Positions 1 to 64,000 of a stretch of 64,000 bases of DNA are shown one piece after another (positions within the stretch are counted from its first letter, which is position 1; every line of letters starts with the position of its first letter). The translations under genes were made by a program, and so were the position numbers. The notes beneath the pieces were generated by a model. That model was not told the origin of the DNA. It made no database searches and saw only the letters and a list, made by a program, of their open reading frames with translations. The stretch is taken from assembly GCA_964583165.1 (NCBI GenBank), contig CAZOVK010000002.1, positions 14,015 to 78,014 of the forward strand, read 5' to 3'. The stretch comes from an uncultured Defluviitaleaceae bacterium (lineage in GTDB: Bacteria; Bacillota; Clostridia; Lachnospirales; WRAX01).

Positions 1-603
1 AACAACTTAGGGCTTGAATTCTGGTTTAGCCCCCATGTAGACATCCAGCGCAAGGGCTTGAGCGGTACGGCGAATACCAATATAATTATTCAACAAGGTG
101 ACCTGTTGCATTATGATGTGGGCATCAAGTATTTCGGGTTATGCACAGACAGCCAGCGTCTGGGATATGTATTGCGAGAAGGCGAAACATGTGTGCCAAA
201 AGATTTGCTTGATGGCTTCGCAAATACTAGCCGCTTTCAAGATATAGTAGCCGAAGAACACATCACAGGGCGCACAGGCAACGAAATCCTTAAAAAATCC
301 CTCGAACGTGCCAAGGCAGAGGGCATAGCCGCGATGCTCTACAATCATCCGATTGGCTTTTTTGGACACAGCGCGGGTACTGTAGTCGGATTGTGGGATA
401 TGCAGAATGGTATCGGGAAAAAAGGTGATTTCCCACTACATAAAAACACATGTTACGCTCTGGAGCTGAACACAGAAAGCCCCGTAGCCTCGTGGGACGG
501 GCAAATAGTGCGTTTTTGCGCTGAAGAAAGCGTCGCGTTTACAGAAGACGGCAAATTATCTTATATGTATGAGGGTAGGGGAGAGATTTTTGTAATTGGA
601 TAG
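1..603 (+). CDS. M24-family metallopeptidase (Xaa-Pro aminopeptidase-like), 5'-truncated by the window edge
   Basis: Frame is open from base 1 (NNLGLEFWFSPHVDIQRKG...). Pita-bread-fold metal motifs HPIGFFGHSAG, ELN and EE are present. Confidence 0.8.
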   Translation, partial: NNLGLEFWFSPHVDIQRKGLSGTANTNIIIQQGDLLHYDVGIKYFGLCTDSQRLGYVLREGETCVPKDLLDGFANTSRFQDIVAEEHITGRTGNEILKKSLERAKAEGIAAMLYNHPIGFFGHSAGTVVGLWDMQNGIGKKGDFPLHKNTCYALELNTESPVASWDGQIVRFCAEESVAFTEDGKLSYMYEGRGEIFVIG

Positions 604-614
604 TATAAATGCAA

Positions 615-645
615 TCGCCCAAAGAGTGTTCAAAGCTTTGGGCGA
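615..645. terminator. Intrinsic terminator hairpin between convergent genes
   Basis: tcgcccaaag (615-624) / ctttgggcga (636-645), perfect 10-bp stem. Confidence 0.6.
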
Positions 646-668
646 ATCTGTGTTCTTTGTTGATGTGC

Positions 669-1272
669 TTAATCCGTTAAAGTCAACATGCCGTATAATA
701 ACTGTGCCAACATAGCGCGGCTAGAGATGTATTTGGGGTTAAATTGCCGTTAGTACCCACTACTAAGCCGTTTTCTATGATGTAGGTCAATGCCTCTAAA
801 GCGTAATCGGAAATGTCGCCGCTGTCTGTATAATTAGAAAATGCCACACCGACACCCACAGGTAAGTCAGTCTTCAGTACGTTGAATAACATAACAAACA
901 TCTCTTCGCGTGTAATTTCACGCTCAGGGGCAAACAAATTTTCGCCTATGCCGTTCGAAATGCCGAGGTGTTTCGTCGCCGCCATATAACCCGTGTACCA
1001 TGTGTTACCCGCATCACCGAAATTATCGCCTGATTCTTGGGTTCTATGTCATATGCATCATACATCATTTTTATGAATTGCTCACGTGTGACAGCCGCTC
1101 TTGGTGAGAAGTTCCCGTTTGATTTGCATGGGGTAATGTTTTGTACTACGAAATACGTTACCGTGTCAAAATACCAGTCGTTGTTGGTTACATCAGAAAT
1201 GACTTGTCATTATAGTCGATGAAGTATACCGAAAAGTGTGAAAGTGACATAGTGACCTCGCCTGTGCCGCAC
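669..1272 (-). pseudogene. Degenerate C-terminal part of an S-layer (3x SLH) protein gene
   Basis: Joining frames gives TGEVTMSLSHFSVYFIDYNDKSF/SDVTNNDWYFDTVTY...FSPRAAVTREQFIKMM...KN/GDNFGDAGNTWYTGYMAA...FAPEREITREEMF...PNTS/SRAMLAQLLYGMLTLTD*. There are three single-base frameshifts (~1200, ~1032, ~722) and no 5' part. Confidence 0.85.
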
Positions 1273-1278
1273 TATAAC

Positions 1279-1560
1279 TTACTTTTTCAGTTGTTCAAGA
1301 ATTTCGAAATGCTCCGAAAGCTCACGCGCCGCTTTTAGCAGCTCTTGTGCTTCGTCAAAATACATACCGAAACCAAAAGTAAGCTGAATGACCTTGTCGC
1401 GTGAGGGCTTGCGTGTTCCTTTGAATAATTGATGTCAAAAAGTGCGCTTAATGCCTGATTTGTTTATGATTGCACGAGAAGTTGTCTTTTTGTCGGCGCA
1501 TAAGCGATTGAGAGAATCACAAAGTTCAACTTTTTAAGTTATGATATCAGCTATGTTGAC
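1279..1560 (-). pseudogene. Decayed XRE-like HTH protein gene
   Basis: One frame reads VNIADIIT*KVELCDSLNRLCADKKTTSRAIINKSGIKRTF*HQLFKGTRKPSRDKVIQLTFGFGMYFDEAQELLKAA...KK*. In-frame stops at 1536-1534 and 1437-1435; the RKPSRDKVIQL motif is typical of this HTH group. Confidence 0.65.
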
Positions 1561-1584
1561 AATATCTGAGAATATATGTATACT
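1556..1584 (+). promoter_or_regulatory. Sigma-A promoter for the PI-PLC gene
   Basis: TTGACA (1556-1561), 17 bp, TATACT (1579-1584); RBS AGGGGGAG at 1621-1628. Confidence 0.75.
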
Positions 1585-1635
1585 TATATCAACATACAAT
1601 AAGTGTATGCTACTATTGAAAGGGGGAGATGTACG

Positions 1636-2991
1636 ATGGACAGGGGAATATCCTACGACATTGATTTATCCAAAGGCGAACCTGTTTATGATGCAAAGAG
1701 CTATTTCTCAATAACTGAAAGTCATAATTTCAGTCAGCGTAACGGAGACTGGGTGCTAACTTCCGGCGGTTCTATTGATGTGCGGTTGGATACCCAGAGA
1801 AACAGCGGCAATGTGGACATTAAACTGCAGTTTATGATTAGCGACAAGTCCAAAGATGTAACATTAGTCATATTGTTTAATAACCACATGTTCCAACAAA
1901 TTGACGATATTCAGAACAATATATATTATCACGACATGGCGTTCTCTATGCCCGAGAATCTGGCAATGACCGGAATAAACTATTTCCGCATATTATTCGA
2001 CTCGAAAAACGGCGAAAAGCTGTATATAAGGCGTATCGGGTGCAATATCGAAAAACCATACACCTTCGCCGACTGGATGGGGCAGTTGGATAAAATGACC
2101 CCACTCAATGAAATCAATATGCCTGGCACACACGACTCCGCCTCTATCAATTGTAGTTTTAGAACAGTGTGGTCCTGTCAGAACAAGACAATATACCAAC
2201 AACTCATGGGTGGCATACGCGTACTGGATGTGCGCCTAAAGGTCAATGGCCCCGGTAGCGGCGTTGTTACCTGCCATGGCGACCTGCCGGGCAATGAGTA
2301 CCAAACATTTGAAAGCTTATTGTTAGAATGCAGAGAATTCCTGCGATGTTATCAGACCGAATGTATAGTTATGTCGTTAAGGGTAGACGATTGGGGAAAT
2401 TACTCGAACGACAAGAACAAAGCAAAGAGCTACATAGAAGCCGTTCTGCTACAACAGAGCGTCAATATTAATCGGCAGTCGTCAATCCCATTACTGCGCG
2501 ACGCCGCTCGGAGTATCTTCCTAATTAACCGCATTGACGAAACGCTGAGATTCGGCGTACCCATGCCGTTCCAAGACAACACCGATTTCAACCTAAAACC
2601 CGTGAACCCAACGCGTTCGTTCGAGGCATTTGTATCTGATGTATATAGCCCAGATTTTAGCAACCCCAAAGCTGACAAGTACAACCGTGCCATTCAAATG
2701 ATAAAGCTGTGCAATCAAAGTTGTGGTAAGGGTAGACCTCTACTGTTCTGGACTTTTACCACGGCAAATGTCCTGCTCTTTGGCGTATACATCATGGACG
2801 CGCTACTATCCTATTGGGGTAAGAGTATGCCACAATCGCGTGAACGCAAAATTGGCTGGCTGATGTTCGACTACCCGTTCCAGATTTACAACACAGACAG
2901 ATTCGGCTATATAAACATCATCGACTTCATCATAAACTCTAATTTCGGCTACAACGCATACGCGAACACCTTTGCGTTAAAGGGCTTTTAG
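1636..2991 (+). CDS. Phosphatidylinositol-specific phospholipase C (PI-PLC X domain) with ~140-aa N-terminal beta-rich extension; no signal peptide
   Basis: MPGTHDS, QLMGGIRVLDVRL, CHG and WLMFDY motifs. ATG at 1636 follows the RBS; the ORF track starts at 1603. Confidence 0.85.
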   Translation: MDRGISYDIDLSKGEPVYDAKSYFSITESHNFSQRNGDWVLTSGGSIDVRLDTQRNSGNVDIKLQFMISDKSKDVTLVILFNNHMFQQIDDIQNNIYYHDMAFSMPENLAMTGINYFRILFDSKNGEKLYIRRIGCNIEKPYTFADWMGQLDKMTPLNEINMPGTHDSASINCSFRTVWSCQNKTIYQQLMGGIRVLDVRLKVNGPGSGVVTCHGDLPGNEYQTFESLLLECREFLRCYQTECIVMSLRVDDWGNYSNDKNKAKSYIEAVLLQQSVNINRQSSIPLLRDAARSIFLINRIDETLRFGVPMPFQDNTDFNLKPVNPTRSFEAFVSDVYSPDFSNPKADKYNRAIQMIKLCNQSCGKGRPLLFWTFTTANVLLFGVYIMDALLSYWGKSMPQSRERKIGWLMFDYPFQIYNTDRFGYINIIDFIINSNFGYNAYANTFALKGF

Positions 2992-3034
2992 GAGATTTAG
3001 CTAACACAGCAAATTAGGATGTCTATGGTAATTC

Positions 3035-3060
3035 GCGCGGCTTAGGTCGCGCCTTTTATT
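3035..3060. terminator. Hairpin terminator after PI-PLC; homologous to the terminator of the 28583-33418 gene
   Basis: gcgcgg-cttagg-tcgcgc followed by cttttatt. Confidence 0.5.
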
Positions 3061-3083
3061 GTGCTATTTTGGTTTTTCGATTC

Positions 3084-3362
3084 TTATTCGGCTGTAGCGT
3101 TTAGAAGATAAAAAGCATCTTCGCTACCTAGGAGCGTGTTATCGTGCCTTTCGGGTTAAAACGATTGCTAGAACCCTGTATAAGTCAGTTGTTGGAGAAA
3201 GCGGACACTGCTTCGTCCGGTATGCCGAAACCTTGTTGAAATCATTGAATGTCGACACATTTAATGTCATCGGGAGCGACACTTTGGCGTATTTCGGATA
3301 GTTATACAAAGTAGCCGCCATTTGTTTAGGCGTGATAAAGTTATTCGCGCCGAACTTACCGC
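3084..3362 (-). pseudogene. Orphan degenerate 3' tail (last SLH repeat) of an S-layer gene
   Basis: The reverse complement aligns by eye with 33140-33418: QMAATLYNYPKYAKVSLPMTLNV vs QMAAIIYNYLKYAKVSLPTTLNV. Both end ...TAE*. The remnant is frameshifted and has an internal TAG. Confidence 0.85.
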
Positions 3363-3369
3363 GTCAAGC

Positions 3370-3627
3370 TATAACGAACTTTCAGAAATCGGAGTATGGG
3401 ATACTTCCTCTAGGAGAGCTTTACTTGATAATCATCTAAATGAGGTTTTGCACGATTCAAGCAACATTATGGGTCTGGGGTGCGTTCGTATACCATAAAC
3501 AGAAAAATTTCATTTTACTGCTATTTCTAGAGAGAGGTTCTTTATGGTACCTAGGGGTGGTGTAAGAATTGAATCAGTGTGGGATGGTAACACATTGCTG
3601 ATGTTGGTCATAAAGGGAGGGAAATAA
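3370..3627 (+). pseudogene. Probable polymorphic-toxin C-terminal tip remnant
   Basis: Frame reads NELSEIGVWDTSSRRALLDNHLNEVLHDSSNIMGLGCVRIP*TEKFHFTAISRERFFMVPRGGVRIESVWDGNTLLMLVIKGGK*. It has one internal stop (3496-3498), no start codon, and a TAATG overlap with the next gene. Confidence 0.5.
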
Positions 3628-4124
3628 TGGTTTACAAAAAGGTATATAACTCTTGCCAAGAGCTTCAAATTGACGCAAGTGTAAATCGTTTTGCAATCTA
3701 TGGAGATTTGTATGATTTCAATAATAAATTTGAGTCCATTTCTTTATCGGATAAAGGGCATATTTGTGGAATTATGTATTACAATACAGGTATAGATTCA
3801 CAAATATTGCAATTAGATAATACATCTAAACTGCTCATTGGATTTGAGAAATGGATACTTGGAATTGATTGCTTAAGTAAAAAAATCATAGTTCAAACAA
3901 AATCGGTTGCTCCGTTCAATGAGTTTCTCGAAACGGATTACTGTATTTTATCCATTTGTGAGCTGGACATTTATGCTTACAATTCTAAATGTGAACTTCT
4001 CTGGTCTTCACAGTTTCGAGATGTCATAGTGGAGTATACTAAAATTAGTAGAGAAAAATTATTCGTACGATGCTCAAATGGTGATACAGTAATTCTTGCA
4101 TTAAAAAATGGGGCAACTCTGTAG
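3627..4124 (+). CDS. Hypothetical protein, probable immunity protein
   Basis: 165-aa AT-rich ORF, translationally coupled (TAATG) to the toxin-like tip; GGAGG RBS lies inside the tip. Confidence 0.5.
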   Translation: MVYKKVYNSCQELQIDASVNRFAIYGDLYDFNNKFESISLSDKGHICGIMYYNTGIDSQILQLDNTSKLLIGFEKWILGIDCLSKKIIVQTKSVAPFNEFLETDYCILSICELDIYAYNSKCELLWSSQFRDVIVEYTKISREKLFVRCSNGDTVILALKNGATL

Positions 4125-4172
4125 TGAGACTTTTTTAGGTGTAGATTCACGTGATACAAGTTGGTATGCTGA

Positions 4173-4421
4173 TGTGTTTTATTTGATACAAGGGATGAAG
4201 ATTTTGCGTCACTACTAAGTGGATTTGCCCCGTATCTATTCGAGGGCAGTTTGTCCGCAGACCCAGCAGTATGGAGTGGTTGGAAAGATTCCGTTAAAAA
4301 AGTTACAGACAGGGAATTTTTGACAACCCACGAGGCTCTTGATGTCACGCGTAAATTTATCATTTTTCACCATGATGCTGAACGCGACAGGGCGTACTAT
4401 CGTCCTGTTTCAGTCTGTTGA
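4173..4421 (+). pseudogene. Second immunity-like gene remnant
   Basis: Start-less frame CVLFDTRDEDFASLLSGFAPYLFEGSLSADPAVWSGWKDSVKKVT... The ADPAxWxxW motif recurs in small immunity-type proteins of Bacillota. Confidence 0.45.
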
Positions 4422-4593
4422 TAACCATTCGTTTACAATCCAAACATTGAATTTTGGTGACTAATATGGTATACTCGACAAAATAAAAGAAAGTCTAACT
4501 TTCTGTGAGCTTCAAGTTATTCTAATCTTACAATCGGCAAAAACAGGGAGGGTGTGTGGAGTTTAATTAAGTTATTCACGAAAGAGGAAGATT

Positions 4594-5073
4594 ATGGAAC
4601 CAGTGATTTTTATGCTTTGTTTAACACTGCATAATATCGAAGAGGCATTATGGTTTACCGAGTGGAGGATAAAAACAATGCCAAAAAGCCACAGGTCACC
4701 TCAAAAACTGCATTTTATTTTTGCAGTGTTAGGGGTGACCATATTAGGTTATCTTGCATCAGGGTTACGTATTATGTATCCTGCTAATACAATGATTGAA
4801 TTTTGTTATATTGGTTTTGTAGGAGCGATGCTTGTAAATGCAATAGTCCCTCATCTGTTGCTTACAATACGATACAAAAAATACTGCCCCGGGGTATTAA
4901 CAGGTTTTTTCCTATTAGTTCCATTCAACAGTATTATTCTATACAATGCTGTCACGTCATATTTGAAAGTAAGTGAGGTTTTAATAGCGACTATTGTTGT
5001 GGGAGTGGTGCTTCTTGTGTCAATCGCCGTTTTTGAAAGGATAGCAAAATTTTTATTAAAGGATTTGATTTAA
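4594..5073 (+). CDS. HXXEE-domain membrane protein
   Basis: LHNIEEALW motif, several hydrophobic helices, YCPGVLTG motif; upstream TTGAAT-17-TATACT. Confidence 0.8.
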   Translation: MEPVIFMLCLTLHNIEEALWFTEWRIKTMPKSHRSPQKLHFIFAVLGVTILGYLASGLRIMYPANTMIEFCYIGFVGAMLVNAIVPHLLLTIRYKKYCPGVLTGFFLLVPFNSIILYNAVTSYLKVSEVLIATIVVGVVLLVSIAVFERIAKFLLKDLI

Positions 5074-5087
5074 TTCTGTTTTCGTGA

Positions 5088-5528
5088 CTACAAATTACTT
5101 TAGCTGAATATCATCTTATGTTATTCGTAAATGCTGCGTTTGTCGAGGGTGATTGGATACCATTAGAAAATGCGGAAAGAGGTGAAGACATTCGCCCTAA
5201 CTACACATAGATGGAATACCCAAAACATGGTTTCTTTAGTGATAAAGTTTTCCCTATTATGTGTGAAGCAATACAAAGCATTGTTTTTGGCAACCACCGA
5301 TACAAAGGCCCCAAGCCGCTTTTTAAAATGATACACCAATATCTTTACAGCTTGGCGCATGGAGCGTATTCAAAGGAGTATTGGATTATGTTCATCTTTA
5401 TCAATGATTTCATCACCATACTTATATTGGCATACATTCAGGCTGCCGACAACGGTTATCGACAGCCTGAAACCGGTCTTATTCCACAGGTGTTTCATTC
5501 ATTAGAGCTCACATGCCCTTTGATATAA
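5088..5528 (+). pseudogene. Unidentified gene remnant
   Basis: The ORF at 5211 continues upstream in frame through a TAG at 5208-5210 (...FVEGDWIPLENAERGEDIRPNYT*MEYPKHGFF...). Confidence 0.3.
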
Positions 5529-5544
5529 GCACAAAACGAAAATA

Positions 5545-6477
5545 TCAGATATAATTCTTTATACACCCTTCCACCATGCTCCAAAACACATCAACATCAA
5601 TGCTCATTCCGACCTTGGTGTTATGTGGTTTTTTGAGCACATCAAGGACATCACAAACCGTACGCCCATAACATAATTCGCTTTTTATATCTATCGCTGT
5701 ATACATTGACTTTACCGAAAAGCAGGAAGGTTCTGTCAAATACGCGATACAGGTAGCGTCATGCAACGGGCCACCCGAAAGCCCATAGACTTCATTTTGT
5801 GTTTTCAGAACAAAGCGCATAATATCACAAAACAAAGCAGATGCCCTATTGCCGATAGACTCTATTCGAGTTATAACCTCTTTAGTGCATACTGTCTGAT
5901 TGGTTAAGTCCAACCCCATCATCACAATCGGTACACCGGATGTAAAAACCACATGGGCGGCCTCTGGGTCGGCATAGATGTTGAACTCAGCTGATGGCGT
6001 AGTATTACCGATAGAATAGGCCCCTCCCATCAATACAATCTCCGCAATTTTCGGTATGATACGTGGTTCAATACGCATTGCCATAGCAATATTGCTTAAC
6101 GGTCCAATCGGTACAATAGTGATATCCCCGTTTGATGCCATAAGGGTTTCAATTAGATAAGAAATGGCGTGTTTGTCTTCAATCTTTTTCTGTAGTGGCT
6201 CAAAAACAGGCCCGTCTAGCCCAGTTTCGCCATGAATGTTTGCGGCGACCACCTGTTCTCGAACCATAGGCAGTGACATGCCTGCATACACCGGCACATT
6301 GATATTCAGTGCTTGACAGACATTCAGACCATTTTGACAGGTCTTTTCAAGTGTCTGGTTCCCCGCAACAATGGTAATACCCAACAAATCAAGCTTTGGG
6401 TTATTAGCCGCCATCATAATGGCTATCGCGTCATCATGCCCCGGGTCACAATCAATGATGATTTTACGTTTTTCCAT
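5545..6477 (-). CDS. rihB: Pyrimidine-specific ribonucleoside hydrolase
   Basis: [66 protein letters not shown]; closely follows the E. coli RihB sequence as I recall it. Confidence 0.9.
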
Positions 6478-6500
6478 ATTTATCTTCCTTTCAAGGTAAG

Positions 6501-6536
6501 TTGGATATCGACATCCAAGCTGGATTATAGTATAAT
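6501..6536. promoter_or_regulatory. Overlapping divergent promoters with a palindromic operator candidate
   Basis: TTGGAT-N6-ATCCAA (6501-6518); plus-strand TCGACA (6508-6513)-17-TATAAT (6531-6536); minus-strand TATAAT at 6529-6524. Confidence 0.55.
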
Positions 6537-6590
6537 ATGAATAATAATAATATGAGAAATCTCACAACAAAAAAGAAAGGTTGAGAATCT

Positions 6591-7274
6591 GTGCGCGAGA
6601 TTAAGAACCAATCTCAAAGAGAGGCTGAGATAACGAAATCTGGCTTTATGAAGTACTTTTCGTTTAAGGCTGACTCTTTCGCAAAATTGATAACCTTTTC
6701 GCCTAACGAGTTTATTGTCAAAGAAGACTTTATGCCCTCTCATCTCTACTTTTTGACCTCGGGGCGCGCTAAACTTTATACCACTCTAGCTAATGGAAAG
6801 ATTGCTTTAATAGATTTTTTTATTGCGCCTTGTTTTATAGGCGAAATGGAGCTCGTTGGTCATACACAGGATATTTGTTCTGTACAGGCAATAGAGCCTT
6901 GTCTATGCCTAGCGTTGCCTATCTCACAATGCCGAGAAATGTTGCTGGCTGACCCGGTTTTTCTAAGGGGAATATGCCTATATCTCGGCGCCAAAAACGC
7001 AAAAAACATTCGGTTATTAACAGAAAACCAAAGGTTTCCGCTTGAAAACCGCCTAGCTAGTTTTATCTTGATGTCAACCGCCACAAACACTTATGAGGAA
7101 AAACACAGCCATGCCGCTGACTACCTCGGTGTATCATATCGCCATTTGTTATATGTGATGGCTCAATTTGTCGAGAAGGGATTTTTGGAAAAGGAAGACC
7201 GCATATACAAAATTACCGATAGACAAGCCCTTATACAATTGGCACACGCCGTCGAACCCGAGATGTTTTTTTGA
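6591..7274 (+). CDS. yeiL: Crp/Fnr-family transcriptional regulator YeiL
   Basis: GRAKLYTTLANGKIALIDFFIAPCFIGEMEL and AADYLGVSYRHLLYVMAQF; divergent from rihB as in E. coli. Confidence 0.85.
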   Translation: MREIKNQSQREAEITKSGFMKYFSFKADSFAKLITFSPNEFIVKEDFMPSHLYFLTSGRAKLYTTLANGKIALIDFFIAPCFIGEMELVGHTQDICSVQAIEPCLCLALPISQCREMLLADPVFLRGICLYLGAKNAKNIRLLTENQRFPLENRLASFILMSTATNTYEEKHSHAADYLGVSYRHLLYVMAQFVEKGFLEKEDRIYKITDRQALIQLAHAVEPEMFF

Positions 7275-7333
7275 TAATGCCCATGAATCCGACAAAGGCA
7301 AATAATCTACAATAGAAGCTAAGAAAATGTGCA

Positions 7334-7362
7334 TTGACAATTTATACTGCTACACATATACT
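7334..7362 (+). promoter_or_regulatory. Sigma-A promoter upstream of the Fic stub
   Basis: TTGACA-17-TATACT. Confidence 0.6.
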
Positions 7363-7447
7363 AGACTTAATATAATTATGGGGGGTTCTTTGTTAATTGG
7401 CTTCATACATTTAGCGCTATATGTAATATGAACATGAGGTGATACTT

Positions 7448-7567
7448 TTGGGAAGTGATAGGTTCAATGACCTTACTCAAATAGACAAACTAATAAATGA
7501 GCTAGACAGAAAACGCCCATTGACTAAAGGTGAGGTAGAGCGTTTGCGAGATGAGCGGATTATCTGA
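7448..7567 (+). pseudogene. N-terminal stub of a Fic-family protein
   Basis: RBS GAGGTGA, then (M)GSDRFNDLTQIDKLINELDRKRPLTKGEVERLRDERII*. This matches the LDxxRPLxxGEVERLR N-terminus of clostridial Fic proteins and stops before the TYNSNAIEG motif. Confidence 0.65.
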
Positions 7568-7588
7568 CAGAAAAGATACGGTTTTATA

Positions 7589-8449
7589 TCAATATCTTAA
7601 ATCCTCAATAAGATGATAAAGCTTGGAATAAAACCCGCGGATGTCAATACCTGCGTCAAGCCCCGATACTTGCCCGTCGCCTGTTTCTATAACTGTCCAA
7701 CTTCCGTCATCAAGTTGGGCGAAGTCAACAGTGTAGAATTGGCTGCTTAATTTTGGTATTCTACTCAAAAATTCTTTGGGCACACTGCCATTGGGCAATA
7801 AGTGATTTGTATGTGCAGAAACAGAAAGAACAAACCCTTTGAAATAGAAAACTCTATACTCACAAATCATGCCGTCAATCTTAGCGAAATTGACGAATTT
7901 TTTCAGTACGATACCCTTCGTATATAGCTCTCCGCGTAATTCCTTGAACCACCTCAGATAACCATCCAATTCCTCATTAGTCATTGCTGTATCCAATACT
8001 TTAAGGAAATGCTGTTCATTTACGGATTTCACATAGTCTTTTATTATGAATCTGTTAAAATTATTTCTTACGATAGACCAATCAACGTATTGACCATCTG
8101 GGTAGACCAATATTTCAGGCGTAAGACTTCTTATCACTGGGTACACATTAGGGAACTCATGGCAATATTCATATTGTTCTGGCGTATTGACGAGCGATAA
8201 ACCACTTGCCGATAGTTTTTCGTAAAGCGCCCTGTATTGTTCGGTTTTTAGCATCCAACCCCTATATATGCACAGCCCTGTTGAGTGTTGCTTAGGGTAA
8301 AGCTTGAGCTTACCACCGCTGATGAAATCATCATAATTGAATAGCAGTACGTTAAATTGCTCTGCCGCCGCTTTATATTCATTTTCATATGTACTGTCTG
8401 CTTTGGTCAAATCAAAAAAGTCGGCCGGGAATAAAATTGTAGCTCTCAT
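7589..8449 (-). CDS. ATP-grasp domain protein (R2K clade-like)
   Basis: IYRGWML, FIIKDYVKS, EYRVFY, FYTVDFAQLDDGSWTVIETGDGQVSGL; ATG at 8449 follows the GAGGTGG RBS. Confidence 0.8.
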   Translation of the reverse strand: MRATILFPADFFDLTKADSTYENEYKAAAEQFNVLLFNYDDFISGGKLKLYPKQHSTGLCIYRGWMLKTEQYRALYEKLSASGLSLVNTPEQYEYCHEFPNVYPVIRSLTPEILVYPDGQYVDWSIVRNNFNRFIIKDYVKSVNEQHFLKVLDTAMTNEELDGYLRWFKELRGELYTKGIVLKKFVNFAKIDGMICEYRVFYFKGFVLSVSAHTNHLLPNGSVPKEFLSRIPKLSSQFYTVDFAQLDDGSWTVIETGDGQVSGLDAGIDIRGFYSKLYHLIEDLRY

Positions 8450-8646
8450 TGTGCCTACCACCTCGGCAGTAATATTTGCACTTTTCAGTATACCATATCG
8501 TACAAGAAAATCAAATGATTTCAGTCTATGTAATGGCAACCGCAAAATGACATTACAGATGCTTATCTGTCATCATCGTTCAAAATTGAATACTGATGTG
8601 TTAGATAAGATTTGAAACTTAATTCAATGTGTTACAATCTGAAAAT

Positions 8647-8678
8647 AAAGCCATTGGGTATTTTCCCCAATGGCCTTT
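8647..8678. terminator. Intrinsic terminator of the 994-aa S-layer gene
   Basis: gccattggg/cccaatggc stem with flanking A/T runs. Confidence 0.7.
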
Positions 8679-8693
8679 GCCATAATATCCCTG

Positions 8694-11678
8694 CTATTTT
8701 GTTGCGTTCACATAATTCAAGAAAATCTGAGCTACTTCGGCTCTTGTGACTGTGCCTTTCGGGTTAAATAGATTGCCGCCGACGCCACTAATCAGCCCGT
8801 ATTTCTTCATATCCGAAACAGCGGTTTGCGCCCACGCGCTGAGACTTGAGTTGTCAGCGAATGGCTCATCGCTTGCGGCTTGGGGGAGCTGATTACCCTT
8901 GCTCTTAATGTAGTTATAAAACATCAGAGCCATTTGTTCGCGTGTAATTGTGTCGTTTGCGCCGAAATTGCCGTTGTTGTAACCCGTAAGTATGCCGTTT
9001 TTAGCCGCCCATGTTGCGGCTTGGCCGTACCACTCATCAATGTTTACATCATTAAACACTGATTCTGTATAGCCGCTAAGGTCAGCGTTATCAAGACGAG
9101 CCAAAACCGAAGCAAATGAAGCTCGCGTCATGGGAGTTTGGGGAGCAAATGTTGTTCCGCTAACTCCGCCAAATAACCCAGCTCTATAAACAGTCATTAC
9201 GGCGTTATAATACCAAGCCCCAACCTTTACATCACTAAACGGATTCTCTATTTCCGGCAACCGTTCTGTAGTCAGCACATACTTTGACGCATGGTCAAAG
9301 TCAAAACTGAACTTGCCGTTTTCAACCATGTAAGAACTGCGATACTCAAGCGCGTCTATTTTCTCGTTATAGAAATAGAGATACATGGTCATGCCGTTGT
9401 ATTTCGCGTCTATAGGATAGGTCAGCTTGCCCGTAAACGGCAGAGGTCCGCTATAAGTGATTTCTAGCTGGATAGCTTCTGTCCCCGCGGTCGTAACAAG
9501 GTTTGAGATGGGCGCTTGCTCAATCTCTGTCACTGTCAGGTTATAACCACCATTAGCAATGGTGCCACTGATACTCTGACCGTTAATTGTCCAGATATAT
9601 TTGCCATAATCCAGAACGGTATTGACATCTTTGCCTGTAGCCGCTTTAAGCACGTCTGCGGTTAGTTGATTTCCTACACTCATTGGTATGTTTACAGTGC
9701 CACCCGCGGGAGCCGCTATGATTTGTTGAGGAATGGTGTTCGTCTTTGTAGGCGATGTGATAACTACATTACCGCCGCTTCCGCCTGTGTTGCTGTTATT
9801 GTTGTTATTGTTATTGTTATTGTTGTCGTTGCTGGCCGTCCATTTAGCAAAGAGAGTTCTTGTGCTCGTTACGGTATCGGTTGAAAAATCCCACTGATTT
9901 GTGCAGGCGGCTTCTTTGAACCAACCACCAAACGTAAAATTGGTTTTTGTTGGGTCTGTGGGTTTGGTTATCTTTGAGCCCGAGGCGATATCGGTGATAG
10001 CGTCAACGGCACTGCCACCTTGACTGTCCAACGAAACAGAATAGAGTTCTTGGCTTGTGAGAGTCGCCGCATAGTCAGTTATATTGCCTGCATAGCTTTT
10101 TGTAGTTCCATCTGATGTTGTAATATTAGCCGTTGCCTTAACCGGGGTTGTGTCAGCTGCCCAAACATAGATAACGCCATCAGCAAAGCCGTTGACAATT
10201 GAGTCACCGGTGATAATATCATTGATACCATAAGCTGTTAAGGTTTCGGGTTTGTTTGAGGGTAAAATCGGGTTGCCGCTCGCATCGAGGATACTCAAAC
10301 TGTTCACAACCGCGCCCTTAATGTTATTACCGCTTGCATCTTTAACAGTGAGGGTATATTGTTTTGCTATGGTAGGCGTACCCGCATAATAATAGTCGAA
10401 AAATACATTGCCTGTGCCGGTAATACTTTTGATACTGCCGCCTAGAACACATATTTTGCTGCCAGTCACTGTGTTGTCTATTGTGTCAACCATACCGCCA
10501 TAAACAAAAATGGGAGAATAAGCACTATTGTTGGTTATTGTGCCTTTTACAGTACCGCTATAAATAATGAAACCCTTGTAACTAGCGGCCGCATGATTGA
10601 AATGACCGCTTGGGCCAACAACAATCGTACCGCCCCCATTTCTTCCGCTACTGATAGAATTTCCGTTAAGATAAATATACCCTAAATAGTCACTGGCGCC
10701 ATTATTAAGCGTTCCATTGACTATTAGCGTGCCTCCGCTGTTAGGCACTATATTACCGTTATCAGTTGTATTTCCGCTTATGAAGATACCTTGGTTTTCT
10801 GAGGTATTTGTATTTTCTACCAATCCACTTTCACCAATAGTGAGAGTGCTAAAGTTACCGACTTTGACTGCGCTTGAATTCCCAAGTGTACCATTTACAG
10901 TGAGCGTCGCAGAGTTGGTTGAATTCCCATGTAAATAAATATTACTGCCAGTCGTAGTCTTAACAATTAGAAGGCTGCCTGTCTCAACAGTAAGTGAGCC
11001 GCCCGCTACGACTTCAAGCGTACCCAAAACTGTAATATTGTTGGCGATGTTCAAGCCACTCGGTTTACCGGGAATAATCATTGCTTGGTCAATAGTCATA
11101 ACTGCGCCTGCACTGATTAATACTTGTGCGGCGTGTGTGTCACCTTCATTATTCATAATTGTAAATTCGTCAATCCTACCCGTTCCGACAGCAAAAGTGT
11201 TGTTTGTACGGGTACTGTCCTTCAATGTTATCGGGTTTTTGGTATTGTTAAAGATGATTTTAGAAGCCGAGTCACTAAAGCTGTCGTTATAAAGACTCAT
11301 GCCCTTGATGTCAATTTCTCCCCCAACAAGGTTGTTGGACGTAGTTGTAACAGTTACGGAACCGCCTTGACTGAAGTCAAATACAGGCGCACTACCTGAA
11401 CCTGTAAGTGTGCTGCCGTTTAAGTCAAGCCTAAAATCAAATGTCGGTGTAATACTGCCAGTTTCTGTAACATTGTATAACAACTTAATTGTGTCACCTT
11501 CGTCTACGACGGGGTCATCTGCGGATACCAACGCCGCGCTGACTGTTTCATAGTCTGAGCCAATACCGCCTACAGTTATAGTTTTGGGTGTGTTAGCCAT
11601 AACAGGCACAGTCACAAACGGCATTAAGCCCAATACCATTACTAAAGTGGTGAATAGGCTGAGAACTCGCTTTCTCAT
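8694..11678 (-). CDS. Secreted S-layer-anchored protein: signal peptide, beta-helix-like passenger, InlB B-repeat, poly-Asn linker, conserved pre-SLH domain, 3x SLH
   Basis: MRKRVLSLFTTLVMVLGLMP signal; PTKTNFTFGGWF...LFAKW B-repeat; FSDV..WYY, FAPQTPMTRA, ITREQMA and VTRAEVAQI SLH motifs. Confidence 0.9.
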   Translation of the reverse strand: MRKRVLSLFTTLVMVLGLMPFVTVPVMANTPKTITVGGIGSDYETVSAALVSADDPVVDEGDTIKLLYNVTETGSITPTFDFRLDLNGSTLTGSGSAPVFDFSQGGSVTVTTTSNNLVGGEIDIKGMSLYNDSFSDSASKIIFNNTKNPITLKDSTRTNNTFAVGTGRIDEFTIMNNEGDTHAAQVLISAGAVMTIDQAMIIPGKPSGLNIANNITVLGTLEVVAGGSLTVETGSLLIVKTTTGSNIYLHGNSTNSATLTVNGTLGNSSAVKVGNFSTLTIGESGLVENTNTSENQGIFISGNTTDNGNIVPNSGGTLIVNGTLNNGASDYLGYIYLNGNSISSGRNGGGTIVVGPSGHFNHAAASYKGFIIYSGTVKGTITNNSAYSPIFVYGGMVDTIDNTVTGSKICVLGGSIKSITGTGNVFFDYYYAGTPTIAKQYTLTVKDASGNNIKGAVVNSLSILDASGNPILPSNKPETLTAYGINDIITGDSIVNGFADGVIYVWAADTTPVKATANITTSDGTTKSYAGNITDYAATLTSQELYSVSLDSQGGSAVDAITDIASGSKITKPTDPTKTNFTFGGWFKEAACTNQWDFSTDTVTSTRTLFAKWTASNDNNNNNNNNNNSNTGGSGGNVVITSPTKTNTIPQQIIAAPAGGTVNIPMSVGNQLTADVLKAATGKDVNTVLDYGKYIWTINGQSISGTIANGGYNLTVTEIEQAPISNLVTTAGTEAIQLEITYSGPLPFTGKLTYPIDAKYNGMTMYLYFYNEKIDALEYRSSYMVENGKFSFDFDHASKYVLTTERLPEIENPFSDVKVGAWYYNAVMTVYRAGLFGGVSGTTFAPQTPMTRASFASVLARLDNADLSGYTESVFNDVNIDEWYGQAATWAAKNGILTGYNNGNFGANDTITREQMALMFYNYIKSKGNQLPQAASDEPFADNSSLSAWAQTAVSDMKKYGLISGVGGNLFNPKGTVTRAEVAQIFLNYVNATK
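9789..9830. repeat. (AAC/AAT)n triplet microsatellite encoding the poly-Asn linker
   Basis: gttattgttgttattgttattgttattgttgtcgtt encodes NDNNNNNNNNNSN. Confidence 0.7.
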
Positions 11679-11743
11679 GGTGTTAATTCCTCCTCCATTT
11701 TGTTTTTGTGTTGTAATTTATATGCAGCTGTTTCTCAAACTAT

Positions 11744-11777
11744 ATTATAAACCCCAACCTGTGACAAACCTGTGACA
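11744..11777 (-). promoter_or_regulatory. Activator-type promoter: tandem 11-bp boxes (TGTCACAGGTT x2), 6 bp, TATAAT
   Basis: Plus strand AACCTGTGACA at 11756-11766 and 11767-11777; ATTATA at 11744-11749. Confidence 0.75.
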
Positions 11778-11840
11778 AAACAGCCCTCAAATTGAGAATC
11801 TTAAAAATTTTTAAGAACTCAATAGCCGTTGTCACAGGTT
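11767..11840. repeat. 74-bp imperfect palindrome with 12-bp perfect outer arms and an 18-bp perfect core
   Basis: aacctgtgacaa (11767-11778) / ttgtcacaggtt (11829-11840); core tcttaaaaatttttaaga (11799-11816). Confidence 0.7.
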
Positions 11841-11893
11841 TTTATGCTTGTCGCTTATTAAACTACCTTACCGACATTTTGGCTGACATGGTT

Positions 11894-13861
11894 CTAATTC
11901 TGTTTGACCAAGCCAAAACTTATGCCGTCGCCTTGAAGTGATTTAGCGTTGATAGTGGCGACATATTCATCACCCGCCGAAAGGTTTTTCTCCTCTGTTG
12001 CGCTGGTTTCGCTGGCTTCTAAGAAGTTGCGTTCTGTGGCTGTGAAACTCAGAATACCATTTGCTGTTGCTGACATGGTTATCGTGTAGGTTTCATTCGG
12101 CGGTAAGTACAAAATGGTTTCGCCTTCATTCACACTACAAGCCGTAACCCCTAGGTATGTTTCATCCTCAATTACGATGTCGTTAAGGTGTGGCGTAATC
12201 TCTGCGCCGATAACCTCAATCACCTTTACGCCATTACTGTCAGTTACCATAACATTTGTCGGCGCCTTGATAATTATTACGCGATATGTGCCGTCGTTAA
12301 AGAATTCTTCTATGTTCGGTTCTTGCTCTTCGCCCGATTCAGCCGCAACAGGGTAGTTAGTTTCATCAAGCGACATAAGCCAAGCCAAACATACCGCTGT
12401 GAAATGTCCTTGAACTATACATGACGCGTTGAATATGAGCGTTAAAAGCGTGTTGACACCGAACGTGAAAATCACCTTAGATAGCATCTTGATTACCGCA
12501 AATACTATGCCCTTGACACAAGCTTCTGTGTAGGTTTCAAACGGAGGATATTTCTTAAAGGACTCAATCACTATTTTTGTAACTCGTTCAACAAACTTCT
12601 CTGGGTCGGGAGACTTCATCAACTCACGCGCAAGCTTCTCGAGGGTTTCCATTGTAAATAAATGCTTTACAGCATCGCTGTTGCGCTCGTCACATAGAAA
12701 ACTTACCAGGCTACGAATATGCGGCTGAAAATCGGCATGGTATTCAGGTAACGTAAACACCTCGGTCGCTATATTGCGGAACAAATCGTCTAAGAATATG
12801 CTCATAGGTCTGTTTTTACCTGACAAGTATTCCTCAAACTTGTCAATTACATAAAACTCCTTCGGATGCTCTATCTGCATGTATTTTTTCATGCACTGTC
12901 TCATCCTTTTAAGATATCTGTCATAAAACTTGGTGGTTACACGACTCGGCAACCCTTCATCTGTACCAAAGCGCGTGAATTCCCAATCTTTGGGGGCAAC
13001 CTTTGTAACGAAATCGTTAAAGTTGATTATGTTATGTATAACATTATAGCGAGGGTCTTTCGGGGAGATTGTTCTTGTTCTTTGAACACCGGCCGGCGTT
13101 TCAAATGTGTAGGCAAAGACATTAGAAGCAGTCTTTATAAGCGGCTTAATAAAGTTCTTTGAGTGTTCGTCGTTCAAGATGTCTACAATTTTTCCGGCGG
13201 CGAGGTTTGCTGTTGCAGCCCCACGTGAATAACCTACTATCCACAGCTTAATATCCTTGCCCGATAAAAGGCGGCTATTGGTGTTCAAGTATTTTGTAAG
13301 CTCGCCCACGACTATATCGCTGGATAAGTCAAAGCCATGGTGATAGTTATTGTTGTTTGGCGCCATCGTAAAGTTACCACCCCATTCGCGCTGATAACCG
13401 CCACCGCGAACACACACGGCCAAAACGAGTGATGTTTTATCGCCTGAAAACTGAATGGGCTTAAACGCGAACGAAACAGCCATCGAATCACACTGAGAAG
13501 GCTCATGGTAATAGTTACAAGATGTATATTGTAGAAAGTGAAGCGGTTTAAGCTCATCATACTTCACGTATTGAGGGTCAGAAGCTTGCCCCGTCAACAA
13601 ATATCTGACATTATCGTCTTGATACTTATAGTAATCACCCGTGCCCGGTTTTACACCAGCGGGGAAATAACTGAATGCTGACAGCGCGAGTACAAGACTC
13701 ATTGACGCAAGGTCATATTTGAAATCTGTGTTGCATGAGAAATATTCACTCTTAAAGATGTATGGAACGGAGTAATGACCGATACCAGCATCTTTGGCAA
13801 CGTGGTAAATGCCGTTAATTGTCATTTCTTCAGTAGTGATTTCATTCATGTTCTCTGACAT
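11894..13861 (-). CDS. Alpha/beta-hydrolase (lipase class-3-like); no signal peptide or SLH anchor
   Basis: WIVGYSRGAATANL nucleophile elbow, YTFETP, NIINFNDFVTKVAP. GGAGG RBS favours the ATG at 13861; the ORF track starts at 13876. Confidence 0.75.
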   Translation of the reverse strand: MSENMNEITTEEMTINGIYHVAKDAGIGHYSVPYIFKSEYFSCNTDFKYDLASMSLVLALSAFSYFPAGVKPGTGDYYKYQDDNVRYLLTGQASDPQYVKYDELKPLHFLQYTSCNYYHEPSQCDSMAVSFAFKPIQFSGDKTSLVLAVCVRGGGYQREWGGNFTMAPNNNNYHHGFDLSSDIVVGELTKYLNTNSRLLSGKDIKLWIVGYSRGAATANLAAGKIVDILNDEHSKNFIKPLIKTASNVFAYTFETPAGVQRTRTISPKDPRYNVIHNIINFNDFVTKVAPKDWEFTRFGTDEGLPSRVTTKFYDRYLKRMRQCMKKYMQIEHPKEFYVIDKFEEYLSGKNRPMSIFLDDLFRNIATEVFTLPEYHADFQPHIRSLVSFLCDERNSDAVKHLFTMETLEKLARELMKSPDPEKFVERVTKIVIESFKKYPPFETYTEACVKGIVFAVIKMLSKVIFTFGVNTLLTLIFNASCIVQGHFTAVCLAWLMSLDETNYPVAAESGEEQEPNIEEFFNDGTYRVIIIKAPTNVMVTDSNGVKVIEVIGAEITPHLNDIVIEDETYLGVTACSVNEGETILYLPPNETYTITMSATANGILSFTATERNFLEASETSATEEKNLSAGDEYVATINAKSLQGDGISFGLVKQN

Positions 13862-13909
13862 AATAAATACCTCCATAAGATTTTTGACGCTTCTATACGT
13901 CTAAGGCTG

Positions 13910-13943
13910 ATTATAAACTACAACCTGTGACAAACTCGCGACA
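13910..13943 (-). promoter_or_regulatory. Second activator-type promoter: TGTCGCGAGTT-TGTCACAGGTT, 6 bp, TATAAT
   Basis: Plus strand AACCTGTGACA 13922-13932, AACTCGCGACA 13933-13943, ATTATA 13910-13915; same spacing as 11744-11777. Confidence 0.75.
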
Positions 13944-13988
13944 AAAAGACAGATTGTCGAAATTTTTGTCTTATCCTATGTATGGTTT

Positions 13989-14801
13989 TCATTTTAAAGG
14001 ACGATTTGCCTCGATGATTCGGCGTTCAAGCGCGGCGAGTGTGAACTCTGCCCAACTATACTCGGGCATATATTCACATGTGTAGGCGTTGATGCCGCTA
14101 ATCTTCCACTCAAGAAAGTCATAATAATCACAGTCGAATTTTGACGTATCTACAGCCAAGGTGTTAAAACCTTTAACTACTATATAACTGGCGTTGACTT
14201 CTTTTAGTGTTGATATAAGTTCAGCGGTTATCTTGCGTAAGTAATTTTTACGCTTGCTCTCTTTATCGTCGTCATCCCAAAGCGCGGCTACTATTTGGGG
14301 CATAGTTAAGGTGACGCCACGTCTGTCTACAAGATACGCGAGCAACTCCTTTGATTTAGAGCGCTTGAAAATAACGGCCTTGCCGTCTACAAACACTTCA
14401 AACCCGCCAAACGTTCGAATCTTCACGCGAGAGCCACCGGTATCAATGGGGTTACGTAAATTCTCCATCGCCAAAAGAATCTCTTCCTTTGACGTTGGTT
14501 TCATCAAATAGCCGGTGACATATAACCTATGAGCGTCTACAGCATATTTTGAATATCCCGTAACAAAGATAATATTGGTTTTTGGCCGTATTTCCTTAAT
14601 CTGTTTGGCAAGCTCAAGACCGTTTGTTTCGGGCATTTCAATGTCTAAAAAAGCTATATCAATAGGGTTATCCCTGATATGATACAGCGCCTCGTCAGAA
14701 TCCATAAACCCTTTAATATTACACTGCGGGCAGGCTTCTCCTATTTGGCTTATCAGATTTAACAATACGAGCCGCTCGTCGTCAACTATGATGATATTCA
14801 T
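13989..14801 (-). CDS. Orphan response regulator: REC plus wHTH/SARP-BTAD-like output domain
   Basis: IIIVDDE, IAFLDIEMP, GYLMKP; output domain KIRTFGGFEVFVDG...SKSKELLAYLVDRRG...CDYYDF. Confidence 0.85.
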   Translation of the reverse strand: MNIIIVDDERLVLLNLISQIGEACPQCNIKGFMDSDEALYHIRDNPIDIAFLDIEMPETNGLELAKQIKEIRPKTNIIFVTGYSKYAVDAHRLYVTGYLMKPTSKEEILLAMENLRNPIDTGGSRVKIRTFGGFEVFVDGKAVIFKRSKSKELLAYLVDRRGVTLTMPQIVAALWDDDDKESKRKNYLRKITAELISTLKEVNASYIVVKGFNTLAVDTSKFDCDYYDFLEWKISGINAYTCEYMPEYSWAEFTLAALERRIIEANRPLK

Positions 14802-14917
14802 ACTTTACACCTACTAAATAGAATCCAAAACCAAACTGTTACATATTGAACGATTATAATCTACCTGTCAAATATATTCAATGATAAATTTTAGAGTAAA
14901 ACAAAAATGGACAAATA

Positions 14918-14953
14918 AAACCATCCCATTTGTCGACACAATTGAGATGGTTT
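14918..14953. terminator. Hairpin downstream of the ECF operon
   Basis: aaaccatc..ca.ttg / caattgagatggttt imperfect stem. Confidence 0.45.
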
Positions 14954-14980
14954 ACTGGTAGGCTGATTGTTAAAGCGACT

Positions 14981-15130
14981 TCAAAGCCTACAATACTTGC
15001 TCAATAGCTTCTTGCCGTCGGTTATGTTGTACGGCATCTTGTTTCAGATGGAGTAGCTAACGATTTTGCTTGCCACAATCGGGATGCTATTCCCTATTAC
15101 TTGATGATGTATACTGCTGACGGAAAAAAT
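14981..15130 (-). pseudogene. Possible C-terminal scrap of a C5 DNA methyltransferase
   Basis: ...SSIHHQVIGNSIPIVASKIVSYSI*NKMPY... resembles motif X (QxIGN/ExVPP); short, with an internal stop. Confidence 0.25.
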
Positions 15131-15454
15131 TCATTGTAGGTTAACAAAACGCCCTGCAACACCGATAAGTGTACCCAATACAACAGACATCATAATCATA
15201 GGAGGTAAAGATTTTTTATCCTCTTTAGAAACAATGATAATAACAGGTATAGAAAGCAGGAGTGTAATCACGCCACCCTTTAGCCACCACGCCATACCAA
15301 ACAAATCGGTGTTGAAGATGATAAAAGGCATAGTAAAATAAAAGGTAAAGGCAGATGAAATTGCATATTTGTCAAGCTTCATTTTAAGCATTGGTAAAAT
15401 GTCAACTACACCTGCGATAAGTCCAATCAGTGCCGTCAATAAAAATTCTCTCAT
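15131..15454 (-). CDS. Small multi-pass membrane protein
   Basis: Four hydrophobic segments; ATGA overlap with the upstream gene; GGAGGAG RBS. Confidence 0.7.
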   Translation of the reverse strand: MREFLLTALIGLIAGVVDILPMLKMKLDKYAISSAFTFYFTMPFIIFNTDLFGMAWWLKGGVITLLLSIPVIIIVSKEDKKSLPPMIMMSVVLGTLIGVAGRFVNLQ

Positions 15455-15813
15455 ACCGTTTTCTCCTCCATATACTTTGTGTTGCAAGCCTTGCATACGA
15501 CTTCATAATTGTAACTAACCAAGTTTTTATCAAGAACGGTGAAAAGCGGTGATTTGTCAAAAGGGCAACATAGCCGATTCTTAATAATTGTCAGATTATT
15601 TTCGCTAACACATACAGAACCGACATCATCAAAGTTTATGTAAATACTACCACACCCACCGCATTTGCACTGATAAGTTAATCTAAAGCTGTCGTAAGTA
15701 ATATAGCAAAGATAGCCAATGGTTTTGTTACAGCTTTCGCAGTAAACCCAGCCGCCGTATCCGCTTGCGAGTTTGGTGTTTTCTAATTCTTTGATTTTAG
15801 GTGTTCTTGACAT
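15451..15813 (-). CDS. Small Cys-rich putative zinc-binding protein
   Basis: CESC, CKCGGC, CCP and CKAC in 120 aa. Confidence 0.7.
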   Translation of the reverse strand: MSRTPKIKELENTKLASGYGGWVYCESCNKTIGYLCYITYDSFRLTYQCKCGGCGSIYINFDDVGSVCVSENNLTIIKNRLCCPFDKSPLFTVLDKNLVSYNYEVVCKACNTKYMEEKTV

Positions 15814-15824
15814 ATGCTACCCCT

Positions 15825-16664
15825 TCACGCTTCAGACTTGATAGTGTTCATGTATTTGGAAGTGAGTAGCTTTTCAAGAAAACCTCTGATAACTTTAGGA
15901 GAATGGTATTTAGGCAGGCTTTCAAAGACATGCGATAAATCCTCCATCTCTTCCATAGCCTGTGTAAATACAAATGTTACTGAGTTATCAAGCTTTTCCA
16001 AATCGCTGTATTCCAGCTTCTTAGGGTTTAATCGTTGACTCTTGATTGCATATCCCACGCGCTTTTTACAATCACAGCTTCCTTTGCCTGCCAAACCGCA
16101 ATAGTCACTTAAAAACTCTCCTACCTTTTTACGTATGCGTGAAAGGCGCTGACGATAGGTTTCGGGGGTAATGCCTAGTATCTCTCCACAGACATTACTA
16201 TTGGCTTTGAACATTACCCCTAATACATAGATACAACGGCTTTCAGGGTCAAGACATTGTAACATTACGTTTGTGCAGGACAGCTTTAGTTCCTCAGCCA
16301 AGATGTTTTCGTCAACACTCAGTGTTAAATCTTCGGTGTTAGGGATAAAGCCTGTGTTAATATCTTCTGCATAAATCTCAAAGCTAAGGGGTCGTTGGGC
16401 AAAAATTGACTTTTTGTAATTGATTAAGTAATTGATGGCAATACGATAAACCCAAGTTGAAAATGCACTCTCCTTGCGAAAGGTAGATAACTGAGTGATG
16501 ATTTTGATGATGATTTCTTGTGCCCCGTCCTCAGCGTCGTATGGGCTTCCAAGCATACGCAAGGAAAGGTTGTAAATCATATCTTCTACGCTGATGATAA
16601 GGTCTTGAAGTGCTTGCCTGTCACCGCCTACAGCTTTATCTACCCATTCGTTCTCATTATTCAT
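15825..16664 (-). CDS. ECF sigma factor with a Cys-containing C-terminal extension
   Basis: Region 2 DAEDGAQEIIIK...FSTWVYRIAIN; region 4 ILGITPETYRQRLSR; extension YCGLAGKGSCDCKKRV plus ~60 aa. Confidence 0.85.
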   Translation of the reverse strand: MNNENEWVDKAVGGDRQALQDLIISVEDMIYNLSLRMLGSPYDAEDGAQEIIIKIITQLSTFRKESAFSTWVYRIAINYLINYKKSIFAQRPLSFEIYAEDINTGFIPNTEDLTLSVDENILAEELKLSCTNVMLQCLDPESRCIYVLGVMFKANSNVCGEILGITPETYRQRLSRIRKKVGEFLSDYCGLAGKGSCDCKKRVGYAIKSQRLNPKKLEYSDLEKLDNSVTFVFTQAMEEMEDLSHVFESLPKYHSPKVIRGFLEKLLTSKYMNTIKSEA

Positions 16665-16694
16665 AGAATCTCCTCCTTTGTTTATACTTCACTA

Positions 16695-16726
16695 TATTAG
16701 ACAATCGGCTGTTATAGTTTGTGACA
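16695..16726 (-). promoter_or_regulatory. Putative ECF-type autoregulatory promoter
   Basis: Minus strand TGTCACAAA, 15 nt, GTCTAATA, ending ~30 nt upstream of the sigma start. Confidence 0.55.
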
Positions 16727-16772
16727 TAAATGATTTATTTTTATTAAACTTTGCTAACAGTATTAAAGTTTT

Positions 16773-16843
16773 TGTAACTTAGGTACATTGATTCGTAACT
16801 TAAACTCGATAGCATTGATTTCCGGCGAAAAAAGCAGTATTCT
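16773..16843 (+). promoter_or_regulatory. LytTR-type direct repeats plus sigma-A promoter
   Basis: GTAACTTA at 16774-16781 and 16795-16802 (21-bp period); TTGATT (16815-16820)-17-TATTCT (16838-16843). Confidence 0.7.
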
Positions 16844-16852
16844 ATTTTATGG

Positions 16853-17317
16853 GTGGTGATGCCGTTGAAACTGATTATGACAAAACAAGCTGAATTGACT
16901 GATATAGAAGTTGAAATCCGTTATGCTGAACTAAATGATGATATTCAAAATCTGGCTCACCATATTGAGCGGTTTGACAATTTCATCTGCGGCATGGATA
17001 ATGGCCGACAGTATCGAACCAGAATACGCGAAATCTATTATGCGGAAAGCGTGGATGGAAAAACATTCATATATACAAAGAATGCAGTATTTAGGTCAGA
17101 ACTGCGCTTGTACCAGCTCTTAGAGAAACTAAAAGGTTTTGATTTTATTCAGGTGAGTAAGGCCTGTATCGTTAATATGAACATGGTTGACAGCCTGCAA
17201 AACTTGGCAAACAGCAAGTTGCAGGCAACACTCGTTAACGGGGAAAAAATCAGTGTCTCAAGAACATTTCTATCCGAGATAAAGGATGCCTTTATGAGAA
17301 AAGGGGATGAATCATGA
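16853..17317 (+). CDS. Stand-alone LytTR DNA-binding regulator (no receiver domain)
   Basis: EIYYAESVDGKTFIYT, LYQLLEKL, FIQVSKACIVN, LVNGEKISVSRTF; true start may be 16859 or 16865. Confidence 0.9.
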   Translation: MVMPLKLIMTKQAELTDIEVEIRYAELNDDIQNLAHHIERFDNFICGMDNGRQYRTRIREIYYAESVDGKTFIYTKNAVFRSELRLYQLLEKLKGFDFIQVSKACIVNMNMVDSLQNLANSKLQATLVNGEKISVSRTFLSEIKDAFMRKGDES

Positions 17318-17736
17318 TAAAAGCATTTATTAAACAATGGATATTCATTTTTGGGCTTGTAGTAACATCAGCTTTTATCATTCCCTCCGTTTTTAATGGG
17401 AACTGGGACAATACATGGATTATTATTCAGCTCTTAATTACAACGCTCACTATATGCTTGCTTAATCTATTGGTGGAAAAACTCTCTATAGAGCTTCCAT
17501 TGTTAAGACATTTTGTAAATATGTGCATTGTCCTTTCTGTTGTGTTTGTTTATGGATGGTTTTGGAAATGGTATTCGCTATCAAGCTTTTGGATTATCTT
17601 AGTTATGGTCATCCCGGTTTACGTACTTGTAGTTTTACTTGACGCAGTGAAAGTTAGGCGCGATGTAGAACTGATAAATAAGCACATTCAATATAGGAAA
17701 CAGAGGCTTCAGGAGGAAAAACAGAATGATTGTTAA
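17314..17736 (+). CDS. DUF3021-like membrane protein (LRS membrane partner)
   Basis: Four TM segments, a C-terminal DVELINKHI helix, ATGA overlap with the lytTR gene. Confidence 0.7.
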   Translation: MIKAFIKQWIFIFGLVVTSAFIIPSVFNGNWDNTWIIIQLLITTLTICLLNLLVEKLSIELPLLRHFVNMCIVLSVVFVYGWFWKWYSLSSFWIILVMVIPVYVLVVLLDAVKVRRDVELINKHIQYRKQRLQEEKQNDC

Positions 17737-20200
17737 AACACTTTTATCCTCACTGCTTAAAAAGAAAATGCGTACAGCGTTACTTCTTTTTTCCATTGCG
17801 GTCTGCTCGGCATTGCTTTTCGCTAACGAGGGATTTCGCCAAACCTGTGAGAAAATGATTTATGATGCTGATACGCGCTGGGCCGGAAGGTCAGATTTAT
17901 ATATCACACCCAAGAAATCGGTGGGAGCATCAGAATGGATAGAAATGGACGAGGTCGAAGGCTTTGTGGACAACTTTGAATATACATATGGTTTTGTGCA
18001 AGGCAAAGCACTGTTTGCTCCCGATACCGATGAGATGCACTATTTCACCATATTAGGGGTAGATATAGATGCTTTCAACAACCATAACCCACTAACTTTA
18101 GAATTGGGAGAAGTGTCCAACTGGTTCGGCGATAGGATTGTTATAGGGCAAGCATACGCACAAAAGTTGGGAGTAGGTATAGGTGATTCCGTTGAGCTGG
18201 AGGTTGGTGGTATTTTACGTGAGTTTCAAATTTCGGCCATAAGCCAGCCCAGTGGCTTGTTCACTCGCGACTTAGCCGACGGCGGCTATCTGTTGACCCC
18301 AAGGGAAACTTTGTCAGAGATATTAGGCGGCGAGTGCAATTTACTGTTTATTAAGATGAAGAATCAGGCTGAAGTTTTACCTATGAAAGACCGCTTGACA
18401 CAAGCACTGCCACAGTATTCTGTACATATGGGCATTGACAATGCTGTTATTTTGGCTGAAACAAACAACTATGTGCTTCCTTTTCGGTTTTCCAGCATAG
18501 CTGTCATTTTCATGAGTGTTTTTATCATCTATTCTTCATTCAACTTAATTGTTATAGAGCGAATCGGAATCTTGGGCATCTTACGCAGCATAGGATGTTC
18601 ACGTAGAAGAACAAATAGGATTTTATTGGTAGAAAGTGCTGTAATTGGTGCAATCGGCGGAATACTAGGTTGTGGTCTAGGCATTTTTGTTTTGTATTTC
18701 ATCAAAAACTCCTATTTCAGCGGTCAAGATACTGTGCTGAATGCGCCTGTTATTTTGGGTATATGGCCGTTTGCGTTTACGCTTATAGCTTCAATGCTGA
18801 TTACTGTGCTTAGTGCCGTGTTACCGATTTTTAAGGTTACGCGTGAACCTATCAAGAACATCATCCTTAACGACGTTCAAAAGAAGATATACAATAGCGC
18901 AAGGTTATGGTGGGTAGGATTTATATTGTTATTGCCATGTTTAATTACACCGCAGTTTATATCGAACAATTTCAATGGCATGATAATTGCCTCATTCTCT
19001 GCCGTTCTAGCGCTTGTAGGGATTAACCTACTTATTCCAAAGTTGTGTGCCTTCTTTGCGTGGCTCGCAGGGAAATTGCCCCTTGATTATGAAATACAAC
19101 TTGGCATAAAAAACACGGGCGACTTTCCATCGCTCGTGAATAATATTCGGCTGTTTTCATCCACTATAGCGATTATGGTTTTTATGACAACCATTTTTTA
19201 TACATTAGGTGTAGACTTGCGTGGCTTATATCAACGTGAAAACTATGATATTACAGTTGTGCTGCGAGAAACGACAAATAAAACTTTGCATAAGCTTTCC
19301 CAGACTGAGGGTGTTAAGGAGTTTTACGGAGTATATGAAACGTATGCTCCCATTAGCAGTCATGGTTCCTTTATGAATGCAGTAATCGGGATAGACGATG
19401 ATAACTTTTTTGACTATTCACCTGCAAATATACCAACGGAAAACCGTGAAGCTTTGGTTACATTAAACAGCGGGCGAAATATTGTCACTACCAATATTCT
19501 TCGCGATAAGCTTGGGCTTAATCTTGGCGACACCCTGACACTTCAGTTTGAAAATGGATTGGAAAGTTTTGTGGTAACCGGTTATGTGGATACCAACTAT
19601 GGCATAGGACATGTGGGATATATTTCGTCAGATAATTACAGGGCCGTTGTCGGCACGACTAATTACACGAAACTTTTGGTTCGCGCTCTTGGTAATCCCG
19701 ATGCGGTCAAGAACAACATTCAACGTTCTCTCTCCCGTGATGTCCTTTCAGCGCAAACCAAGCAGGAAGCCGAAGCGGCTAACGCCGATAAGGTTGAGGG
19801 AATCTTTGATGCGATAAACACCTATGCATATTTCGCTATGCTTATAGGTGTAATCGGTATTATCAATAACATTGTGGCTTGTTTTTTAGGTAGACGTCGC
19901 AATTTGGCATTATACCGCTCGATAGGCATGTCCTCTTCGCAGGTTGGGCGTATGCTGATGACCGAAGCTGTTACAATCGGATTGATAGGCATATCATCAG
20001 GACTATTGACAGGACTTTTGATGATATTGTGTGTTCCCTTTGTTGTTGGAATGCTGTGGGGGAATGTTGCCATCAATGTACCTACAGTTCAAATATCGAT
20101 ACTATGTTTGGCGGGGATATTGGTGATGTTATTAGCGTCAATCATTCCCTCGGTTAAGGGTAAGAACATTACAATTATGGATACTTTGCGCTATGAATAA
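17726..20200 (+). CDS. FtsX/MacB-like ABC permease
   Basis: Two MacB-PCD/FtsX halves; ERIGILGILRSIG and RRNLALYRSIGMS motifs. Confidence 0.9.
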   Translation: MIVKTLLSSLLKKKMRTALLLFSIAVCSALLFANEGFRQTCEKMIYDADTRWAGRSDLYITPKKSVGASEWIEMDEVEGFVDNFEYTYGFVQGKALFAPDTDEMHYFTILGVDIDAFNNHNPLTLELGEVSNWFGDRIVIGQAYAQKLGVGIGDSVELEVGGILREFQISAISQPSGLFTRDLADGGYLLTPRETLSEILGGECNLLFIKMKNQAEVLPMKDRLTQALPQYSVHMGIDNAVILAETNNYVLPFRFSSIAVIFMSVFIIYSSFNLIVIERIGILGILRSIGCSRRRTNRILLVESAVIGAIGGILGCGLGIFVLYFIKNSYFSGQDTVLNAPVILGIWPFAFTLIASMLITVLSAVLPIFKVTREPIKNIILNDVQKKIYNSARLWWVGFILLLPCLITPQFISNNFNGMIIASFSAVLALVGINLLIPKLCAFFAWLAGKLPLDYEIQLGIKNTGDFPSLVNNIRLFSSTIAIMVFMTTIFYTLGVDLRGLYQRENYDITVVLRETTNKTLHKLSQTEGVKEFYGVYETYAPISSHGSFMNAVIGIDDDNFFDYSPANIPTENREALVTLNSGRNIVTTNILRDKLGLNLGDTLTLQFENGLESFVVTGYVDTNYGIGHVGYISSDNYRAVVGTTNYTKLLVRALGNPDAVKNNIQRSLSRDVLSAQTKQEAEAANADKVEGIFDAINTYAYFAMLIGVIGIINNIVACFLGRRRNLALYRSIGMSSSQVGRMLMTEAVTIGLIGISSGLLTGLLMILCVPFVVGMLWGNVAINVPTVQISILCLAGILVMLLASIIPSVKGKNITIMDTLRYE

Positions 20201-20240
20201 CGGAAAATCCGTATACAGATTAAGGCAAGGAGATATGAGA

Positions 20241-20918
20241 ATGAGTTATCCTATTATAAAGGTTGAAAATGTAATAAAAAGCTTCTTGGTTGGGAGCCAT
20301 TCAGTCCCCGTTCTAAATAATATCAGTCTGACGGTTGAAAAGGGTGAGTTTGTGTCACTGATGGGGCCATCGGGTTCCGGAAAAAGCACGTTGCTTTATA
20401 TCATGGGTGGGCTTGACAAAGCGGACAGTGGCAGTGTTTTCATTGACAACCAAGAGATTAGTAAACTCGGCGATAGAGCAGAAAGTGTCATGCGACAAAA
20501 ACATCTCGGATTTGTCTTTCAATCCTATAATTTGATTGAAAATCTGACGGTTGAAGAAAATATTTTGCTTCCGGCTATGTTGAACGGAAAAAACCGCAAG
20601 GACATAAGCCCTGCACTGAATGAACTATTAAATGCTGTGGGGTTGTATGAGCGTCGCAAGCATAGACCTGCCGAGCTTTCAGGTGGACAACAGCAACGCA
20701 CTGCAATTGCGCGTGCTTTGATAAATCGTCCCGATGTGGTTTTTGCCGATGAACCTATAGGAAATTTGGATAGCCAAAACGGTAAAGAGGTTTTGACACT
20801 CCTGCAAACACTGAATACTACCTATGGCATAACAATCGTCATGGTCACCCATTCTTATGAATCAACGAAGTATGGCAATCGGGTTATTAGGCTGGAGGAT
20901 GGGCAAATAATAAAATAA
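20241..20918 (+). CDS. ABC transporter ATP-binding protein (LolD/MacB-like)
   Basis: GPSGSGKS, LSGGQQQR, ADEPIGNLD; AGGAG RBS 8 nt before ATG 20241. Confidence 0.9.
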   Translation: MSYPIIKVENVIKSFLVGSHSVPVLNNISLTVEKGEFVSLMGPSGSGKSTLLYIMGGLDKADSGSVFIDNQEISKLGDRAESVMRQKHLGFVFQSYNLIENLTVEENILLPAMLNGKNRKDISPALNELLNAVGLYERRKHRPAELSGGQQQRTAIARALINRPDVVFADEPIGNLDSQNGKEVLTLLQTLNTTYGITIVMVTHSYESTKYGNRVIRLEDGQIIK

Positions 20919-20937
20919 AAACTTCTGAAAAAACCTC

Positions 20938-20968
20938 TTGCTTATGACGTAACGTCATGAGTTATAAT
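20938..20968 (+). promoter_or_regulatory. MerR-type promoter/operator
   Basis: TTGCTT (20938-20943), 19-bp spacer, TATAAT (20963-20968); dyad ATGACGT-A-ACGTCAT (20944-20958) in the spacer. Confidence 0.85.
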
Positions 20969-20983
20969 ACAATCAAGAGGTGA

Positions 20984-21790
20984 TTGAACATGGAGTACAG
21001 AGCAATTCCAAAGGGATATATGACAGTTGGTGAGCTTGCAAAGAAAATGAACACCACAGTAAGAACCTTGCAATACTACGACAAAGAGGGGCTTCTTACC
21101 CCGTCAGCTGAGAGCGAGGGCGGGCGCAGGCTCTATACAGACAAAGATATGGTAAAACTTCATCAGATACTATCTATGAAATATCTGGGCTTTTCGCTTG
21201 ACGAGATAAAAGGGCATTTGGCATCGCTTGACACGCCTGATGATGTAGCGAGAGTCTTAGGTGAACAGGCTAGGATAGTTAAGGAAAAAATCGCGACACT
21301 AACCGAAACGTTACGGGCTATTGAAGCTCTAAGAGAAGAAACCTTGCGTATGCACACGGTTGATTTCAAGAAATACGCCGACATAATCGTGCTTCTACAG
21401 TTAAAAAATGACCTCTATTGGGTAGTCAAACACTTCGATGATAATATGCTTGAACACATACGTGAAAACTTTAGTCAACAAAGTGGCTTAGAATTTGTAA
21501 ATGAATGGAAAGACCTGTGTGATGAAACGGCAGAGCTTCAAAAAAACGGCATATCGCCGCTAAGTGAACAGGGTCAAGCGATAGCGAAAACTTGGTGGGA
21601 CATTGTGATAAAGTTTACAGGCGGGAATATGGCTATGTTGCCACAATTGATGGAGTTCGCGCAAAACAGGGACAACTGGGACAATGTATGGAAAGAGAAG
21701 TATACGCTGGTTGAGCCATTTTTAATGCAGGCGTTAGAGGAGTTTTTCAAGAATATGGGTCAAAATCCGTTTGAGGGGGTTTCGCAATGA
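20984..21790 (+). CDS. MerR-family regulator with TipAS-like C-terminal domain
   Basis: MTVGELAKKMNTTVRTLQYYDKEGLL...GRRLY HTH; C-terminal SEQGQAIAKTWW. Confidence 0.9.
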   Translation: MNMEYRAIPKGYMTVGELAKKMNTTVRTLQYYDKEGLLTPSAESEGGRRLYTDKDMVKLHQILSMKYLGFSLDEIKGHLASLDTPDDVARVLGEQARIVKEKIATLTETLRAIEALREETLRMHTVDFKKYADIIVLLQLKNDLYWVVKHFDDNMLEHIRENFSQQSGLEFVNEWKDLCDETAELQKNGISPLSEQGQAIAKTWWDIVIKFTGGNMAMLPQLMEFAQNRDNWDNVWKEKYTLVEPFLMQALEEFFKNMGQNPFEGVSQ

Positions 21791-22599
21791 GTATAGCGGT
21801 TAGGGTTAATAACCTTGTAAAGAATTACGGCGCAAATAGCGTCATCAAAGGCATTTCGTTTGAAGTCAGACAGGGCGAAATCTTCGCTTTCCTTGGCACG
21901 AACGGCGCTGGAAAGACCACAACGCTTGAATGTATCGAGGGTTTACGCGGTTATGACAGCGGTAAAATAGATATAAGCGGTAAGGTAGGCGTTCAATTAC
22001 AGTCAGCGTCGCTCCCGGCTAACATCAAAGCCATTGAAGCGATAAGGTTATTTTCGAAGTGGAATAGAAGTGGCGTTGATACACATCTGCTCACGGCTTT
22101 TGGGATTGATGAAATAAAAAACAAGCAATACAAGGATATGTCCGTGGGTCAAAAACGACGACTCCACTTAGCTCTCGCGCTAATCGGCAACCCAGACATT
22201 ATCATTCTTGATGAACCCACGGCGGGTCTTGACGTAGAAGGCAGAGTTGCGCTCCACGAAGAAATCAGAAAACTAAAGGCGGCAGGCAAGACAATAATTA
22301 TGGCAAGCCACGACATGGCAGAAGTGGAAAGCCTATGTGACCGCATCGCCATTCTGAAAGACGGTAAACTAGCCTTTATGGGTACGGCGGGTGAACTTAC
22401 GGCCCATATCGGTGTGAGCTGTACCATTCACATAAAGACAGAAAAAGGCGTTAACACTTTTACATCAGACAATATAACCGAAACACTGCTCACAGAGCTT
22501 TCACGCTACAAGCAAGAACACATAACCGTTCTTGATGTTAAGGTCGAGAAAGCTACACTTGAAGAGAGATTTATCGCTATAGCAAGGGGGAACGAGTAA
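21787..22599 (+). CDS. ABC transporter ATP-binding protein (multidrug/ABC-2 type)
   Basis: GTNGAGKTT, MSVGQKRR, LDEPTAGLD, SHDM. Confidence 0.9.
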   Translation: MSIAVRVNNLVKNYGANSVIKGISFEVRQGEIFAFLGTNGAGKTTTLECIEGLRGYDSGKIDISGKVGVQLQSASLPANIKAIEAIRLFSKWNRSGVDTHLLTAFGIDEIKNKQYKDMSVGQKRRLHLALALIGNPDIIILDEPTAGLDVEGRVALHEEIRKLKAAGKTIIMASHDMAEVESLCDRIAILKDGKLAFMGTAGELTAHIGVSCTIHIKTEKGVNTFTSDNITETLLTELSRYKQEHITVLDVKVEKATLEERFIAIARGNE

Positions 22600-23312
22600 T
22601 GAGCACGTTTTTATATGGCATTGGGCTACAATGGAAGCTGGACTTTAGAAATAAAGGTGTTGTTGTTACCTATTATGTTGTACCGTTGGTGTTCTTTGCC
22701 TTCATGGGCGGTATCTTCACATCAATTAACCCCGACGCAAAGGATACACTCATACAATCTATGACAGTTTTCGCTGTAACTATGGGTACGATTCTCGGCT
22801 CACCCGCGCCGCTTGTAGAGCTCTACGGCAGTGACATAAAGAAGGCATACAAGGTCGGCGGGATTCCGCTGTGGGTGGGGGCGGTGAACAACGCTATATC
22901 GGCTTTCATCCACTTGATGATAACTAGCGCAATAATATATGTAGCGGCTCCTCTAATCTATCAAGCCACAGCTCCCGAAAGCGTAACACAACATTTTCTG
23001 TCGGTCGCGCTGTTCTTACTAGCCGCTATTGGGGTAGGAACTCTTCTAGGGCTGTTTGTTAAGGCGACATCAAAGCTGACAATGCTTGCACAAATAATTT
23101 TCTTGCCGTCGGTTATGCTGTCAGGTATCATGTTTCCGCTAAGTTATCTGCCGAGTGTGTTGGCGACAATCGGGAAGTTATTCCCCGCTACATGGGGATT
23201 TATACTGCTGACGGAAAAGTTTGACTGGGCTAATGTGTTTCCGCTTGTCATTATCTTTGCAATTGCAACTGTTTTAAGCGCATTTAAGCTATCAAGAATC
23301 AAAAGAGTTTAG
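22599..23312 (+). CDS. ABC-2 type permease
   Basis: Six TM segments, FLPSVMLSGIMFP; coupled to the ATPase. Confidence 0.85.
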   Translation: MSTFLYGIGLQWKLDFRNKGVVVTYYVVPLVFFAFMGGIFTSINPDAKDTLIQSMTVFAVTMGTILGSPAPLVELYGSDIKKAYKVGGIPLWVGAVNNAISAFIHLMITSAIIYVAAPLIYQATAPESVTQHFLSVALFLLAAIGVGTLLGLFVKATSKLTMLAQIIFLPSVMLSGIMFPLSYLPSVLATIGKLFPATWGFILLTEKFDWANVFPLVIIFAIATVLSAFKLSRIKRV

Positions 23313-23318
23313 CTAGAA

Positions 23319-23348
23319 AAGCCACTGCCGCAGTAGCGGCAGTGGCTT
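23319..23348. terminator. Intrinsic terminator
   Basis: aagccactgccgc-agta-gcggcagtggctt, perfect 13-bp stem. Confidence 0.8.
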
Positions 23349-23490
23349 CATTTCGCAAAGGATATTGTGAAGTGGCACGGAGGTTCCCCCGAAATTATTG
23401 CTAAGGATTTACGTATTGCGTTATGATTTTCTTGCCACCTGCACATAAAGTGAGAATGTTCACCACTTGAATTATTTTCAGATTGATATA

Positions 23491-25446
23491 TTATTTAAGC
23501 GGTATGCAAACGCCTACGCGAAAGATTGTGTCGTTCGGCATAATATCAAGCACTCCGCCGTTACGCTCTACAATATCCCTAACAGAGCGTAGCCCTATAC
23601 CGCGCCTGCCTGTGACCTTGCTTGACAATATGATTTCTCCTTGCTTTTGTGGGGTACCACTGTAGGTATTCTCTATAAGTAGAAAAAATAGAGCACTGTT
23701 ATTCGTGCTACTTATGGCAATATTGCGGTTGCCTTTGGTTTGCCGCTGACAGGCTTCAATGGCGTTTTCCAGAAGATTGCCAAAAAGTGTACACAACTCT
23801 ATATCGGATAGTGATAGTTTTTCGGGTAGAATCAGCTGAATCTTTATTTGGATATCGTGCTTCTTTGCCGTGTTGTAGTAATAGCCCAAAAGCGCGTTTA
23901 CGGCGGCGTTTTTGCAAAACAGCGTGTCTTTGGCGTAATCAGTCGTATCTATGGCTTGCGTAACGCGCCCCAGATATTCGTGTAAAGGGTTTGTGTCTAT
24001 TTCTGTGTTGGTATTTTGGACTGCCAAGCCCTCTATAGCGCGTAAGTGCTGGCGAAAGTCATGTACAAGACGGCGGTTTTCCGTTGCTTGTACCGCGAGC
24101 CTGCTTGAATACTCCAATTGCATGGTAAGTTGGCGTTTAATCTGCCTATGCTCCTCGGCAAATGAAAGACTGTTGGCATACGCGTCTGTTATGGTGCGCC
24201 ACAAGGTGTAGCCAATGGTTGCAATCAGTGCGGTACTGCCTATTTCCAAGAACCAACCTCCTATAATGGGCTCATAGAAGGGCAACAGTCTGTCCCATAC
24301 AAACGCGGCGGCGTAAACAAGATTGGCGTAAAACAAAACCCAGCCTTGCTCGATGCCTGTTGTTATCGCAATAGCGGAGGTAATGAGCAAGTACGCCGCC
24401 GTGACTAATTTGAAAACAAACACAACAACAGAAAAGGCGTGCATGAGCGGAATAGTTAAGTTTCGTGATATTAGCCCATAAATCAGAGCAATCCCGCAAA
24501 TCAGCATGGCTACCGATATGCTTATCAAACGTGGCATTCTGCTTGTATCACATAGTTTATTGTGTATAACAATTACCAACAGCGTCACCAAATAGCCGCT
24601 AAAAAGCTCCACCGCGTACCACGGAGAAACGGGCAACGTGAGTGCCGCATGAAGAATAGGGTAAGAGATAAACCCACAAGCGGCCAAACAAAGTAGTGCA
24701 AAGCGCAGAGCGTTTCGCTCTTCTCTACGAATGCCCAAATAAAGTGCGCATATACCCACGATTATTACAAGCGCAAGTATTACCAGACGTAGCCATAGGC
24801 GCATATCCCTTGCGGCGTTTATGGCTTCCAGTGTGCCAAAGGCGGGGGGATATACAAGCCCACTGTAGTAGTGTGAATAGTTACTTGCGGTCAGCAGGAT
24901 AGTGGTTCTGTCTGATGCCTCAAAGGCTATAATGCGGTTGCCGGTTTGTGGGTTATAGGTTTCGGGGTTCGGGTCGCCTACAGCTAATAATAATTTGTCG
25001 CCGACATATAAACGATATGCTGAGAATATCTCGGGTAATTCTAGCGCATAGACTTGCGGTTGTTTTGGCAGTTGAATGTTTAGAGCATAACTTGCGCTAC
25101 CATATGGGTCATCGTCGCCGAAGTCAAATCGCATACGCTCGCCAATCATTGTGTAGAGCATGTAATGGTCGTATTTATTGCTGTCTAAGTCATCAGGCGT
25201 AAGCATTGCGCTAGGGTAGAGTTCCCAACCGTAAGTAAGGTATCTTATCGGGTGTTTCTGCAAGTCCTCATCCGTTAATACCAACAAACCGTTCGCAGCT
25301 TGCGTTGCCTGATGTGTGTATTTGTTGTCAAAGTGATACATACACAAAAATAAAACTGAAAACACTAACAGCACCAATAGGGATGCGAATAGCCTCTTTA
25401 ACAGCGAAAATTTCGGCGACACAGTTTTTCGCGTGACATTTATCAT
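23491..25446 (-). CDS. Sensor histidine kinase: extracellular 7TM-DISM-like domain, ~7 TM, AgrC-type GHKL domain
   Basis: HDFRQHL H-box, LFGNLLENAIEA, IENT, GIGLRSV; extracellular GWELYP, LELPEIFSAYRLYV. Confidence 0.85.
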   Translation of the reverse strand: MINVTRKTVSPKFSLLKRLFASLLVLLVFSVLFLCMYHFDNKYTHQATQAANGLLVLTDEDLQKHPIRYLTYGWELYPSAMLTPDDLDSNKYDHYMLYTMIGERMRFDFGDDDPYGSASYALNIQLPKQPQVYALELPEIFSAYRLYVGDKLLLAVGDPNPETYNPQTGNRIIAFEASDRTTILLTASNYSHYYSGLVYPPAFGTLEAINAARDMRLWLRLVILALVIIVGICALYLGIRREERNALRFALLCLAACGFISYPILHAALTLPVSPWYAVELFSGYLVTLLVIVIHNKLCDTSRMPRLISISVAMLICGIALIYGLISRNLTIPLMHAFSVVVFVFKLVTAAYLLITSAIAITTGIEQGWVLFYANLVYAAAFVWDRLLPFYEPIIGGWFLEIGSTALIATIGYTLWRTITDAYANSLSFAEEHRQIKRQLTMQLEYSSRLAVQATENRRLVHDFRQHLRAIEGLAVQNTNTEIDTNPLHEYLGRVTQAIDTTDYAKDTLFCKNAAVNALLGYYYNTAKKHDIQIKIQLILPEKLSLSDIELCTLFGNLLENAIEACQRQTKGNRNIAISSTNNSALFFLLIENTYSGTPQKQGEIILSSKVTGRRGIGLRSVRDIVERNGGVLDIMPNDTIFRVGVCIPLK

Positions 25447-27569
25447 CGCCTTACAAGCCGTTTTCGAAGCAGCCAGCCGCCCAAGCCAACAACAGGTAGC
25501 GATACACCACAGATGATAGCCAATACAGCATTAGTATTGTTCGACGCTTGTGTACTCGTTCGAATAATCGGCAATTTAGCCGAAACGCTCGGTGGTTCAA
25601 AAGTTGGAGTCGGTGTCGTTATCGTCGTGTGAGGTACGCCCCCATTTGAATCAACAGCTGTTGGCGTGTTCTGCTCGTGTATGGTGTAATAGCCCGTTTG
25701 GTCAACAATAAATGTCGCTACGGCGATATTCTCATCATAAATGCCGCTATATTCTATGCCCTGCTCGTCGGTGAGAATCAATTGGGCTGTAGCGTCTAGC
25801 ATGTGGTATGGCACCATGACTATGGTTTTCGGTATATAAGTTACGGGAATATCGTTTAATTCTATCGAAAAAGTAAACGTACTATCGCTTATCATTGTGA
25901 TAGTCACAGAAAAGCGGTCGCTGTCTTTGATGTTAAGACCGTCAAACACATCTCTAGGTATCGAAATACTGATGCCCTGCTTAGAAAACCGTACGGCTTC
26001 AGCGTCATAAAGCATCATAAGAAGGCGAGTGCCAGAGATAATATCTTGCGTCTGTCCAAAAAACTCCTTGAAAGCTTGCGGGGTTGGTGAAGCCGTATCT
26101 GTGGGTATTTCTTCTGTATCGCTTGGTTTTGTGCTGTCCGGCTCGGGGTGTATGGTTTCGTTTGACCTCGGCGTTATGGATTCATCTTCATTGGCGTTAG
26201 GGTAGGGGAGGTAGTCCGTCAACTCAGTCTGGTTTTCCGCTATCGAATCAACCTCAATGGGTTTAGTCGTTGTGGGGGTAACAATAACATCAGGGGTTTT
26301 GTTTGTGTAGTTCGGTGTATGTTCAGTATGGTCATAATCATCGTAATTGTAATCATAATTATTGCCGCTACTATTGTCGGCCCCGTTTTCGGGTGGATTT
26401 TGACTTTGGTCGGGTGGGGTTTGATTGTCACTATCGCCGCCGTCGCGGTCACCGTCAAGTTTAATCATGCCTATGTCATCGAAAAAAACATACTGTCCGT
26501 TATCCATTAAATTGAGTACGTTGGATATTTTGCCATTGGCTATAAGCACGAAGTAGTAATTGTCGCGAGTGATCAAAAAGTTAAGCGGGATTGTGAAATA
26601 ATCCGCGCCAAACTGCACTTGTTCTGCGTTTAGGTCTTGCCAATTACCGCCGGTCAACTCTTCGTCAAGCAGCTGTCTTTTCCCGGCGTGCAAATATTTA
26701 ACCACAGGCGATTTAAGCCCCGCGTCTATATGCTCAGATACATTCACCTTCACTGTGTTATCAGATGTAATGCCATATATAATGCGGAATGTATTAGGTT
26801 CATAGATATAAACAGGTGCCTCCACAGAAAAATATTGCTTTTGCAATGTGTATTTGTCCTCGTCTTCAGGCGAAAGCTTGTAGTAAAGCGTCGGATAATA
26901 GAGGTAAGCAAAATATGAGTTAGGCTCACTCGATATGTAATCAATCACTAAATCAACATTTTCTGTGCCGTCTGCGGTTGTAACGGTATATGTGGCATAA
27001 TCGGCTTGCAAGTGTGCCATATATGCTTCTAGCGCCGTAATATCGCCCATTTCAAGCATAATACATTCCAGATATTCTATTGTTGGTTCATTAAAAATCG
27101 GCTTCTTTTCCGGGGTCACAGGGTCCGGTTCTGGTTCTTCTTCGGTTCTGTCGTCATAAATGGTGAAATTAACTGCTTGGCGTTTCAAAACGTCAGGCGA
27201 ATACAACGTCCAATCATCGGGTACGACTACATCGGCGTAGATAGTATATTCCCCCGGCACATATGCCCCGTTTTCCATAGGCAAATCTTCAAAGTGCCAG
27301 TTCCACGGCAATTCTGTATGGGTATATGTGTTAAAATCTGGGTCCGGTGGTTGCCAAATAGAAACAAACGCGGTGCCAAACGATTCAAGCAAATCCGATA
27401 TAACACTATCAACATCCTGCACAGAAGCAGTGCGCACAAGTGAATTGTATGTTACAATATTGACTATCTGCCAAACGCCGGGGTGTTCCGGGTCTTCATA
27501 CGAAAAAACAGGCAGGGCACTGGCAAAACATATAATTATAGCGATAACAACCGCCGTCACACGCTTCAC
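25443..27569 (-). CDS. Secreted, C-terminally membrane-anchored acidic surface protein of unknown function
   Basis: Signal peptide MKRVTAVVIAIIICFASALPVFS; D/P/T-rich linkers; C-terminal TM followed by RKRLVRR; overlaps both neighbours by 4 nt. Confidence 0.75.
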   Translation of the reverse strand: MKRVTAVVIAIIICFASALPVFSYEDPEHPGVWQIVNIVTYNSLVRTASVQDVDSVISDLLESFGTAFVSIWQPPDPDFNTYTHTELPWNWHFEDLPMENGAYVPGEYTIYADVVVPDDWTLYSPDVLKRQAVNFTIYDDRTEEEPEPDPVTPEKKPIFNEPTIEYLECIMLEMGDITALEAYMAHLQADYATYTVTTADGTENVDLVIDYISSEPNSYFAYLYYPTLYYKLSPEDEDKYTLQKQYFSVEAPVYIYEPNTFRIIYGITSDNTVKVNVSEHIDAGLKSPVVKYLHAGKRQLLDEELTGGNWQDLNAEQVQFGADYFTIPLNFLITRDNYYFVLIANGKISNVLNLMDNGQYVFFDDIGMIKLDGDRDGGDSDNQTPPDQSQNPPENGADNSSGNNYDYNYDDYDHTEHTPNYTNKTPDVIVTPTTTKPIEVDSIAENQTELTDYLPYPNANEDESITPRSNETIHPEPDSTKPSDTEEIPTDTASPTPQAFKEFFGQTQDIISGTRLLMMLYDAEAVRFSKQGISISIPRDVFDGLNIKDSDRFSVTITMISDSTFTFSIELNDIPVTYIPKTIVMVPYHMLDATAQLILTDEQGIEYSGIYDENIAVATFIVDQTGYYTIHEQNTPTAVDSNGGVPHTTITTPTPTFEPPSVSAKLPIIRTSTQASNNTNAVLAIICGVSLPVVGLGGWLLRKRLVRR

Positions 27570-28288
27570 AATAGCCCCCCCGATTCCTCATAAACAAACC
27601 GCCTAAAGGTTGCCCCCAAGGCATTTTTATTCCGTATGCTCATGGGTATAACCTCACCGTTTTTCAGCACAAACGTGTGACCTTCCTGCCTCTCTACATA
27701 GTTAAGGTTCACCATTGTGCCGCGCAAGCATATAATGAAGCTTTTCAGTTTGCCAAGCGGTTCAGTTACATCACGAAAACTCTCGTTTACCTTTATTACA
27801 CCATTCTCCATATGCACGTAGGTTACATGTTTTTTATAGTCTATGTACAAGATGTTCTGAATGGGCAGTGACAATTTAGCGCCCCCTGAAACAACATTTA
27901 GTACGGCTGTTGCTTCTTCCTGCCTAAGTTTACAATTACTCATCGCCACTAAAAACGCCGCGTCATCAATCGGTTTAACAAGATAAGACACCGCGCGCAC
28001 GGTATAACCCTCAACGGCAAAATCTCGCGTTATGGTGAGAAAGATAATCTTGCAGTTTTTGTCTTTTTCAAAGACCTTAATTGCCGCATCCATGCCGCTC
28101 ATGCCACCCATAAATATGTCCATAAACACAAGTGAAAACACTCCCGCCTTAAACGCGTCAAGAAACGCCTCTGCGCCTCCAAACTCCACAATCTCAAAGT
28201 CCAAGCGGTGGCTTTGAGCGTAATCCAACAACTTCTCTGAAAGTAACGTGCGGTCATACGAAATGTCGTCAACAATGGCAATCTTCAT
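27566..28288 (-). CDS. LytTR-family response regulator (REC plus LytTR)
   Basis: MKIAIVDD, LVFMDIFM, YLVKP; LytTR NILYIDY...CLRGTMVNL; ATG at 28288. Confidence 0.9.
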   Translation of the reverse strand: MKIAIVDDISYDRTLLSEKLLDYAQSHRLDFEIVEFGGAEAFLDAFKAGVFSLVFMDIFMGGMSGMDAAIKVFEKDKNCKIIFLTITRDFAVEGYTVRAVSYLVKPIDDAAFLVAMSNCKLRQEEATAVLNVVSGGAKLSLPIQNILYIDYKKHVTYVHMENGVIKVNESFRDVTEPLGKLKSFIICLRGTMVNLNYVERQEGHTFVLKNGEVIPMSIRNKNALGATFRRFVYEESGGLL

Positions 28289-28387
28289 AACTTGATAGCT
28301 TCTCCTGAAAGAATATAAATGAAAATTACGATAAGTCATTATAACACAAAACTATAAACCTGTCCATATTCTAAAACCCAGAAGCCT

Positions 28388-28508
28388 TGCGCTTTGAGTA
28401 TAAATATTGCCTTTCGAGTAGAATCATAAAAAATAATTTTGCGGCTTGAGTAGAAACCCTGCGGCTTGAGCAAACCCTATTGACTTTCGTTTTCAGCTGT
28501 TTCATACT
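28388..28508 (+). promoter_or_regulatory. Four LytTR-type direct repeats and a sigma-A promoter for the 1611-aa S-layer gene
   Basis: TGCGCTTTGAGTA (28388), TGCCTTTCGAGTA (28408), TGCGGCTTGAGTA (28440), TGCGGCTTGAGCA (28460): two pairs at 20-bp period. TTGACT (28480-28485)-17-CATACT (28503-28508). Confidence 0.75.
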
Positions 28509-28582
28509 TAGCAAAATATTGTCATTATGCAAGAGGGGTATTAATAACGTAACAAAACACAAACAGGGAGGGAAGTATTTTA

Positions 28583-31500
28583 ATGACAGAATCAAGAAAC
28601 AAACGGAACAAACTAGGTAGCAGGTTAATAAGCCTAATGACCGCGTTGGTGATGGTGTTTGCCTTGCTGCCGTTTAATGTCGTAACGGTTAAGGCAGAAG
28701 GCATCACAGTGTCCGATTGGAACGGCTTAGTAGACGCCCTTACAAGCGGAATCGAAGGTTACATAATAACTCTTAGCTCAAACATAACCGCGCCGACAGG
28801 TACAAACACTGTAACCGTTAACGAAAACTACAAGCTTGGGCTATCAAACTATTCTATAATAATACCAAGCGGCTCGAATGTAACAATTGACGGCGCTCAT
28901 ACGATAACTCGTGAAACAATCGGCACTGGCGCGTTCTTCGATGTTCAAAGCGGTGGTACGCTCACGCTCACAAACATCACACTGGACGGCGGCGCAACAG
29001 CCACGCCAACCGCCCTAACAGCCACAGACGCGCTGGTTACTGTTCAAGAAGGTGGTTCGCTTAACCTTGGCACAAGCGGCAGCACATTAGACGGCGCAAC
29101 GTTGCGGAATAACAACAACGCCGGTGGCCCTGGCGGCGTGAACAACAGCGGCACAGTTACCATGAACGGCGGCACAATAAGCGGCAACACCGCAAGCGGC
29201 ATTGGCGGCGGCGTGTACAACAGTGGCACATTTACCATGAACGGCGGTACAATAAGCGGCAACACCGCAAGCGGCAGCGGCGGCGGCGTGTTTAACAGCG
29301 ACACATTTAACATGAGCGGCGGCACAATAAGCGACAACATTGCAACGGTCGAAAAAGGTGGCGGGGTGTACAATTCTGTGCATGCCTCAATGAACATTTC
29401 CGGCGGCGCGGTTATAAAAGACAACCTTAAGGGAGGGTCAGGAAGCCAAACAAACAGCAATGTTTATCTATCCGCTACTGATTGTGACATGACTAAAGCG
29501 GGCGCGTTCACACAAGGGGCAGACATCCATGTTGACCTTTCCGACTTGACCGCAGGAGCCGATATGCTTACAAACGGCGCCACAGCCGTTGTAGACGGCG
29601 ACCAGAACTATTTCACAAGCGACACGGCAGACAAGTCTTTTGTGTTTAGCGTGGATAAACTTGTTTTGGGAGAGGGTGTCCCAACCGCCGCGATAGGCAA
29701 CTGCACCATCAGCGGCGAAACAGGCACACCGTTATCAAACCAAACAGCCACGGTAACATTAACAGGCGGCACGTTTGTCGGCACAACGTCCGGCGTTGAC
29801 GCGACAAGCTGGTTCGGCGCGGGCGTTATCCCTGACGGTGTTTCTGTTGTCTTTACAGCCACAGCGGCAAGCACAACAGGTACACTCACATTCAACGGCA
29901 CACCAACAGCCATATCAAGCGCGACTTTTGGCGCGGTGACGATACCACAGGCGCAAATAACAGACGCGACAGCGGCGGTTGTTGCCCCTGCAAATATAAG
30001 TGCGGTGTTTGCCATAACAGCCCCCGAGCCGGCAACATATATCGACACCACGGTAAGCCCTGTTGTCCTCGTGCCAAACAGCGCGTGGGATGCGGATAGC
30101 AAAACCCTTACGCTCACAGGCGTGAACATCACTGAACCCATGAAAGATGGTGTAGCCTTCTCCGCTATCAAAGTCCCTGCCGGCACAACGATTGACATGA
30201 TAGGGCTGAATACCCTTAAGTCCGCGGTGATAGATAGTGGTGTCTACAGTAACGGCACAGTCTACAGCCTGGGCGCGTTGACAATGACAGGCTCGGGTGT
30301 TCTTGATGTAAGCAATAGTAACAGTACCGGTAATGGTTATGCGATTTTGGCGAAAGGCAACCTTACTGTAAGCAGCGGCTACATTAAGGCGTATAAAACA
30401 ACGATAGGCGGCGTTTCTATTATGGTTTCCGGCGGTAGCTTCAACGTTACCGGCGGCTATATTGACACAGAAACGCCAAGCACGGTTGGGGTCACGGGTT
30501 TCGCCACGAATGGCATCAGTATTAACGGCGGTAACGTGACCATCAGCGGCGGATACGTCAAGACGGTTGGTTATGGCACGCCAAACAGCTACAACTCCGG
30601 CATTAATTGCAACAATTTGACTATAAGCGGCGGATATTTGGAAGCAGTCGGAAAGGACAGCACTAATGCCCCGTCTAATGGTGTTTCATGTACTTCATTT
30701 ACAAACTCGGGTGGCGTGGTTAAAGCCACAGGTGGCGATGGTACTAATAGCTACGGTATCAACGCAAACACATCCGCAACATTTAATGGCGGCGTAACGA
30801 TAGCCAAGAGCGGCACGGCTTCGGTCGGCACAAGCGCGGCTGTTTGGTGTGGTGACCAATCTCGCTTCACCGAAAGCAACGCAACCAAGGTGATGTATGT
30901 AAACAACAGCACCGTTACAGGCACAAGCGAGCTTATAAACGCAAGCCGTACAAATGATGGCTTGGCAATCGGCACAGGCACAACCGCCGCCAAAGACGTG
31001 GTTATCGCCAAGGTGTTCAGCAACGCTCCCATAACAAGCCTCACCAACAACATCCTCGACGGCTACTATATCGCATACGACAATTCTAGCAACGCGCCCC
31101 TTAATCTTGATGGGATAACGGAGCTAACTATCAGCGGCGGTAATTATGTAAATAACAACAACAACGGCGCTGGCGCGGTGAGAATTACTATGAGTAGCGA
31201 GACGGCAATAGCGGGTGACGGCACGCTGGTATGCCTCTCCAACTCGTCAGGGGTTGGAAACGGCATTACGCTTAATAAAGCCACAGGTTTTAACGGCAAC
31301 TTAATCGGCATAGGCAGCGCAGGTATTTACTTTTATTCCGATTTCACCGCCACAAAAAACGTTATCGGCGTGGGGCGTTACAGTTACGGCGTTACTTCCA
31401 GCGGCAAGCTTGACGTCAACTTAGGCGCAAATGTCATTGGCATATACACTCCCACAGGTGGTGCTTTATCTTGCAACGGAGTCGATGTGTCGCAAAGCTC

Positions 31501-33418
31501 AATCCTTAAAGGCAATGTAACCGCTATTGGCGGAACAGAAGCCGGTCTTAATTTTGCAGTATTCGGACAAACGCTCACAATCGACAAAGGCGCAAGCGTA
31601 ACCGTAATAGGCAGCCACGCGACAAACGGCGCACTTAACTGCAGTAACAACACGCTGGCCATCACAGGCGGCAAGGTTTGGGCGTATAACAAAGATGCAG
31701 GCGGCTCGGTTATGGCAAACACGCTGACCATCGGTTCAGGCATAACTGCCCACACCCTTGCAAGCGACGCAACTTATGGCGACACACTCACCGAAAGAAC
31801 TGGCACGGACAACACCATCTCCGAAAAGATAGCGTATATCCTCGGACAGCCCTACACTGTCACATTCGACACAAACGGTAGCAGCGGCACACCGCCAAGC
31901 CCCATAAGACAAGCGAGCGCGAGCGCGGCAGTAACCATCCCAGCCCCGTCAGAGGCTAATTGCGGCACAAGGATTGGTTATACGCTGGACACAACAGGCT
32001 GGTATGACAATGCAGACGGCACAGGCACAGCCATAATAGGCAGCTACACGCCTACGTCCGATATCACCCTCTACGCCAAATGGACGGATAATCCCACCTA
32101 CACTATCACCTTCGATGCAAACGGCGGCACAGTGAGCCCCACAAGCGGCGTAACATTCACAAATGGCACACTGTCAAGGCTACCCATACCAACGCGCACG
32201 GGCTACACCTTTGGCGGCTGGTTCAAGGAAAGCGCGTTCACTACAGCTGTCACCACATCGACGGTGTTCACAGCGGACACAACGATTTTCGCGAAGTGGA
32301 CGGAAGGCGGTGGCTCACCGCAACCCAGCGGCTCACCGGGCGGCAATGTCGTAATTACACAGACGATTCCGCAGAAGATAGAGGTTTTGACGAACGGTTC
32401 GACTGTCACAGTGAATATGAGTGCGAACCCGGCTGTGTCGAAGGACATTTTGCAAGCGGCGAAGGGCAAGGATGTAAATATTGTCCTTGATTATGGTAAG
32501 TACACATGGACAATCAATGGCAAAACCGTTACAAGCGTATCGGTTTCGTCAAATTCGTATGACTTGACGGTGGCGGAAATCAGCCATGACCCGATTTCGG
32601 TACTTGTGGGAGCAGATACACCACAAGTAATACAACTCTCGATTGCGTATAGCGGTGGCTTGCCGTTTACGGGCGTATTGTCATACCCTGTTGACGCTAG
32701 CTATAACGGTCAGACGGTGTATCTCTACTATTATAACAGCAAGCTGGGTGGGCTAACATTGTCCGATACATGCGTCGTGACTAATGGTTATGTGACTTTT
32801 AACTTCACTCACTGCTCGCGATATGTCGTGACTACACAAAACCTAGGCAAAGCGGTTGGAATCACGAATCCGTTTGAAGATGTAACGGAAAGTGATTGGT
32901 TCTATGACGCGGTAGTTAATGCCTACAACAGGGGGCTTTTCGCAGGTGTTAGTGACACAACCTTTGGCCCTAAAGTGACAATGACACGCGGTATGTTCGC
33001 GACAATTATAGCCAGACTCGATGGCGCTGACGTGACAGGTTATACAAACACGAAATTCACAGACGTTGACATGAATGCTTATTACGGCAAATCTGTAGCA
33101 TGGGCGGCCGATAAGGGGTTAATTTCGGGTTATCAAAACGGCAAGTTCGGCCCTAACGACAACATTACACGTGAACAAATGGCGGCTATCATTTACAACT
33201 ACTTGAAATACGCCAAGGTGTCGCTGCCAACGACATTGAATGTTCCGATATTCACTGACTCCAATAAGGTATCGGTATGGGCTAACGAGGCCGTGACCGT
33301 TATCACCAACAGCGGACTTATGCAGGGTTCCGACAATCGCTTCAATCCGCAAGATACGGCTTCGCGTTCCGAAGTGGCGCAGGTATTGCTTAAATATCTG
33401 AATACAACAGCCGAATAG
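28583..33418 (+). CDS. Large S-layer-anchored adhesin-like protein: signal peptide, Pmp-like GGV repeats, beta-helix passenger, 2 InlB B-repeats, pre-SLH domain, 3x SLH
   Basis: Signal peptide; GGVYNSGTFTMNGGTISGN repeats; YTVTFDTNG...WY...LYAKW; PFEDV..DWFY, MTRGMFA, ITREQMA, ASRSEVAQV. Confidence 0.9.
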   Translation: MTESRNKRNKLGSRLISLMTALVMVFALLPFNVVTVKAEGITVSDWNGLVDALTSGIEGYIITLSSNITAPTGTNTVTVNENYKLGLSNYSIIIPSGSNVTIDGAHTITRETIGTGAFFDVQSGGTLTLTNITLDGGATATPTALTATDALVTVQEGGSLNLGTSGSTLDGATLRNNNNAGGPGGVNNSGTVTMNGGTISGNTASGIGGGVYNSGTFTMNGGTISGNTASGSGGGVFNSDTFNMSGGTISDNIATVEKGGGVYNSVHASMNISGGAVIKDNLKGGSGSQTNSNVYLSATDCDMTKAGAFTQGADIHVDLSDLTAGADMLTNGATAVVDGDQNYFTSDTADKSFVFSVDKLVLGEGVPTAAIGNCTISGETGTPLSNQTATVTLTGGTFVGTTSGVDATSWFGAGVIPDGVSVVFTATAASTTGTLTFNGTPTAISSATFGAVTIPQAQITDATAAVVAPANISAVFAITAPEPATYIDTTVSPVVLVPNSAWDADSKTLTLTGVNITEPMKDGVAFSAIKVPAGTTIDMIGLNTLKSAVIDSGVYSNGTVYSLGALTMTGSGVLDVSNSNSTGNGYAILAKGNLTVSSGYIKAYKTTIGGVSIMVSGGSFNVTGGYIDTETPSTVGVTGFATNGISINGGNVTISGGYVKTVGYGTPNSYNSGINCNNLTISGGYLEAVGKDSTNAPSNGVSCTSFTNSGGVVKATGGDGTNSYGINANTSATFNGGVTIAKSGTASVGTSAAVWCGDQSRFTESNATKVMYVNNSTVTGTSELINASRTNDGLAIGTGTTAAKDVVIAKVFSNAPITSLTNNILDGYYIAYDNSSNAPLNLDGITELTISGGNYVNNNNNGAGAVRITMSSETAIAGDGTLVCLSNSSGVGNGITLNKATGFNGNLIGIGSAGIYFYSDFTATKNVIGVGRYSYGVTSSGKLDVNLGANVIGIYTPTGGALSCNGVDVSQSSILKGNVTAIGGTEAGLNFAVFGQTLTIDKGASVTVIGSHATNGALNCSNNTLAITGGKVWAYNKDAGGSVMANTLTIGSGITAHTLASDATYGDTLTERTGTDNTISEKIAYILGQPYTVTFDTNGSSGTPPSPIRQASASAAVTIPAPSEANCGTRIGYTLDTTGWYDNADGTGTAIIGSYTPTSDITLYAKWTDNPTYTITFDANGGTVSPTSGVTFTNGTLSRLPIPTRTGYTFGGWFKESAFTTAVTTSTVFTADTTIFAKWTEGGGSPQPSGSPGGNVVITQTIPQKIEVLTNGSTVTVNMSANPAVSKDILQAAKGKDVNIVLDYGKYTWTINGKTVTSVSVSSNSYDLTVAEISHDPISVLVGADTPQVIQLSIAYSGGLPFTGVLSYPVDASYNGQTVYLYYYNSKLGGLTLSDTCVVTNGYVTFNFTHCSRYVVTTQNLGKAVGITNPFEDVTESDWFYDAVVNAYNRGLFAGVSDTTFGPKVTMTRGMFATIIARLDGADVTGYTNTKFTDVDMNAYYGKSVAWAADKGLISGYQNGKFGPNDNITREQMAAIIYNYLKYAKVSLPTTLNVPIFTDSNKVSVWANEAVTVITNSGLMQGSDNRFNPQDTASRSEVAQVLLKYLNTTAE
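29132..29377 (+). repeat. Intragenic tandem repeat, 75-bp (25-aa) unit, ~3.3 copies
   Basis: GGVNNSGTVTMNGGTISGNTASGIG / GGVYNSGTFTMNGGTISGNTASGSG / GGVFNSDTFNMSGGTISDNIATVEKG / GGVYNS. Confidence 0.85.
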
Positions 33419-33439
33419 GAAGCTTAAAACTAAATATCA

Positions 33440-33474
33440 AAAAGGCGCGGCATAGTTCGTGCCTTTTTGTTTTT
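33440..33474 (+). terminator. Intrinsic terminator
   Basis: aaaaggcgcgg...tcgtgcctttttgttttt. Confidence 0.7.
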
Positions 33475-33624
33475 CAGATAATATCAAAAAACGAACCTAA
33501 ATATAGTACGGAAATAGAGCAAAAAATGTTACCAATTACACTTTTTCCATTCAGACAGCAATTGTTGTTCTATGCAAACCGTGGTATGATGTAAGAGAGA
33601 TTGAAATATTGCAAGAGCAGGTGA

Positions 33625-34455
33625 TTGGGTATGGCTTATATTTTCGCAATGAGTGATATTCACGGACATATTAAAGGACTCGAAGAAGCGCTGTCGCTCA
33701 TTGACTTGTCCTCTGATAACGTTAAGCGGCTTATTTTGTGCGGTGATTATATCGATAATGGGAATGATAGTTGTAGGGTATTATACAAAGTGAAAGAGTT
33801 GACAGAAAGCTACCCAGATAAGGTTGTTGCGCTGATGGGGAATCACGAGAAGATGTTTTTGGAGTTTGTCAACGCATCAGACAAGGATATATGGAACACC
33901 GAGTGGCTAAGTGCGGATAGTGAGTTCACTACTGTGAACAGTTTCATTTCGCAGGAAACAAAAGAAGCAATAAACACACTTTACTCACAGAGCGCAGAGC
34001 GGTATACGTTTCTGTTTCAAGCCGCAAAGCTGATAAAAAACGATATTTTAACAAACCACGCATCATTGATTAAGTGGCTTCGTAAATTGCCGTTCTATTA
34101 CGAAACAGAGGAGCAAATCTTCGTTCACGCGGGTATCGATGAGGAAGCAGAAGATTACTGGATGTACGGAACCTCGGAAGATTATTATGTCAGCAAATAC
34201 CCAGCAACATTCGGTACGTTTTATAAGGATATTATTGCGGGGCATGTAAGTACAAGCTCAATCGTGGGTAAAAGGAGTTTTCATGATGTCTACTGGGATG
34301 GGAAAAGCCATTACTACATAGACGGTAGCGTGAATGAAAGCGGCGTTGTGTTACTGCTTAGGTATGACACGGACAAGAAAGCATATTCCGAAGTAAAAAG
34401 CGTGGATGGCTCTGTCACCGAGCGCACCATTAAAAAAGGAAGGAACAGCCGTTGA
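33625..34455 (+). CDS. Calcineurin-like metallophosphoesterase (PPP-family Ser/Thr protein phosphatase-like)
   Basis: SDIHG, GDYIDNG, GNHE, HAG, GH and IDG motifs. Confidence 0.88.
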   Translation: MGMAYIFAMSDIHGHIKGLEEALSLIDLSSDNVKRLILCGDYIDNGNDSCRVLYKVKELTESYPDKVVALMGNHEKMFLEFVNASDKDIWNTEWLSADSEFTTVNSFISQETKEAINTLYSQSAERYTFLFQAAKLIKNDILTNHASLIKWLRKLPFYYETEEQIFVHAGIDEEAEDYWMYGTSEDYYVSKYPATFGTFYKDIIAGHVSTSSIVGKRSFHDVYWDGKSHYYIDGSVNESGVVLLLRYDTDKKAYSEVKSVDGSVTERTIKKGRNSR

Positions 34456-34501
34456 AGCTTTCGGCACGCGAATTTACAACAGTAATTATGCGCATAGACT
34501 C

Positions 34502-34532
34502 AGAGGGGGCGTATTGTTGCTACGCCCCCTCT
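34502..34532. terminator. Bidirectional terminator
   Basis: agagggggcgta / tacgccccctct, perfect 12-bp stem between convergent genes. Confidence 0.8.
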
Positions 34533-34541
34533 TGATAATTC

Positions 34542-34889
34542 TTACATAATAAAGCCATCAAAGATAACTGCAACTGAGATAAACGATATGCAGATTATTC
34601 CCAACACTGTTTTGTAACCAATAAGCTTAAAGTGTTTTCTAAAGCTGTCAGATACCTTAGACTGCTCGAGCTTCTTGCCCTTTACCATAAACATTCCGGC
34701 TAGCAAGAATATACCGAGGGCGGCCAACAATAAAAGCCCGTCTTTGCCGATTTCAAAACCATTTTGAACAGAGAAGTTTCCAAACAGAAAGCCACACAAG
34801 AACAATATTGCGGCTAATATTATTGAAACAATAAGACTAATAGCCAACATCTTTAAAACATCCCTAAGAAGCATCACGGCTTTGCTCAT
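34542..34889 (-). CDS. Hypothetical membrane protein, last gene of the opp operon
   Basis: Three TM segments; ATGA overlap with the oppF stop. Confidence 0.7.
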   Translation of the reverse strand: MSKAVMLLRDVLKMLAISLIVSIILAAILFLCGFLFGNFSVQNGFEIGKDGLLLLAALGIFLLAGMFMVKGKKLEQSKVSDSFRKHFKLIGYKTVLGIICISFISVAVIFDGFIM

Positions 34890-35869
34890 TTGGCTCTGCT
34901 TTCGCAATAGTGGCAGGCCACCAAGTGGTTGCCGCCGGCGTCTTTAAGCTCGGGCATTTCTGCCTCGCAAATCGGCATCGCAAACTTACATCTCCCGCGG
35001 AATTTGCAGCCCGGTTTTGTGTTAATCGGGCTCGGCACCTCGCCCTCTAGCTTAATCTTGCTCTTTTCTCTCTCTTCCTCAACCTCTGGGTCAGGAATAG
35101 GTATTGCCGACAAAAGCGCTTGGGTGTAAGGATGCATCGGGTTTGCATAAAGCTCGCTGGAGCTTGTAAGCTCGACAAGGGTTCCTAAATAAAGCACGGC
35201 AACACGGTCAGAAATAAGCTTAACCATAGAGAGGTCATGAGCGATAAACAGATACGTCAGCTTCATCTTCTTCTGCAGTTCAACCAGCAGGTTTACAATC
35301 TGAGCTTGAATAGACACGTCAAGCGCTGAAATAGGCTCGTCTAATATCATAAACTCGGGGTTTACAACGAGAGCGCGCGCTATGCCGATTCTCTGTCTTT
35401 GACCGCCAGAAAATTCATGAACAAATCTACTTGCGTGTTCACTGTTAAGCCCGACTAAATTGAGATGATGAAATATCATTTCTTGGCGCTGGGCCTTGCT
35501 CTTCGCTAGGCGGTGAATGTCTATACCCTCGCCGACTATATCAGCAACCGTCATACGCGGGTCTAATGAGCCGTAAGGGTCTTGAAACACCATTTGGGCT
35601 TTTTTCTTGAAGTCAAAGCGTTCTTTGCCGGTCAGAGAATGGACATCGCTACCGTTATAGAGCACTTGCCCATCGGTTTTTGAGTAAAGACCTATACAGG
35701 TTCTTCCGCATGTCGTCTTACCACAGCCGGACTCGCCCACCATGCCCAATGTTTCACCTCTGTAAATATCAAAGGAAACATTGTCAACCGCTTTCAAAAT
35801 CTGATTCTTGCCGACTGTGAAATACTTCTTTAGATTCCTAACGGAAAGAGCTACTTCTTTGGTTTCCAT
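34886..35869 (-). CDS. oppF: Oligopeptide ABC transporter ATP-binding protein
   Basis: GESGCGKTT, FSGGQRQRIGIARAL, LDEPISALDVSIQAQ, C-terminal GCKFRGRC. Confidence 0.92.
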   Translation of the reverse strand: METKEVALSVRNLKKYFTVGKNQILKAVDNVSFDIYRGETLGMVGESGCGKTTCGRTCIGLYSKTDGQVLYNGSDVHSLTGKERFDFKKKAQMVFQDPYGSLDPRMTVADIVGEGIDIHRLAKSKAQRQEMIFHHLNLVGLNSEHASRFVHEFSGGQRQRIGIARALVVNPEFMILDEPISALDVSIQAQIVNLLVELQKKMKLTYLFIAHDLSMVKLISDRVAVLYLGTLVELTSSSELYANPMHPYTQALLSAIPIPDPEVEEEREKSKIKLEGEVPSPINTKPGCKFRGRCKFAMPICEAEMPELKDAGGNHLVACHYCESRAK

Positions 35870-35870
35870 A

Positions 35871-36896
35871 TTAGTTCCCCTTCCTTAGCTCAGGCATATG
35901 CACTTTCGGCGCCATCTCGTGATGAAGCCAACAAGCTCCAAGGTGACCGTTGCCAAAATCAGTCATTTCAGGCATTTCCTCAATGCAAATCGGCATACAG
36001 TATTCACATCTTGTGCTAAAGGGGCAACCAATCGGAGGGGAAAGCAAATCCGGAGGGGTTCCCGGTATTGACATCAGCGTTTGTTTGTTCATAAGGTCAA
36101 GTCTTGGTACCGATTGGATTAACGCCCATGTATACGGATGTTTAGGACGATAAAAAATGTCTTTTGACATGCCGCTTTCGACTATCATGCCGCAGTACAT
36201 AACAGCGATCCTATTTGCCACATTAGCTACAACGCCAAGGTCATGCGTTATCATAATAACCGAAACCTTACGGTTCTTCTGCAAGCCTTTAATAATATCC
36301 AGAATCTGTCCTTGAATAGTAACATCAAGCGCAGTCGTCGGCTCATCGCAAATAAGCACGTTAGGGTCGCAGGCAAAGGCAATCGCAATCATGACCCTTT
36401 GGCGCATACCACCTGAAAACTCATGTGGATACTGCCTTACTCTTTTTTCTGGTTCAGGTATACCGACTAATCGTAACATCTCAACCGCTTCTTTTAATGC
36501 GGCCGCCTTTGTCATCTGCTTATGTACAATGAGATTCTCGGCGATTTGATGCCCAACGCGCATAGTCGGGTTTAAGGCTGCCAGTGCGTCTTGAAAAATT
36601 ATCGCGCATTCGCCACCTTTGTATTTTCTCCATTGATTTACACTATAGTTCAGAATGTTTGTTCCGTCGTAAACTATTTCGCTGTCTGCTTTTACCTCTC
36701 CCTGTGGTTTCTTAATAAGACCCATAATAGCCTTGGCAGTAACCGACTTTCCGCAGCCAGATTCACCTACTATTGCAAGAGCCTCCCCTTTGTCGAGATA
36801 AAAGGATACTCCACGAACCGCCTTTATTTCACCGGCATAAGTATGATAAGAAACCCTAAGGTTTTTGACTTCCAAAATGTGCTTGTCATTACTCAT
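35871..36896 (-). CDS. oppD: Oligopeptide ABC transporter ATP-binding protein
   Basis: GESGCGKSVT, YPHEFSGGMRQRVMIA, DEPTTALDVT, GCPFSTRC. Confidence 0.92.
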   Translation of the reverse strand: MSNDKHILEVKNLRVSYHTYAGEIKAVRGVSFYLDKGEALAIVGESGCGKSVTAKAIMGLIKKPQGEVKADSEIVYDGTNILNYSVNQWRKYKGGECAIIFQDALAALNPTMRVGHQIAENLIVHKQMTKAAALKEAVEMLRLVGIPEPEKRVRQYPHEFSGGMRQRVMIAIAFACDPNVLICDEPTTALDVTIQGQILDIIKGLQKNRKVSVIMITHDLGVVANVANRIAVMYCGMIVESGMSKDIFYRPKHPYTWALIQSVPRLDLMNKQTLMSIPGTPPDLLSPPIGCPFSTRCEYCMPICIEEMPEMTDFGNGHLGACWLHHEMAPKVHMPELRKGN

Positions 36897-36931
36897 AGTA
36901 TAAGCCTCTCCCCTTTATTTTGAGTTTCTTA

Positions 36932-37849
36932 TTACTGGCGAAGTTTCGGGTCAAGCGCGTTGCGCAGTCCATCGCCCAGCAGATTGAATGCTAAAACTAT
37001 AATACAGAGAAGCGCACATGGGTAAAACAGCTGATGCGGATAAAAGTCCATAGTTTGCTGACCCATTGAGATTAAAACCCCAAGGCTGATGTCAGGCGAC
37101 CTAAGACCGATACCGAGAAAGCTAAGACCTGCCTCCGTGAATATAAAGCCCGGAATAGCGGTCGATGCGTCAAGCAATAAAATACCCAGCATATTCGGTA
37201 TGTAGTGTTTCAGAATTATTCTAAGCGGTTTAGCGCCAAGGACTTCCGCCGCGAAAATATACTCCGATTGTTTAAGCTGCTTTATCATACCGCGTACCTG
37301 TCTTGCTGTACCGCACCATGCGGTAATACTAAGCGCTACCAGCAGAGAAAACAGCGAGTTGCCAAGCACCATCATAATTAAGATGGTAATAAGCAACGAG
37401 GGAACAGAGTTCATAACCTCTATCACACGCATAAGCACTTCATCAACCCAGCCGCCGAAATGCGCCATAACTGCGCCATAAATCGTTCCGAACATAAGTT
37501 TAAGAGTGGTTGCGACAAGCGCAATAATTATCGACGCTCGCGCGCCGGCCCATATTCTCGAAAATAAATCTCTGCCCAACCCATCTGTACCAAACCAGAA
37601 CTCTGCCGAAGAGGGTTGATTTTTAAGCGATACATTCATTTTAACATAATCATAGCCGCGAAGATTAGGCCCGATAATTACCATAACAAAAACTATGCAA
37701 AGTACAACTATCGAAGCCATGGCTATCGGGTTTTTTCTGAGGCGTCGCCAAGCGTCCTGCCAAAATGAAATGGCTTGACGATAGATTTTATTGAGGTCTT
37801 CGCTTTTATATCCGATTATTTGAAATTTCTCTTGACTGTATTCTTTCAT
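36932..37849 (-). CDS. oppC: Oligopeptide ABC transporter permease
   Basis: FWQDAWRRLRKN, WFGTDGLGRDLFSR, EAGLSFLGIG. Confidence 0.92.
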   Translation of the reverse strand: MKEYSQEKFQIIGYKSEDLNKIYRQAISFWQDAWRRLRKNPIAMASIVVLCIVFVMVIIGPNLRGYDYVKMNVSLKNQPSSAEFWFGTDGLGRDLFSRIWAGARASIIIALVATTLKLMFGTIYGAVMAHFGGWVDEVLMRVIEVMNSVPSLLITILIMMVLGNSLFSLLVALSITAWCGTARQVRGMIKQLKQSEYIFAAEVLGAKPLRIILKHYIPNMLGILLLDASTAIPGFIFTEAGLSFLGIGLRSPDISLGVLISMGQQTMDFYPHQLFYPCALLCIIVLAFNLLGDGLRNALDPKLRQ

Positions 37850-37865
37850 GTTCTTGCCCCCTCCC

Positions 37866-38822
37866 TTATCTGCTCTTGCCTAATAAAGTAATTCGCGGAT
37901 CAACGGCGACATAAAGAAGGTCCGTTATGAAAAGTACAATTATGTACATTGCTGCCAAAATAACAGTTTCTCCCATCAATATGGAGATGTCCTGCGCGTT
38001 TACCGAAGTTACATAATACTGCCCAATTCCCGGGATAGCAAAGATACTTTCGATAAAGAACGACCCCGTAATACACATTGCGATAGACATCGGCAGAATA
38101 GTAATTATAGGGATAAAAGAGTTGCGTAAAATATGCTTTCTAATAATAGCCCATCTGCTAAGACCCTTAGACTCTGCTGTGAGCACATAATCTTGACCTA
38201 TAACGTCAAGCATGGATGCTTTTAGTAATCGCGCATAAGTCGCGATATAACCGAAGCAACCGGTCAGCGTAGGCAACACAGTATATTTCCAGCCGCCAAA
38301 GAATAAATCTTTACCCTCGGGCCAACCGATAGTGGGGAACCACTTTAGGTTGCCGGCGAAAATTTTCTGAAGCATTAAGCCGAATACCAAATTTGGCACA
38401 GAAATCATAAGTACCGAAAAAACAATAACAAGATAATCTATAGCTGAACCACGTTTCATTGCGGCTAGTATTCCCAACATAAGTCCGACAAAAACACCAA
38501 GCGTCATTTGCTGGATTCCGAGCCTAGCGGAGACCGGAAGACGCTCTTTAATTAGGCTTTGTACGGTTTGCCCTGCGTGTACGATAGACTCGCCGAAATC
38601 TCCGCGCAATAACCCCTGCATTGTAATAAAATAGCGGGTCATCATTGGCTTATCATAGCCATATCGTTTATAGAAATTTGCCTTTACCTGTGGCGGTAGC
38701 TTTTCCGCTCTTTGTGCAAGAGGGTCGCCGGGAATGGCTTCCAGAAGGAAAAACGTTGCGGTTGCAATCAAAAATAAAGTGAGAATCATTTCAGCCAAGC
38801 GACGCAATAAATATATCCCCAT
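37866..38822 (-). CDS. oppB: Oligopeptide ABC transporter permease
   Basis: IPGDP, GDFGES, QDYVLTAESKGL, IESIFAIPGIG. Confidence 0.92.
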   Translation of the reverse strand: MGIYLLRRLAEMILTLFLIATATFFLLEAIPGDPLAQRAEKLPPQVKANFYKRYGYDKPMMTRYFITMQGLLRGDFGESIVHAGQTVQSLIKERLPVSARLGIQQMTLGVFVGLMLGILAAMKRGSAIDYLVIVFSVLMISVPNLVFGLMLQKIFAGNLKWFPTIGWPEGKDLFFGGWKYTVLPTLTGCFGYIATYARLLKASMLDVIGQDYVLTAESKGLSRWAIIRKHILRNSFIPIITILPMSIAMCITGSFFIESIFAIPGIGQYYVTSVNAQDISILMGETVILAAMYIIVLFITDLLYVAVDPRITLLGKSR

Positions 38823-38927
38823 AGAAATCTCCTATTTGACAAACTCTTATTTCCTTGCAAAACAATGAATCGGTTTTGTACAGGGTACTGCTTTCTTTCG
38901 CTTACCCAGCAATCCATCTTTTAGAAA

Positions 38928-38966
38928 AGAAGCAAAAAAGGCTGTTAGGTAGCCTTTTTTGCTTCT
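38928..38966. terminator. Strong hairpin between oppA and oppB (partial terminator or mRNA stabiliser)
   Basis: agaagcaaaaaaggct / agccttttttgcttct, perfect 16-bp stem, 7-nt loop. Confidence 0.75.
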
Positions 38967-38977
38967 AAGTTTAGCGC

Positions 38978-40738
38978 TTATTTACCTTCGATATAAGTCT
39001 TGTAAACTTCTTGGCTTGCTCCGAAGGAGGAAGTGTGGAAATCCTTAACCCAGTTCTGGATGAAGAAATGGTTGTCATTGTAGTACATCGGAATAAACGC
39101 ACAGTCGTCTACAAGCAGCATTTTTTCGAGATTCTGGTAGATTTCAAAGCGCTTTGACATGTCGTTAAGACCATCTAACGAGTCAAGCATAGCATCAAAA
39201 TCTTTGTTTGAATACAGACCGTAGGATTCGTAGATGCCCGTTTTGAAGATATGAAGGAAATCAAGCGGGTCGTTATAGTCGCTCCACCAGCCGGATGTCA
39301 TAATATCATAGTTGAAGGCATCCTTTTCAGCTGTGAACATCGAGTAATCGCCAACTGTGTTAAGCTCTACTTTACAGCCAATGTTGTTCTCGATAGACTG
39401 TTGGAGATACTCTCTGAGGTTCTGGTCTGTTGTAGCCGAGCCCGATGTCAAAAGCGTAATAGTTACATCTTTTATAGGTGTCGTAACTCCCAGCTCGTCA
39501 AGACCTTTCTGGAAAAGAGCCTGAAGCTTAGCGGGGTCAGCGGAATACTCCTCATACTCGGCAAGAGCCGGTTCAGCAGATTGGTCACGGTACGACGTCC
39601 CGTTGAAAGTAATAGCGGGGGCGATAAGACCATAAGCGGGTACATATCTTCCGTAAACAGCTGAGACGATTTCCTCTCTGCTGATGCTGTAAGAAATGGC
39701 TTTACGAATGTTTACGTTGGCTACTAAGCCCGATTTGCCACCGTTTGTAAACTCAAAACAGAGCATATTGGTGCCGGGGTATTTCGTTGTCATAGACTGG
39801 ACCTTGCCTTCTTTAGCAAGGGCGTCAAACTTAGCAATATAATCGCCGGCGGCGCTGATAACATCAAGCTGACCGTTTTCAAACATTGTAGCTGCCGTAG
39901 CCGCTTCGGGAACAGCAAACCAGTTTACCTTTTCAAGCTTTACATTGGCTGCATCCCAGTAATGTTGGTTCTTTTCCCAAACCATTTTGTTGTCTTCTTT
40001 AATATCTATTACAACAAACGGCCCGTTGTAAACGCAAAGCTTCCAGTCTTTACCCCAGTTTTCGCCGGCGGCTTCTGCAATATCTTCTCTTGTTGGGTAA
40101 AGAGGAGTAGCAACAAGCTTCGTCTCGAAAGTCGGGTCAGCTATCTTTAGTTTTACTTCAAATGTGTAATCGTCAACAGCTTTAACGCCAACAGCGTCAA
40201 CGCTGCCCGTACCGTTGTAATACTCTTCAGCGCCAACTACATTGAAGATAAACGCAGAGTAGTGGTAACCATGGTCGGGGTTAAGCAAACGCGTCCAACC
40301 ATAAACATAATCAGCGGCTGTAACAGGCTTGCCGTCAGACCATTTAGCGTCTTTTCTCAGATTAAATGTATATGTAAGACCGTCTTCTGATACGTTAATC
40401 TTTTCTGCGCCTGCAAGAACGTATGTGTCACCGTTTTCATCTGCTACGTCGCGGAGCAAACCTTCATAACAAGCAGCCATCATCCAACGCCAGCCCATAT
40501 CCTGTACGTCGAAGTTTGTCCCAAAGCCTGCTGCTCTAAGGTTGAGTTCTTGAACATCGTTATTTGTAGATGCGGATGGCGTCGGGGTTGCCGCCGTTGT
40601 AGGTGTTGCCGCCGACGGGGTTACCGACGGGGTAGTTGTAGCCGAAGGTGATGTGCTAGCCGAACCGCAGCCTGACAGAGCGCCTGCTACCATGAGAGTG
40701 GCAAGTCCCATTGAGAGTAACTTACTTACCTTTTTCAT
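38978..40738 (-). CDS. oppA: Oligopeptide-binding lipoprotein
   Basis: Lipobox LSGC, T/P/S linker, YTFNLRKDAKWSDGKPVTAADY, NGPF. Confidence 0.9.
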   Translation of the reverse strand: MKKVSKLLSMGLATLMVAGALSGCGSASTSPSATTTPSVTPSAATPTTAATPTPSASTNNDVQELNLRAAGFGTNFDVQDMGWRWMMAACYEGLLRDVADENGDTYVLAGAEKINVSEDGLTYTFNLRKDAKWSDGKPVTAADYVYGWTRLLNPDHGYHYSAFIFNVVGAEEYYNGTGSVDAVGVKAVDDYTFEVKLKIADPTFETKLVATPLYPTREDIAEAAGENWGKDWKLCVYNGPFVVIDIKEDNKMVWEKNQHYWDAANVKLEKVNWFAVPEAATAATMFENGQLDVISAAGDYIAKFDALAKEGKVQSMTTKYPGTNMLCFEFTNGGKSGLVANVNIRKAISYSISREEIVSAVYGRYVPAYGLIAPAITFNGTSYRDQSAEPALAEYEEYSADPAKLQALFQKGLDELGVTTPIKDVTITLLTSGSATTDQNLREYLQQSIENNIGCKVELNTVGDYSMFTAEKDAFNYDIMTSGWWSDYNDPLDFLHIFKTGIYESYGLYSNKDFDAMLDSLDGLNDMSKRFEIYQNLEKMLLVDDCAFIPMYYNDNHFFIQNWVKDFHTSSFGASQEVYKTYIEGK

Positions 40739-40877
40739 TATTTACCTCCTTAGGCGTCTTAAGCCTGATTAGTCATTCAAGCTCGCGCCATTATAAAATA
40801 TATAAACAAAACGGCTGATACAGGCAAACTGTATAAATTGCTGTCATCCGTTATGTTTTATATCTCAAACATTCATT

Positions 40878-40906
40878 AGTATACTTCTTATCTTTGGCAT
40901 TGTCAA
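40878..40906 (-). promoter_or_regulatory. Sigma-A promoter of the opp operon
   Basis: TTGACA (40906-40901)-17-TATACT (40883-40878). Confidence 0.8.
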
Positions 40907-41113
40907 TAAAAAAATAAGCAGTAGCGATTTTGCTTTTGTCAGACTAGATACATATTTAGTACCGATAGGCAAAAATTGTGATTTAAGCCCTACCTTTTCG
41001 CAGTGAGGAACAGAAAAGGAGGGCTCGCCATCGTTAAGTCTAGTATTTAATTGTAAATACTATCAGTGGTTTAATTACCGACGTCGGGTTTAGCCGACGG
41101 AATTTGTGCGTTA

Positions 41114-41941
41114 CTAATAATTGCCGCCCATTTTCAGTAGGCGTTTTTGCGAAAAGCTATAGTGCTTATTGCCGGCAATAATGATGTGGTCAACAACCAG
41201 CAAATCCATGACTTTCATCGCATTTAGAATTGCTTCTGTGGCGCGGATATCCTCGTTTGAGGGCATAGGGTTACCGCCGGGGTGATTGTGCGCGACTATT
41301 ACGCAAGCGGCATGGTGCTTAATAGTGGCAGCAATAATATCCTTGGGGTAGAGCACAATCTCATTCACACTGCCACGATATAGTAGTTCCGATTGTATTA
41401 ACTGCCGCTGTGTATCTAGGCAAATCAGGTAGAAGGCCTCGACGGTTTCTCCGATAAACAGCCCTCTCGCATATGCTACGGCGGTTTCAGGCGAATCAAT
41501 CGTTACTTTGCCCAGCGGCCATTTAGCCTTTTGGTATGCCTTTAACACATGTGGCATCATTGACAGCAATACTGCGCAATTAAGCGTAATGCCGCCATCC
41601 TTATGAAGAACATACGGCGGTGTATCAAGAACAGCCGAAAGCGACCCGAACTGTTTGATTAGGCGCTTGGCGAGTGGCTTTGTGTCCTTTTGAGGTATGG
41701 TATAGAATAATAGCATCTCCAAGACCTCATAATCGAAAAAATCATCCATGCCGCTCTCAATGAATTTAATACGCTGACGCTCGCGATGCCCGTCGTTTTG
41801 CTCGCGCTTCTCAATCTCTGCCGCTGTAAGAACGCGCTTTCCGCGTCTTCTCGTAGGTTGTTTTTCCGCCGGTTTATCCATCGGTTTATCCAAAGAAGCG
41901 TCGTAGGGTATTTCGTAGGGTTCTCTTTGGACTTCGCTCAC
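41114..41941 (-). CDS. radC: RadC family (JAB domain) protein
   Basis: GHRERQR, EVLEMLL, HNHPGGNPMPSNEDI, DHIII. Confidence 0.92.
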   Translation of the reverse strand: MSEVQREPYEIPYDASLDKPMDKPAEKQPTRRRGKRVLTAAEIEKREQNDGHRERQRIKFIESGMDDFFDYEVLEMLLFYTIPQKDTKPLAKRLIKQFGSLSAVLDTPPYVLHKDGGITLNCAVLLSMMPHVLKAYQKAKWPLGKVTIDSPETAVAYARGLFIGETVEAFYLICLDTQRQLIQSELLYRGSVNEIVLYPKDIIAATIKHHAACVIVAHNHPGGNPMPSNEDIRATEAILNAMKVMDLLVVDHIIIAGNKHYSFSQKRLLKMGGNY

Positions 41942-41998
41942 AATATTCTCCTTAAACCATAATTACGGCAAGGCGCATGAACGCTTTGCCGAAGAATT

Positions 41999-42469
41999 TT
42001 ATATTTCCGTAGTATCAAGAATTGCCGTCAAATCGCTAAAACGCCCGCTATAGATGTCATTTAGAAGCCCGTCCATAATATCAAGCGCGCTACAGGCAAT
42101 ATCTGTGGTTATTATACCGCTTTTGAGCATCTCCCCTAACTCTGCCAAATCCATGACCTTGACAAAATCATTCTCATAAACAATACAATCCAGCAACAAA
42201 TCAGTAAAAACCAGCCTGTCTTCAAACTTCTCGGTGTCAATGATGTCGCAATAGTAGTACATAAACTGCTTGTCCTTGTCGAAAAACTTACTGATTTTCA
42301 CGCCGCGACTGATGTAATAGCAACTCAGCCCGAACGCGAAATCCGGTCGCGGCTTGATTGTTTGCCATTTTGTCACGATAATGTCGTCCGAAAATCTTAC
42401 AATGCCGTCCTTGCTCAACTCTACAATTTCGTCAGGAACATAACGCCGTCTGAACAGTTTCGGATACAC
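41999..42469 (-). CDS. DUF402 family protein
   Basis: YYYCDII, FTDLLLD, VMDLAEL pattern. Confidence 0.75.
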   Translation of the reverse strand: MYPKLFRRRYVPDEIVELSKDGIVRFSDDIIVTKWQTIKPRPDFAFGLSCYYISRGVKISKFFDKDKQFMYYYCDIIDTEKFEDRLVFTDLLLDCIVYENDFVKVMDLAELGEMLKSGIITTDIACSALDIMDGLLNDIYSGRFSDLTAILDTTEI

Positions 42470-42483
42470 CTGCCACCCCCCAA

Positions 42484-43977
42484 TTATTTCAAAGCGCTTT
42501 CAAGCGCCTTTATGACTATTTCAAGTGTGCGGATACGTGCGTATTTCTTGCTGTTCGCTTCTATTATATGCCAAGGTGCATAGGCTGTCTGTGTTTGGAG
42601 GAGCATTTCGTTGACTGCGTCCTCGTATGCCTGCCACTTCTCGCGGTTGCGCCAGTCCTCGTCGGTGATTTTGTATGTTTTGAGGGGGTTTGTCATTCGC
42701 GCATTAAAGCGGCTCAACTGCTCGTCCTTGTCAATCTGCAACCAAAATTTCAAGACAATGGTGCCATTGTTAGCCATGTGCTTTTCCATGTCGTTGATTT
42801 CGCCGAACGCGCGTTGCCATTCGTCTGCCGTCGCGAATCCTTCGACGCGCTCAACCAACACGCGCCCATACCAACTGCGGTCAAAAATCGCCATGTGCCC
42901 GTCCTTAGGCATCCTGTTCCAGAAACGCCAGAGGTAGTGGTGTGACAGCTCAACAGGTGTAGGTGCGGCAATTGAAATGACATCATATCCGCGCGGGTCA
43001 ACCTCTTGTGTGAGCCGTTTTATATTCCCACCCTTGCCCGACGCATCCCAGCCTTCATAAACAATGACAACACTCTTGCGCTTAGCATAAAGCCCGAACA
43101 TGAGTTGCGCCATGCGCGCCTGCAATTGCGCTAGCTTCACCTTATAATCTGCGTCAGAAATATCCTTATTAAGCATCACACCGTCGAGCACATTCAGCAA
43201 CTCAGGGGCAGGGTGCTTATACGGCGTTTGGGCGGGTATGTGGATCTTCGCTTCCTTACGCCCAATCTCTGCCCTTAGACGCTTCAACAACGTCCGATAG
43301 ATTTTCAGCGTCGCATAACTGCCGTCATCAGCCTCGACAATAACCCATGGGTTGTTAATCGTTGACGTACTTACGAGCATGTCATCATACTGTTTGAGTG
43401 CCTTCTCATATTCGCGGTTCTGGCGCAAATCGTTCTGGTCAACACGCCATGACGTGTTTGTGCTCTTTTGCAACTCCGCGAAACGGTTCTTTTGCTCGGT
43501 CTTGCTAATATGTAGAAAGAATTTCACAACGAGAACACCGTCATCCGACAGCATACGCTCAAACGCGTTGACATCATGGTGGAAGTGTTTGCGCTCGTTC
43601 TCGGTGAGTTGCCAGTTCTCGTTAGCGTCTGACAGGCAAAGCCTGTGCCAGCTCTTATCGAAGATGGCAATACGACCGCGCTCGGGCGTTTTCGTCCAAT
43701 ATGACCACAAAAACGGCCTATAACGCATTTCTTCGGTCACGCGCCCGAACGTGTGAACGTCAAACAAACGCGGGTCAAGCGGATAAAGTAACCGCGCAAT
43801 CTGCGTGCCCTTGCCTGAGCTGGAAAAGCCCTCAAACACAATCATAACGGGAATGCCCAATTCCTTAATTTTGAGTTGAGCGGCCGCCAATTCTGCCTGC
43901 AGTTCTTTTAACTCGTTTTTATACGTCTGCTTGTCGGCTCGTTTTTTCAAATCTACATTATTAAGCAAAACTCTCAC
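42484..43977 (-). CDS. ppk2: Two-domain polyphosphate kinase 2 (polyphosphate:AMP phosphotransferase type)
   Basis: Two PPK2 domains: EGFSSSGKG and EGWDASGKGG, FDK/RSWY, KITDEDWRNREKW. Confidence 0.9.
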   Translation of the reverse strand: MRVLLNNVDLKKRADKQTYKNELKELQAELAAAQLKIKELGIPVMIVFEGFSSSGKGTQIARLLYPLDPRLFDVHTFGRVTEEMRYRPFLWSYWTKTPERGRIAIFDKSWHRLCLSDANENWQLTENERKHFHHDVNAFERMLSDDGVLVVKFFLHISKTEQKNRFAELQKSTNTSWRVDQNDLRQNREYEKALKQYDDMLVSTSTINNPWVIVEADDGSYATLKIYRTLLKRLRAEIGRKEAKIHIPAQTPYKHPAPELLNVLDGVMLNKDISDADYKVKLAQLQARMAQLMFGLYAKRKSVVIVYEGWDASGKGGNIKRLTQEVDPRGYDVISIAAPTPVELSHHYLWRFWNRMPKDGHMAIFDRSWYGRVLVERVEGFATADEWQRAFGEINDMEKHMANNGTIVLKFWLQIDKDEQLSRFNARMTNPLKTYKITDEDWRNREKWQAYEDAVNEMLLQTQTAYAPWHIIEANSKKYARIRTLEIVIKALESALK

Positions 43978-43981
43978 CCTT

Positions 43982-44614
43982 TCAGTTAACGCGTAAGCTC
44001 GTCAAATCCAACTCCGCGGTTTTTTCCAAAAAACTGCGTGCCGTGTTATAGAGCGTTCTACCTGCGCCCTCGGCAACCCTAAAGCGAAAGGTTTTGGCAA
44101 TATCCGATTCCAGTATGTAATCAATAGCCGCGACAACCGAGTTATCAGCATCCGCATAAAAACCGCGTTCAGGCGATAGCCCTTCCATTTGAAGTAGCTT
44201 CAGCATAAACGCCGCCCTTACGCCGTCAATGCCCAAATCCCCGTTTTGCAGCATGTTCAGCGCCAACAACAACAAATGTAAACAATTCTCTGATGCCATA
44301 CCGGGGTATATCAGCTTGTCAGACAACTCCAGCATCAAAAAGGCCGCATAGAGCTTGTCTAAATCGGCGCAAATCCCCGAAAAATCCAACACCGTATCAA
44401 TCTGTGTCACTGACAGAGAGTTGCCTCGCTTAAAGACCACAAAGTCGTTATAGACCAGTAATTTTCCGCCAGCCAGATATCGGCTCTTAGGTTTTCTCGC
44501 GCCTTTCGCAAAAAGGGAAAGCTTCCCGTGGCTCTTCGTCAGAACCGTTAGAAGCTTGTCCCCATCGCCGTAAGGCTTCTCATTGATAATCAGCCCGCGC
44601 ACGTCAAAAGTCAC
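43982..44614 (-). CDS. recO: DNA repair protein RecO (short, no C4 zinc module)
   Basis: GLIINEKPYGDGDKLLTVLTKSHGK...AKGARKPKS; located downstream of era. Confidence 0.85.
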   Translation of the reverse strand: MTFDVRGLIINEKPYGDGDKLLTVLTKSHGKLSLFAKGARKPKSRYLAGGKLLVYNDFVVFKRGNSLSVTQIDTVLDFSGICADLDKLYAAFLMLELSDKLIYPGMASENCLHLLLLALNMLQNGDLGIDGVRAAFMLKLLQMEGLSPERGFYADADNSVVAAIDYILESDIAKTFRFRVAEGAGRTLYNTARSFLEKTAELDLTSLRVN

Positions 44615-44718
44615 AGCGCGTCATGCCCCTGATTGCGGTTTTCACCGCGTTTGTATTGCAAATATGCCGAAATGGAGCCGGACTCCATGAACAGTTTCCA
44701 AAGCTGCTCTTGTTTCAT
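44611..44718 (-). CDS. yqzL: YqzL-family small protein (missing from the ORF track)
   Basis: MKQEQLWKLFMESGSISAYLQYKRGENRNQGHDAL*; AAGGGGG RBS; between era and recO; GTGA overlap with recO. Confidence 0.75.
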   Translation of the reverse strand: MKQEQLWKLFMESGSISAYLQYKRGENRNQGHDAL

Positions 44719-44795
44719 AAAATCCCCCTTTACGTGAGTCCATGATGTTAGTTATATTTTTTACAATCGGCATGGTCATATGCTGAAAATTATTG

Positions 44796-45701
44796 CTAAT
44801 CGCTGATTGTATATCCGAAGTCGCGCACATAGCGTTCAGAATCGCGCCAGTCTTTCTTGACCTTAACCCAGAGCGACAAATGCACCTGATTCCCGAGCAA
44901 ACGCTCAATGCCGCGGCGTGATTGGATGCCGATTTCTTTGAGTTTTGCGCCATGTTTGCCGATTATTATGGCCTTATGTGTGTCTTTTTCACAATAGATG
45001 TTCGCCTCAATCTCGACAATCGGCTTGTCATCGCGTGTTTTCATTGAAAAAATCTCAATGGCAATACCATGCGGGATTTCATCGGACAACAGCCACAACG
45101 CCTTTTCGCGTATAAGCTCCGCCGCTATCTGTTTTTCGGGTTGGTCGGTCACCATATCTTCGGGGAAGTATCGCGGCCCTTCAGGCAGATAGTTCACAAT
45201 CGTTTTAAGCAATTCGTCGGTATTGTCGCCATTTTGCGCCGAAATTGGTATTATCTCCTTAAAAACGCCAAGCTTTGAATACTTATCTATAATCTCCAAC
45301 AATCGCGAAAACTCTACAGTGTCGAGTTTGTTGATAACAAGGAAAACAGGCACGTTCGATTTTTTCAACATCTCAATAATCGCGAGGTTCTCCTCTGAAA
45401 TCTTGCCGCGCGGTTCAACGAGAAAAAGAACGACATCTGCGCCGTTCACGCTCGACTGCGCCTGTGACACCATATAGCGCCCCAATCGCGTTTTCGGCGT
45501 ATGAATGCCGGGCGTGTCTAGAAAAACCATTTGGTAACCATCGCCCGACAGAATCCCCGTTATCTTGTTGCGCGTCGTCTGCTCCTTGACGCTCGTAATC
45601 GCGACCTTAAAATTCAACAGTTTGTTCATAAGTGTCGATTTACCGACATTCGGCACGCCGACAATTGCAATAAATCCGGATTTATAAGCCATTCTATTCA
45701 A
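44796..45701 (-). CDS. era: GTPase Era
   Basis: GVPNVGKST, QTTR, DTPG, NKLD, KH domain IIIGKHG. Confidence 0.97.
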   Translation of the reverse strand: MNRMAYKSGFIAIVGVPNVGKSTLMNKLLNFKVAITSVKEQTTRNKITGILSGDGYQMVFLDTPGIHTPKTRLGRYMVSQAQSSVNGADVVLFLVEPRGKISEENLAIIEMLKKSNVPVFLVINKLDTVEFSRLLEIIDKYSKLGVFKEIIPISAQNGDNTDELLKTIVNYLPEGPRYFPEDMVTDQPEKQIAAELIREKALWLLSDEIPHGIAIEIFSMKTRDDKPIVEIEANIYCEKDTHKAIIIGKHGAKLKEIGIQSRRGIERLLGNQVHLSLWVKVKKDWRDSERYVRDFGYTISD

Positions 45702-46812
45702 ACACTACCTCTATACCAGTATTTATAACACAAATCCATGTTTTACCTTTGTTTACCTTTAACTTGTTGCCGTTTTGGTCAAACCATTGCGTCGCCGAGA
45801 AATGACCCGTTTTCTTCCACTTGATGGGCATATACTGACCATTCGTGATAAGAAGCCCGTCGCCCTCCGTAATCAGCTCAACGGCACGCCGTCCTTCTGG
45901 GTCATTCGGTATTACCCACATCTTCGCGAACTGAATGACAACATTTGTGACCGTCAACTGTTCGCCTGTTTCTTCATCTATCTGCTCTGCGCCGTATTCA
46001 AAACGGCTGTATAATCCCGTTTGGGGGTCAAATTCAAACCGCGGGGTGAACGTTTTCGCGAATGGCACAGTCACAGTTAACGCCTTTTGTCCGCCCAACA
46101 TGGTGGGCTTCTCGTAAAAGTCAAACAACGGCGCAATATCCGCATTTGTTTCCATACGATAACCGAGCTTCTCCGATTGCGCAAGCAGACGTGACACGGC
46201 CGTATACGAACTATGCTCATACATGCCCGACTGTTTCACACGCACGGGGTCACGCTGAAAAACCGTACCATCATAGTCCATGCCGTCAATATTGTTGATT
46301 TTGAGCTCTCGAAGTGCCTTTATAGCCCCGGGGCTTCTGCCGTGATGTATGAAAATCGCGTCATGGTCAAGCCCGAAATCTATGAAATAATCCCGCGTAC
46401 TGCGAACAGGGCCTATTTTCTCACTGCTAAAATCAGAAAACACCGCAATAATGCGCGTGATGTCGCTTTCAGCAAGCACTTCATGGTACATGCCCGCTTG
46501 TGAAAGACCACTTTGGGGCAGGGCTTTCTTCATATTATTTATGACAATCGAAAACGGTCGCCGAGCCGCAACTGCCTTGTCAATCAAATTGCCCGTGAGT
46601 GGGTCGGGCGCAAGGTGTGACAAGTCAGGCGTTGGTTCGGGTGTGGGTGACGGTGTTGGAGTAGGCGTAGGCGTTGGAGTAGGGGAGGGTGTGCCGCTCG
46701 GTGTGGGCGTTGGTGTTGCCGAAACCTCAGCCGAAGCCGGAACTGCTGATTTACAGCCCGCCATACCCATTACAAAAATCAAAACCAGTAAGATAACCCA
46801 AGTACGTCGCAT
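45694..46812 (-). CDS. DUF3048 (YerB-like) lipoprotein
   Basis: Lipobox MAGC, PT linker, PQSGLSQA, ITR, GPVRSTR. Confidence 0.85.
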   Translation of the reverse strand: MRRTWVILLVLIFVMGMAGCKSAVPASAEVSATPTPTPSGTPSPTPTPTPTPTPSPTPEPTPDLSHLAPDPLTGNLIDKAVAARRPFSIVINNMKKALPQSGLSQAGMYHEVLAESDITRIIAVFSDFSSEKIGPVRSTRDYFIDFGLDHDAIFIHHGRSPGAIKALRELKINNIDGMDYDGTVFQRDPVRVKQSGMYEHSSYTAVSRLLAQSEKLGYRMETNADIAPLFDFYEKPTMLGGQKALTVTVPFAKTFTPRFEFDPQTGLYSRFEYGAEQIDEETGEQLTVTNVVIQFAKMWVIPNDPEGRRAVELITEGDGLLITNGQYMPIKWKKTGHFSATQWFDQNGNKLKVNKGKTWICVINTGIEVVFE

Positions 46813-46871
46813 CTCGTCCCCCGCCATTACCGTATTTTAACATAGATTGTCCGAAACTGTAAATAACCAAA

Positions 46872-47657
46872 TTATTCCGTTGCTTTTTCGTTCTTATAAG
46901 CAATATACATCTTGTAGATACCAAATACAGACCGCCCAAAGACCACACCAAGGACGGCTTCAGCCGCCCAGATACCTCCGTACCCGGCAGCTAGCGGAAC
47001 AACGAAATCAACAATCGTGTGCATCAGTAAAATATAGACAAAGCCATACAGCGTTCGCCCTTTACGAATCATGTACAACAGCAACACACTCAAAAAGATA
47101 TGGAAGCCCATAGTGAACAATCGTTCAATACCCGCCGCAAGGTACATACTCGTGGGCGTAGTAATCAGTGTGTTAGCTATAAGATTAGCCAATTCAGAAT
47201 TACCGCCCGCGAATGACACAAGAACTTCGGTATCTCCCGTATTTACGACTAACGCATAACTAATATTGTTGATATAGCTGAACCCAACCAGCACGATGGC
47301 TTCAATGCCACCATGCCCAAGCCCCGCCGCAAATCCGTCTTTGAAATCTTCCTTGCCTTTGAGCAAAAGTTTAAACACGGCCAATCGCCCTACTGACTCG
47401 AACAGCCCTGCCGTAAACGCGAGTACAAGAGCTGTGACAACAGGTGGCAACGCCCCAAGCGCGGCACTCACAGGTTGTAAGCTCAACAGCGGTATACGCA
47501 CAATAAGTTGTGGCACGATAAAACCTAAAGAACCCCAAATGACCGCCACGCCGCTAATCTTTTTCTTGGCCGCAAGGATGACGAACAGCAATATCGGCAG
47601 AACAAAACTTATGGTGAGTGTAAAGAACATCGTCACAAAGGTGGTTGCGGGAATCAT
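46872..47657 (-). CDS. YhfC-family intramembrane glutamic endopeptidase
   Basis: AGLFESVGR, GLGHGGIEA, ERLF..HI, HTIVDF. Confidence 0.85.
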   Translation of the reverse strand: MIPATTFVTMFFTLTISFVLPILLFVILAAKKKISGVAVIWGSLGFIVPQLIVRIPLLSLQPVSAALGALPPVVTALVLAFTAGLFESVGRLAVFKLLLKGKEDFKDGFAAGLGHGGIEAIVLVGFSYINNISYALVVNTGDTEVLVSFAGGNSELANLIANTLITTPTSMYLAAGIERLFTMGFHIFLSVLLLYMIRKGRTLYGFVYILLMHTIVDFVVPLAAGYGGIWAAEAVLGVVFGRSVFGIYKMYIAYKNEKATE

Positions 47658-47689
47658 TAGTACCTCCGATAATCAACGTCAAGTGGGAA

Positions 47690-50227
47690 TCAATATCCCC
47701 CCGCCCAAATCCAGTTGGCATAAAGAGTGATGTCACTATAGATAGGCGTAAGCTCAGGTATCCACATGCGCCCGTCAGAGAAGACCCAGAACATAAACGA
47801 GTAACCGCGCAGTGTCGGGTTTTGCGGGGGTTTGACCCCGTATTCGCCCGCTTTTACGGTTTGGGGCGCTACGTAGCTACCGCCGAGGGTGTCGAATGTA
47901 ATGGTGTGTGTTTCGCCTGACGAAGAATCGCGACGCCACTCAGCGTAAAGCGTGGTGTTATGGTAGATGCCCTCACGGAAATCCCAAGCATAGCCGTAGT
48001 AATCCGTCCAGCGGACAAACTTGTAACCGCTTTTTGTCGGCGGTGTGGGTTCAGTCGCTCTCGCTCCCGAAGAAACGGTTTGTGAGGGCACGGAACTGCC
48101 GCCATCTGAATCAAACATAACCGTGTAACTCTTCGGTTGCCCCGGCGAAGTGGAAGAATTCCTAACCCAAGACGCATAGAGTGTCATGTTATAGAATACA
48201 CTGTCGTCAAAATCCCAGTCCCAGCCGTCCCAATCATACCAACACTCAAATGTGTAGCCGTTACGTGTGGGCGGTGTGGGTACAGTAACACGCCCGCCAT
48301 AAGTAACATATTGAGTGGCGACACTGCTACCGCCCTGTGAGTCAAAGCGCACGGTAAGTGTATTGGGGCCGGGCGAGCTTGTCGGGGTTGGAGTCGGTGT
48401 TGTTGTAGGTCTTGGTGTTGAGGTAGGCGTGGGTGTTGTTGTGGGTTTTGGCGTTGAGGTTGGGGTGGGTGTTGAAGTAGGCATCGGTGTCGGTTGAGTA
48501 CCGCCGCCGCCGCCCGCCGCTCTCACAGCCGCCGCCGCATCAACCGCGCCGTAGCCATAGTAATTGTCAAAGCCTGCAGTGCCCATATCAGTCGCCGTAT
48601 TTCTCAGAATATCCCGAATTTGCTTACCTGTCAAGCCCATATTTACGGATTTGACGAGCGCCGCAACACCACAAACGGCCGGTGTGGCCATGCTTGTTCC
48701 ACTGTAAGAAGCATATGCACCGTTCGGAACAGTCGAAATTATGTTCGAACCCGGAGCGGCAACATCAATCTCCGGCCCATAGTTTGAATAGGAATTGTCA
48801 AAGACGTTGCCTTGACGCAAAGCCGAAACAGCCATTGCGTTCGGTAGAGCCGCGGGGTAACCGGCATGGCTGTTGCTTTCGTTGCCCGCCGCGCAGACGA
48901 CGAGAACGCCCTTTGAAACGGCGTAGTTTATGGCCGTTTCTTCCAATGTGTCCTTGCCGTAGTAGTATGGTGAACCAAGGCTCATATTGATAATATGTGC
49001 GCCGTTGTTGACGGCGTAATAAATCCCTTCAACGATATCGGCTGAGGTGAATGAACCGACATTGCCGACATTCGCTTTTATGGCCATAATCGTCACGTTA
49101 GGCGCAATGCCCGCGCCGCCTTGACCGTTATTGGCAGTGGCGGCGATAATGCCCGCGCAGTGTGAGCCGTGACCATTCGTGTCGGCTACATTACTAAGCC
49201 CGACTTTTTTAGTGTTAGAATTGTAGGATAGCGGCGACAGGCGGTCTTTTAAGTCGGGGTGGCTCACGTCCGCCCCCGTATCAATGACCGCAACAATGAC
49301 ACCGGGCGAGCCTGTTGTCGTATTCCACGCCGTAGGCACGTTCATGTCCGTATGGAAATATTGAGAACTGTAGCGTGGGTCAGAGGCAGTCGCGTCTATT
49401 TTAAGAATGCGGTTCGGGAAAACAGGTGGTAAATCGCTAGTAGAATCCGCACTGACTTTAAGTGTTCTAACAACTTCGGCCCGTTCTGTCATCTCAATGA
49501 CCGCAATACCGCTGTTTTCAGAGTAAGAAATCAGCTTGCCACCATAGGCATCAGAAACGGCTTGTGCCTCTTTAAGTGTCGCGGTTTGTGTAATGACTTG
49601 ATTTTCGACATATTCAATGGGTTGTTCTTCGCTGTTTACGCCGCTAATACGCTGAATAATCTGGTTAACATCATTTTTGGCTTCATGCCCAATCGTCTTA
49701 ACGGGTGTTGAAATGGAGTCAACGGTTATGATACCGCCCTCATCTACGTAAGATACGCGGATGCCCTGTGCTTCAAGCACGTCGCGTAGTTTGACATATG
49801 TATAACCGTTAATCGCATAAGCCGACATTGAAACATTTCTGCCGCTCACGCGAATATTCGCGGCACTGGGCACGGCTAAGGCGGTTTGTGTCGCATCGGC
49901 TTTCAGCTCACTGCCGTCACCGATAGGTACGTAATTATTGTTCTCCGCAATGCTGATAACGCCGCTGTCATAACCCACATTAAAGGACTTAGGCTGGTTC
50001 CGTAGCGCCATAGCAATATCACGTAACTTGAAGTAGTTACTGCCCGCAATGGTGTAGCCTTGCAGTAGCTTTTGTGGCTGTCCGTTTATGTAGATAACGG
50101 AGTTGCTACGGACTGCGATTTCGCCCTGAGCGGCTACGGTAGGTAACGGTGATGAAATCATGCAAAGACTCAACAACAAGATGATGGTTAATTTAGCGAG
50201 ATGCTTCACAAAATCACGTCCTTTCAT
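47690..50227 (-). CDS. Secreted S8 subtilisin-like serine protease with N-terminal amine-oxidase-N-like domain, P/T linker and 3 InlB B-repeats
   Basis: Catalytic triad VAVIDTG / HGSHCAG / GTSMATP; FDSQGGS...PTRNGYTF..W repeats. Confidence 0.92.
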   Translation of the reverse strand: MKGRDFVKHLAKLTIILLLSLCMISSPLPTVAAQGEIAVRSNSVIYINGQPQKLLQGYTIAGSNYFKLRDIAMALRNQPKSFNVGYDSGVISIAENNNYVPIGDGSELKADATQTALAVPSAANIRVSGRNVSMSAYAINGYTYVKLRDVLEAQGIRVSYVDEGGIITVDSISTPVKTIGHEAKNDVNQIIQRISGVNSEEQPIEYVENQVITQTATLKEAQAVSDAYGGKLISYSENSGIAVIEMTERAEVVRTLKVSADSTSDLPPVFPNRILKIDATASDPRYSSQYFHTDMNVPTAWNTTTGSPGVIVAVIDTGADVSHPDLKDRLSPLSYNSNTKKVGLSNVADTNGHGSHCAGIIAATANNGQGGAGIAPNVTIMAIKANVGNVGSFTSADIVEGIYYAVNNGAHIINMSLGSPYYYGKDTLEETAINYAVSKGVLVVCAAGNESNSHAGYPAALPNAMAVSALRQGNVFDNSYSNYGPEIDVAAPGSNIISTVPNGAYASYSGTSMATPAVCGVAALVKSVNMGLTGKQIRDILRNTATDMGTAGFDNYYGYGAVDAAAAVRAAGGGGGTQPTPMPTSTPTPTSTPKPTTTPTPTSTPRPTTTPTPTPTSSPGPNTLTVRFDSQGGSSVATQYVTYGGRVTVPTPPTRNGYTFECWYDWDGWDWDFDDSVFYNMTLYASWVRNSSTSPGQPKSYTVMFDSDGGSSVPSQTVSSGARATEPTPPTKSGYKFVRWTDYYGYAWDFREGIYHNTTLYAEWRRDSSSGETHTITFDTLGGSYVAPQTVKAGEYGVKPPQNPTLRGYSFMFWVFSDGRMWIPELTPIYSDITLYANWIWAGGY

Positions 50228-50308
50228 ATGTATTATACTACTTTAATACACTAAACGCAATTGTGTTTTTGACGGTATATGGTAAAATAGGTATAGGGGG
50301 TAATTTCT

Positions 50309-50851
50309 TTGAAATTTTTAATCGAACAACTCAACGCCCAAGAATGGAAGGGCTACGCAATTGATTTTACCTATACGGCGCATAATTATCTGGACGTAAA
50401 GATGGAAGCCCGAGAGGGTAGTTTCTATTTCTCGTTCGTGAAAACGCCGTTTGAAAGACCGCTAAACAAGACGTTTACGGACACGCTGTTTCAAGATTTC
50501 TATGACGATATAGTCGTGTGGGGCGTTGTCGAAAACGGGGTAATTAAGGCGGTAATAGAAACATGTGTTGAGAGCTGGAACCAGCGTTTACGTGTCTGTG
50601 AACTGTGGATTTGTGAGGAATACCGCCGTATGGGTCTGGGCAAACGCCTTATGGATTTAGCAAAAAACCGCGCAAGAGAGTTGCAACTACGCGCCATAAT
50701 TCTGGAAACACAGACGTGTAACGAAAACGCGATAGCTTTCTACCTGTCGCAAGGGTTTTTGCCTGTAGGGTTCAATGCGATTGAATATTCAAACACAGAC
50801 ATTGAAAAACATGAAGTACGTATCGAAATGGGTTTGATTTTTCAGAATTAA
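50309..50851 (+). CDS. GNAT acetyltransferase (streptothricin-acetyltransferase-like)
   Basis: ELWICEEYRRMGLGKRL, ETQTCNENAIAFYLSQGF. Confidence 0.85.
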   Translation: MKFLIEQLNAQEWKGYAIDFTYTAHNYLDVKMEAREGSFYFSFVKTPFERPLNKTFTDTLFQDFYDDIVVWGVVENGVIKAVIETCVESWNQRLRVCELWICEEYRRMGLGKRLMDLAKNRARELQLRAIILETQTCNENAIAFYLSQGFLPVGFNAIEYSNTDIEKHEVRIEMGLIFQN

Positions 50852-50861
50852 GCAAATAGGC

Positions 50862-50925
50862 GGCAGGCTTCGAGCACTCAATTTGCCGCCTAAAGGCGAC
50901 TTTATTCAGCCAAACCGCCTTTATG
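50862..50925. terminator. Paired hairpins between convergent GNAT and holA
   Basis: taggcggca/tgccgccta followed by aaaggcg/cgccttt. Confidence 0.55.
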
Positions 50926-50935
50926 CGGTCACATG

Positions 50936-51964
50936 TTACGAAGCAATACGGATAATGAGTTGTTCAATGGCGGTATTTGGGTTAACAGGTGTTGACTTCA
51001 TCGCTACATCTGTTTCAAGACAAAGCCTATAGGCTTCGATAAACCGTTCGAGTTTCATTGACCGCGCCTGCTTCATGTAATTGGTGACCATAAACGAGCG
51101 CAAGTCCAACGCGCGCGCTATTTCATTTGAGCTTATGCCGCGCCTGTCCATCTCGGCGCATTGAATAATCAAGCGCAATTGACGTGCAATCATAACCAGC
51201 GCGAAAAACGCCGACTCCCCGGAAGCTATAAGATTATTCAATTCCGCAAGTGCCTTTTCTGTTTTGCCCTCACCGATAGCATCAACAAGTGTAAAAATAC
51301 GTGCTTCGGCGCTTTTGGAGCAGATTTCGTCAATGTCGGAGATTGTTATACTACTGTCCGTAAAGCCTGCCAGTTTCTCCAATTCTGTCACAAGCTTGTT
51401 CAAATCCGCGCCAACGCTTCTTACGAGGTGTAAGGCGGCGGCATTCGGGAGATTTCTTTTGAGCCGCTTGGCTTCACGCGCCACGAACGCCATCAAATCA
51501 GGTTCAGAAAGCCTTGTAAACTCAAACGCCAACCCATTCTTATCAACAGCCTTATAAAAACGGTTACGCTTATCCGCTTCAGCTTCAATGAATAACAAGA
51601 TAGCCGTTTCGGGTATGTTCTTCAGGTACTCCAACAAAGCCACGCCACGTGTATCGGCTGTTTTGGGTTTTTTTGGCGCGTCGTCTTCGTCCTTCTTTTC
51701 CGGCTTAAACAACCCCGAGCGTGAAAATACCACAAGCCGCCTTTCAGAGAAAAACGGCATAGTGTCCACTGCCGCGATAACATCCGCAATGTCTGTGTTA
51801 TCGCCCTCAAACCGCGTTATATTCATATCGCCGCCCACTGTGTTCTCCAGTTCACGTCGATATTGTTTTATTAAATAGTCCTCCGAGCCGTAAAACAGAT
51901 ATAACCGCTTTTCCCCCGTGCGAATCGTGTCACGCAAACGCCCGAGGTCGTCCCTACTGCTCAT
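50936..51964 (-). CDS. holA: DNA polymerase III delta subunit
   Basis: YLFYGSEDYL, TMPFFSERRLVV, DKRNRFYK, ELEKL; follows comEC. Confidence 0.92.
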   Translation of the reverse strand: MSSRDDLGRLRDTIRTGEKRLYLFYGSEDYLIKQYRRELENTVGGDMNITRFEGDNTDIADVIAAVDTMPFFSERRLVVFSRSGLFKPEKKDEDDAPKKPKTADTRGVALLEYLKNIPETAILLFIEAEADKRNRFYKAVDKNGLAFEFTRLSEPDLMAFVAREAKRLKRNLPNAAALHLVRSVGADLNKLVTELEKLAGFTDSSITISDIDEICSKSAEARIFTLVDAIGEGKTEKALAELNNLIASGESAFFALVMIARQLRLIIQCAEMDRRGISSNEIARALDLRSFMVTNYMKQARSMKLERFIEAYRLCLETDVAMKSTPVNPNTAIEQLIIRIAS

Positions 51965-54323
51965 TCTTTACCTCCAGTGAAAATGTTTTGCCGTCAGTCT
52001 CTATTATTATCGCGCCGTTCGCGAAAGTGTTATACAACGGGATACCGAGTTCGCGCAAACGCGCCTTAGTTTCGGGGTTTGGGTGGTTGTAGAGTGAAGG
52101 TGAACCCGCGCTTACAACAGATACAACAGGGTTCACAGTGCTCAAAAAGCTCATACTGTTAGAAGACTTTGACCCGTGGTGATTCAGTTTAAGTATACTC
52201 GCGCTCAAATCAACGTCCGAAAAAAGCATAAAAGCTTCCATATTAGACGGTATATCCCCGCAAAGTAACATTTTCACATCGCCGTATTGCGCCGAAAGAC
52301 CCAATGAGCGGTTCTCGTCATTCCCATATACAGGCTCGTCAGAGAACAGGCATGTAAACTTTACGCCAAAATACTCGTCCGTGTCTAAAGTGTTCATATA
52401 CTCAATCGGAATATCCCGTATATTACAGTTTTCCGTAAGTTTTCCAAGCAGTTTATCACTTCCATACGGCAATGCCGAAAGTACAACCTTTTTAATATGA
52501 AACTGCTCATCTGCCGTAAGCTCGATAATCCCCGTCGAATGGTCGGCATCCAGATGTGACACATACACTGCCTCAACTGTGGTAATCCCTTGATACTTCA
52601 AAAACGGTACAAGAACCGTTACCCCGACATTCTCGCCGATTTGGGGGCCCATCACCCCGCCGCCGTCAACGATTACGGCGCGGTGATTTCGGTAGAAAAC
52701 AACACAATCGCCCTGTCCGACATCAAGTAGGGCAATGCTCAATTGTTGTGGCAAAAACACGGGCACAAGCGCAACAACAAGGGCAACTGCGCAAAGTGCG
52801 CCAAAAATCTTCCTGTTCAATGGCTTCTTGTCATAATAAATCCATGTACCCACTATAAGGATTCCAGCCATGCCAATCATACTCAGTATGTCAGGTCGCC
52901 CAGTAATAATCGTAGCAAACGGTATGCTCGTGATTATTCGGCACATATCCTCATAAAGATTCAGAAGAACATAAAGTGTGCCCGAAATAAACGCCGCCGC
53001 GGTGAGATTAATCAACCCCAGAACGCCCACAATCAGACCCAGTATAATCAAAATCGTGGCGTTCCCTGCTATAATGAGGTTTGCAATGAGCGCGTATGTA
53101 GGCATTTGATAGTAGAAATACATACAAACGGGTGTTGTGGCGAGCATAGCCGCCGCGCATGAAGGCAGATACTTCGCGACATACCTAAGTTTGAAGAAGC
53201 GCCCGATAAACGGTACAGACTCAAGATACCGCCTTTGGACATACCCAAGAGGTTTTTCCAAGAACATCAGCCCGAGCAAGCCCGTAAATGAATATAGAAA
53301 GCCCGAGTCGAACAGATACAGCGGTTCATAAATCAACAACACAAACGCCGCCAAGGCCGCGCCTGTGGGTTTATCCACGTCGGCGGGCGTAATATCCGTC
53401 AAAAGCGCAAGCAAACACATCAAACCAGCCCGTGTCACAGCAACACCAAAGCCAACAAGCCAACAATACAAGAACAGCGCGATTATTGAAACAACGGCCG
53501 CCTGTTTTTGTCGCAAAAACACCTTCAACAGAGAATACAGCCCGAACACCACAATTGTAACATGCGTACCAGACACAACGACGATATGATAAATCCCGCT
53601 GTCGGCGAAGAGCTGTTGCATATCGCTTTCCAGCCCGCTCCTGTCGCCCAAAATCATGGTTTTCATAAGCCCAGCTTGACGTGGAGGCAAAACGCTGTCA
53701 TAAATATACGCGAGCCGCTGACGCAAAGAACTGATTATGCCGTCGGGTGTTACGCTGACATCACCCAGAGTGAAACGGTCAACATACACCTTATATTGAA
53801 CCTTTCGAGAGCGGTAATACGTGAACTCATCAAAGTCACCCGGGTTTCGGGGCGATGAGAGCGGCGAAAGTGTGCCCGAAAAGCTTATCTGCTGACCGAT
53901 TGAAGGTTCTTTCTTGCCTTCCATAAATATGACGAGCTTGATTTTCTGCCTGATAATATTGTCTGGATATGTAATGTTTTGAATGCTTTTTGTATTTACA
54001 AAAACGCGGTAGCCGTCTTCTGTTTTGCTGACATCAGCAACCGTCGCGTCAACCTTTACGGTTGAATTTAGATTAGCCCACGACTCAATCAACATATTTC
54101 GAGGAGATAGGTTCACGCTTGTAACAGACAGCCCAAACAAGAACAACACAGGGAAAGCCCAAACGCTTACAGTCTTGAAGGTTTTATACAGTCCAACCGT
54201 CAAAAACACAGCGGCGGCAACCAACAAAGCGCACGGCAACAAGGCCCAGTGATTAAACATGAGCCGCCCAATACCAATCCCAGCGACAAGATAAGCCAAA
54301 GCAATAACCAAAGGTCTTTTCAT
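51954..54323 (-). CDS. comEC: DNA internalisation competence protein ComEC/Rec2
   Basis: PRNPGDFD, HIVVVSGTH, SVTRA-like, DVGQGD, SHLDADH, HHGS. Confidence 0.93.
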   Translation of the reverse strand: MKRPLVIALAYLVAGIGIGRLMFNHWALLPCALLVAAAVFLTVGLYKTFKTVSVWAFPVLFLFGLSVTSVNLSPRNMLIESWANLNSTVKVDATVADVSKTEDGYRVFVNTKSIQNITYPDNIIRQKIKLVIFMEGKKEPSIGQQISFSGTLSPLSSPRNPGDFDEFTYYRSRKVQYKVYVDRFTLGDVSVTPDGIISSLRQRLAYIYDSVLPPRQAGLMKTMILGDRSGLESDMQQLFADSGIYHIVVVSGTHVTIVVFGLYSLLKVFLRQKQAAVVSIIALFLYCWLVGFGVAVTRAGLMCLLALLTDITPADVDKPTGAALAAFVLLIYEPLYLFDSGFLYSFTGLLGLMFLEKPLGYVQRRYLESVPFIGRFFKLRYVAKYLPSCAAAMLATTPVCMYFYYQMPTYALIANLIIAGNATILIILGLIVGVLGLINLTAAAFISGTLYVLLNLYEDMCRIITSIPFATIITGRPDILSMIGMAGILIVGTWIYYDKKPLNRKIFGALCAVALVVALVPVFLPQQLSIALLDVGQGDCVVFYRNHRAVIVDGGGVMGPQIGENVGVTVLVPFLKYQGITTVEAVYVSHLDADHSTGIIELTADEQFHIKKVVLSALPYGSDKLLGKLTENCNIRDIPIEYMNTLDTDEYFGVKFTCLFSDEPVYGNDENRSLGLSAQYGDVKMLLCGDIPSNMEAFMLFSDVDLSASILKLNHHGSKSSNSMSFLSTVNPVVSVVSAGSPSLYNHPNPETKARLRELGIPLYNTFANGAIIIETDGKTFSLEVKNEQ

Positions 54324-54388
54324 AATACCATTATAAACCGCCCAAAAGAAATTTGCAAGTACGACAAAATGTGTTATAATTATGACCT

Positions 54389-55999
54389 ATGGAGGTGTTG
54401 TATTTGCAGTACGATTTAGTTATTAAGGGCGGGCGTTATTTTGCGCCCGACGGAATGTTTCACGACAACAACGCGATTTTCGTTAAAGACGGGCGCATTT
54501 CATACATAGCGCGCGCGAACGAAACGGGTTTGCCCGAAGCGGCGAAAACAATTGACGCGTCGGGTATGACAATTTTACCGGGGCTTAAAGACAGCCATTT
54601 GCATTTGTTGGGCTTTGGTATGACTCAGGCTATGGTAGATTTGCGCGGGCTTGACAGTATAGAGGCCGTCAAGAATGCGCTTGTGGAGTTCATTAAGGTA
54701 CACAATATAAAGCCGGGCGAATGGGTAATAGGGCGCGGTTGGAACCAGAATCTTTTCTCGGATAGGGCATTGCCTACAGCCAAGGATTTGGATGTTGTGG
54801 CAGATAACCCCGTTATTATTACGCGTGTTTGCGGGCATATCGGTTGTGTGAACAGCGCGGCGCTCAAGCTTATGGGCATAACGAAAGACACACCCGACCC
54901 GGACGGTGGCGTGTTCTCGCGTGACGAGAATGGCGAACTGACGGGTATGTTGTTGGAGGGCGCGTTGGGTTACGGGTATTCGAGTATGTCCCCTCCGACG
55001 TTTGAACAGCTTGAAGCCGCCTTGAAAATGGCGATGAAACATGCGGTTTCGAGGGGTTTGACCGGTGTCCATACAGATGATTTGGGCTATGCGGGTGGGT
55101 ATATGAATGCCGTGAAGCTATATGAGCGGTTGTTTGAAACAGACTCGTTAGACATGCCCGTATATCTCGAAATGCTTGTGCCTGATTTGAAAGAATTGAA
55201 GGCTTTACTTGCCGAGTTGAACGACTACATGCCTATGAACCCGAAAATCCGTATAGGTAATGTCAAGATTCTGCTGGACGGTTCACTTGGCGCAAGAACG
55301 GCGGCTATGCTTGAACCATACGCGGACGCACCGGGCGAAATAGGGCTTTTGAACACAAAGCCCGAAGAACTTGACGAAATGGTTGAACTCGCGCATAACG
55401 CGGGTTATCAACTAGCGATTCACACAATCGGCGACCGTGCCCTCAAACATGCGCTTGACGCAATTGAAAAGGCGCAGGATAAACACCCGCGCCAGAATAC
55501 GCGCCATAGAATCGTTCACTGTCAATTCGCCAGTGAAGAACTGTTCGCAAAAATGGCAAGACTCGGCGTTCTCGGCGACGTTCAGCCCTGTTTTGTGCCA
55601 ACTGACATGCCCATTATCGAATCGAGGGTAGGGGTAGAACGCGCGAAGTGGTCATATGCGTGGAAGACCATGCAGCAGATGGGCATACACATCTCTGGTG
55701 GCACCGATTGCCCGATTGAAGCGCTTGACCCACTGCCTAATATAGCGGCGGCTATGTATCGCGCGGGCTTTAACATGAGTGAAAGCCTGAATATAGCCGA
55801 AAGTATCAAACTGCTCTCAGAAGATGTTTGTTACGCGGACTTCACAGAGAAGACTAACGGCACTATAGCCAACTTCATGACGGCCGATTTCACAATTGTG
55901 CCCGGTGATTTAGAGAACGACACAGAGAACGTGCTCAACGCAAATAAGATAGCCTATACTATCGTTGGCGGGCGCGTGGTTTATTCGGCGACCGAATAA
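54389..55999 (+). CDS. Amidohydrolase family 3 (YtcJ-like)
   Basis: PGLKDSHLH, DGSLGARTA, HTIGDRA, HRIVHCQ, GTDCP. Confidence 0.9.
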   Translation: MEVLYLQYDLVIKGGRYFAPDGMFHDNNAIFVKDGRISYIARANETGLPEAAKTIDASGMTILPGLKDSHLHLLGFGMTQAMVDLRGLDSIEAVKNALVEFIKVHNIKPGEWVIGRGWNQNLFSDRALPTAKDLDVVADNPVIITRVCGHIGCVNSAALKLMGITKDTPDPDGGVFSRDENGELTGMLLEGALGYGYSSMSPPTFEQLEAALKMAMKHAVSRGLTGVHTDDLGYAGGYMNAVKLYERLFETDSLDMPVYLEMLVPDLKELKALLAELNDYMPMNPKIRIGNVKILLDGSLGARTAAMLEPYADAPGEIGLLNTKPEELDEMVELAHNAGYQLAIHTIGDRALKHALDAIEKAQDKHPRQNTRHRIVHCQFASEELFAKMARLGVLGDVQPCFVPTDMPIIESRVGVERAKWSYAWKTMQQMGIHISGGTDCPIEALDPLPNIAAAMYRAGFNMSESLNIAESIKLLSEDVCYADFTEKTNGTIANFMTADFTIVPGDLENDTENVLNANKIAYTIVGGRVVYSATE

Positions 56000-56226
56000 T
56001 TGCGCCCGTTCTTCTCATAAACAGTAACACCAATGTTCATTTCGGCTAAAACGGCTTGTGCTCGTGTTAAATCGGCTTCATAAACACGTAGCGCAAGCCC
56101 ACAGCCGCTTGCGATTTGCGGCGGCAAGCCCATTGCGCGAACAGAAACGCCGGCGTCACCAAGCGCGATTTCACCTTGCATGGCGGCGCTCATGCTAGAA
56201 AATACCAGTACAAATTCTGTGGCCAC
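55981..56226 (-). CDS. DUF3343 family protein
   Basis: FSSMSAAMQGE...PPQIASGCGLALR. Confidence 0.8.
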   Translation of the reverse strand: MATEFVLVFSSMSAAMQGEIALGDAGVSVRAMGLPPQIASGCGLALRVYEADLTRAQAVLAEMNIGVTVYEKNGRNYSVAE

Positions 56227-57353
56227 TACCTCGCCCCCCTTGAAATCTCGCGCAATGCATTGATTGCGAACCGTATTTCTTCTATATTATTGTAGTAAGA
56301 AAACGAGAATCTCACCAACCCCGTCTTATCTGTGCGGAAACGCTTATGCAACAGCGGCGCACAGTGAGCGCCCGAGCGTGTGGCGATTTCGTAGTCGTTC
56401 CAGAGCCATTCGCCGAGCTCTGACGCGTCTATATAAGCGTGGGCGATTGACACAACGGGTAGGCGGTGTTTATTATGAAAATCGCCATAAAGCCTGAACC
56501 CGTCAATACTTTTCACACCCTCAACAAATTCATGTGCAAGCCCCAAATCATGCGCAAAAATCGCATCAATGCCAATCTTTTCAACAAATTCAATACCCTT
56601 TAACAGCCCATAAATCCCGTGGGCGTTCAGCGTACCCGCCTCGAACATATCGGGCATAACAGCCGCCTGAAAACGCGAAAAGCTGTCAGAACCTGCCCCG
56701 CCCGTTTTTTTTATTTGTATGTCGAGCGGTTTCTCTGTGATAATCCCGCCTGTGCCTTGCGGGCCAAACAGCCCCTTATGCCCCGTAAACAGAATCACAT
56801 CAGCCATATCGGCATTAACACGCGTGTGACCCATTGTTTGTGATGCGTCAAGAATCATCATAATACCGTTCGCACGGCAAATATCGCGAAATGAGTATAC
56901 ATCAAGGATATTGCCCGTAAGATTGGAGCCATGAGAACACACAAAGAAGCGCGTATCCTCGGTTATCGCGTCAGCGAAAACTGCGGGATTTATAACGCCG
57001 TTTTCGTCACTGTCCAGTACAGACAGCTTACAACCTGTCAAATAGAGCGGTCTAAGCACTGAATTATGCTCCGTGACGGTTGTTATTACGTGGCAGTTAC
57101 TGTCAATTAACCCGCCAATAACCAGATTTAACCCCTCAGTCGCAGAACTCACAAACGCTACATTGAGCGGATTACTAAGCCCGACAAGCCGCGCCACAGC
57201 CGCCCGCGCTCGCGCCACAGCCCGCGAAGCGTTAAGCGCTGGTTCATGAAACGAGCGCCCCGCATTCCCAAAATGGTTGAGCGCGAACGCCACAGCTTCT
57301 GTGACCTCCGGGGGCTTGGGCAAAGTCGTTGAGCCATTGTCAAAATATATCAT
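56226..57353 (-). CDS. Class-V aminotransferase, cysteine desulfurase/selenocysteine lyase family
   Basis: IYFDNGSTT, DASQTMG, TGHKGLFGPQGTG, EAGTLN, RSGAHCAP. Confidence 0.9.
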   Translation of the reverse strand: MIYFDNGSTTLPKPPEVTEAVAFALNHFGNAGRSFHEPALNASRAVARARAAVARLVGLSNPLNVAFVSSATEGLNLVIGGLIDSNCHVITTVTEHNSVLRPLYLTGCKLSVLDSDENGVINPAVFADAITEDTRFFVCSHGSNLTGNILDVYSFRDICRANGIMMILDASQTMGHTRVNADMADVILFTGHKGLFGPQGTGGIITEKPLDIQIKKTGGAGSDSFSRFQAAVMPDMFEAGTLNAHGIYGLLKGIEFVEKIGIDAIFAHDLGLAHEFVEGVKSIDGFRLYGDFHNKHRLPVVSIAHAYIDASELGEWLWNDYEIATRSGAHCAPLLHKRFRTDKTGLVRFSFSYYNNIEEIRFAINALREISRGAR

Positions 57354-57530
57354 AAAAGCTACCTTTCAACAAATATCCATATCAGTATACAATATAACCG
57401 ACTGTTCGTGAATTGTCAATGATGGAGGTTGGGGCATATTCGAATGTTGACACGAAAATAATTTGTTCTGCGTGTGAATTTGTGGTATAATATACCAAGA
57501 AGTAAGCCAAAAATTTTGGGGGAGATTACT

Positions 57531-59510
57531 TTGGAACGATTAAGGATTGAGGACTTTACAGAGTACAGCTTTCTTTCGGGCGTTTGCGTTTCGCCGGACG
57601 GCAAACATGCGGTATTCGTAGTCAAAAAGGCCGATTTGGATGAGAACGCATATTCTTCGCGCGTTTATGTTGTTGACACAGCGACACATGAGGTCAAACA
57701 GCTCACAGGGCTTGAAAAAGAAGCGGGCGTTTTCTGGCTAGACAGTGAAACAGTGGTTTTCAGAGCCAACCGTGACAAGGCGCTTGCGAAAAAGATTGAA
57801 GAGGGCGAAGAGTGGACGGTCTTTTACGCCATTAAGATTAACGGCGGCGAGGCAAAAGAGCTGTTCCGCGTGCCTGTGTCTGTCGGGCAGATTGACACGC
57901 TTGAGGACGGGCGGTTTGTGTTAACGGCCGCTGAAAGAATCGGCGCGGCGAAATTGCATGAGCTTAAAGGTGATGAACGCGCTAAGGTTATCGCACAACA
58001 AAAGGAAGATAAGGACTATGAGGTTCTCGAAGAAACCCCGTTCTGGTCAAACGGCGGCGGATTCGTCAGTAAGAAGCGCACACGCCTATTCGTATATGAC
58101 ATGAAAACAAACGCCTTGAACGCCGTGACAGATTTGAACACAAACGTTGATGCGTTTAATGTCAAGGGCAATCAAGTTATCTACATATCAAGTGTTCGTA
58201 CAATTGTCAACGGCTTGAAGGAATCAATCAGCCTTTATGACGCTGAAACGGGCGCGACTACGGAACTGTTGCCGGAAAAGGATTTTTCAGTGTCATGGGC
58301 GAACTTCTATAAAGACGGATATATCTTCACAGGCAGTACTCAAGCGGGTTATTCACTGTGGGAGAATCACAATTTTTATACGCTCAAAGACGGTCAGGTT
58401 ACGTTACTGGCGGAGCATGATTTTGGCTTAGGTAATTCTGTGGGTTCTGACTGCTCACTAGGCGGCGGCATTGACAAGGTTATCTGTGGCACGGATATTT
58501 ATTTCACGTCAACAGAGCTGAAATCTAGTTTTATTAAGAAACTGGATGAAAACGGCGTAATCACGAAGCTGACGGACGATATTGGCGCAGTTCACTGTTT
58601 CGATAAAGCTTGTGGAAAGTTCTTCTTTATCGGCTCGCGCAATGAGAAGTTGCAGGAGCTATATGTTTTCGAAAACGGCGTAGAAACTTGTTTGACGAGT
58701 TTCAATGCGCAAGTGTTCGAAAACAAGAGCATACAGCCAATTGAGATTTTCACGTTCGTCAATGACGGCGTGGAATTTGAAGGTTACGTTATCAAACCCG
58801 TTGACTTCGACCCCGCCAAACAGTACCCCGCCATTCTAGACATTCATGGCGGCCCCAAGGCTGTTTACGGTCAGGTGTACTTCCATGAGATGCAGGTTTG
58901 GGCAAACGCGGGTTTCTTCGTATTCTTCATGAACCCACGCGGCGGCGATGGGCGCGGCAATGAGTTTGCGGACTTGCGCGGTAAGTACGGCACTATTGAC
59001 TATGATGATTTGATGACATTCACTGACAATGTGCTTGAGAAATACCCGAATATCGACAAGAACAAAGTCGGCGTGACGGGTGGCTCATACGGCGGGTTCA
59101 TGACCAACTGGATAATCGGTCATACCGACCGTTTCGCGGCGGCGGCCTCACAACGCAGTATCTCTAGTTGGCAATCTATGTATTTGACGACGGATATAGG
59201 TTATTTCTTCGCAAAAGAAACGCAAGGCGCTGACCCGTGGGGTAATCCCGAGAAATTGCGTTGGCATTCGCCGCTCACTTATGCGCCGAACGCCAAAACA
59301 CCTACGCTCTTCATTCACTCAGAAGAAGATTATCGTTGCTGGGTTGTTGAAGGCATACAGATGTATACGGCGCTTCAGTTACATGGCGTTAAGTCGAAGC
59401 TTGTGATGTTTAGAGGCGAGAACCACGAGTTGAGCCGCTCCGGCAAGCCTAAACACAGAATCAGACGGCTGAAAGAGATTACGGGCTGGTTTGAGGAGCT
59501 ATTGAAGTAA
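57531..59510 (+). CDS. S9-family (prolyl oligopeptidase/acylaminoacyl) peptidase
   Basis: IHGGP, GGSYGG, HSEEDYRC, ENHELSR; TTG start after GGGGAG. Confidence 0.92.
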   Translation: MERLRIEDFTEYSFLSGVCVSPDGKHAVFVVKKADLDENAYSSRVYVVDTATHEVKQLTGLEKEAGVFWLDSETVVFRANRDKALAKKIEEGEEWTVFYAIKINGGEAKELFRVPVSVGQIDTLEDGRFVLTAAERIGAAKLHELKGDERAKVIAQQKEDKDYEVLEETPFWSNGGGFVSKKRTRLFVYDMKTNALNAVTDLNTNVDAFNVKGNQVIYISSVRTIVNGLKESISLYDAETGATTELLPEKDFSVSWANFYKDGYIFTGSTQAGYSLWENHNFYTLKDGQVTLLAEHDFGLGNSVGSDCSLGGGIDKVICGTDIYFTSTELKSSFIKKLDENGVITKLTDDIGAVHCFDKACGKFFFIGSRNEKLQELYVFENGVETCLTSFNAQVFENKSIQPIEIFTFVNDGVEFEGYVIKPVDFDPAKQYPAILDIHGGPKAVYGQVYFHEMQVWANAGFFVFFMNPRGGDGRGNEFADLRGKYGTIDYDDLMTFTDNVLEKYPNIDKNKVGVTGGSYGGFMTNWIIGHTDRFAAAASQRSISSWQSMYLTTDIGYFFAKETQGADPWGNPEKLRWHSPLTYAPNAKTPTLFIHSEEDYRCWVVEGIQMYTALQLHGVKSKLVMFRGENHELSRSGKPKHRIRRLKEITGWFEELLK

Positions 59511-59515
59511 CAAAC

Positions 59516-59550
59516 AAAAGCGGGTATTTCAAGGCGAAATACCCGCTTTT
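59516..59550. terminator. Bidirectional terminator
   Basis: aaaagcgggtatttc / gaaatacccgctttt, perfect 15-bp stem. Confidence 0.85.
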
Positions 59551-59554
59551 GTTA

Positions 59555-59806
59555 TTATATGAGGTTTGAAACTGTGCCTTTCGCCAGACTGTCAACGGCC
59601 GTGAGCACGCGGTGTTTCGCGTCATCACCCGTCACACCGCCTTGAATATAGCTGATAAGTCGATTCTTTTGTTCGTCACCCAATTTCTCAAACGCACTCC
59701 GCGCGTCCGCGTTCATCATCAACTCCATGCCGAAGCCAACAGGTATATCATGCACGCGTGGGTTCGGGTTGTGACCCATACCTATAAATGCCTTGTTATC
59801 GTTCAT
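59555..59806 (-). CDS. Small conserved hypothetical protein
   Basis: 83-aa ORF with AAGG RBS; DIPVGFGMEL..NADARSAF pattern. Confidence 0.6.
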   Translation of the reverse strand: MNDNKAFIGMGHNPNPRVHDIPVGFGMELMMNADARSAFEKLGDEQKNRLISYIQGGVTGDDAKHRVLTAVDSLAKGTVSNLI

Positions 59807-59969
59807 CTTACCAATCCTTTAACCTTTTTAATAGTATAAATAATGCTCAGAATAACATACTACCAATCAGAAAAAATTCAAAAAAGTGCTTGCAATTGGA
59901 AAACGGTTGTGCTATACTCTTATACATAGTATTAAAAACTACATTACATAATATAATCAATGGGGTGAT

Positions 59970-60626
59970 GTGATGTTAAGAAAGATTAAAGACCCGGTAA
60001 GCTGTTTGACACACCTTGCGTGGGCGATTCTGGCGATTCCGGTTGCGGTGCTTTTGGTTGTGGGGGCGGCGCGTGAGGGCACGGCTTTGCATGTTGTGTC
60101 GTTTGTTATCTACGGCATTGCGCTGTTTCTGCTCTACCTCGCAAGCACAATCTACCACATGTTGCCGATTTCTGAAAGAGCACAGACCATTCTTCGGCGC
60201 ATTGACCACATGATGATTTTCGTGCTCATTGCGGGCACATACACGCCGATTTGTCTGTTGCCACTTCGTGGGGTGTGGGGTTATACCCTGCTCGCGATAA
60301 TCTGGGGCATGGCGATAGCGGGTATTGTCATCAAGGCATTATGGTTAGACGCGCCACGCTGGCTCAGTACCGGGCTGTATGTCATCATGGGTTGGACGGT
60401 AGTAATCGCTATTTATCCGCTCACACAGGCGATTCCGACAGGGGCACTTGTGTTACTCATTGCTGGTGGCGTGACTTATACGCTCGGGGCCGTGATTTAT
60501 GCCGTGAAGTGGCCTAGGTTTAACATTAAGGGCTTCGGCTTCCACGAAATCTTCCATCTGTTTGTAATGGGAGGCAGTGCGTTTCATACGGTTCTTATGT
60601 TTAGATATGTTTTGTTCGTGGCTTAG
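59970..60626 (+). CDS. Hemolysin III / PAQR-family membrane protein
   Basis: ASTIYH, RRIDHMMIFVLIAGTYTP, YVIMGW, FHEIFHLFV. Confidence 0.92.
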   Translation: MMLRKIKDPVSCLTHLAWAILAIPVAVLLVVGAAREGTALHVVSFVIYGIALFLLYLASTIYHMLPISERAQTILRRIDHMMIFVLIAGTYTPICLLPLRGVWGYTLLAIIWGMAIAGIVIKALWLDAPRWLSTGLYVIMGWTVVIAIYPLTQAIPTGALVLLIAGGVTYTLGAVIYAVKWPRFNIKGFGFHEIFHLFVMGGSAFHTVLMFRYVLFVA

Positions 60627-60643
60627 TAACTTCTCCTCGATTT

Positions 60644-60669
60644 GCACGGCTAAAAGGCCGTGCTTTTTT
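60644..60669 (+). terminator. Intrinsic terminator
   Basis: gcacggc-taaaag-gccgtgc followed by a T run. Confidence 0.75.
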
Positions 60670-60681
60670 ATATGTTATGTA

Positions 60682-60737
60682 TTGACAAAGTTGTCTAATG
60701 CTGTTAGACTGATATTGTCTAATAGCATTAGACAATA
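60682..60737 (+). promoter_or_regulatory. blaI promoter with two GTCTAA-N5-TTAGAC operators
   Basis: TTGACA 60682-60687, TAGACT 60705-60710; dyads at 60693-60709 and 60717-60733. Confidence 0.8.
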
Positions 60738-60749
60738 GGGGGGGATTTT

Positions 60750-61112
60750 ATGGAACAACTCAAGCTAGGCGAAATGGAACAGCGTTTCGCTGAACTCATC
60801 TGGGCGCACGCACCTATCACCACACGAGAATTGACAGAAAAAGCCGCGCAAAACTTCGATTGGAAGCGCACTACAACCTATACAATGCTCAAACGCCTAT
60901 GCGAACGCGGGATTTTTGAGAACACGGGTGGCACAATTGTAACAATCTTGACGCGCGAGGAATTTAGCGCGGCGCAGGGGGAGCAGTTTCTCAAAGAGAG
61001 TTTTGGCGGCTCATTACCGCGCTTTTTCGCGGCATTCACGCGCCAAATGCGCATCAGCGACAGGGAGATTGCGGAAATTCAAAGGCTGATTGACGAATAC
61101 AGGGAGGGGTGA
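60750..61112 (+). CDS. BlaI/MecI/CopY-family repressor
   Basis: LGEMEQRFAELIW, WKRTTTYTMLKRLCERG, FGGSLPRFFAAF. Confidence 0.92.
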   Translation: MEQLKLGEMEQRFAELIWAHAPITTRELTEKAAQNFDWKRTTTYTMLKRLCERGIFENTGGTIVTILTREEFSAAQGEQFLKESFGGSLPRFFAAFTRQMRISDREIAEIQRLIDEYREG

Positions 61113-63277
61113 GGTTCAACATGGTTGAAACTATCTTCTTACGCGTGGTCGAAATGAGTATTACGGCGGGTATTGTCATTGCGTTCATTTTCGCGGCAAG
61201 GGTTCTGATGAAAAGAGCGCCCAGACAGTTTTCATACGCGCTTTGGGCTGTCGCGCTGTTTCGGTTGGTCTGCCCGTTTTCGTTTGAGAGTGTGTTCAGC
61301 TTGATTCCGAAGCGTGTGGCGCCACTTGTTGAGGTGGCGGCGCGAACGCTTGAACCCGTTCCGAATGTGCCAAGTGTCGGGATGGCGGCTTATACACCGA
61401 ATGTAGTCGCTCAAAACTTAGTGGCTTCAAACCCGATAACGCTTACCCAAATCGCGGCGTATATCTGGATTGTCGGCGTGGCGGCTTTGCTGATTTATGG
61501 CATTGTTTCGTATATCAGATTCCGCTTGAGGCTTATTGGCGCGATACAGACAGAACCGAACGTGTTTGTCTCGAATCGCATAGACACGCCGTTCGTCATG
61601 GGTATTTTTAGCCCACAAATCTATCTTCCCGCTTCACTTTCAGAAGCGGAAATGCCATACATTCTCATGCACGAACGCGCGCACATACGACGATTTGACC
61701 ACATTGTAAAAATCATCGGCTTCATGGCGCTTGCGATTCACTGGTTTAACCCGTTGGTCTGGTACGCCTTTCTCGCGAGCGGTGATGACATGGAAACACT
61801 ATGTGATGAGGCCGTCATCAAAGAACTGGGCGCAGAGGTCAAACGCGATTACTCGTTTTCGCTGTTGAAGTTATCAACGGGGCGTAAGATTGTGCGAGGC
61901 ATACCTCTTGCGTTCGGGGAGGGCGACACCAAGAACCGTGTCAAGCACGTTCTAAATTACAAACGCCCCGCGTTTTGGGTTATTGCCGTAGCGGCACTTT
62001 CGGCTGTTGGGTTGTCTGTAGGTTTGGTGGCTAACCCACCCAAACAGTATGAGCCGAATTTTGCAGGCGGTTACTTTGTTGTTCGTGAACAAGTTTTTCA
62101 GGCGGCAAACATATCGCTGACGTTTGACGGATGGACGAAGCCGGAGATAATCATTTCTAATGATTTCATCCTAAATTACCGCACGAATGTTGGTGGTGAG
62201 TGGGTCAGTTTGGGGCGACTTCGCGCAGTGAATATGAATGACAATGAACTGATAGATTACATGGGCTTTATATCTGCTGGTCTTGACGAAAAAATCAAGA
62301 GTGCGTTGTCAAATAGGGCGCTGGTTTATAGAAATGATGCGACAGATTGGGCAGATAAGGTCATGATTATCCAACAGAAAAACGGCGATATTCTGCTATA
62401 CAAAGATTTAAGGCTTGTTGAGCTTGAAAAAACCGCTGAACCACAGTTTGGCGACGACGGCATGATTGAGAGTGTAACGTTTGAAAGCACAGAGCAAGTA
62501 ATTGAGCCCAATGACACGACAGACTTAGACGCCGCCATTAACAAGGCAATTCTCGACGAGAACAACACAGACACCAGCCCTTACACCTTTGCGACAGCTT
62601 CACATATCACACTGGCAAGCGAAATATCAGCCGTTTATAATGCGCCCGATAAAAGAACAGGTGGGACAATTACGGTCTATTGCATGGCGATGTATATGGA
62701 ATTCAAGAAAGACGGCTTAATATTTGAGGAGGCGGGCGGCAATCACATGCCCGTTGCTATTACATTCTATGTGGGGATTGACGGCGCGTTCACGCTTATA
62801 GACTATTGGATGCCCAAAGACGGCGCGTATAATCAGTCGTCAATCCGCGAGAAATTCCCAGTGGCACTCACGCCCGACGACTGGAATACGCAGAAGTACG
62901 TGGTTGCGCAGATTATGTCGTGTTATAACCAAGCCATTCAGTATTATGAACCTGATATGAGTTTGTTCATTGAGCGAAACCTTGCGACAATAGAGAAGAA
63001 CCCGGCGTTATCGTCAAGTGTCAAGGCCCACATTGACGAGAATGTGCGTGAATATAGGCAACTCGTGTATGTCGGAGATTATATGCTGGACTACAGTTTC
63101 GCGCTGTTTGAGCAGGGAGGGCAGACCGACTTAAAGGGGCATATCATGGCGGCGGCTTGCCGCGACATACTCCGTGTAAAGGGGTTTGAGGTTGAGGACG
63201 GGCTTTTTGACACGGGGCAAGATTGGTTTGACGCATTCAAAGAATCACCCACATACAAAGAAATAGGACGGCGCTGA
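61109..63277 (+). CDS. BlaR1-like M56 metalloprotease with non-penicillin-binding C-terminal domain(s)
   Basis: HERAH zinc motif, HWFNP, CDE, AFGEG; ATG alternative at 61121. Confidence 0.9.
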   Translation: MRFNMVETIFLRVVEMSITAGIVIAFIFAARVLMKRAPRQFSYALWAVALFRLVCPFSFESVFSLIPKRVAPLVEVAARTLEPVPNVPSVGMAAYTPNVVAQNLVASNPITLTQIAAYIWIVGVAALLIYGIVSYIRFRLRLIGAIQTEPNVFVSNRIDTPFVMGIFSPQIYLPASLSEAEMPYILMHERAHIRRFDHIVKIIGFMALAIHWFNPLVWYAFLASGDDMETLCDEAVIKELGAEVKRDYSFSLLKLSTGRKIVRGIPLAFGEGDTKNRVKHVLNYKRPAFWVIAVAALSAVGLSVGLVANPPKQYEPNFAGGYFVVREQVFQAANISLTFDGWTKPEIIISNDFILNYRTNVGGEWVSLGRLRAVNMNDNELIDYMGFISAGLDEKIKSALSNRALVYRNDATDWADKVMIIQQKNGDILLYKDLRLVELEKTAEPQFGDDGMIESVTFESTEQVIEPNDTTDLDAAINKAILDENNTDTSPYTFATASHITLASEISAVYNAPDKRTGGTITVYCMAMYMEFKKDGLIFEEAGGNHMPVAITFYVGIDGAFTLIDYWMPKDGAYNQSSIREKFPVALTPDDWNTQKYVVAQIMSCYNQAIQYYEPDMSLFIERNLATIEKNPALSSSVKAHIDENVREYRQLVYVGDYMLDYSFALFEQGGQTDLKGHIMAAACRDILRVKGFEVEDGLFDTGQDWFDAFKESPTYKEIGRR

Positions 63278-63290
63278 CCGTCCTTTTCTT

Positions 63291-63911
63291 TTAGCGTATG
63301 AAGTTTGTCGCTATGCGTGGCTCTTGCTCAGGGTAGGGGATACCCGCCGCAAGACCGGCTTCTTTGATTTTCAGGAACCATGCCATATTGCGCGCAAGTG
63401 TACGCATAATCTGTAGGCCCTCTAAATCCTGTTTGACTTGTTCGGGTGTTGAGCCGTGAACCATATTCCAGTATTTTGACGAAATCACGGGCATTTGCGA
63501 GATAGTGAAGTATTTGTTGAGCTGGTCGAATGCGGCTGTTGTGCCACCGCGTCTTGCCGAAACAATGGCGGCGGCGGGTTTGAGGAAGAAGCGACTGCTG
63601 CCCGAGAAGAAAGCCCTGTCCATGAATGACGTAATCGCACCGCCAGCTGATGCGTAATGAACAGGTGAGCCGAATACAAAGCCGTCAGCCGTTTCGGAGA
63701 GTGTCAAGAACTCGTTCACGCGGTCATTGAGTACACAAAGTTTCTTTTCGCGGCAACCACCGCAAGCCACACAGCCGGAGAGCGGCTGTTTACCTATCCA
63801 AAAAAACTCCGTGTCAATACCCTCGGCGTTCAGTGTCACGGCGATTTCTTCAAGCGCCGTGTATGTACAGCCACGTTCACGTGGGCTGCCGTTTACCAGA
63901 ATTACTTTCAT
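63291..63911 (-). CDS. Flavodoxin-fold NADPH-dependent FMN reductase / iron-sulfur flavoprotein
   Basis: NGSPRERGCT, GCVACGGC...C, GSPVHYA, RRGG. Confidence 0.9.
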   Translation of the reverse strand: MKVILVNGSPRERGCTYTALEEIAVTLNAEGIDTEFFWIGKQPLSGCVACGGCREKKLCVLNDRVNEFLTLSETADGFVFGSPVHYASAGGAITSFMDRAFFSGSSRFFLKPAAAIVSARRGGTTAAFDQLNKYFTISQMPVISSKYWNMVHGSTPEQVKQDLEGLQIMRTLARNMAWFLKIKEAGLAAGIPYPEQEPRIATNFIR

Positions 63912-64000
63912 AATATTGCCCCCAAGTTAGGTTTATAGAACCATTATAACCCAACAAACGATTCAATTCAAGCTTAGGAACATATTCACATCGATTTTTT

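Follow-up and report, generated by a model that had tools for sequence, protein, structure and literature searches.

The question raised by this locus is whether two neighbouring genes, each preceded by the same doubled box in place of a -35 element, are switched on together by the product of the regulator gene beside them. The window analysed here (the whole stretch of DNA, 64 000 nucleotides long) carries these three genes and both box promoters on the minus strand: a gene for an orphan response regulator of 270 aa, composed of a REC domain, an OmpR-type winged helix and a short helical tail (13989–14801), a gene for a 655-aa Lipase_3-like serine hydrolase (11894–13861; Pfam Lipase_3, E = 4.7e-6) and a gene for a 994-aa surface protein (8694–11678; Pfam SLH, E = 1.5e-33; Flg_new, E = 1e-16). 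The general nature of the three products, the lack of an anchor on the lipase-like protein and the lengths of this protein and of the surface protein are as given in a preliminary description of the locus. The lipase-like protein has a GYSRG nucleophile elbow and neither a signal peptide nor an anchoring domain; its gene has a ribosome binding site (GGAGG) 7 nt 5' of the ATG at 13861. Among 5.8 billion proteins, the best homologue shares only 34% identity with it, and no orthologue of the gene or orthologous locus was found in the databases searched. The surface protein displays, in this order, a signal peptide, a beta-helix-like N-terminal region, Flg_new (Listeria-Bacteroides repeat), a linker of poly-Asn and, at the C-terminus, three SLH domains.

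The promoter of the SLH gene contains a 22-bp box which is a perfect tandem of TGTCACAGGTT (11756–11777, minus strand; read from the sequence as a distal copy, 11777–11767, and a proximal copy, 11766–11756), followed by a GGGGTT spacer (11755–11750) and by TATAAT (11749–11744), 6 bp past the box. In the promoter of the lipase-like gene, the 22-bp box (13922–13943, minus strand) consists of a distal TGTCGCGAGTT (13943–13933), which matches at 8 of 11 positions, and a proximal TGTCACAGGTT (13932–13922); TATAAT (13915–13910) again lies 6 bp past the box, the spacer being GTAGTT. The arrangement put forward in the preliminary description, i.e. two doubled 11-bp boxes replacing the -35, then 6 bp and TATAAT (11744–11777 and 13910–13943), is thereby confirmed exactly, and no -35-like hexamer was found 16–18 bp 5' of TATAAT at either promoter. 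If TATAAT is placed at -12 to -7, the box of the lipase-like promoter extends from -40 to -19, a geometry deduced from the sequence. The likeness of the two promoters is limited to the boxes and the -10; since their flanks differ, selection on these elements rather than recent duplication is suggested.

Four exact copies of the box 11-mer are present in the window, all inside 11756–13932, and nine in the whole 2.51-Mb genome; when up to two mismatches are allowed, the window contains 28 occurrences versus 15.7 ± 3.6 in shuffled sequences. A genome-wide scan, as advocated in the preliminary description, was carried out for two boxes with at most five mismatches in total and a period of 10–12, followed by a -10. 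Across the 2.51 Mb, TATAAT was found at the right distance only at these two sites: the layout of two boxes, 6 bp and TATAAT is unique in the genome.

The N-terminal part of the regulator is a clear receiver (Pfam Response_reg, E = 5.6e-21), most similar to LytR/BtsR-type receivers; its phospho-acceptor site is intact, and D7, D8, D53, T81 and K101 are invariant in an alignment of 29 sequences. The output domain is less conventional. Trans_reg_C covers residues 148–183 only, with an E-value of 0.0013 and 19.2 bits against a gathering cut-off of 26.2, and no BTAD match was obtained in the Pfam search at E ≤ 0.01. AF2 models (pLDDT of 89 for the whole regulator and 95 for the output domain) place three helices only, spanning ∼45–50 residues, after the wing. 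This tail of about three BTA-like helices bears the conserved motif CDYY...GEYM..YSWAEF, and residues F131, G132, F134, C224, D225 and W250 are invariant in both homologue alignments (A1 and A2). The profile of the output domain matches the AfsR SARP domain (E = 0.0018) and EmbR (E = 0.002) before OmpR-type regulators. The best PDB fold matches of its model are AfsR in a promoter complex (8hvr_I, E = 2.3e-6) and EmbR (2ff4, TM of 0.77 over 169 columns), AfsR 8k60 and EmbR 2fez being also among the best matches; OmpR/PhoB DNA-binding domains align with the model over ∼85 columns only. When normalized to the targets, the TM values are only 0.33–0.45. The whole regulator matched the folds of DrrB, DrrD, VanR and CosR. 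As judged from its profile and its modelled fold, the output domain is SARP-like.

The regulator is one member of a large and uncharacterised family of gut Clostridia. It fits an unnamed Firmicute REC-SARP-like (COG3947-type) layout, REC + wHTH + CDYY...GEYM..YSWAE tail, and many of its homologues are of similar length (∼260–275 aa) and ∼45–59% identical. A full-text literature search retrieved no paper in which a family member, the site it binds or its regulon is characterised. The association of promoter and regulator was analysed in 80 genome loci encoding regulator homologues (0.587 Mb), by scanning for tandem 10-mers followed by a -10 and comparing periods of 10–15. Period 11 gave 25 sites, the counts for periods 10, 12, 13, 14 and 15 being 2, 7, 1, 4 and 7, respectively. 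The identical scan of the regulator's own genome (2.51 Mb) gave 5 at period 11, so that tandem repeats of this period beside a -10 are ∼20-fold enriched in the homologue loci. Once aligned on the -10, the 25 sites fall into a single register, TTTG-N7 / TTTG-N7 / 8 bp / -10; the TTTG consensus played no part in their selection. Both promoters of the window are in this family register (TTTGTCACAGG twice, 8 bp and TATAAT). One relative from the same order (G039) has TGTGTCACGGT TCTGTCACGGA, 8 bp and TAAAAT directly after its regulator homologue; in another (G001), the site is upstream of the homologue. Among the putative targets beside homologues are a Lipase_3 protein of 1240 aa (L111) and a Flg_new protein of 754 aa (L069), each with the homologous regulator gene in front of it, as well as further secreted proteins; a Clostridioides difficile homologue precedes a diguanylate cyclase gene. 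The three regulators with GTCAC-type boxes (window, L041 and L016) have L/V-R-K in the recognition helix, and R-N or R-T occupies that position where the box is of the GTTGCAC or GCAACAC kind, both observations being anecdotal; over 22 loci, a crude Mantel test of the similarity of DNA-binding domains versus that of boxes was not significant (P ∼ 0.26).

Judging from this sequence evidence, the adjacent orphan regulator very probably docks at the doubled 11-base box. One could argue that the sites are genuine activator sites and that something else binds them, since the genome holds two full-length REC-SARP-like paralogues (45% identity), one with its own PF06580 kinase (C1:50123–50917) and the other an orphan (C19:18302–19099), and no boxes were found beside either of them. 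We consider it unlikely that one of these paralogues, or an unrelated factor, is the binder. Their recognition helices differ strongly from that of the window regulator, and in 16 of the 80 homologue loci the site is located within 300 bp past the stop codon of the regulator gene, on the same strand, with a geometry identical to that of the window.

Somewhat less likely still is the proposal that the repeats are not activator sites at all, the 11-mers being mainly the arms of an RNA hairpin or terminator, or a functionless local duplication. The SLH gene would then be expressed from a conventional promoter, and its upstream region can indeed be read as TTGTCA-17-TATAGT (10 of 12 consensus matches), a second possible -10, TATAGT (11744–11739, minus strand), being present 17 bp past the proximal TTGTCA. 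Moreover, the distal SLH-promoter box and an additional exact copy of the box, inverted, at 11830–11840 (plus strand), base-pair as the arms of a long RNA hairpin between the lipase-like and SLH genes (11766–11841, minus strand); the RNA fold of 11750–11900 (minus strand) reaches -47.3 kcal/mol (z = -5.0), and none of 200 shuffled sequences was equally stable. This hairpin probably terminates or stabilises the lipase transcript; alternatively, it would be a third site for the regulator. However, the lipase-like promoter possesses no comparable alternative -10 and forms no hairpin when folded (z = -0.4), and yet it keeps the same distance between box and TATAAT; furthermore, the same architecture recurs beside homologous regulators at ∼25 unrelated loci, where the box sequence differs.

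Very improbable readings are transcription of both genes by the ECF-type sigma factor encoded 1 kb upstream (15825–16664), in the operon that forms the next transcription unit on that side, and control by Spo0A at TGTCGAA-type sequences resembling the 0A box (TGTCGCG and TGTCACA match its consensus, TGTCGAA, at 5–6 of 7 positions). The -10 is TATAAT, perfect for sigma-A and not of ECF type, and a tandem direct repeat, not a single -35, lies upstream of it. Furthermore, the architecture accompanies the REC-SARP-like regulator across genomes with a locus-dependent sequence, which neither a universal Spo0A box nor this sigma factor would lead one to expect.

Taken as a whole, the locus is probably best explained by a REC-controlled, SARP-like class-II activator which would switch on both genes via the boxes. 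The suggestion made in the preliminary description, that the regulator binds the repeats and co-activates the two genes as a mini-regulon, gains support from the SARP-like domain, the family-wide enrichment of boxes and the similarity of the putative targets. In the proposed mechanism, the regulator would be phosphorylated on D53 and two protomers would bind side by side on the two 11-bp repeats, from about -40 to -19; the bound protomers would substitute for the missing -35 and recruit sigma-A RNA polymerase to TATAAT, and the genes for the Lipase_3-like hydrolase and the SLH-anchored surface protein would be induced together. Computation establishes the anatomy of the promoters, their uniqueness within the genome, the output domain's SARP-like fold, the intact phospho-acceptor residues and the promoter association across the family; binding, activation, phosphorylation dependence, the position of the transcription start site and the identity of the kinase are inferred.

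As to the signal, the regulator gene has its own sigma-A-type promoter, TTGAAT-17-TATAAT (14853–14881, minus strand; 10 of 12 matches in a consensus scan), which needs no box and is placed after the hairpin terminating the upstream ECF-sigma operon. Because this promoter is an ordinary one, the regulator protein would be constitutively present and the signal would come via a kinase encoded elsewhere. The earlier remark that no cognate kinase lies nearby holds, since no histidine kinase was found within 8.7 kb of the regulator gene; on this contig, the closest ATPase domain of a histidine kinase (window positions 23518–23799) belongs to another operon. A PF06580 (LytS/YesM-type) kinase adjoins the C1 paralogue and two homologues (L017 and L018), the window regulator being without one. 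The search for the partner, also recommended beforehand, led to an orphan PF06580 (LytS-type) kinase on another contig (C14:21729–23195), which is a candidate for this role.

If this explanation is true, a simple rule (TTTG-N7 twice, 8 bp to the -10, usually just behind the regulator gene) would reveal direct targets from sequence alone, and it would apply to many uncharacterised response regulators of gut and rumen Clostridia, including the homologue from Clostridioides difficile. Since many predicted targets are secreted or located at the surface, the family may, on the same proviso, act as a principal switch in the remodelling of the surface. The SARP mode of activation would also reach beyond actinobacterial antibiotic clusters and be coupled to two-component phosphorylation, and the window would constitute a minimal two-promoter regulon that is easily testable.

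Two known groups of activators invite comparison. OmpR/PhoB regulators (pho box) share with the window the combination of REC and winged helix and the 11-bp tandem repeats over the -35 region of a -35-less promoter; phosphorylation presumably triggers activation in the window regulator too. Unlike them, the latter has a Trans_reg_C match under the cut-off and an extra conserved C-terminal helical module of ∼50 aa, and the kinase partners in the REC-SARP-like family are of the PF06580 (LytS/YesM) type and not of the EnvZ/PhoR type.

SARPs activate transcription through contacts with sigma R4, the beta flap and the alpha-CTD, and their complete BTA domain is all-helical, with 7 helices and about 150 aa. 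In SARPs (AfsR with the afs box of afsS, ActII-ORF4, DnrI and RedD, as well as EmbR by structure), the winged helix is followed, as in the window regulator, by helices resembling the start of BTA. However, the winged helix is N-terminal in SARPs and follows a REC domain here; SARPs are governed by NOD/TPR, FHA or nothing, and the window regulator by an N-terminal phospho-receiver; finally, SARPs are found in actinobacteria and antibiotic clusters, whereas the REC-SARP-like family is found in Clostridia and other gut anaerobes, with surface or secreted putative targets. The sites are alike: each consists of two direct repeats of 11 bp, 8 bp from the -10, which stand in place of a -35 and, in the window, would lie at about -40 to -19. 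In SARP sites the direct repeats are spaced by 11 (or 22) bp and 8 bp separate the 3' repeat from the -10; the Streptomyces afs box, of 22 bp, spans -40 to -19 with its centre at -29.5 relative to the start site (PMC10936776). The BTA domain of AfsR has 7 helices (residues 120–270), and a sigma-R4 'chair' and an alpha-CTD surface are described for AfsR (PMC10936776). With ∼3 helices instead of 7, the window regulator is without the surfaces of AfsR BTA helices 3–7; because the sigma-R4 'chair' and the alpha-CTD surface are absent, its contact with RNA polymerase must differ in detail from that of AfsR. It is conceivable, though rather doubtful, that the REC-SARP-like regulators are a large class in gut and rumen anaerobes which activates -35-less promoters from the direct-repeat box at -40 to -19 with a BTA stump only, by a recruitment unlike that of PhoB and of full SARPs, and that here the C14 kinase and the regulator make up a split system for a two-gene surface/hydrolase module. 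One homologue (P0075, 47% identity) is named 'two-component response regulator, SAPR family' in its JGI annotation, which is a label only; in domain order and length, the proteins so designated (COG3947: REC, wHTH, BTAD) are like the window regulator.

The regulator gene (13989-14801, minus strand, 270 aa) lies next to a Lipase_3-like gene (ATG 13861 to 11894, minus strand, 655 aa; RBS GGAGG 7 nt before the ATG) and the gene for an SLH surface protein (11678-8694, minus strand, 994 aa). The preliminary description had reported, for the two putative target genes, a doubled 11-bp box in place of a -35 element, followed by 6 bp and TATAAT. This was borne out as written at both: the SLH promoter (11777..11744, minus strand) reads TGTCACAGGTT TGTCACAGGTT GGGGTT TATAAT and the lipase promoter (13943..13910, minus strand) TGTCGCGAGTT TGTCACAGGTT GTAGTT TATAAT. 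Neither contains a -35-like hexamer 16-18 bp before TATAAT. Outside the boxes and the -10 the two promoters are unlike, so that they resemble each other only in what are putatively the functional elements. The SLH promoter may alternatively be read as TTGTCA-17-TATAGT, which may give basal expression; the lipase promoter offers no such alternative -10. The regulator gene has an ordinary promoter of its own (TTGAAT-17-TATAAT). Two box-like sequences occur in this region (14833-14870, minus strand), TTTGACAGGTA 3 bp before the TATAAT and TGTAACAGTTT just past it (14843..14833); both are outside the activating register and could be due to chance, box matches with two mismatches occurring about once per 6 kb, or to autoregulation.

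The exact 11-mer is present in four copies in the window, all within 11756-13932, and in nine copies in the whole assembly (GCA_964583165.1; 2.51 Mb, 131 contigs). A genome-wide scan (two boxes with at most five mismatches in total, plus a -10) found a properly placed TATAAT at these two sites only. The exact pattern, TGTCNCNNGTT twice followed by N6 and TATAAT, had no match in species-representative genomes and one match, in an unrelated context, among metagenome contigs (OCVV010914306.1, positions 800-833: a perfect TGTCCCATGTT doublet followed by GGGTGT and TATAAT). This site, from a low-GC organism, lies directly behind a tRNA gene array and ~200 nt before a two-gene oxidoreductase operon; its architecture is that of the window, its box departs from the window's at 3 positions, and the 3.4-kb contig shows no regulator. 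A search of 17 genomes of the same family gave no orthologue of the lipase-like gene, and its top match in the order (51% identical, on a truncated contig) has no box upstream. No orthologous locus with which to compare the particular boxes of the window was found among same-family genomes, in the order or among 5.8 billion proteins.

The receiver of the regulator is canonical (Response_reg, E 5.6e-21), with LytR/BtsR-type receivers as its nearest relatives, and none of 29 homologues departs from it at D7/D8 (the acidic pocket), D53 (the phospho-acceptor), T81 or K101. Beyond the receiver, the sole Pfam match is a sub-threshold one to Trans_reg_C. A profile built from the last 148 residues matches the Streptomyces antibiotic regulatory protein (SARP) domain of AfsR at E 0.0018 and EmbR at E 0.002. 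The AlphaFold model of the output domain (pLDDT 95) has as its top PDB matches AfsR in promoter complex (8hvr_I, E 2.3e-6; 8k60) and also EmbR (TM 0.77 over ~169 columns), whereas OmpR/PhoB DNA-binding domains align over only ~85 columns. JGI annotation gives one homologue the name 'two-component SAPR family response regulator'. Behind the wing the models contain three helices only, while the BTA domain of AfsR, the helical domain after the SARP winged helix, has seven (PMC10936776). Because of these profile and fold matches and the difference in helix number, the output domain is SARP-like with a truncated BTA part.

The association between the regulator family and such boxes was analysed in 80 loci (0.587 Mb) encoding homologues in species-representative genomes, out of more than 500 such genome loci. 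These were scanned for tandem 10-mers (at most one mismatch) with a -10-like hexamer 3-9 bp further downstream. A period of 11 bp was found at 25 sites in the regulator loci and at 5 in the 2.51 Mb of the window's own genome (~43 versus 2 per Mb). The corresponding numbers were 2 and 10 for a period of 10 bp, 7 and 17 for 12 bp, 1 and 2 for 13 bp, 4 and 7 for 14 bp, and 7 and 7 for 15 bp. General enrichment of period 11 across the own genome was not seen; the signal is thus a specific property of regulator-family loci. Alignment by the -10 places the sites in a single register (11-mer, 11-mer, 8 bp, -10) with a TTTG(T)(T/C) consensus at the start of each 11-mer, which played no part in site selection. 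In this register the window sites read TTTGTCACAGG TTTGTCACAGG TTGGGGTT TATAAT. In 16 of the 80 loci the site is located at most 300 bp downstream of the regulator stop codon on the same strand, as in the window. Within the window's order, one genome (G039) has TGTGTCACGGT TCTGTCACGGA, 8 bp and TAAAAT directly behind the regulator gene, and in another (G001) a site lies upstream of the homologue.

The genes behind family sites include those for a Lipase_3 protein (locus L111, 1240 aa), a Flg_new protein (Robinsoniella locus L069, 754 aa), an LRR protein, a secreted amidohydrolase, small secreted proteins, single-domain receivers and a SpoIIE phosphatase. In Clostridioides difficile HC132 (locus L037, JABBZI010000002.1, 4863-4898), a GATGTGCTTTA doublet with TATATT is preceded by a regulator homologue (47% identity) and followed by a 779-aa dCache-GGDEF-PAS gene, a layout that predicts control of a diguanylate cyclase by a response regulator in this species. 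A crude Mantel test between DNA-binding-domain and box similarity was not significant (p ~0.26). Anecdotally, the recognition helix contains L/V-R-K in all three regulators with GTCAC boxes, and R-N or R-T in those with GTTGCAC or GCAACAC boxes.

As previously stated, no cognate kinase is encoded nearby: the sole HATPase_c domain on the contig (window 23518-23799) lies in another operon, which has a LytTR regulator of its own. The genome (94% complete) encodes two paralogues of the regulator (45% identity), one directly after a PF06580 (LytS/YesM-type) kinase on contig C1 and the other, on contig C19, an orphan. It contains two PF06580 kinases, and the second PF06580/HATPase_c protein (C14:21729-23195, plus strand) is without an adjoining response regulator; we infer it only as a candidate partner of the two orphan regulators. 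Its gene is convergent with that for an 821-aa secreted protein. The closest homologues elsewhere (54-56% identity) are also preceded by PF06580 kinases, but differ from the window regulator in their other neighbours and in having the kinase adjoining.

Less probably, the window boxes are bound by one of the two paralogous regulators. No boxes were found beside either of them or beside the orphan kinase. One of the paralogues could have its target at a promoter on contig C15 (4139-4173, plus strand), GTTTTAAGGTT GGTTTAAGTTT T GGGGTT TATAAT, located before ORF 4206-6416 for a 736-aa lipoprotein. The 14-mer TTGGGGTTTATAAT has only two copies in the genome, in this promoter and in the SLH promoter. 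On contig C35 (2961-2995, plus strand), tandem ATTCAAAGGTA AGTCAAAGGAA, 7 bp and TATAAT precede a 28-codon ORF (MSTIKNAMKMGQLKRPFGAPCILLSDYP), and this 11-bp-phased box possibly drives a small peptide. Readings of the boxes as ECF sigma or Spo0A sites were rejected, since the -10 is of sigma-A type and the boxes vary by locus across genomes.

According to Pfam and the translation, the 994-aa protein carries a signal peptide as well as Flg_new and three SLH domains. The Lipase_3-like protein has a GYSRG elbow, and neither signal peptide nor anchor was found in its translation. Its top match among 5.8 billion proteins is only 34% identical. In lacking both a signal peptide and an anchor, it differs from most of its homologues (at most 34% identity, mostly 700-1150 aa), whose precomputed Pfam matches include VWA, SLH, FHA and cell-wall-binding domains.

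A third exact copy of the box, inverted (11830-11840, plus strand), and the distal SLH box form the arms of an RNA hairpin of ~76 nt between the lipase-like and SLH genes (11766-11841, minus strand; -47.3 kcal/mol, z = -5.0). The hairpin is probably a terminator or stabiliser of the lipase transcript, and one box copy may therefore serve two roles; alternatively, the inverted copy could be a third, oppositely oriented binding site. In the stretch that separates the lipase promoter from the regulator gene, a search for a terminator gave no significant structure, so that read-through is possible. An Rfam search of 8400-15300 gave chance-level matches only.

A full-text literature search (Clostridia, COG3947, C. 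difficile) returned no characterised regulator of the REC-SARP-like kind and no site for one. SARP sites consist of direct repeats spaced by 11 or 22 bp, and 8 bp separate the 3' repeat from the -10; the 22-bp afs box spans -40 to -19 (centre -29.5) and is bound by two protomers side by side, each of which touches the first 8 bp of its repeat (PMC10936776). If TATAAT is placed at -12 to -7, the 22-bp boxes of the window likewise occupy exactly -40 to -19. Because their geometry is that described for SARPs, we propose SARP-style class-II activation: the adjacent regulator, itself made from its ordinary promoter, would activate both promoters in a phosphorylation-dependent manner. In AfsR, BTA helices 3-7 make up the 'chair' for sigma R4 and the surface for alpha-CTD (PMC10936776). 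They are missing in the window's regulator, and contact with RNA polymerase must therefore differ in detail from that of AfsR. What is proposed as new here is SARP-type activation outside actinobacteria by a regulator that is receiver-controlled and BTA-truncated.

Follow-up and report, generated by a model that had tools for sequence, protein, structure and literature searches.

In the AgrC/AgrA system of Staphylococcus aureus and in ComCDE and PlnABCD, an HPK10 kinase with a HATPase_c_5 core and a 6-7 TM peptide pocket is paired with a REC-LytTR regulator, and the gene that immediately precedes the kinase gene supplies the input in the form of a peptide precursor of ~50 aa. Paired direct repeats with a period of ~20-21 bp lie just upstream of the -35 of a divergent promoter in these systems. 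The 7TMR-DISM receptors (PF07695; RetS and LadS of Pseudomonas aeruginosa, and clostridial GGDEF, LytS-type and HisKA members) are built from an N-terminal TM helix, an extracellular beta-sandwich, seven TM helices and a cytoplasmic output. In WalK-YycH/YycI and MtrB-LpqB, an operon-encoded extracytoplasmic accessory protein is needed to set kinase activity, and the operon-encoded accessory proteins of Gram-positive kinases are mostly negative regulators. In Clostridium (Acetivibrio) thermocellum, the extracellular sensor modules of RsgI/SigI control genes for SLH- or dockerin-bearing surface proteins. QseE likewise needs QseG, an extracytoplasmic membrane-bound/lipid-anchored protein encoded with the kinase, to set its activity (PMC12691602, PMC6075780), and in LiaFSR kinase activity is set by the accessory protein LiaF, a negative regulator (PMC3543457).

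The window analysed here, a single stretch of 64 kb, carries on its minus strand a trio of genes for a REC-LytTR regulator, a 708-aa protein that we call X and a 651-aa kinase, opposite a plus-strand gene for a 1611-aa SLH protein (Table 1). Read from the sequence, the regulator stop and the X start overlap by 4 nt (GTGA), as do the X stop and the kinase start (ATGA); the open reading frames and junctions are as the sequence-only reading had described them, with a gene for a secreted protein placed between regulator and kinase and overlapping both. The trio is flanked by genes for MacB/FtsX and ABC-2 exporters, a MerR regulator and a phosphoesterase, and a paralogous regulator-X-kinase trio is found elsewhere in the same genome (contig C48). 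The earlier reading had not recognised the arrangement as characterised, and a literature search found no paper on it. The interpretation that we favour, with a probability of roughly 55%, is that the trio would form an accessory-protein-dependent two-component system dedicated to the adjacent surface-protein gene, acting as its activator.

Table 1. Features of the regulator-X-kinase locus and the divergent surface-protein gene (positions in the window).
Feature	Position	Strand	Basis or remark
Sensor histidine kinase, 651 aa	23491-25446	-	Pfam HATPase_c_5 (PF14501), 69.7 bits; AF2 topology
Protein X, 708 aa, GTG start	25443-27569	-	AF2 model; family of 382 clusters; neighbour of the kinase gene
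Xc domain of X (residues 500-635), membrane-proximal	25665-26072	-	pLDDT ~90; common to all family members
GDRDGGD motif of X (residues 373-379)	26433-26453	-	border of Ig-like region and disordered linker
REC-LytTR response regulator, 240 aa	27566-28288	-	Pfam Response_reg and LytTR; likely start MKIAIVDD; open frame to 28339
Promoter of the regulator-X-kinase operon, TGGACA-17-TATAAT with TG extension	28338-28366	-	11/12
Distal box pair, TGCGCTTTGAGTA (28388-28400) and TGCCTTTCGAGTA (28408-28420)	28388-28420	+	20-bp period; starts 21 nt from operon -35
Proximal box pair, TGCGGCTTGAGTA (28440-28452) and TGCGGCTTGAGCA (28460-28472)	28440-28472	+	20-bp period; ends 7 nt before SLH gene -35
Promoter of the SLH gene, TTGACT (28480-28485)-17-CATACT (28503-28508)	28480-28508	+	weak -10
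Giant secreted surface protein, 1611 aa	28583-33418	+	Pfam SLH 1.3e-33, Flg_new 2.3e-25
Intrinsic terminator, 13-bp stem and T run	33438-33469	+	ends monocistronic SLH transcript

The regulator has the domains of LytTR response regulators of the AgrA/ComE type, a receiver (PF00072, 49.6 bits against a cut-off of 30.2; 5e-13) and a C-terminal LytTR domain (PF04397, 40.5 bits against a cut-off of 22.6; 3e-10). Because the upstream ATG at 28339 falls within the -10 hexamer of the operon promoter and the homologues align from residue 17-18, translation most likely starts at M18 (position 28288), which gives the 240-aa protein.

For the kinase, the sequence-only reading had proposed a 7TM-DISM-like input joined to an AgrC-type GHKL core, and both halves of this proposal are supported. 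The AF2 model (pLDDT 81) places TM1 at residues 11-40, a beta-sandwich ectodomain at ~50-205 and seven TM helices from 206 to ~420; the C-terminal half consists of a long DHp helix with H462-D463, both invariant in 16 kinase homologues, and an AgrC-type ATP-binding domain (547-649). The kinase belongs to the HPK10/AgrC type by its HATPase_c_5 domain and HD...H H-box, and AgrC (6e52) is its best PDB relative by sequence profile (E 8e-15) and by fold, the Foldseek matches of the whole model being dominated by the catalytic core. The polytopic peptide-sensing input of AgrC, which lacks a large ectodomain, was not found; the kinase has the ~160-aa ectodomain and 7TM bundle instead. In an hhalign comparison with 15 genuine clostridial 7TMR-DISM members (85-97 bits to PF07695), the sensor half aligned over 387 columns, ectodomain included, at 99.8% (E 1.5e-29), and an HMM of the kinase sensor family matched genuine 7TMR-DISM receptors at 1e-24 to 1e-38. 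The Pfam model itself stayed below its cut-off: PF07695 gave no match to the kinase of the window, and its full-length matches in 5 of 10 kinase homologues were all sub-threshold (best 27 bits, cut-off 29). PF07696 (7TMR-DISMED2) matched neither the kinase family nor the clostridial reference members, the ectodomain being a beta-sandwich in the AF2 model, and a PF07695 search of the window's own genome returned no true member. We conclude from these comparisons that the kinase joins a divergent 7TMR-DISM receptor, with TM1, ectodomain and 7TM bundle, to an AgrC-like core; it thus shares its core and regulator type with AgrC/AgrA, ComCDE and PlnABCD but not their sensor, and differs from other 7TMR-DISM receptors in its AgrC-type output.

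In the AF2 model of protein X, a signal peptide is followed by three Ig-like beta-sandwich domains (~34-367), the GDRDGGD motif and a disordered acidic/Pro/Thr linker of ~120 aa, and the C-terminal part comprises Xc, a TM helix (681-703) and the tail RKRLVRR. An alignment of 53 family members showed an occupancy of ~1.0 and the highest identity within X for Xc, with the signature E502 S512 G513 R515 L516 F528 K530 G626; the shortest members (L090 and L048, 225-226 aa) are made up of signal peptide, Xc and TM helix only. The proteins are otherwise 16-37% identical, and the exact GDRDGGD motif is present in 32 and missing from 21 of the 53. Every full-length X protein has a TM helix and a basic tail at its C-terminus; the anchoring there that was claimed from the sequence stands, by these elements rather than by an LPXTG signal. 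Sortase anchoring was rejected: there is no LPXTG, and an 'LPVVG' is part of the TM helix itself, 6 residues ahead of the basic tail. TIGR01167 in one relative scored below its cut-off and covered the TM helix and tail only. In public records, relatives of X are named 'LPXTG-domain protein' or 'hypothetical protein'; the name 'peptidase' given to some is unsupported by NCBIfam.

Neither X itself nor a 16-member profile matched Pfam, NCBIfam or PDB sequences, and Foldseek of the X model gave generic tandem-Ig, cadherin and Sap matches only, with TM-scores below 0.25. A word-index homologue search with whole X or the Xc region recovered only X and its paralogue. Sequence searches detected no relation to YycH/YycI, LiaF, LpqB or QseG, Foldseek again giving generic tandem-Ig matches only, and no homology was found between X and the neighbouring 1611-aa giant, which would have suggested homophilic sensing. 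With 382 clusters and no family name, X is a previously undescribed, unnamed protein family.

Related loci were recovered through the kinase alignment and kinase patterns alone, a search with the X alignment having returned nothing. At 38 of the 39 assessable loci found in this way, independently of X, an X-family gene lies directly upstream of the kinase gene, in contrast with none of 35 loci of other HATPase_c_5 (AgrC-type) kinases and none of 16 genuine 7TMR-DISM loci. The adjacency is kept where the regulator has shifted downstream (L079, L081, L084, L087, L090 and L097). The middle gene is thus conserved with the regulator-kinase pair, as the sequence-only reading required. The comparison identifies X as an obligate, co-translated partner of this kinase subfamily, and regulator-X-kinase is a three-gene unit conserved across anaerobic Clostridia, with culturable carriers such as Hungatella hathewayi, Blautia hominis, Anaerotignum neopropionicum and Proteocatella sphenisci. 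As in WalK-YycH/YycI, LiaFSR, MtrB-LpqB and QseE-QseG, a membrane-associated extracytoplasmic protein is encoded with the kinase, and X would likewise help to set its activity. Unlike its counterparts, X is a type I protein with a C-terminal anchor, much larger, and bears a variable Ig-like head, and its gene lies between those for regulator and kinase.

X might be a partner of the kinase and yet serve as a brake or scaffold in the manner of LiaF, YycH/YycI, CseA or LpqB, with the 7TMR-DISM ectodomain of the kinase reading the signal and X only setting or resetting activity. We consider this unlikely, though it has several observations in its favour. Mean column identity is 46% in the kinase ectodomain, with many invariant residues, versus 24% in X, a difference to be expected of an ectodomain that contains the ligand site. 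On contig C40 the same genome encodes a related sensor module, with a HisKA core and an OmpR-type regulator, that works without X, as do the 16 genuine 7TMR-DISM receptors, and so the kinase ectodomain may sense by itself; the predominance of negative regulators among known accessory proteins points the same way. A brake would, however, have no need of a large and variable Ig-like head that reaches outward on a long linker, yet the minimal 225-aa form of X lacks that head.

The intergenic region between the trio and the SLH gene holds the candidate operator. The box pattern TGCNNNTYGAGYA (TGCnnnTyGAGyA) has four matches in the 64 kb, at 28388, 28408, 28440 and 28460, where 0.47 are expected, and none of 100 shuffled windows reached four. 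The 2.5-Mb genome as a whole has 26 single matches and, at ~20-bp spacing, no pairs other than the two of the window; scanning it with the box pair for further regulon members found no second site, and under the same criteria no box pair was detectable at the paralogous trio of contig C48. The four repeats that the earlier reading had placed, as two pairs of 20-bp period, just before the -35 of the SLH gene are therefore unique in the genome as pairs, the last box ending at 28472. LytTR regulators of the AgrA/ComE type bind paired direct repeats (~9-bp cores, ~20-21-bp period) upstream of a target -35; the boxes are suitable as such repeats, and binding of the regulator to them is predicted. 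The weak -10 of the SLH promoter fits an activator-dependent promoter. The operon promoter, in turn, is near-consensus and the best promoter-like site within 22.5-35 kb, and its TGGACA-17-TATAAT arrangement is present also in L008.

This layout is not confined to the window. Eight loci (the window with its proximal pair, and seven from other genomes, in other genera) can be aligned without gaps over the box pair, a 7-nt gap, TTGAnn, a 17-nt spacer and a -10; the genes behind it are SLH-giant operons (six) or a lipase_3 gene. The six SLH-giant loci are mutually related, and there are some three or four independent lineages. Of 25 trio-upstream regions, 12 contain repeats spaced by 19-22 bp, compared with 20 among 134 intergenic control regions (Fisher p 5e-4), and the box cores are related between loci (CTTGAG / GCTTG). 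By this comparison, boxes with a 20-bp period accompany regulator-X-kinase operons.

The boxes could, alternatively, mainly autoregulate the regulator-X-kinase operon, the SLH gene merely adjoining it under independent control. In L042, L043, L044 and L045, 5-6 nt separate a box pair from the -35 region of the regulator operon, and because the boxes of the window are oriented, with respect to that operon, like those of L042, L043 and L045, autoregulation could be their conserved role. The neighbours of many trios are housekeeping genes (IleRS, FtsH, ABC-F), and repeats are also found upstream of trios with a housekeeping gene as divergent neighbour (L046, L047). The case for autoregulation is less clear in the window than in these relatives: here a near-consensus promoter with a TG extension serves the operon, and 21 nt separate its -35 from the nearest box. 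Moreover, the conserved 7-nt gap, shared with seven other loci, places the proximal pair next to the divergent gene's -35, and giant secreted proteins recur on the divergent side. Control of the operon as the main task of the boxes thus appears improbable to us.

The divergent gene encodes an SLH-anchored surface protein with a signal peptide, Gly-rich repeats (GGTISGNTASG...), two Flg_new repeats and three SLH domains (PF00395, 3 stretches, 115 bits). Its sole PDB relative is the Sap SLH triad (6bt4/3pyw), and it presumably acts as an adhesin. SLH proteins lie no more than three genes away in at least 8 of 62 other loci, a lower bound because the locus end truncates some giants; the window's own genome holds 15 SLH ORFs. 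Among the other divergent neighbours of trios are proteins with GLUG/choline-binding, dockerin or GLUG domains and secreted proteins longer than 1500 aa. The giants of related loci have only the C-terminal Flg_new and SLH part in common with that of the window. RsgI/SigI resembles the trio as a case of clostridial extracellular sensing for surface-protein genes, but its mechanism is anti-sigma rather than phosphorelay and it has no parts homologous to those of the trio.

The favoured reading is a dedicated two-component system in which X would act as co-receptor. X would dock on the kinase via the conserved membrane-proximal Xc domain and the TM helix, while its variable Ig-like head, on the ~120-residue disordered linker, would span the wall and S-layer and deliver the signal, possibly surface or glycan contact; X would thus take the place held by the pheromone gene in the agr, com and pln systems. 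The kinase would then phosphorylate the LytTR regulator, dimers of which would bind the direct repeats. From the proximal pair, 7 nt from the -35 and with a weak -10 after it, they would activate the 1611-aa SLH gene, and the distal pair may reinforce this activation or feed back on the operon, itself equipped with a strong promoter. The trio most likely switches on the neighbouring giant surface-protein gene.

The likeness to Agr and Com systems also raises the idea of quorum sensing, in which X would serve as the precursor of a peptide, released for example from around GDRDGGD, that the AgrC-type kinase senses. The core, the LytTR regulator, the position of X where agrD, comC or plnA sit and the strictly conserved heptapeptide in a disordered stretch would suit such a system, but neither an AgrB-like protein nor a C39-peptidase ABC exporter was found among the genes flanking the trio, X carries a Sec signal peptide and a membrane anchor where those systems have a short peptide (X proteins range from 225 to 1183 aa), the heptapeptide is missing from many family members, and the 7TMR-DISM sensor is unlike peptide-sensing AgrC or ComD; we regard this as very improbable. 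Equally hard to credit is that X is mere cargo, a surface protein co-expressed with its regulators and without a signalling role: Ig-like domains and a wall-spanning linker occur in many surface proteins, and the public names of its relatives agree with this, but X keeps its place through regulator rearrangements, is missing from all 51 control loci, and is conserved in its membrane-proximal domain rather than in the exposed head, which the minimal forms lack.

A bolder version of the co-receptor model, which we offer as speculation with a low probability of being right, is that X is the tethered antenna of a bacterial 7TM receptor, analogous in function to the extracellular region of adhesion GPCRs. 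The Ig-like head would reach through the wall and S-layer on its long flexible linker, and contact, pulling, or else cleavage or Ca2+ binding at GDRDGGD, would alter how Xc engages the 7TMR-DISM ectodomain, so that surface contact would switch on the giant adhesin. If true, this would show concretely, for the first time, how a 7TMR-DISM receptor of a Gram-positive bacterium receives its input.

What the analysis adds is a new protein family whose members are obligate partners for a single kinase subfamily, a receptor that joins a 7TMR-DISM sensor with an AgrC-type core, a predicted operator and a likely target gene. Because the unit is present in culturable species, the model is directly testable. 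The findings bear on the inputs of 7TMR-DISM receptors and on the timing of giant surface protein display in gut and environmental Clostridia, and since the surface protein behind the same control region varies between genomes, they suggest that sensor and promoter together form a portable cassette for surface display.

The regulator, X, kinase and SLH reading frames all lie where the sequence-only reading had placed them, and direct reading of the sequence bears out the 4-nt overlaps on both sides of X, GTGA at the regulator/X junction and ATGA at the X/kinase junction. NCBIfam results for the trio and the SLH gene were in line with Pfam, and neither collection matched any domain in X. Because the −10 element of the operon promoter contains the ATG that opens the longest regulator frame, and alignments with homologues begin only at residue 17-18, the regulator most likely starts at 28288, for a predicted length of 240 aa. 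We treat the trio and the SLH gene as one unit since the flanking genes (MacB/FtsX and ABC-2 exporters, a MerR/TipAS regulator, a metallophosphoesterase and Opp ATPases) are all unrelated. Directly downstream of the kinase gene, and convergent with it, lie a MerR/TipAS-type regulator and then an ABC-2 exporter pair (20984-23312), which a terminator-like hairpin (23321-23337) separates from the kinase unit.

Features of the trio and its divergent SLH gene, with the second trio of the same genome
Feature	Coordinates	Strand or place	Basis
Kinase, 651 aa	23491-25446	minus	ORF; Pfam HATPase_c_5
X, 708 aa	25443-27569	minus	ORF; no Pfam domain
Regulator ORF (longest frame)	27566-28339	minus	ORF; Pfam Response_reg + LytTR
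Operon promoter, TGGACA-17-TATAAT + TG extension	28366-28338	minus	consensus scan; best promoter-like site of the region
SLH-gene promoter, TTGACT-17-CATACT	28480-28508	plus	consensus scan; 7 nt after the last box
SLH giant, 1611 aa	28583-33418	plus	Pfam: 3 SLH domains + 2 Flg_new repeats
Terminator, strong	33438-33469	3′ of SLH gene	sequence scan
Second trio, L007 (own genome, contig C48)	regulator 7316-8038, X 8035-10143, kinase 10140-12050, then 12289-13719

An AlphaFold model of X (16 input homologues, mean pLDDT 69) begins with a signal peptide, followed by three Ig-like beta-sandwiches (about 34-367) and then a disordered acidic/Pro/Thr stretch (372-498); the compact membrane-proximal domain Xc (500-635; pLDDT about 90) comes next and is joined by a short linker to the terminal TM helix and the tail RKRLVRR. 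The signal peptide and terminal helix agree with the earlier claim that X is secreted and anchored at its C terminus. The only Foldseek matches to this model were generic chains of Ig, cadherin or Sap-like domains, and a profile search of PDB sequences with X gave no match. In an alignment of 53 X-family members, Xc was the region of full occupancy and highest identity, and the shortest members (225-226 aa) comprise a signal peptide, Xc and the TM helix, and nothing else. Every full-length member has a hydrophobic helix and then a basic tail at its C terminus, and none contains an LPXTG motif. Public records of relatives (WP_206458860.1, WP_066086882.1, EFC97936.1) read 'hypothetical protein', 'peptidase' and 'LPXTG-domain protein' or 'LPxTG domain-containing protein'; among the current models of NCBIfam and Pfam, none backs the peptidase and LPXTG-domain names. 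Where the Ig-like region meets the linker, the heptapeptide GDRDGGD (residues 373-379, window 26433-26453) is exact in 32 of the 53 members, which are otherwise 16-37% identical, and lies in an unconserved, disordered stretch. We take it to resemble Ca2+-binding loops of the DxDxDG type; it might just as well serve for cleavage or docking.

Profile searches found X relatives in 22 of 401 genomes of the order, spread over many families, and among 1.84 billion cluster representatives (382 at E≤1e-3, 274 at E≤1e-10 and 68 at E≤1e-30). The gene order regulator-X-kinase recurred in the loci fetched, with carriers that include Anaerovorax, Anaerotignum neopropionicum, Proteocatella sphenisci, Blautia hominis, Hungatella hathewayi, Roseburia, Ruminococcus, Flavonifractor, Intestinibacillus and Ligaoa. 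The window's own genome holds a full-length X paralogue on contig C48, likewise between a LytTR regulator and a kinase (identity to the window trio 34% for X, 54% for the kinase and 50% for the regulator). A dCache/PAS protein follows this second trio, which has no SLH neighbour. For a test independent of X, species-representative genomes were searched with kinase patterns only, and the neighbours were scored with HMMs built for this analysis. An X-family gene stood directly upstream of the kinase in 38 of the 39 loci that had enough upstream sequence to be counted, and the middle gene is indeed conserved with the regulator-kinase pair, as the sequence-only reading had supposed. No X-family gene was found beside other HATPase_c_5 kinases (0 of 35 loci) or beside genuine 7TMR-DISM receptors (0 of 16). 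The regulator mostly precedes the pair; several loci have it downstream instead, either convergent or co-directional, with X still adjoining the kinase. X is conserved with the kinase more strictly than the regulator is, and the comparison across loci shows X and the kinase to be a fixed pair.

In the AlphaFold model of the kinase (pLDDT 81), TM1 is followed by a beta-sandwich ectodomain (about 50-205), and this in turn by seven more TM helices, a long DHp helix and an ATP-binding domain. Staphylococcus aureus AgrC is nearest to the catalytic half both by sequence profile (E 8e-15) and by fold. The Pfam 7TMR-DISM_7TM model did not match the window's kinase and gave full-length but sub-threshold matches in 5 of 10 homologues (best 27 bits, against a cut-off of 29). 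Genuine 7TMR-DISM members, fetched as a reference from 300 genomes of the class (34 hold one), score 85-97 bits and have GGDEF, LytS-type or HisKA outputs. Since hhalign placed the kinase family with these genuine members at 99.8% probability (E 1.5e-29, 387 columns, ectodomain covered) and the kinase-family HMM matched them at 1e-24 to 1e-38, the sensor half is, at the level of sequence profiles, a divergent 7TMR-DISM module. By comparison, then, the kinase is a hybrid of a 7TMR-DISM sensor and an AgrC-type core, much as first proposed; the carbohydrate-sensing role suggested along with it remains an analogy, because the DISMED2 Pfam model matches neither the X-linked kinases nor the reference members.

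A third kinase of the same genome (contig C40, 9678-12339, minus strand) combines the same ectodomain and 7TM module with a HisKA/HATPase_c core; an OmpR-type regulator is encoded immediately upstream, and the locus has no X gene. Because the sensor occurs there on a HisKA core and in the absence of X, the module appears to be mobile and able to work without X. An explanation in which X acts as a brake that restrains the kinase stays alive because the kinase ectodomain is better conserved than X (46% vs. 24% mean column identity) and X-less relatives of the kinase exist.

The window contains four matches to TGCNNNTYGAGYA, where 0.47 were expected and no shuffle reached four; all lie in the intergenic region shared by the operon and the SLH gene, as a distal pair (28388 and 28408) and a proximal pair (28440 and 28460). 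The two pairs of 20-bp period originally described before the −35 of the SLH gene are real, the last box ending 7 nt from it. Across the 2.5-Mb assembly, TGCNNNTYGAGYA has 26 scattered single matches, and the only box pairs with ∼20-bp spacing are the two in the window; the window criteria detected no pair at the second trio. Direct repeats spaced 19-22 bp apart occurred in 12 of 25 trio-upstream regions vs. 20 of 134 control intergenic regions taken from the same loci (Fisher p 5e-4, which overstates the case because the loci are kin). Box cores are related across loci, reading GCTTGAGTA in the window, CCGCTTG(T/A)(G/T)CA in a neighbouring clade and (A/T)TGAGTT in more distant loci. By these comparisons, LytTR-type repeats accompany trio operons.

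The stretch that runs from the proximal pair as far as the SLH-gene −10 aligns without gaps with seven other loci (related, not independent, and with segments picked by eye before alignment) in the layout box, 8-nt spacer, box, 7 nt, TTGAnn, 17 nt, −10, and this places the pair at a conserved distance from the divergent promoter. In six loci (G084, G090, L062, Anaerovorax, Anaerotignum, Intestinibacillus) this layout precedes a divergent operon of 1-2 small receiver-like genes and a giant of about 1500-1570 aa (longer in G084) that carries three SLH domains at its C terminus and, in most, Flg_new before them; in the seventh, L008, a lipase_3 gene stands behind the conserved promoter. The giants of these six loci are mutually orthologous (39-51% identity; 83% for two same-genus copies). 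Because the window's giant has only the C-terminal Flg_new and SLH part in common with giants in the same position (those of L044, L045, L058 and L074 included), the comparison suggests that the passenger gene has been exchanged behind a conserved control region. In the clade whose SLH giants are orthologous (L044, L045, L057, L058, L062, L074), the divergent transcript starts with a conserved hairpin and T-run, a terminator-like leader, followed by 1-2 small REC-only proteins, probably pseudo-receivers, and then the giant gene; leader and small genes are absent from the window.

SLH proteins lie within three genes of the trio in at least 8 of 62 other distinct loci (several divergent secreted giants of >1500 aa reach past the locus end), and the window's whole genome has 15 SLH ORFs. 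Other divergent neighbours carry GLUG/cadherin-like/choline-binding, GLUG or dockerin domains, and many trios adjoin housekeeping genes. In Flavonifractor sp. An92 (L100, 2727-6350), the divergent neighbour is a 1207-aa SARP-type regulator (Trans_reg_C, BTAD, AAA and TPR), with no surface protein. Some relatives, L043 and L045 among them, have these boxes immediately beside the −35 region of their regulator operon, and for this reason autoregulation is probably part of the ancestral design. Feedback is less obvious in the window because its operon has a near-consensus promoter, 21 nt from the nearest box.

We propose that X docks on the kinase through Xc and the TM helix and would convey or gate its signal, and that the phosphorylated regulator would bind the boxes and activate the SLH-gene promoter with its weak −10, with the distal pair serving either additional activation or feedback on the operon.

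A full-text literature search found no paper on the regulator-X-kinase arrangement. In its core, its regulator, its repeats and the position of its input gene immediately before the kinase gene, the unit is like agr/com/pln-type systems; the sensor is like that of 7TMR-DISM receptors, and an accessory protein beside the kinase is known from systems such as WalK-YycHI, LiaFSR, MtrB-LpqB and QseE-QseG. X itself is not homologous to known accessory proteins. The trio and its SLH gene are a combination of features from three known kinds of system, with an apparently new partner family, that of X, and a predicted operator and target.
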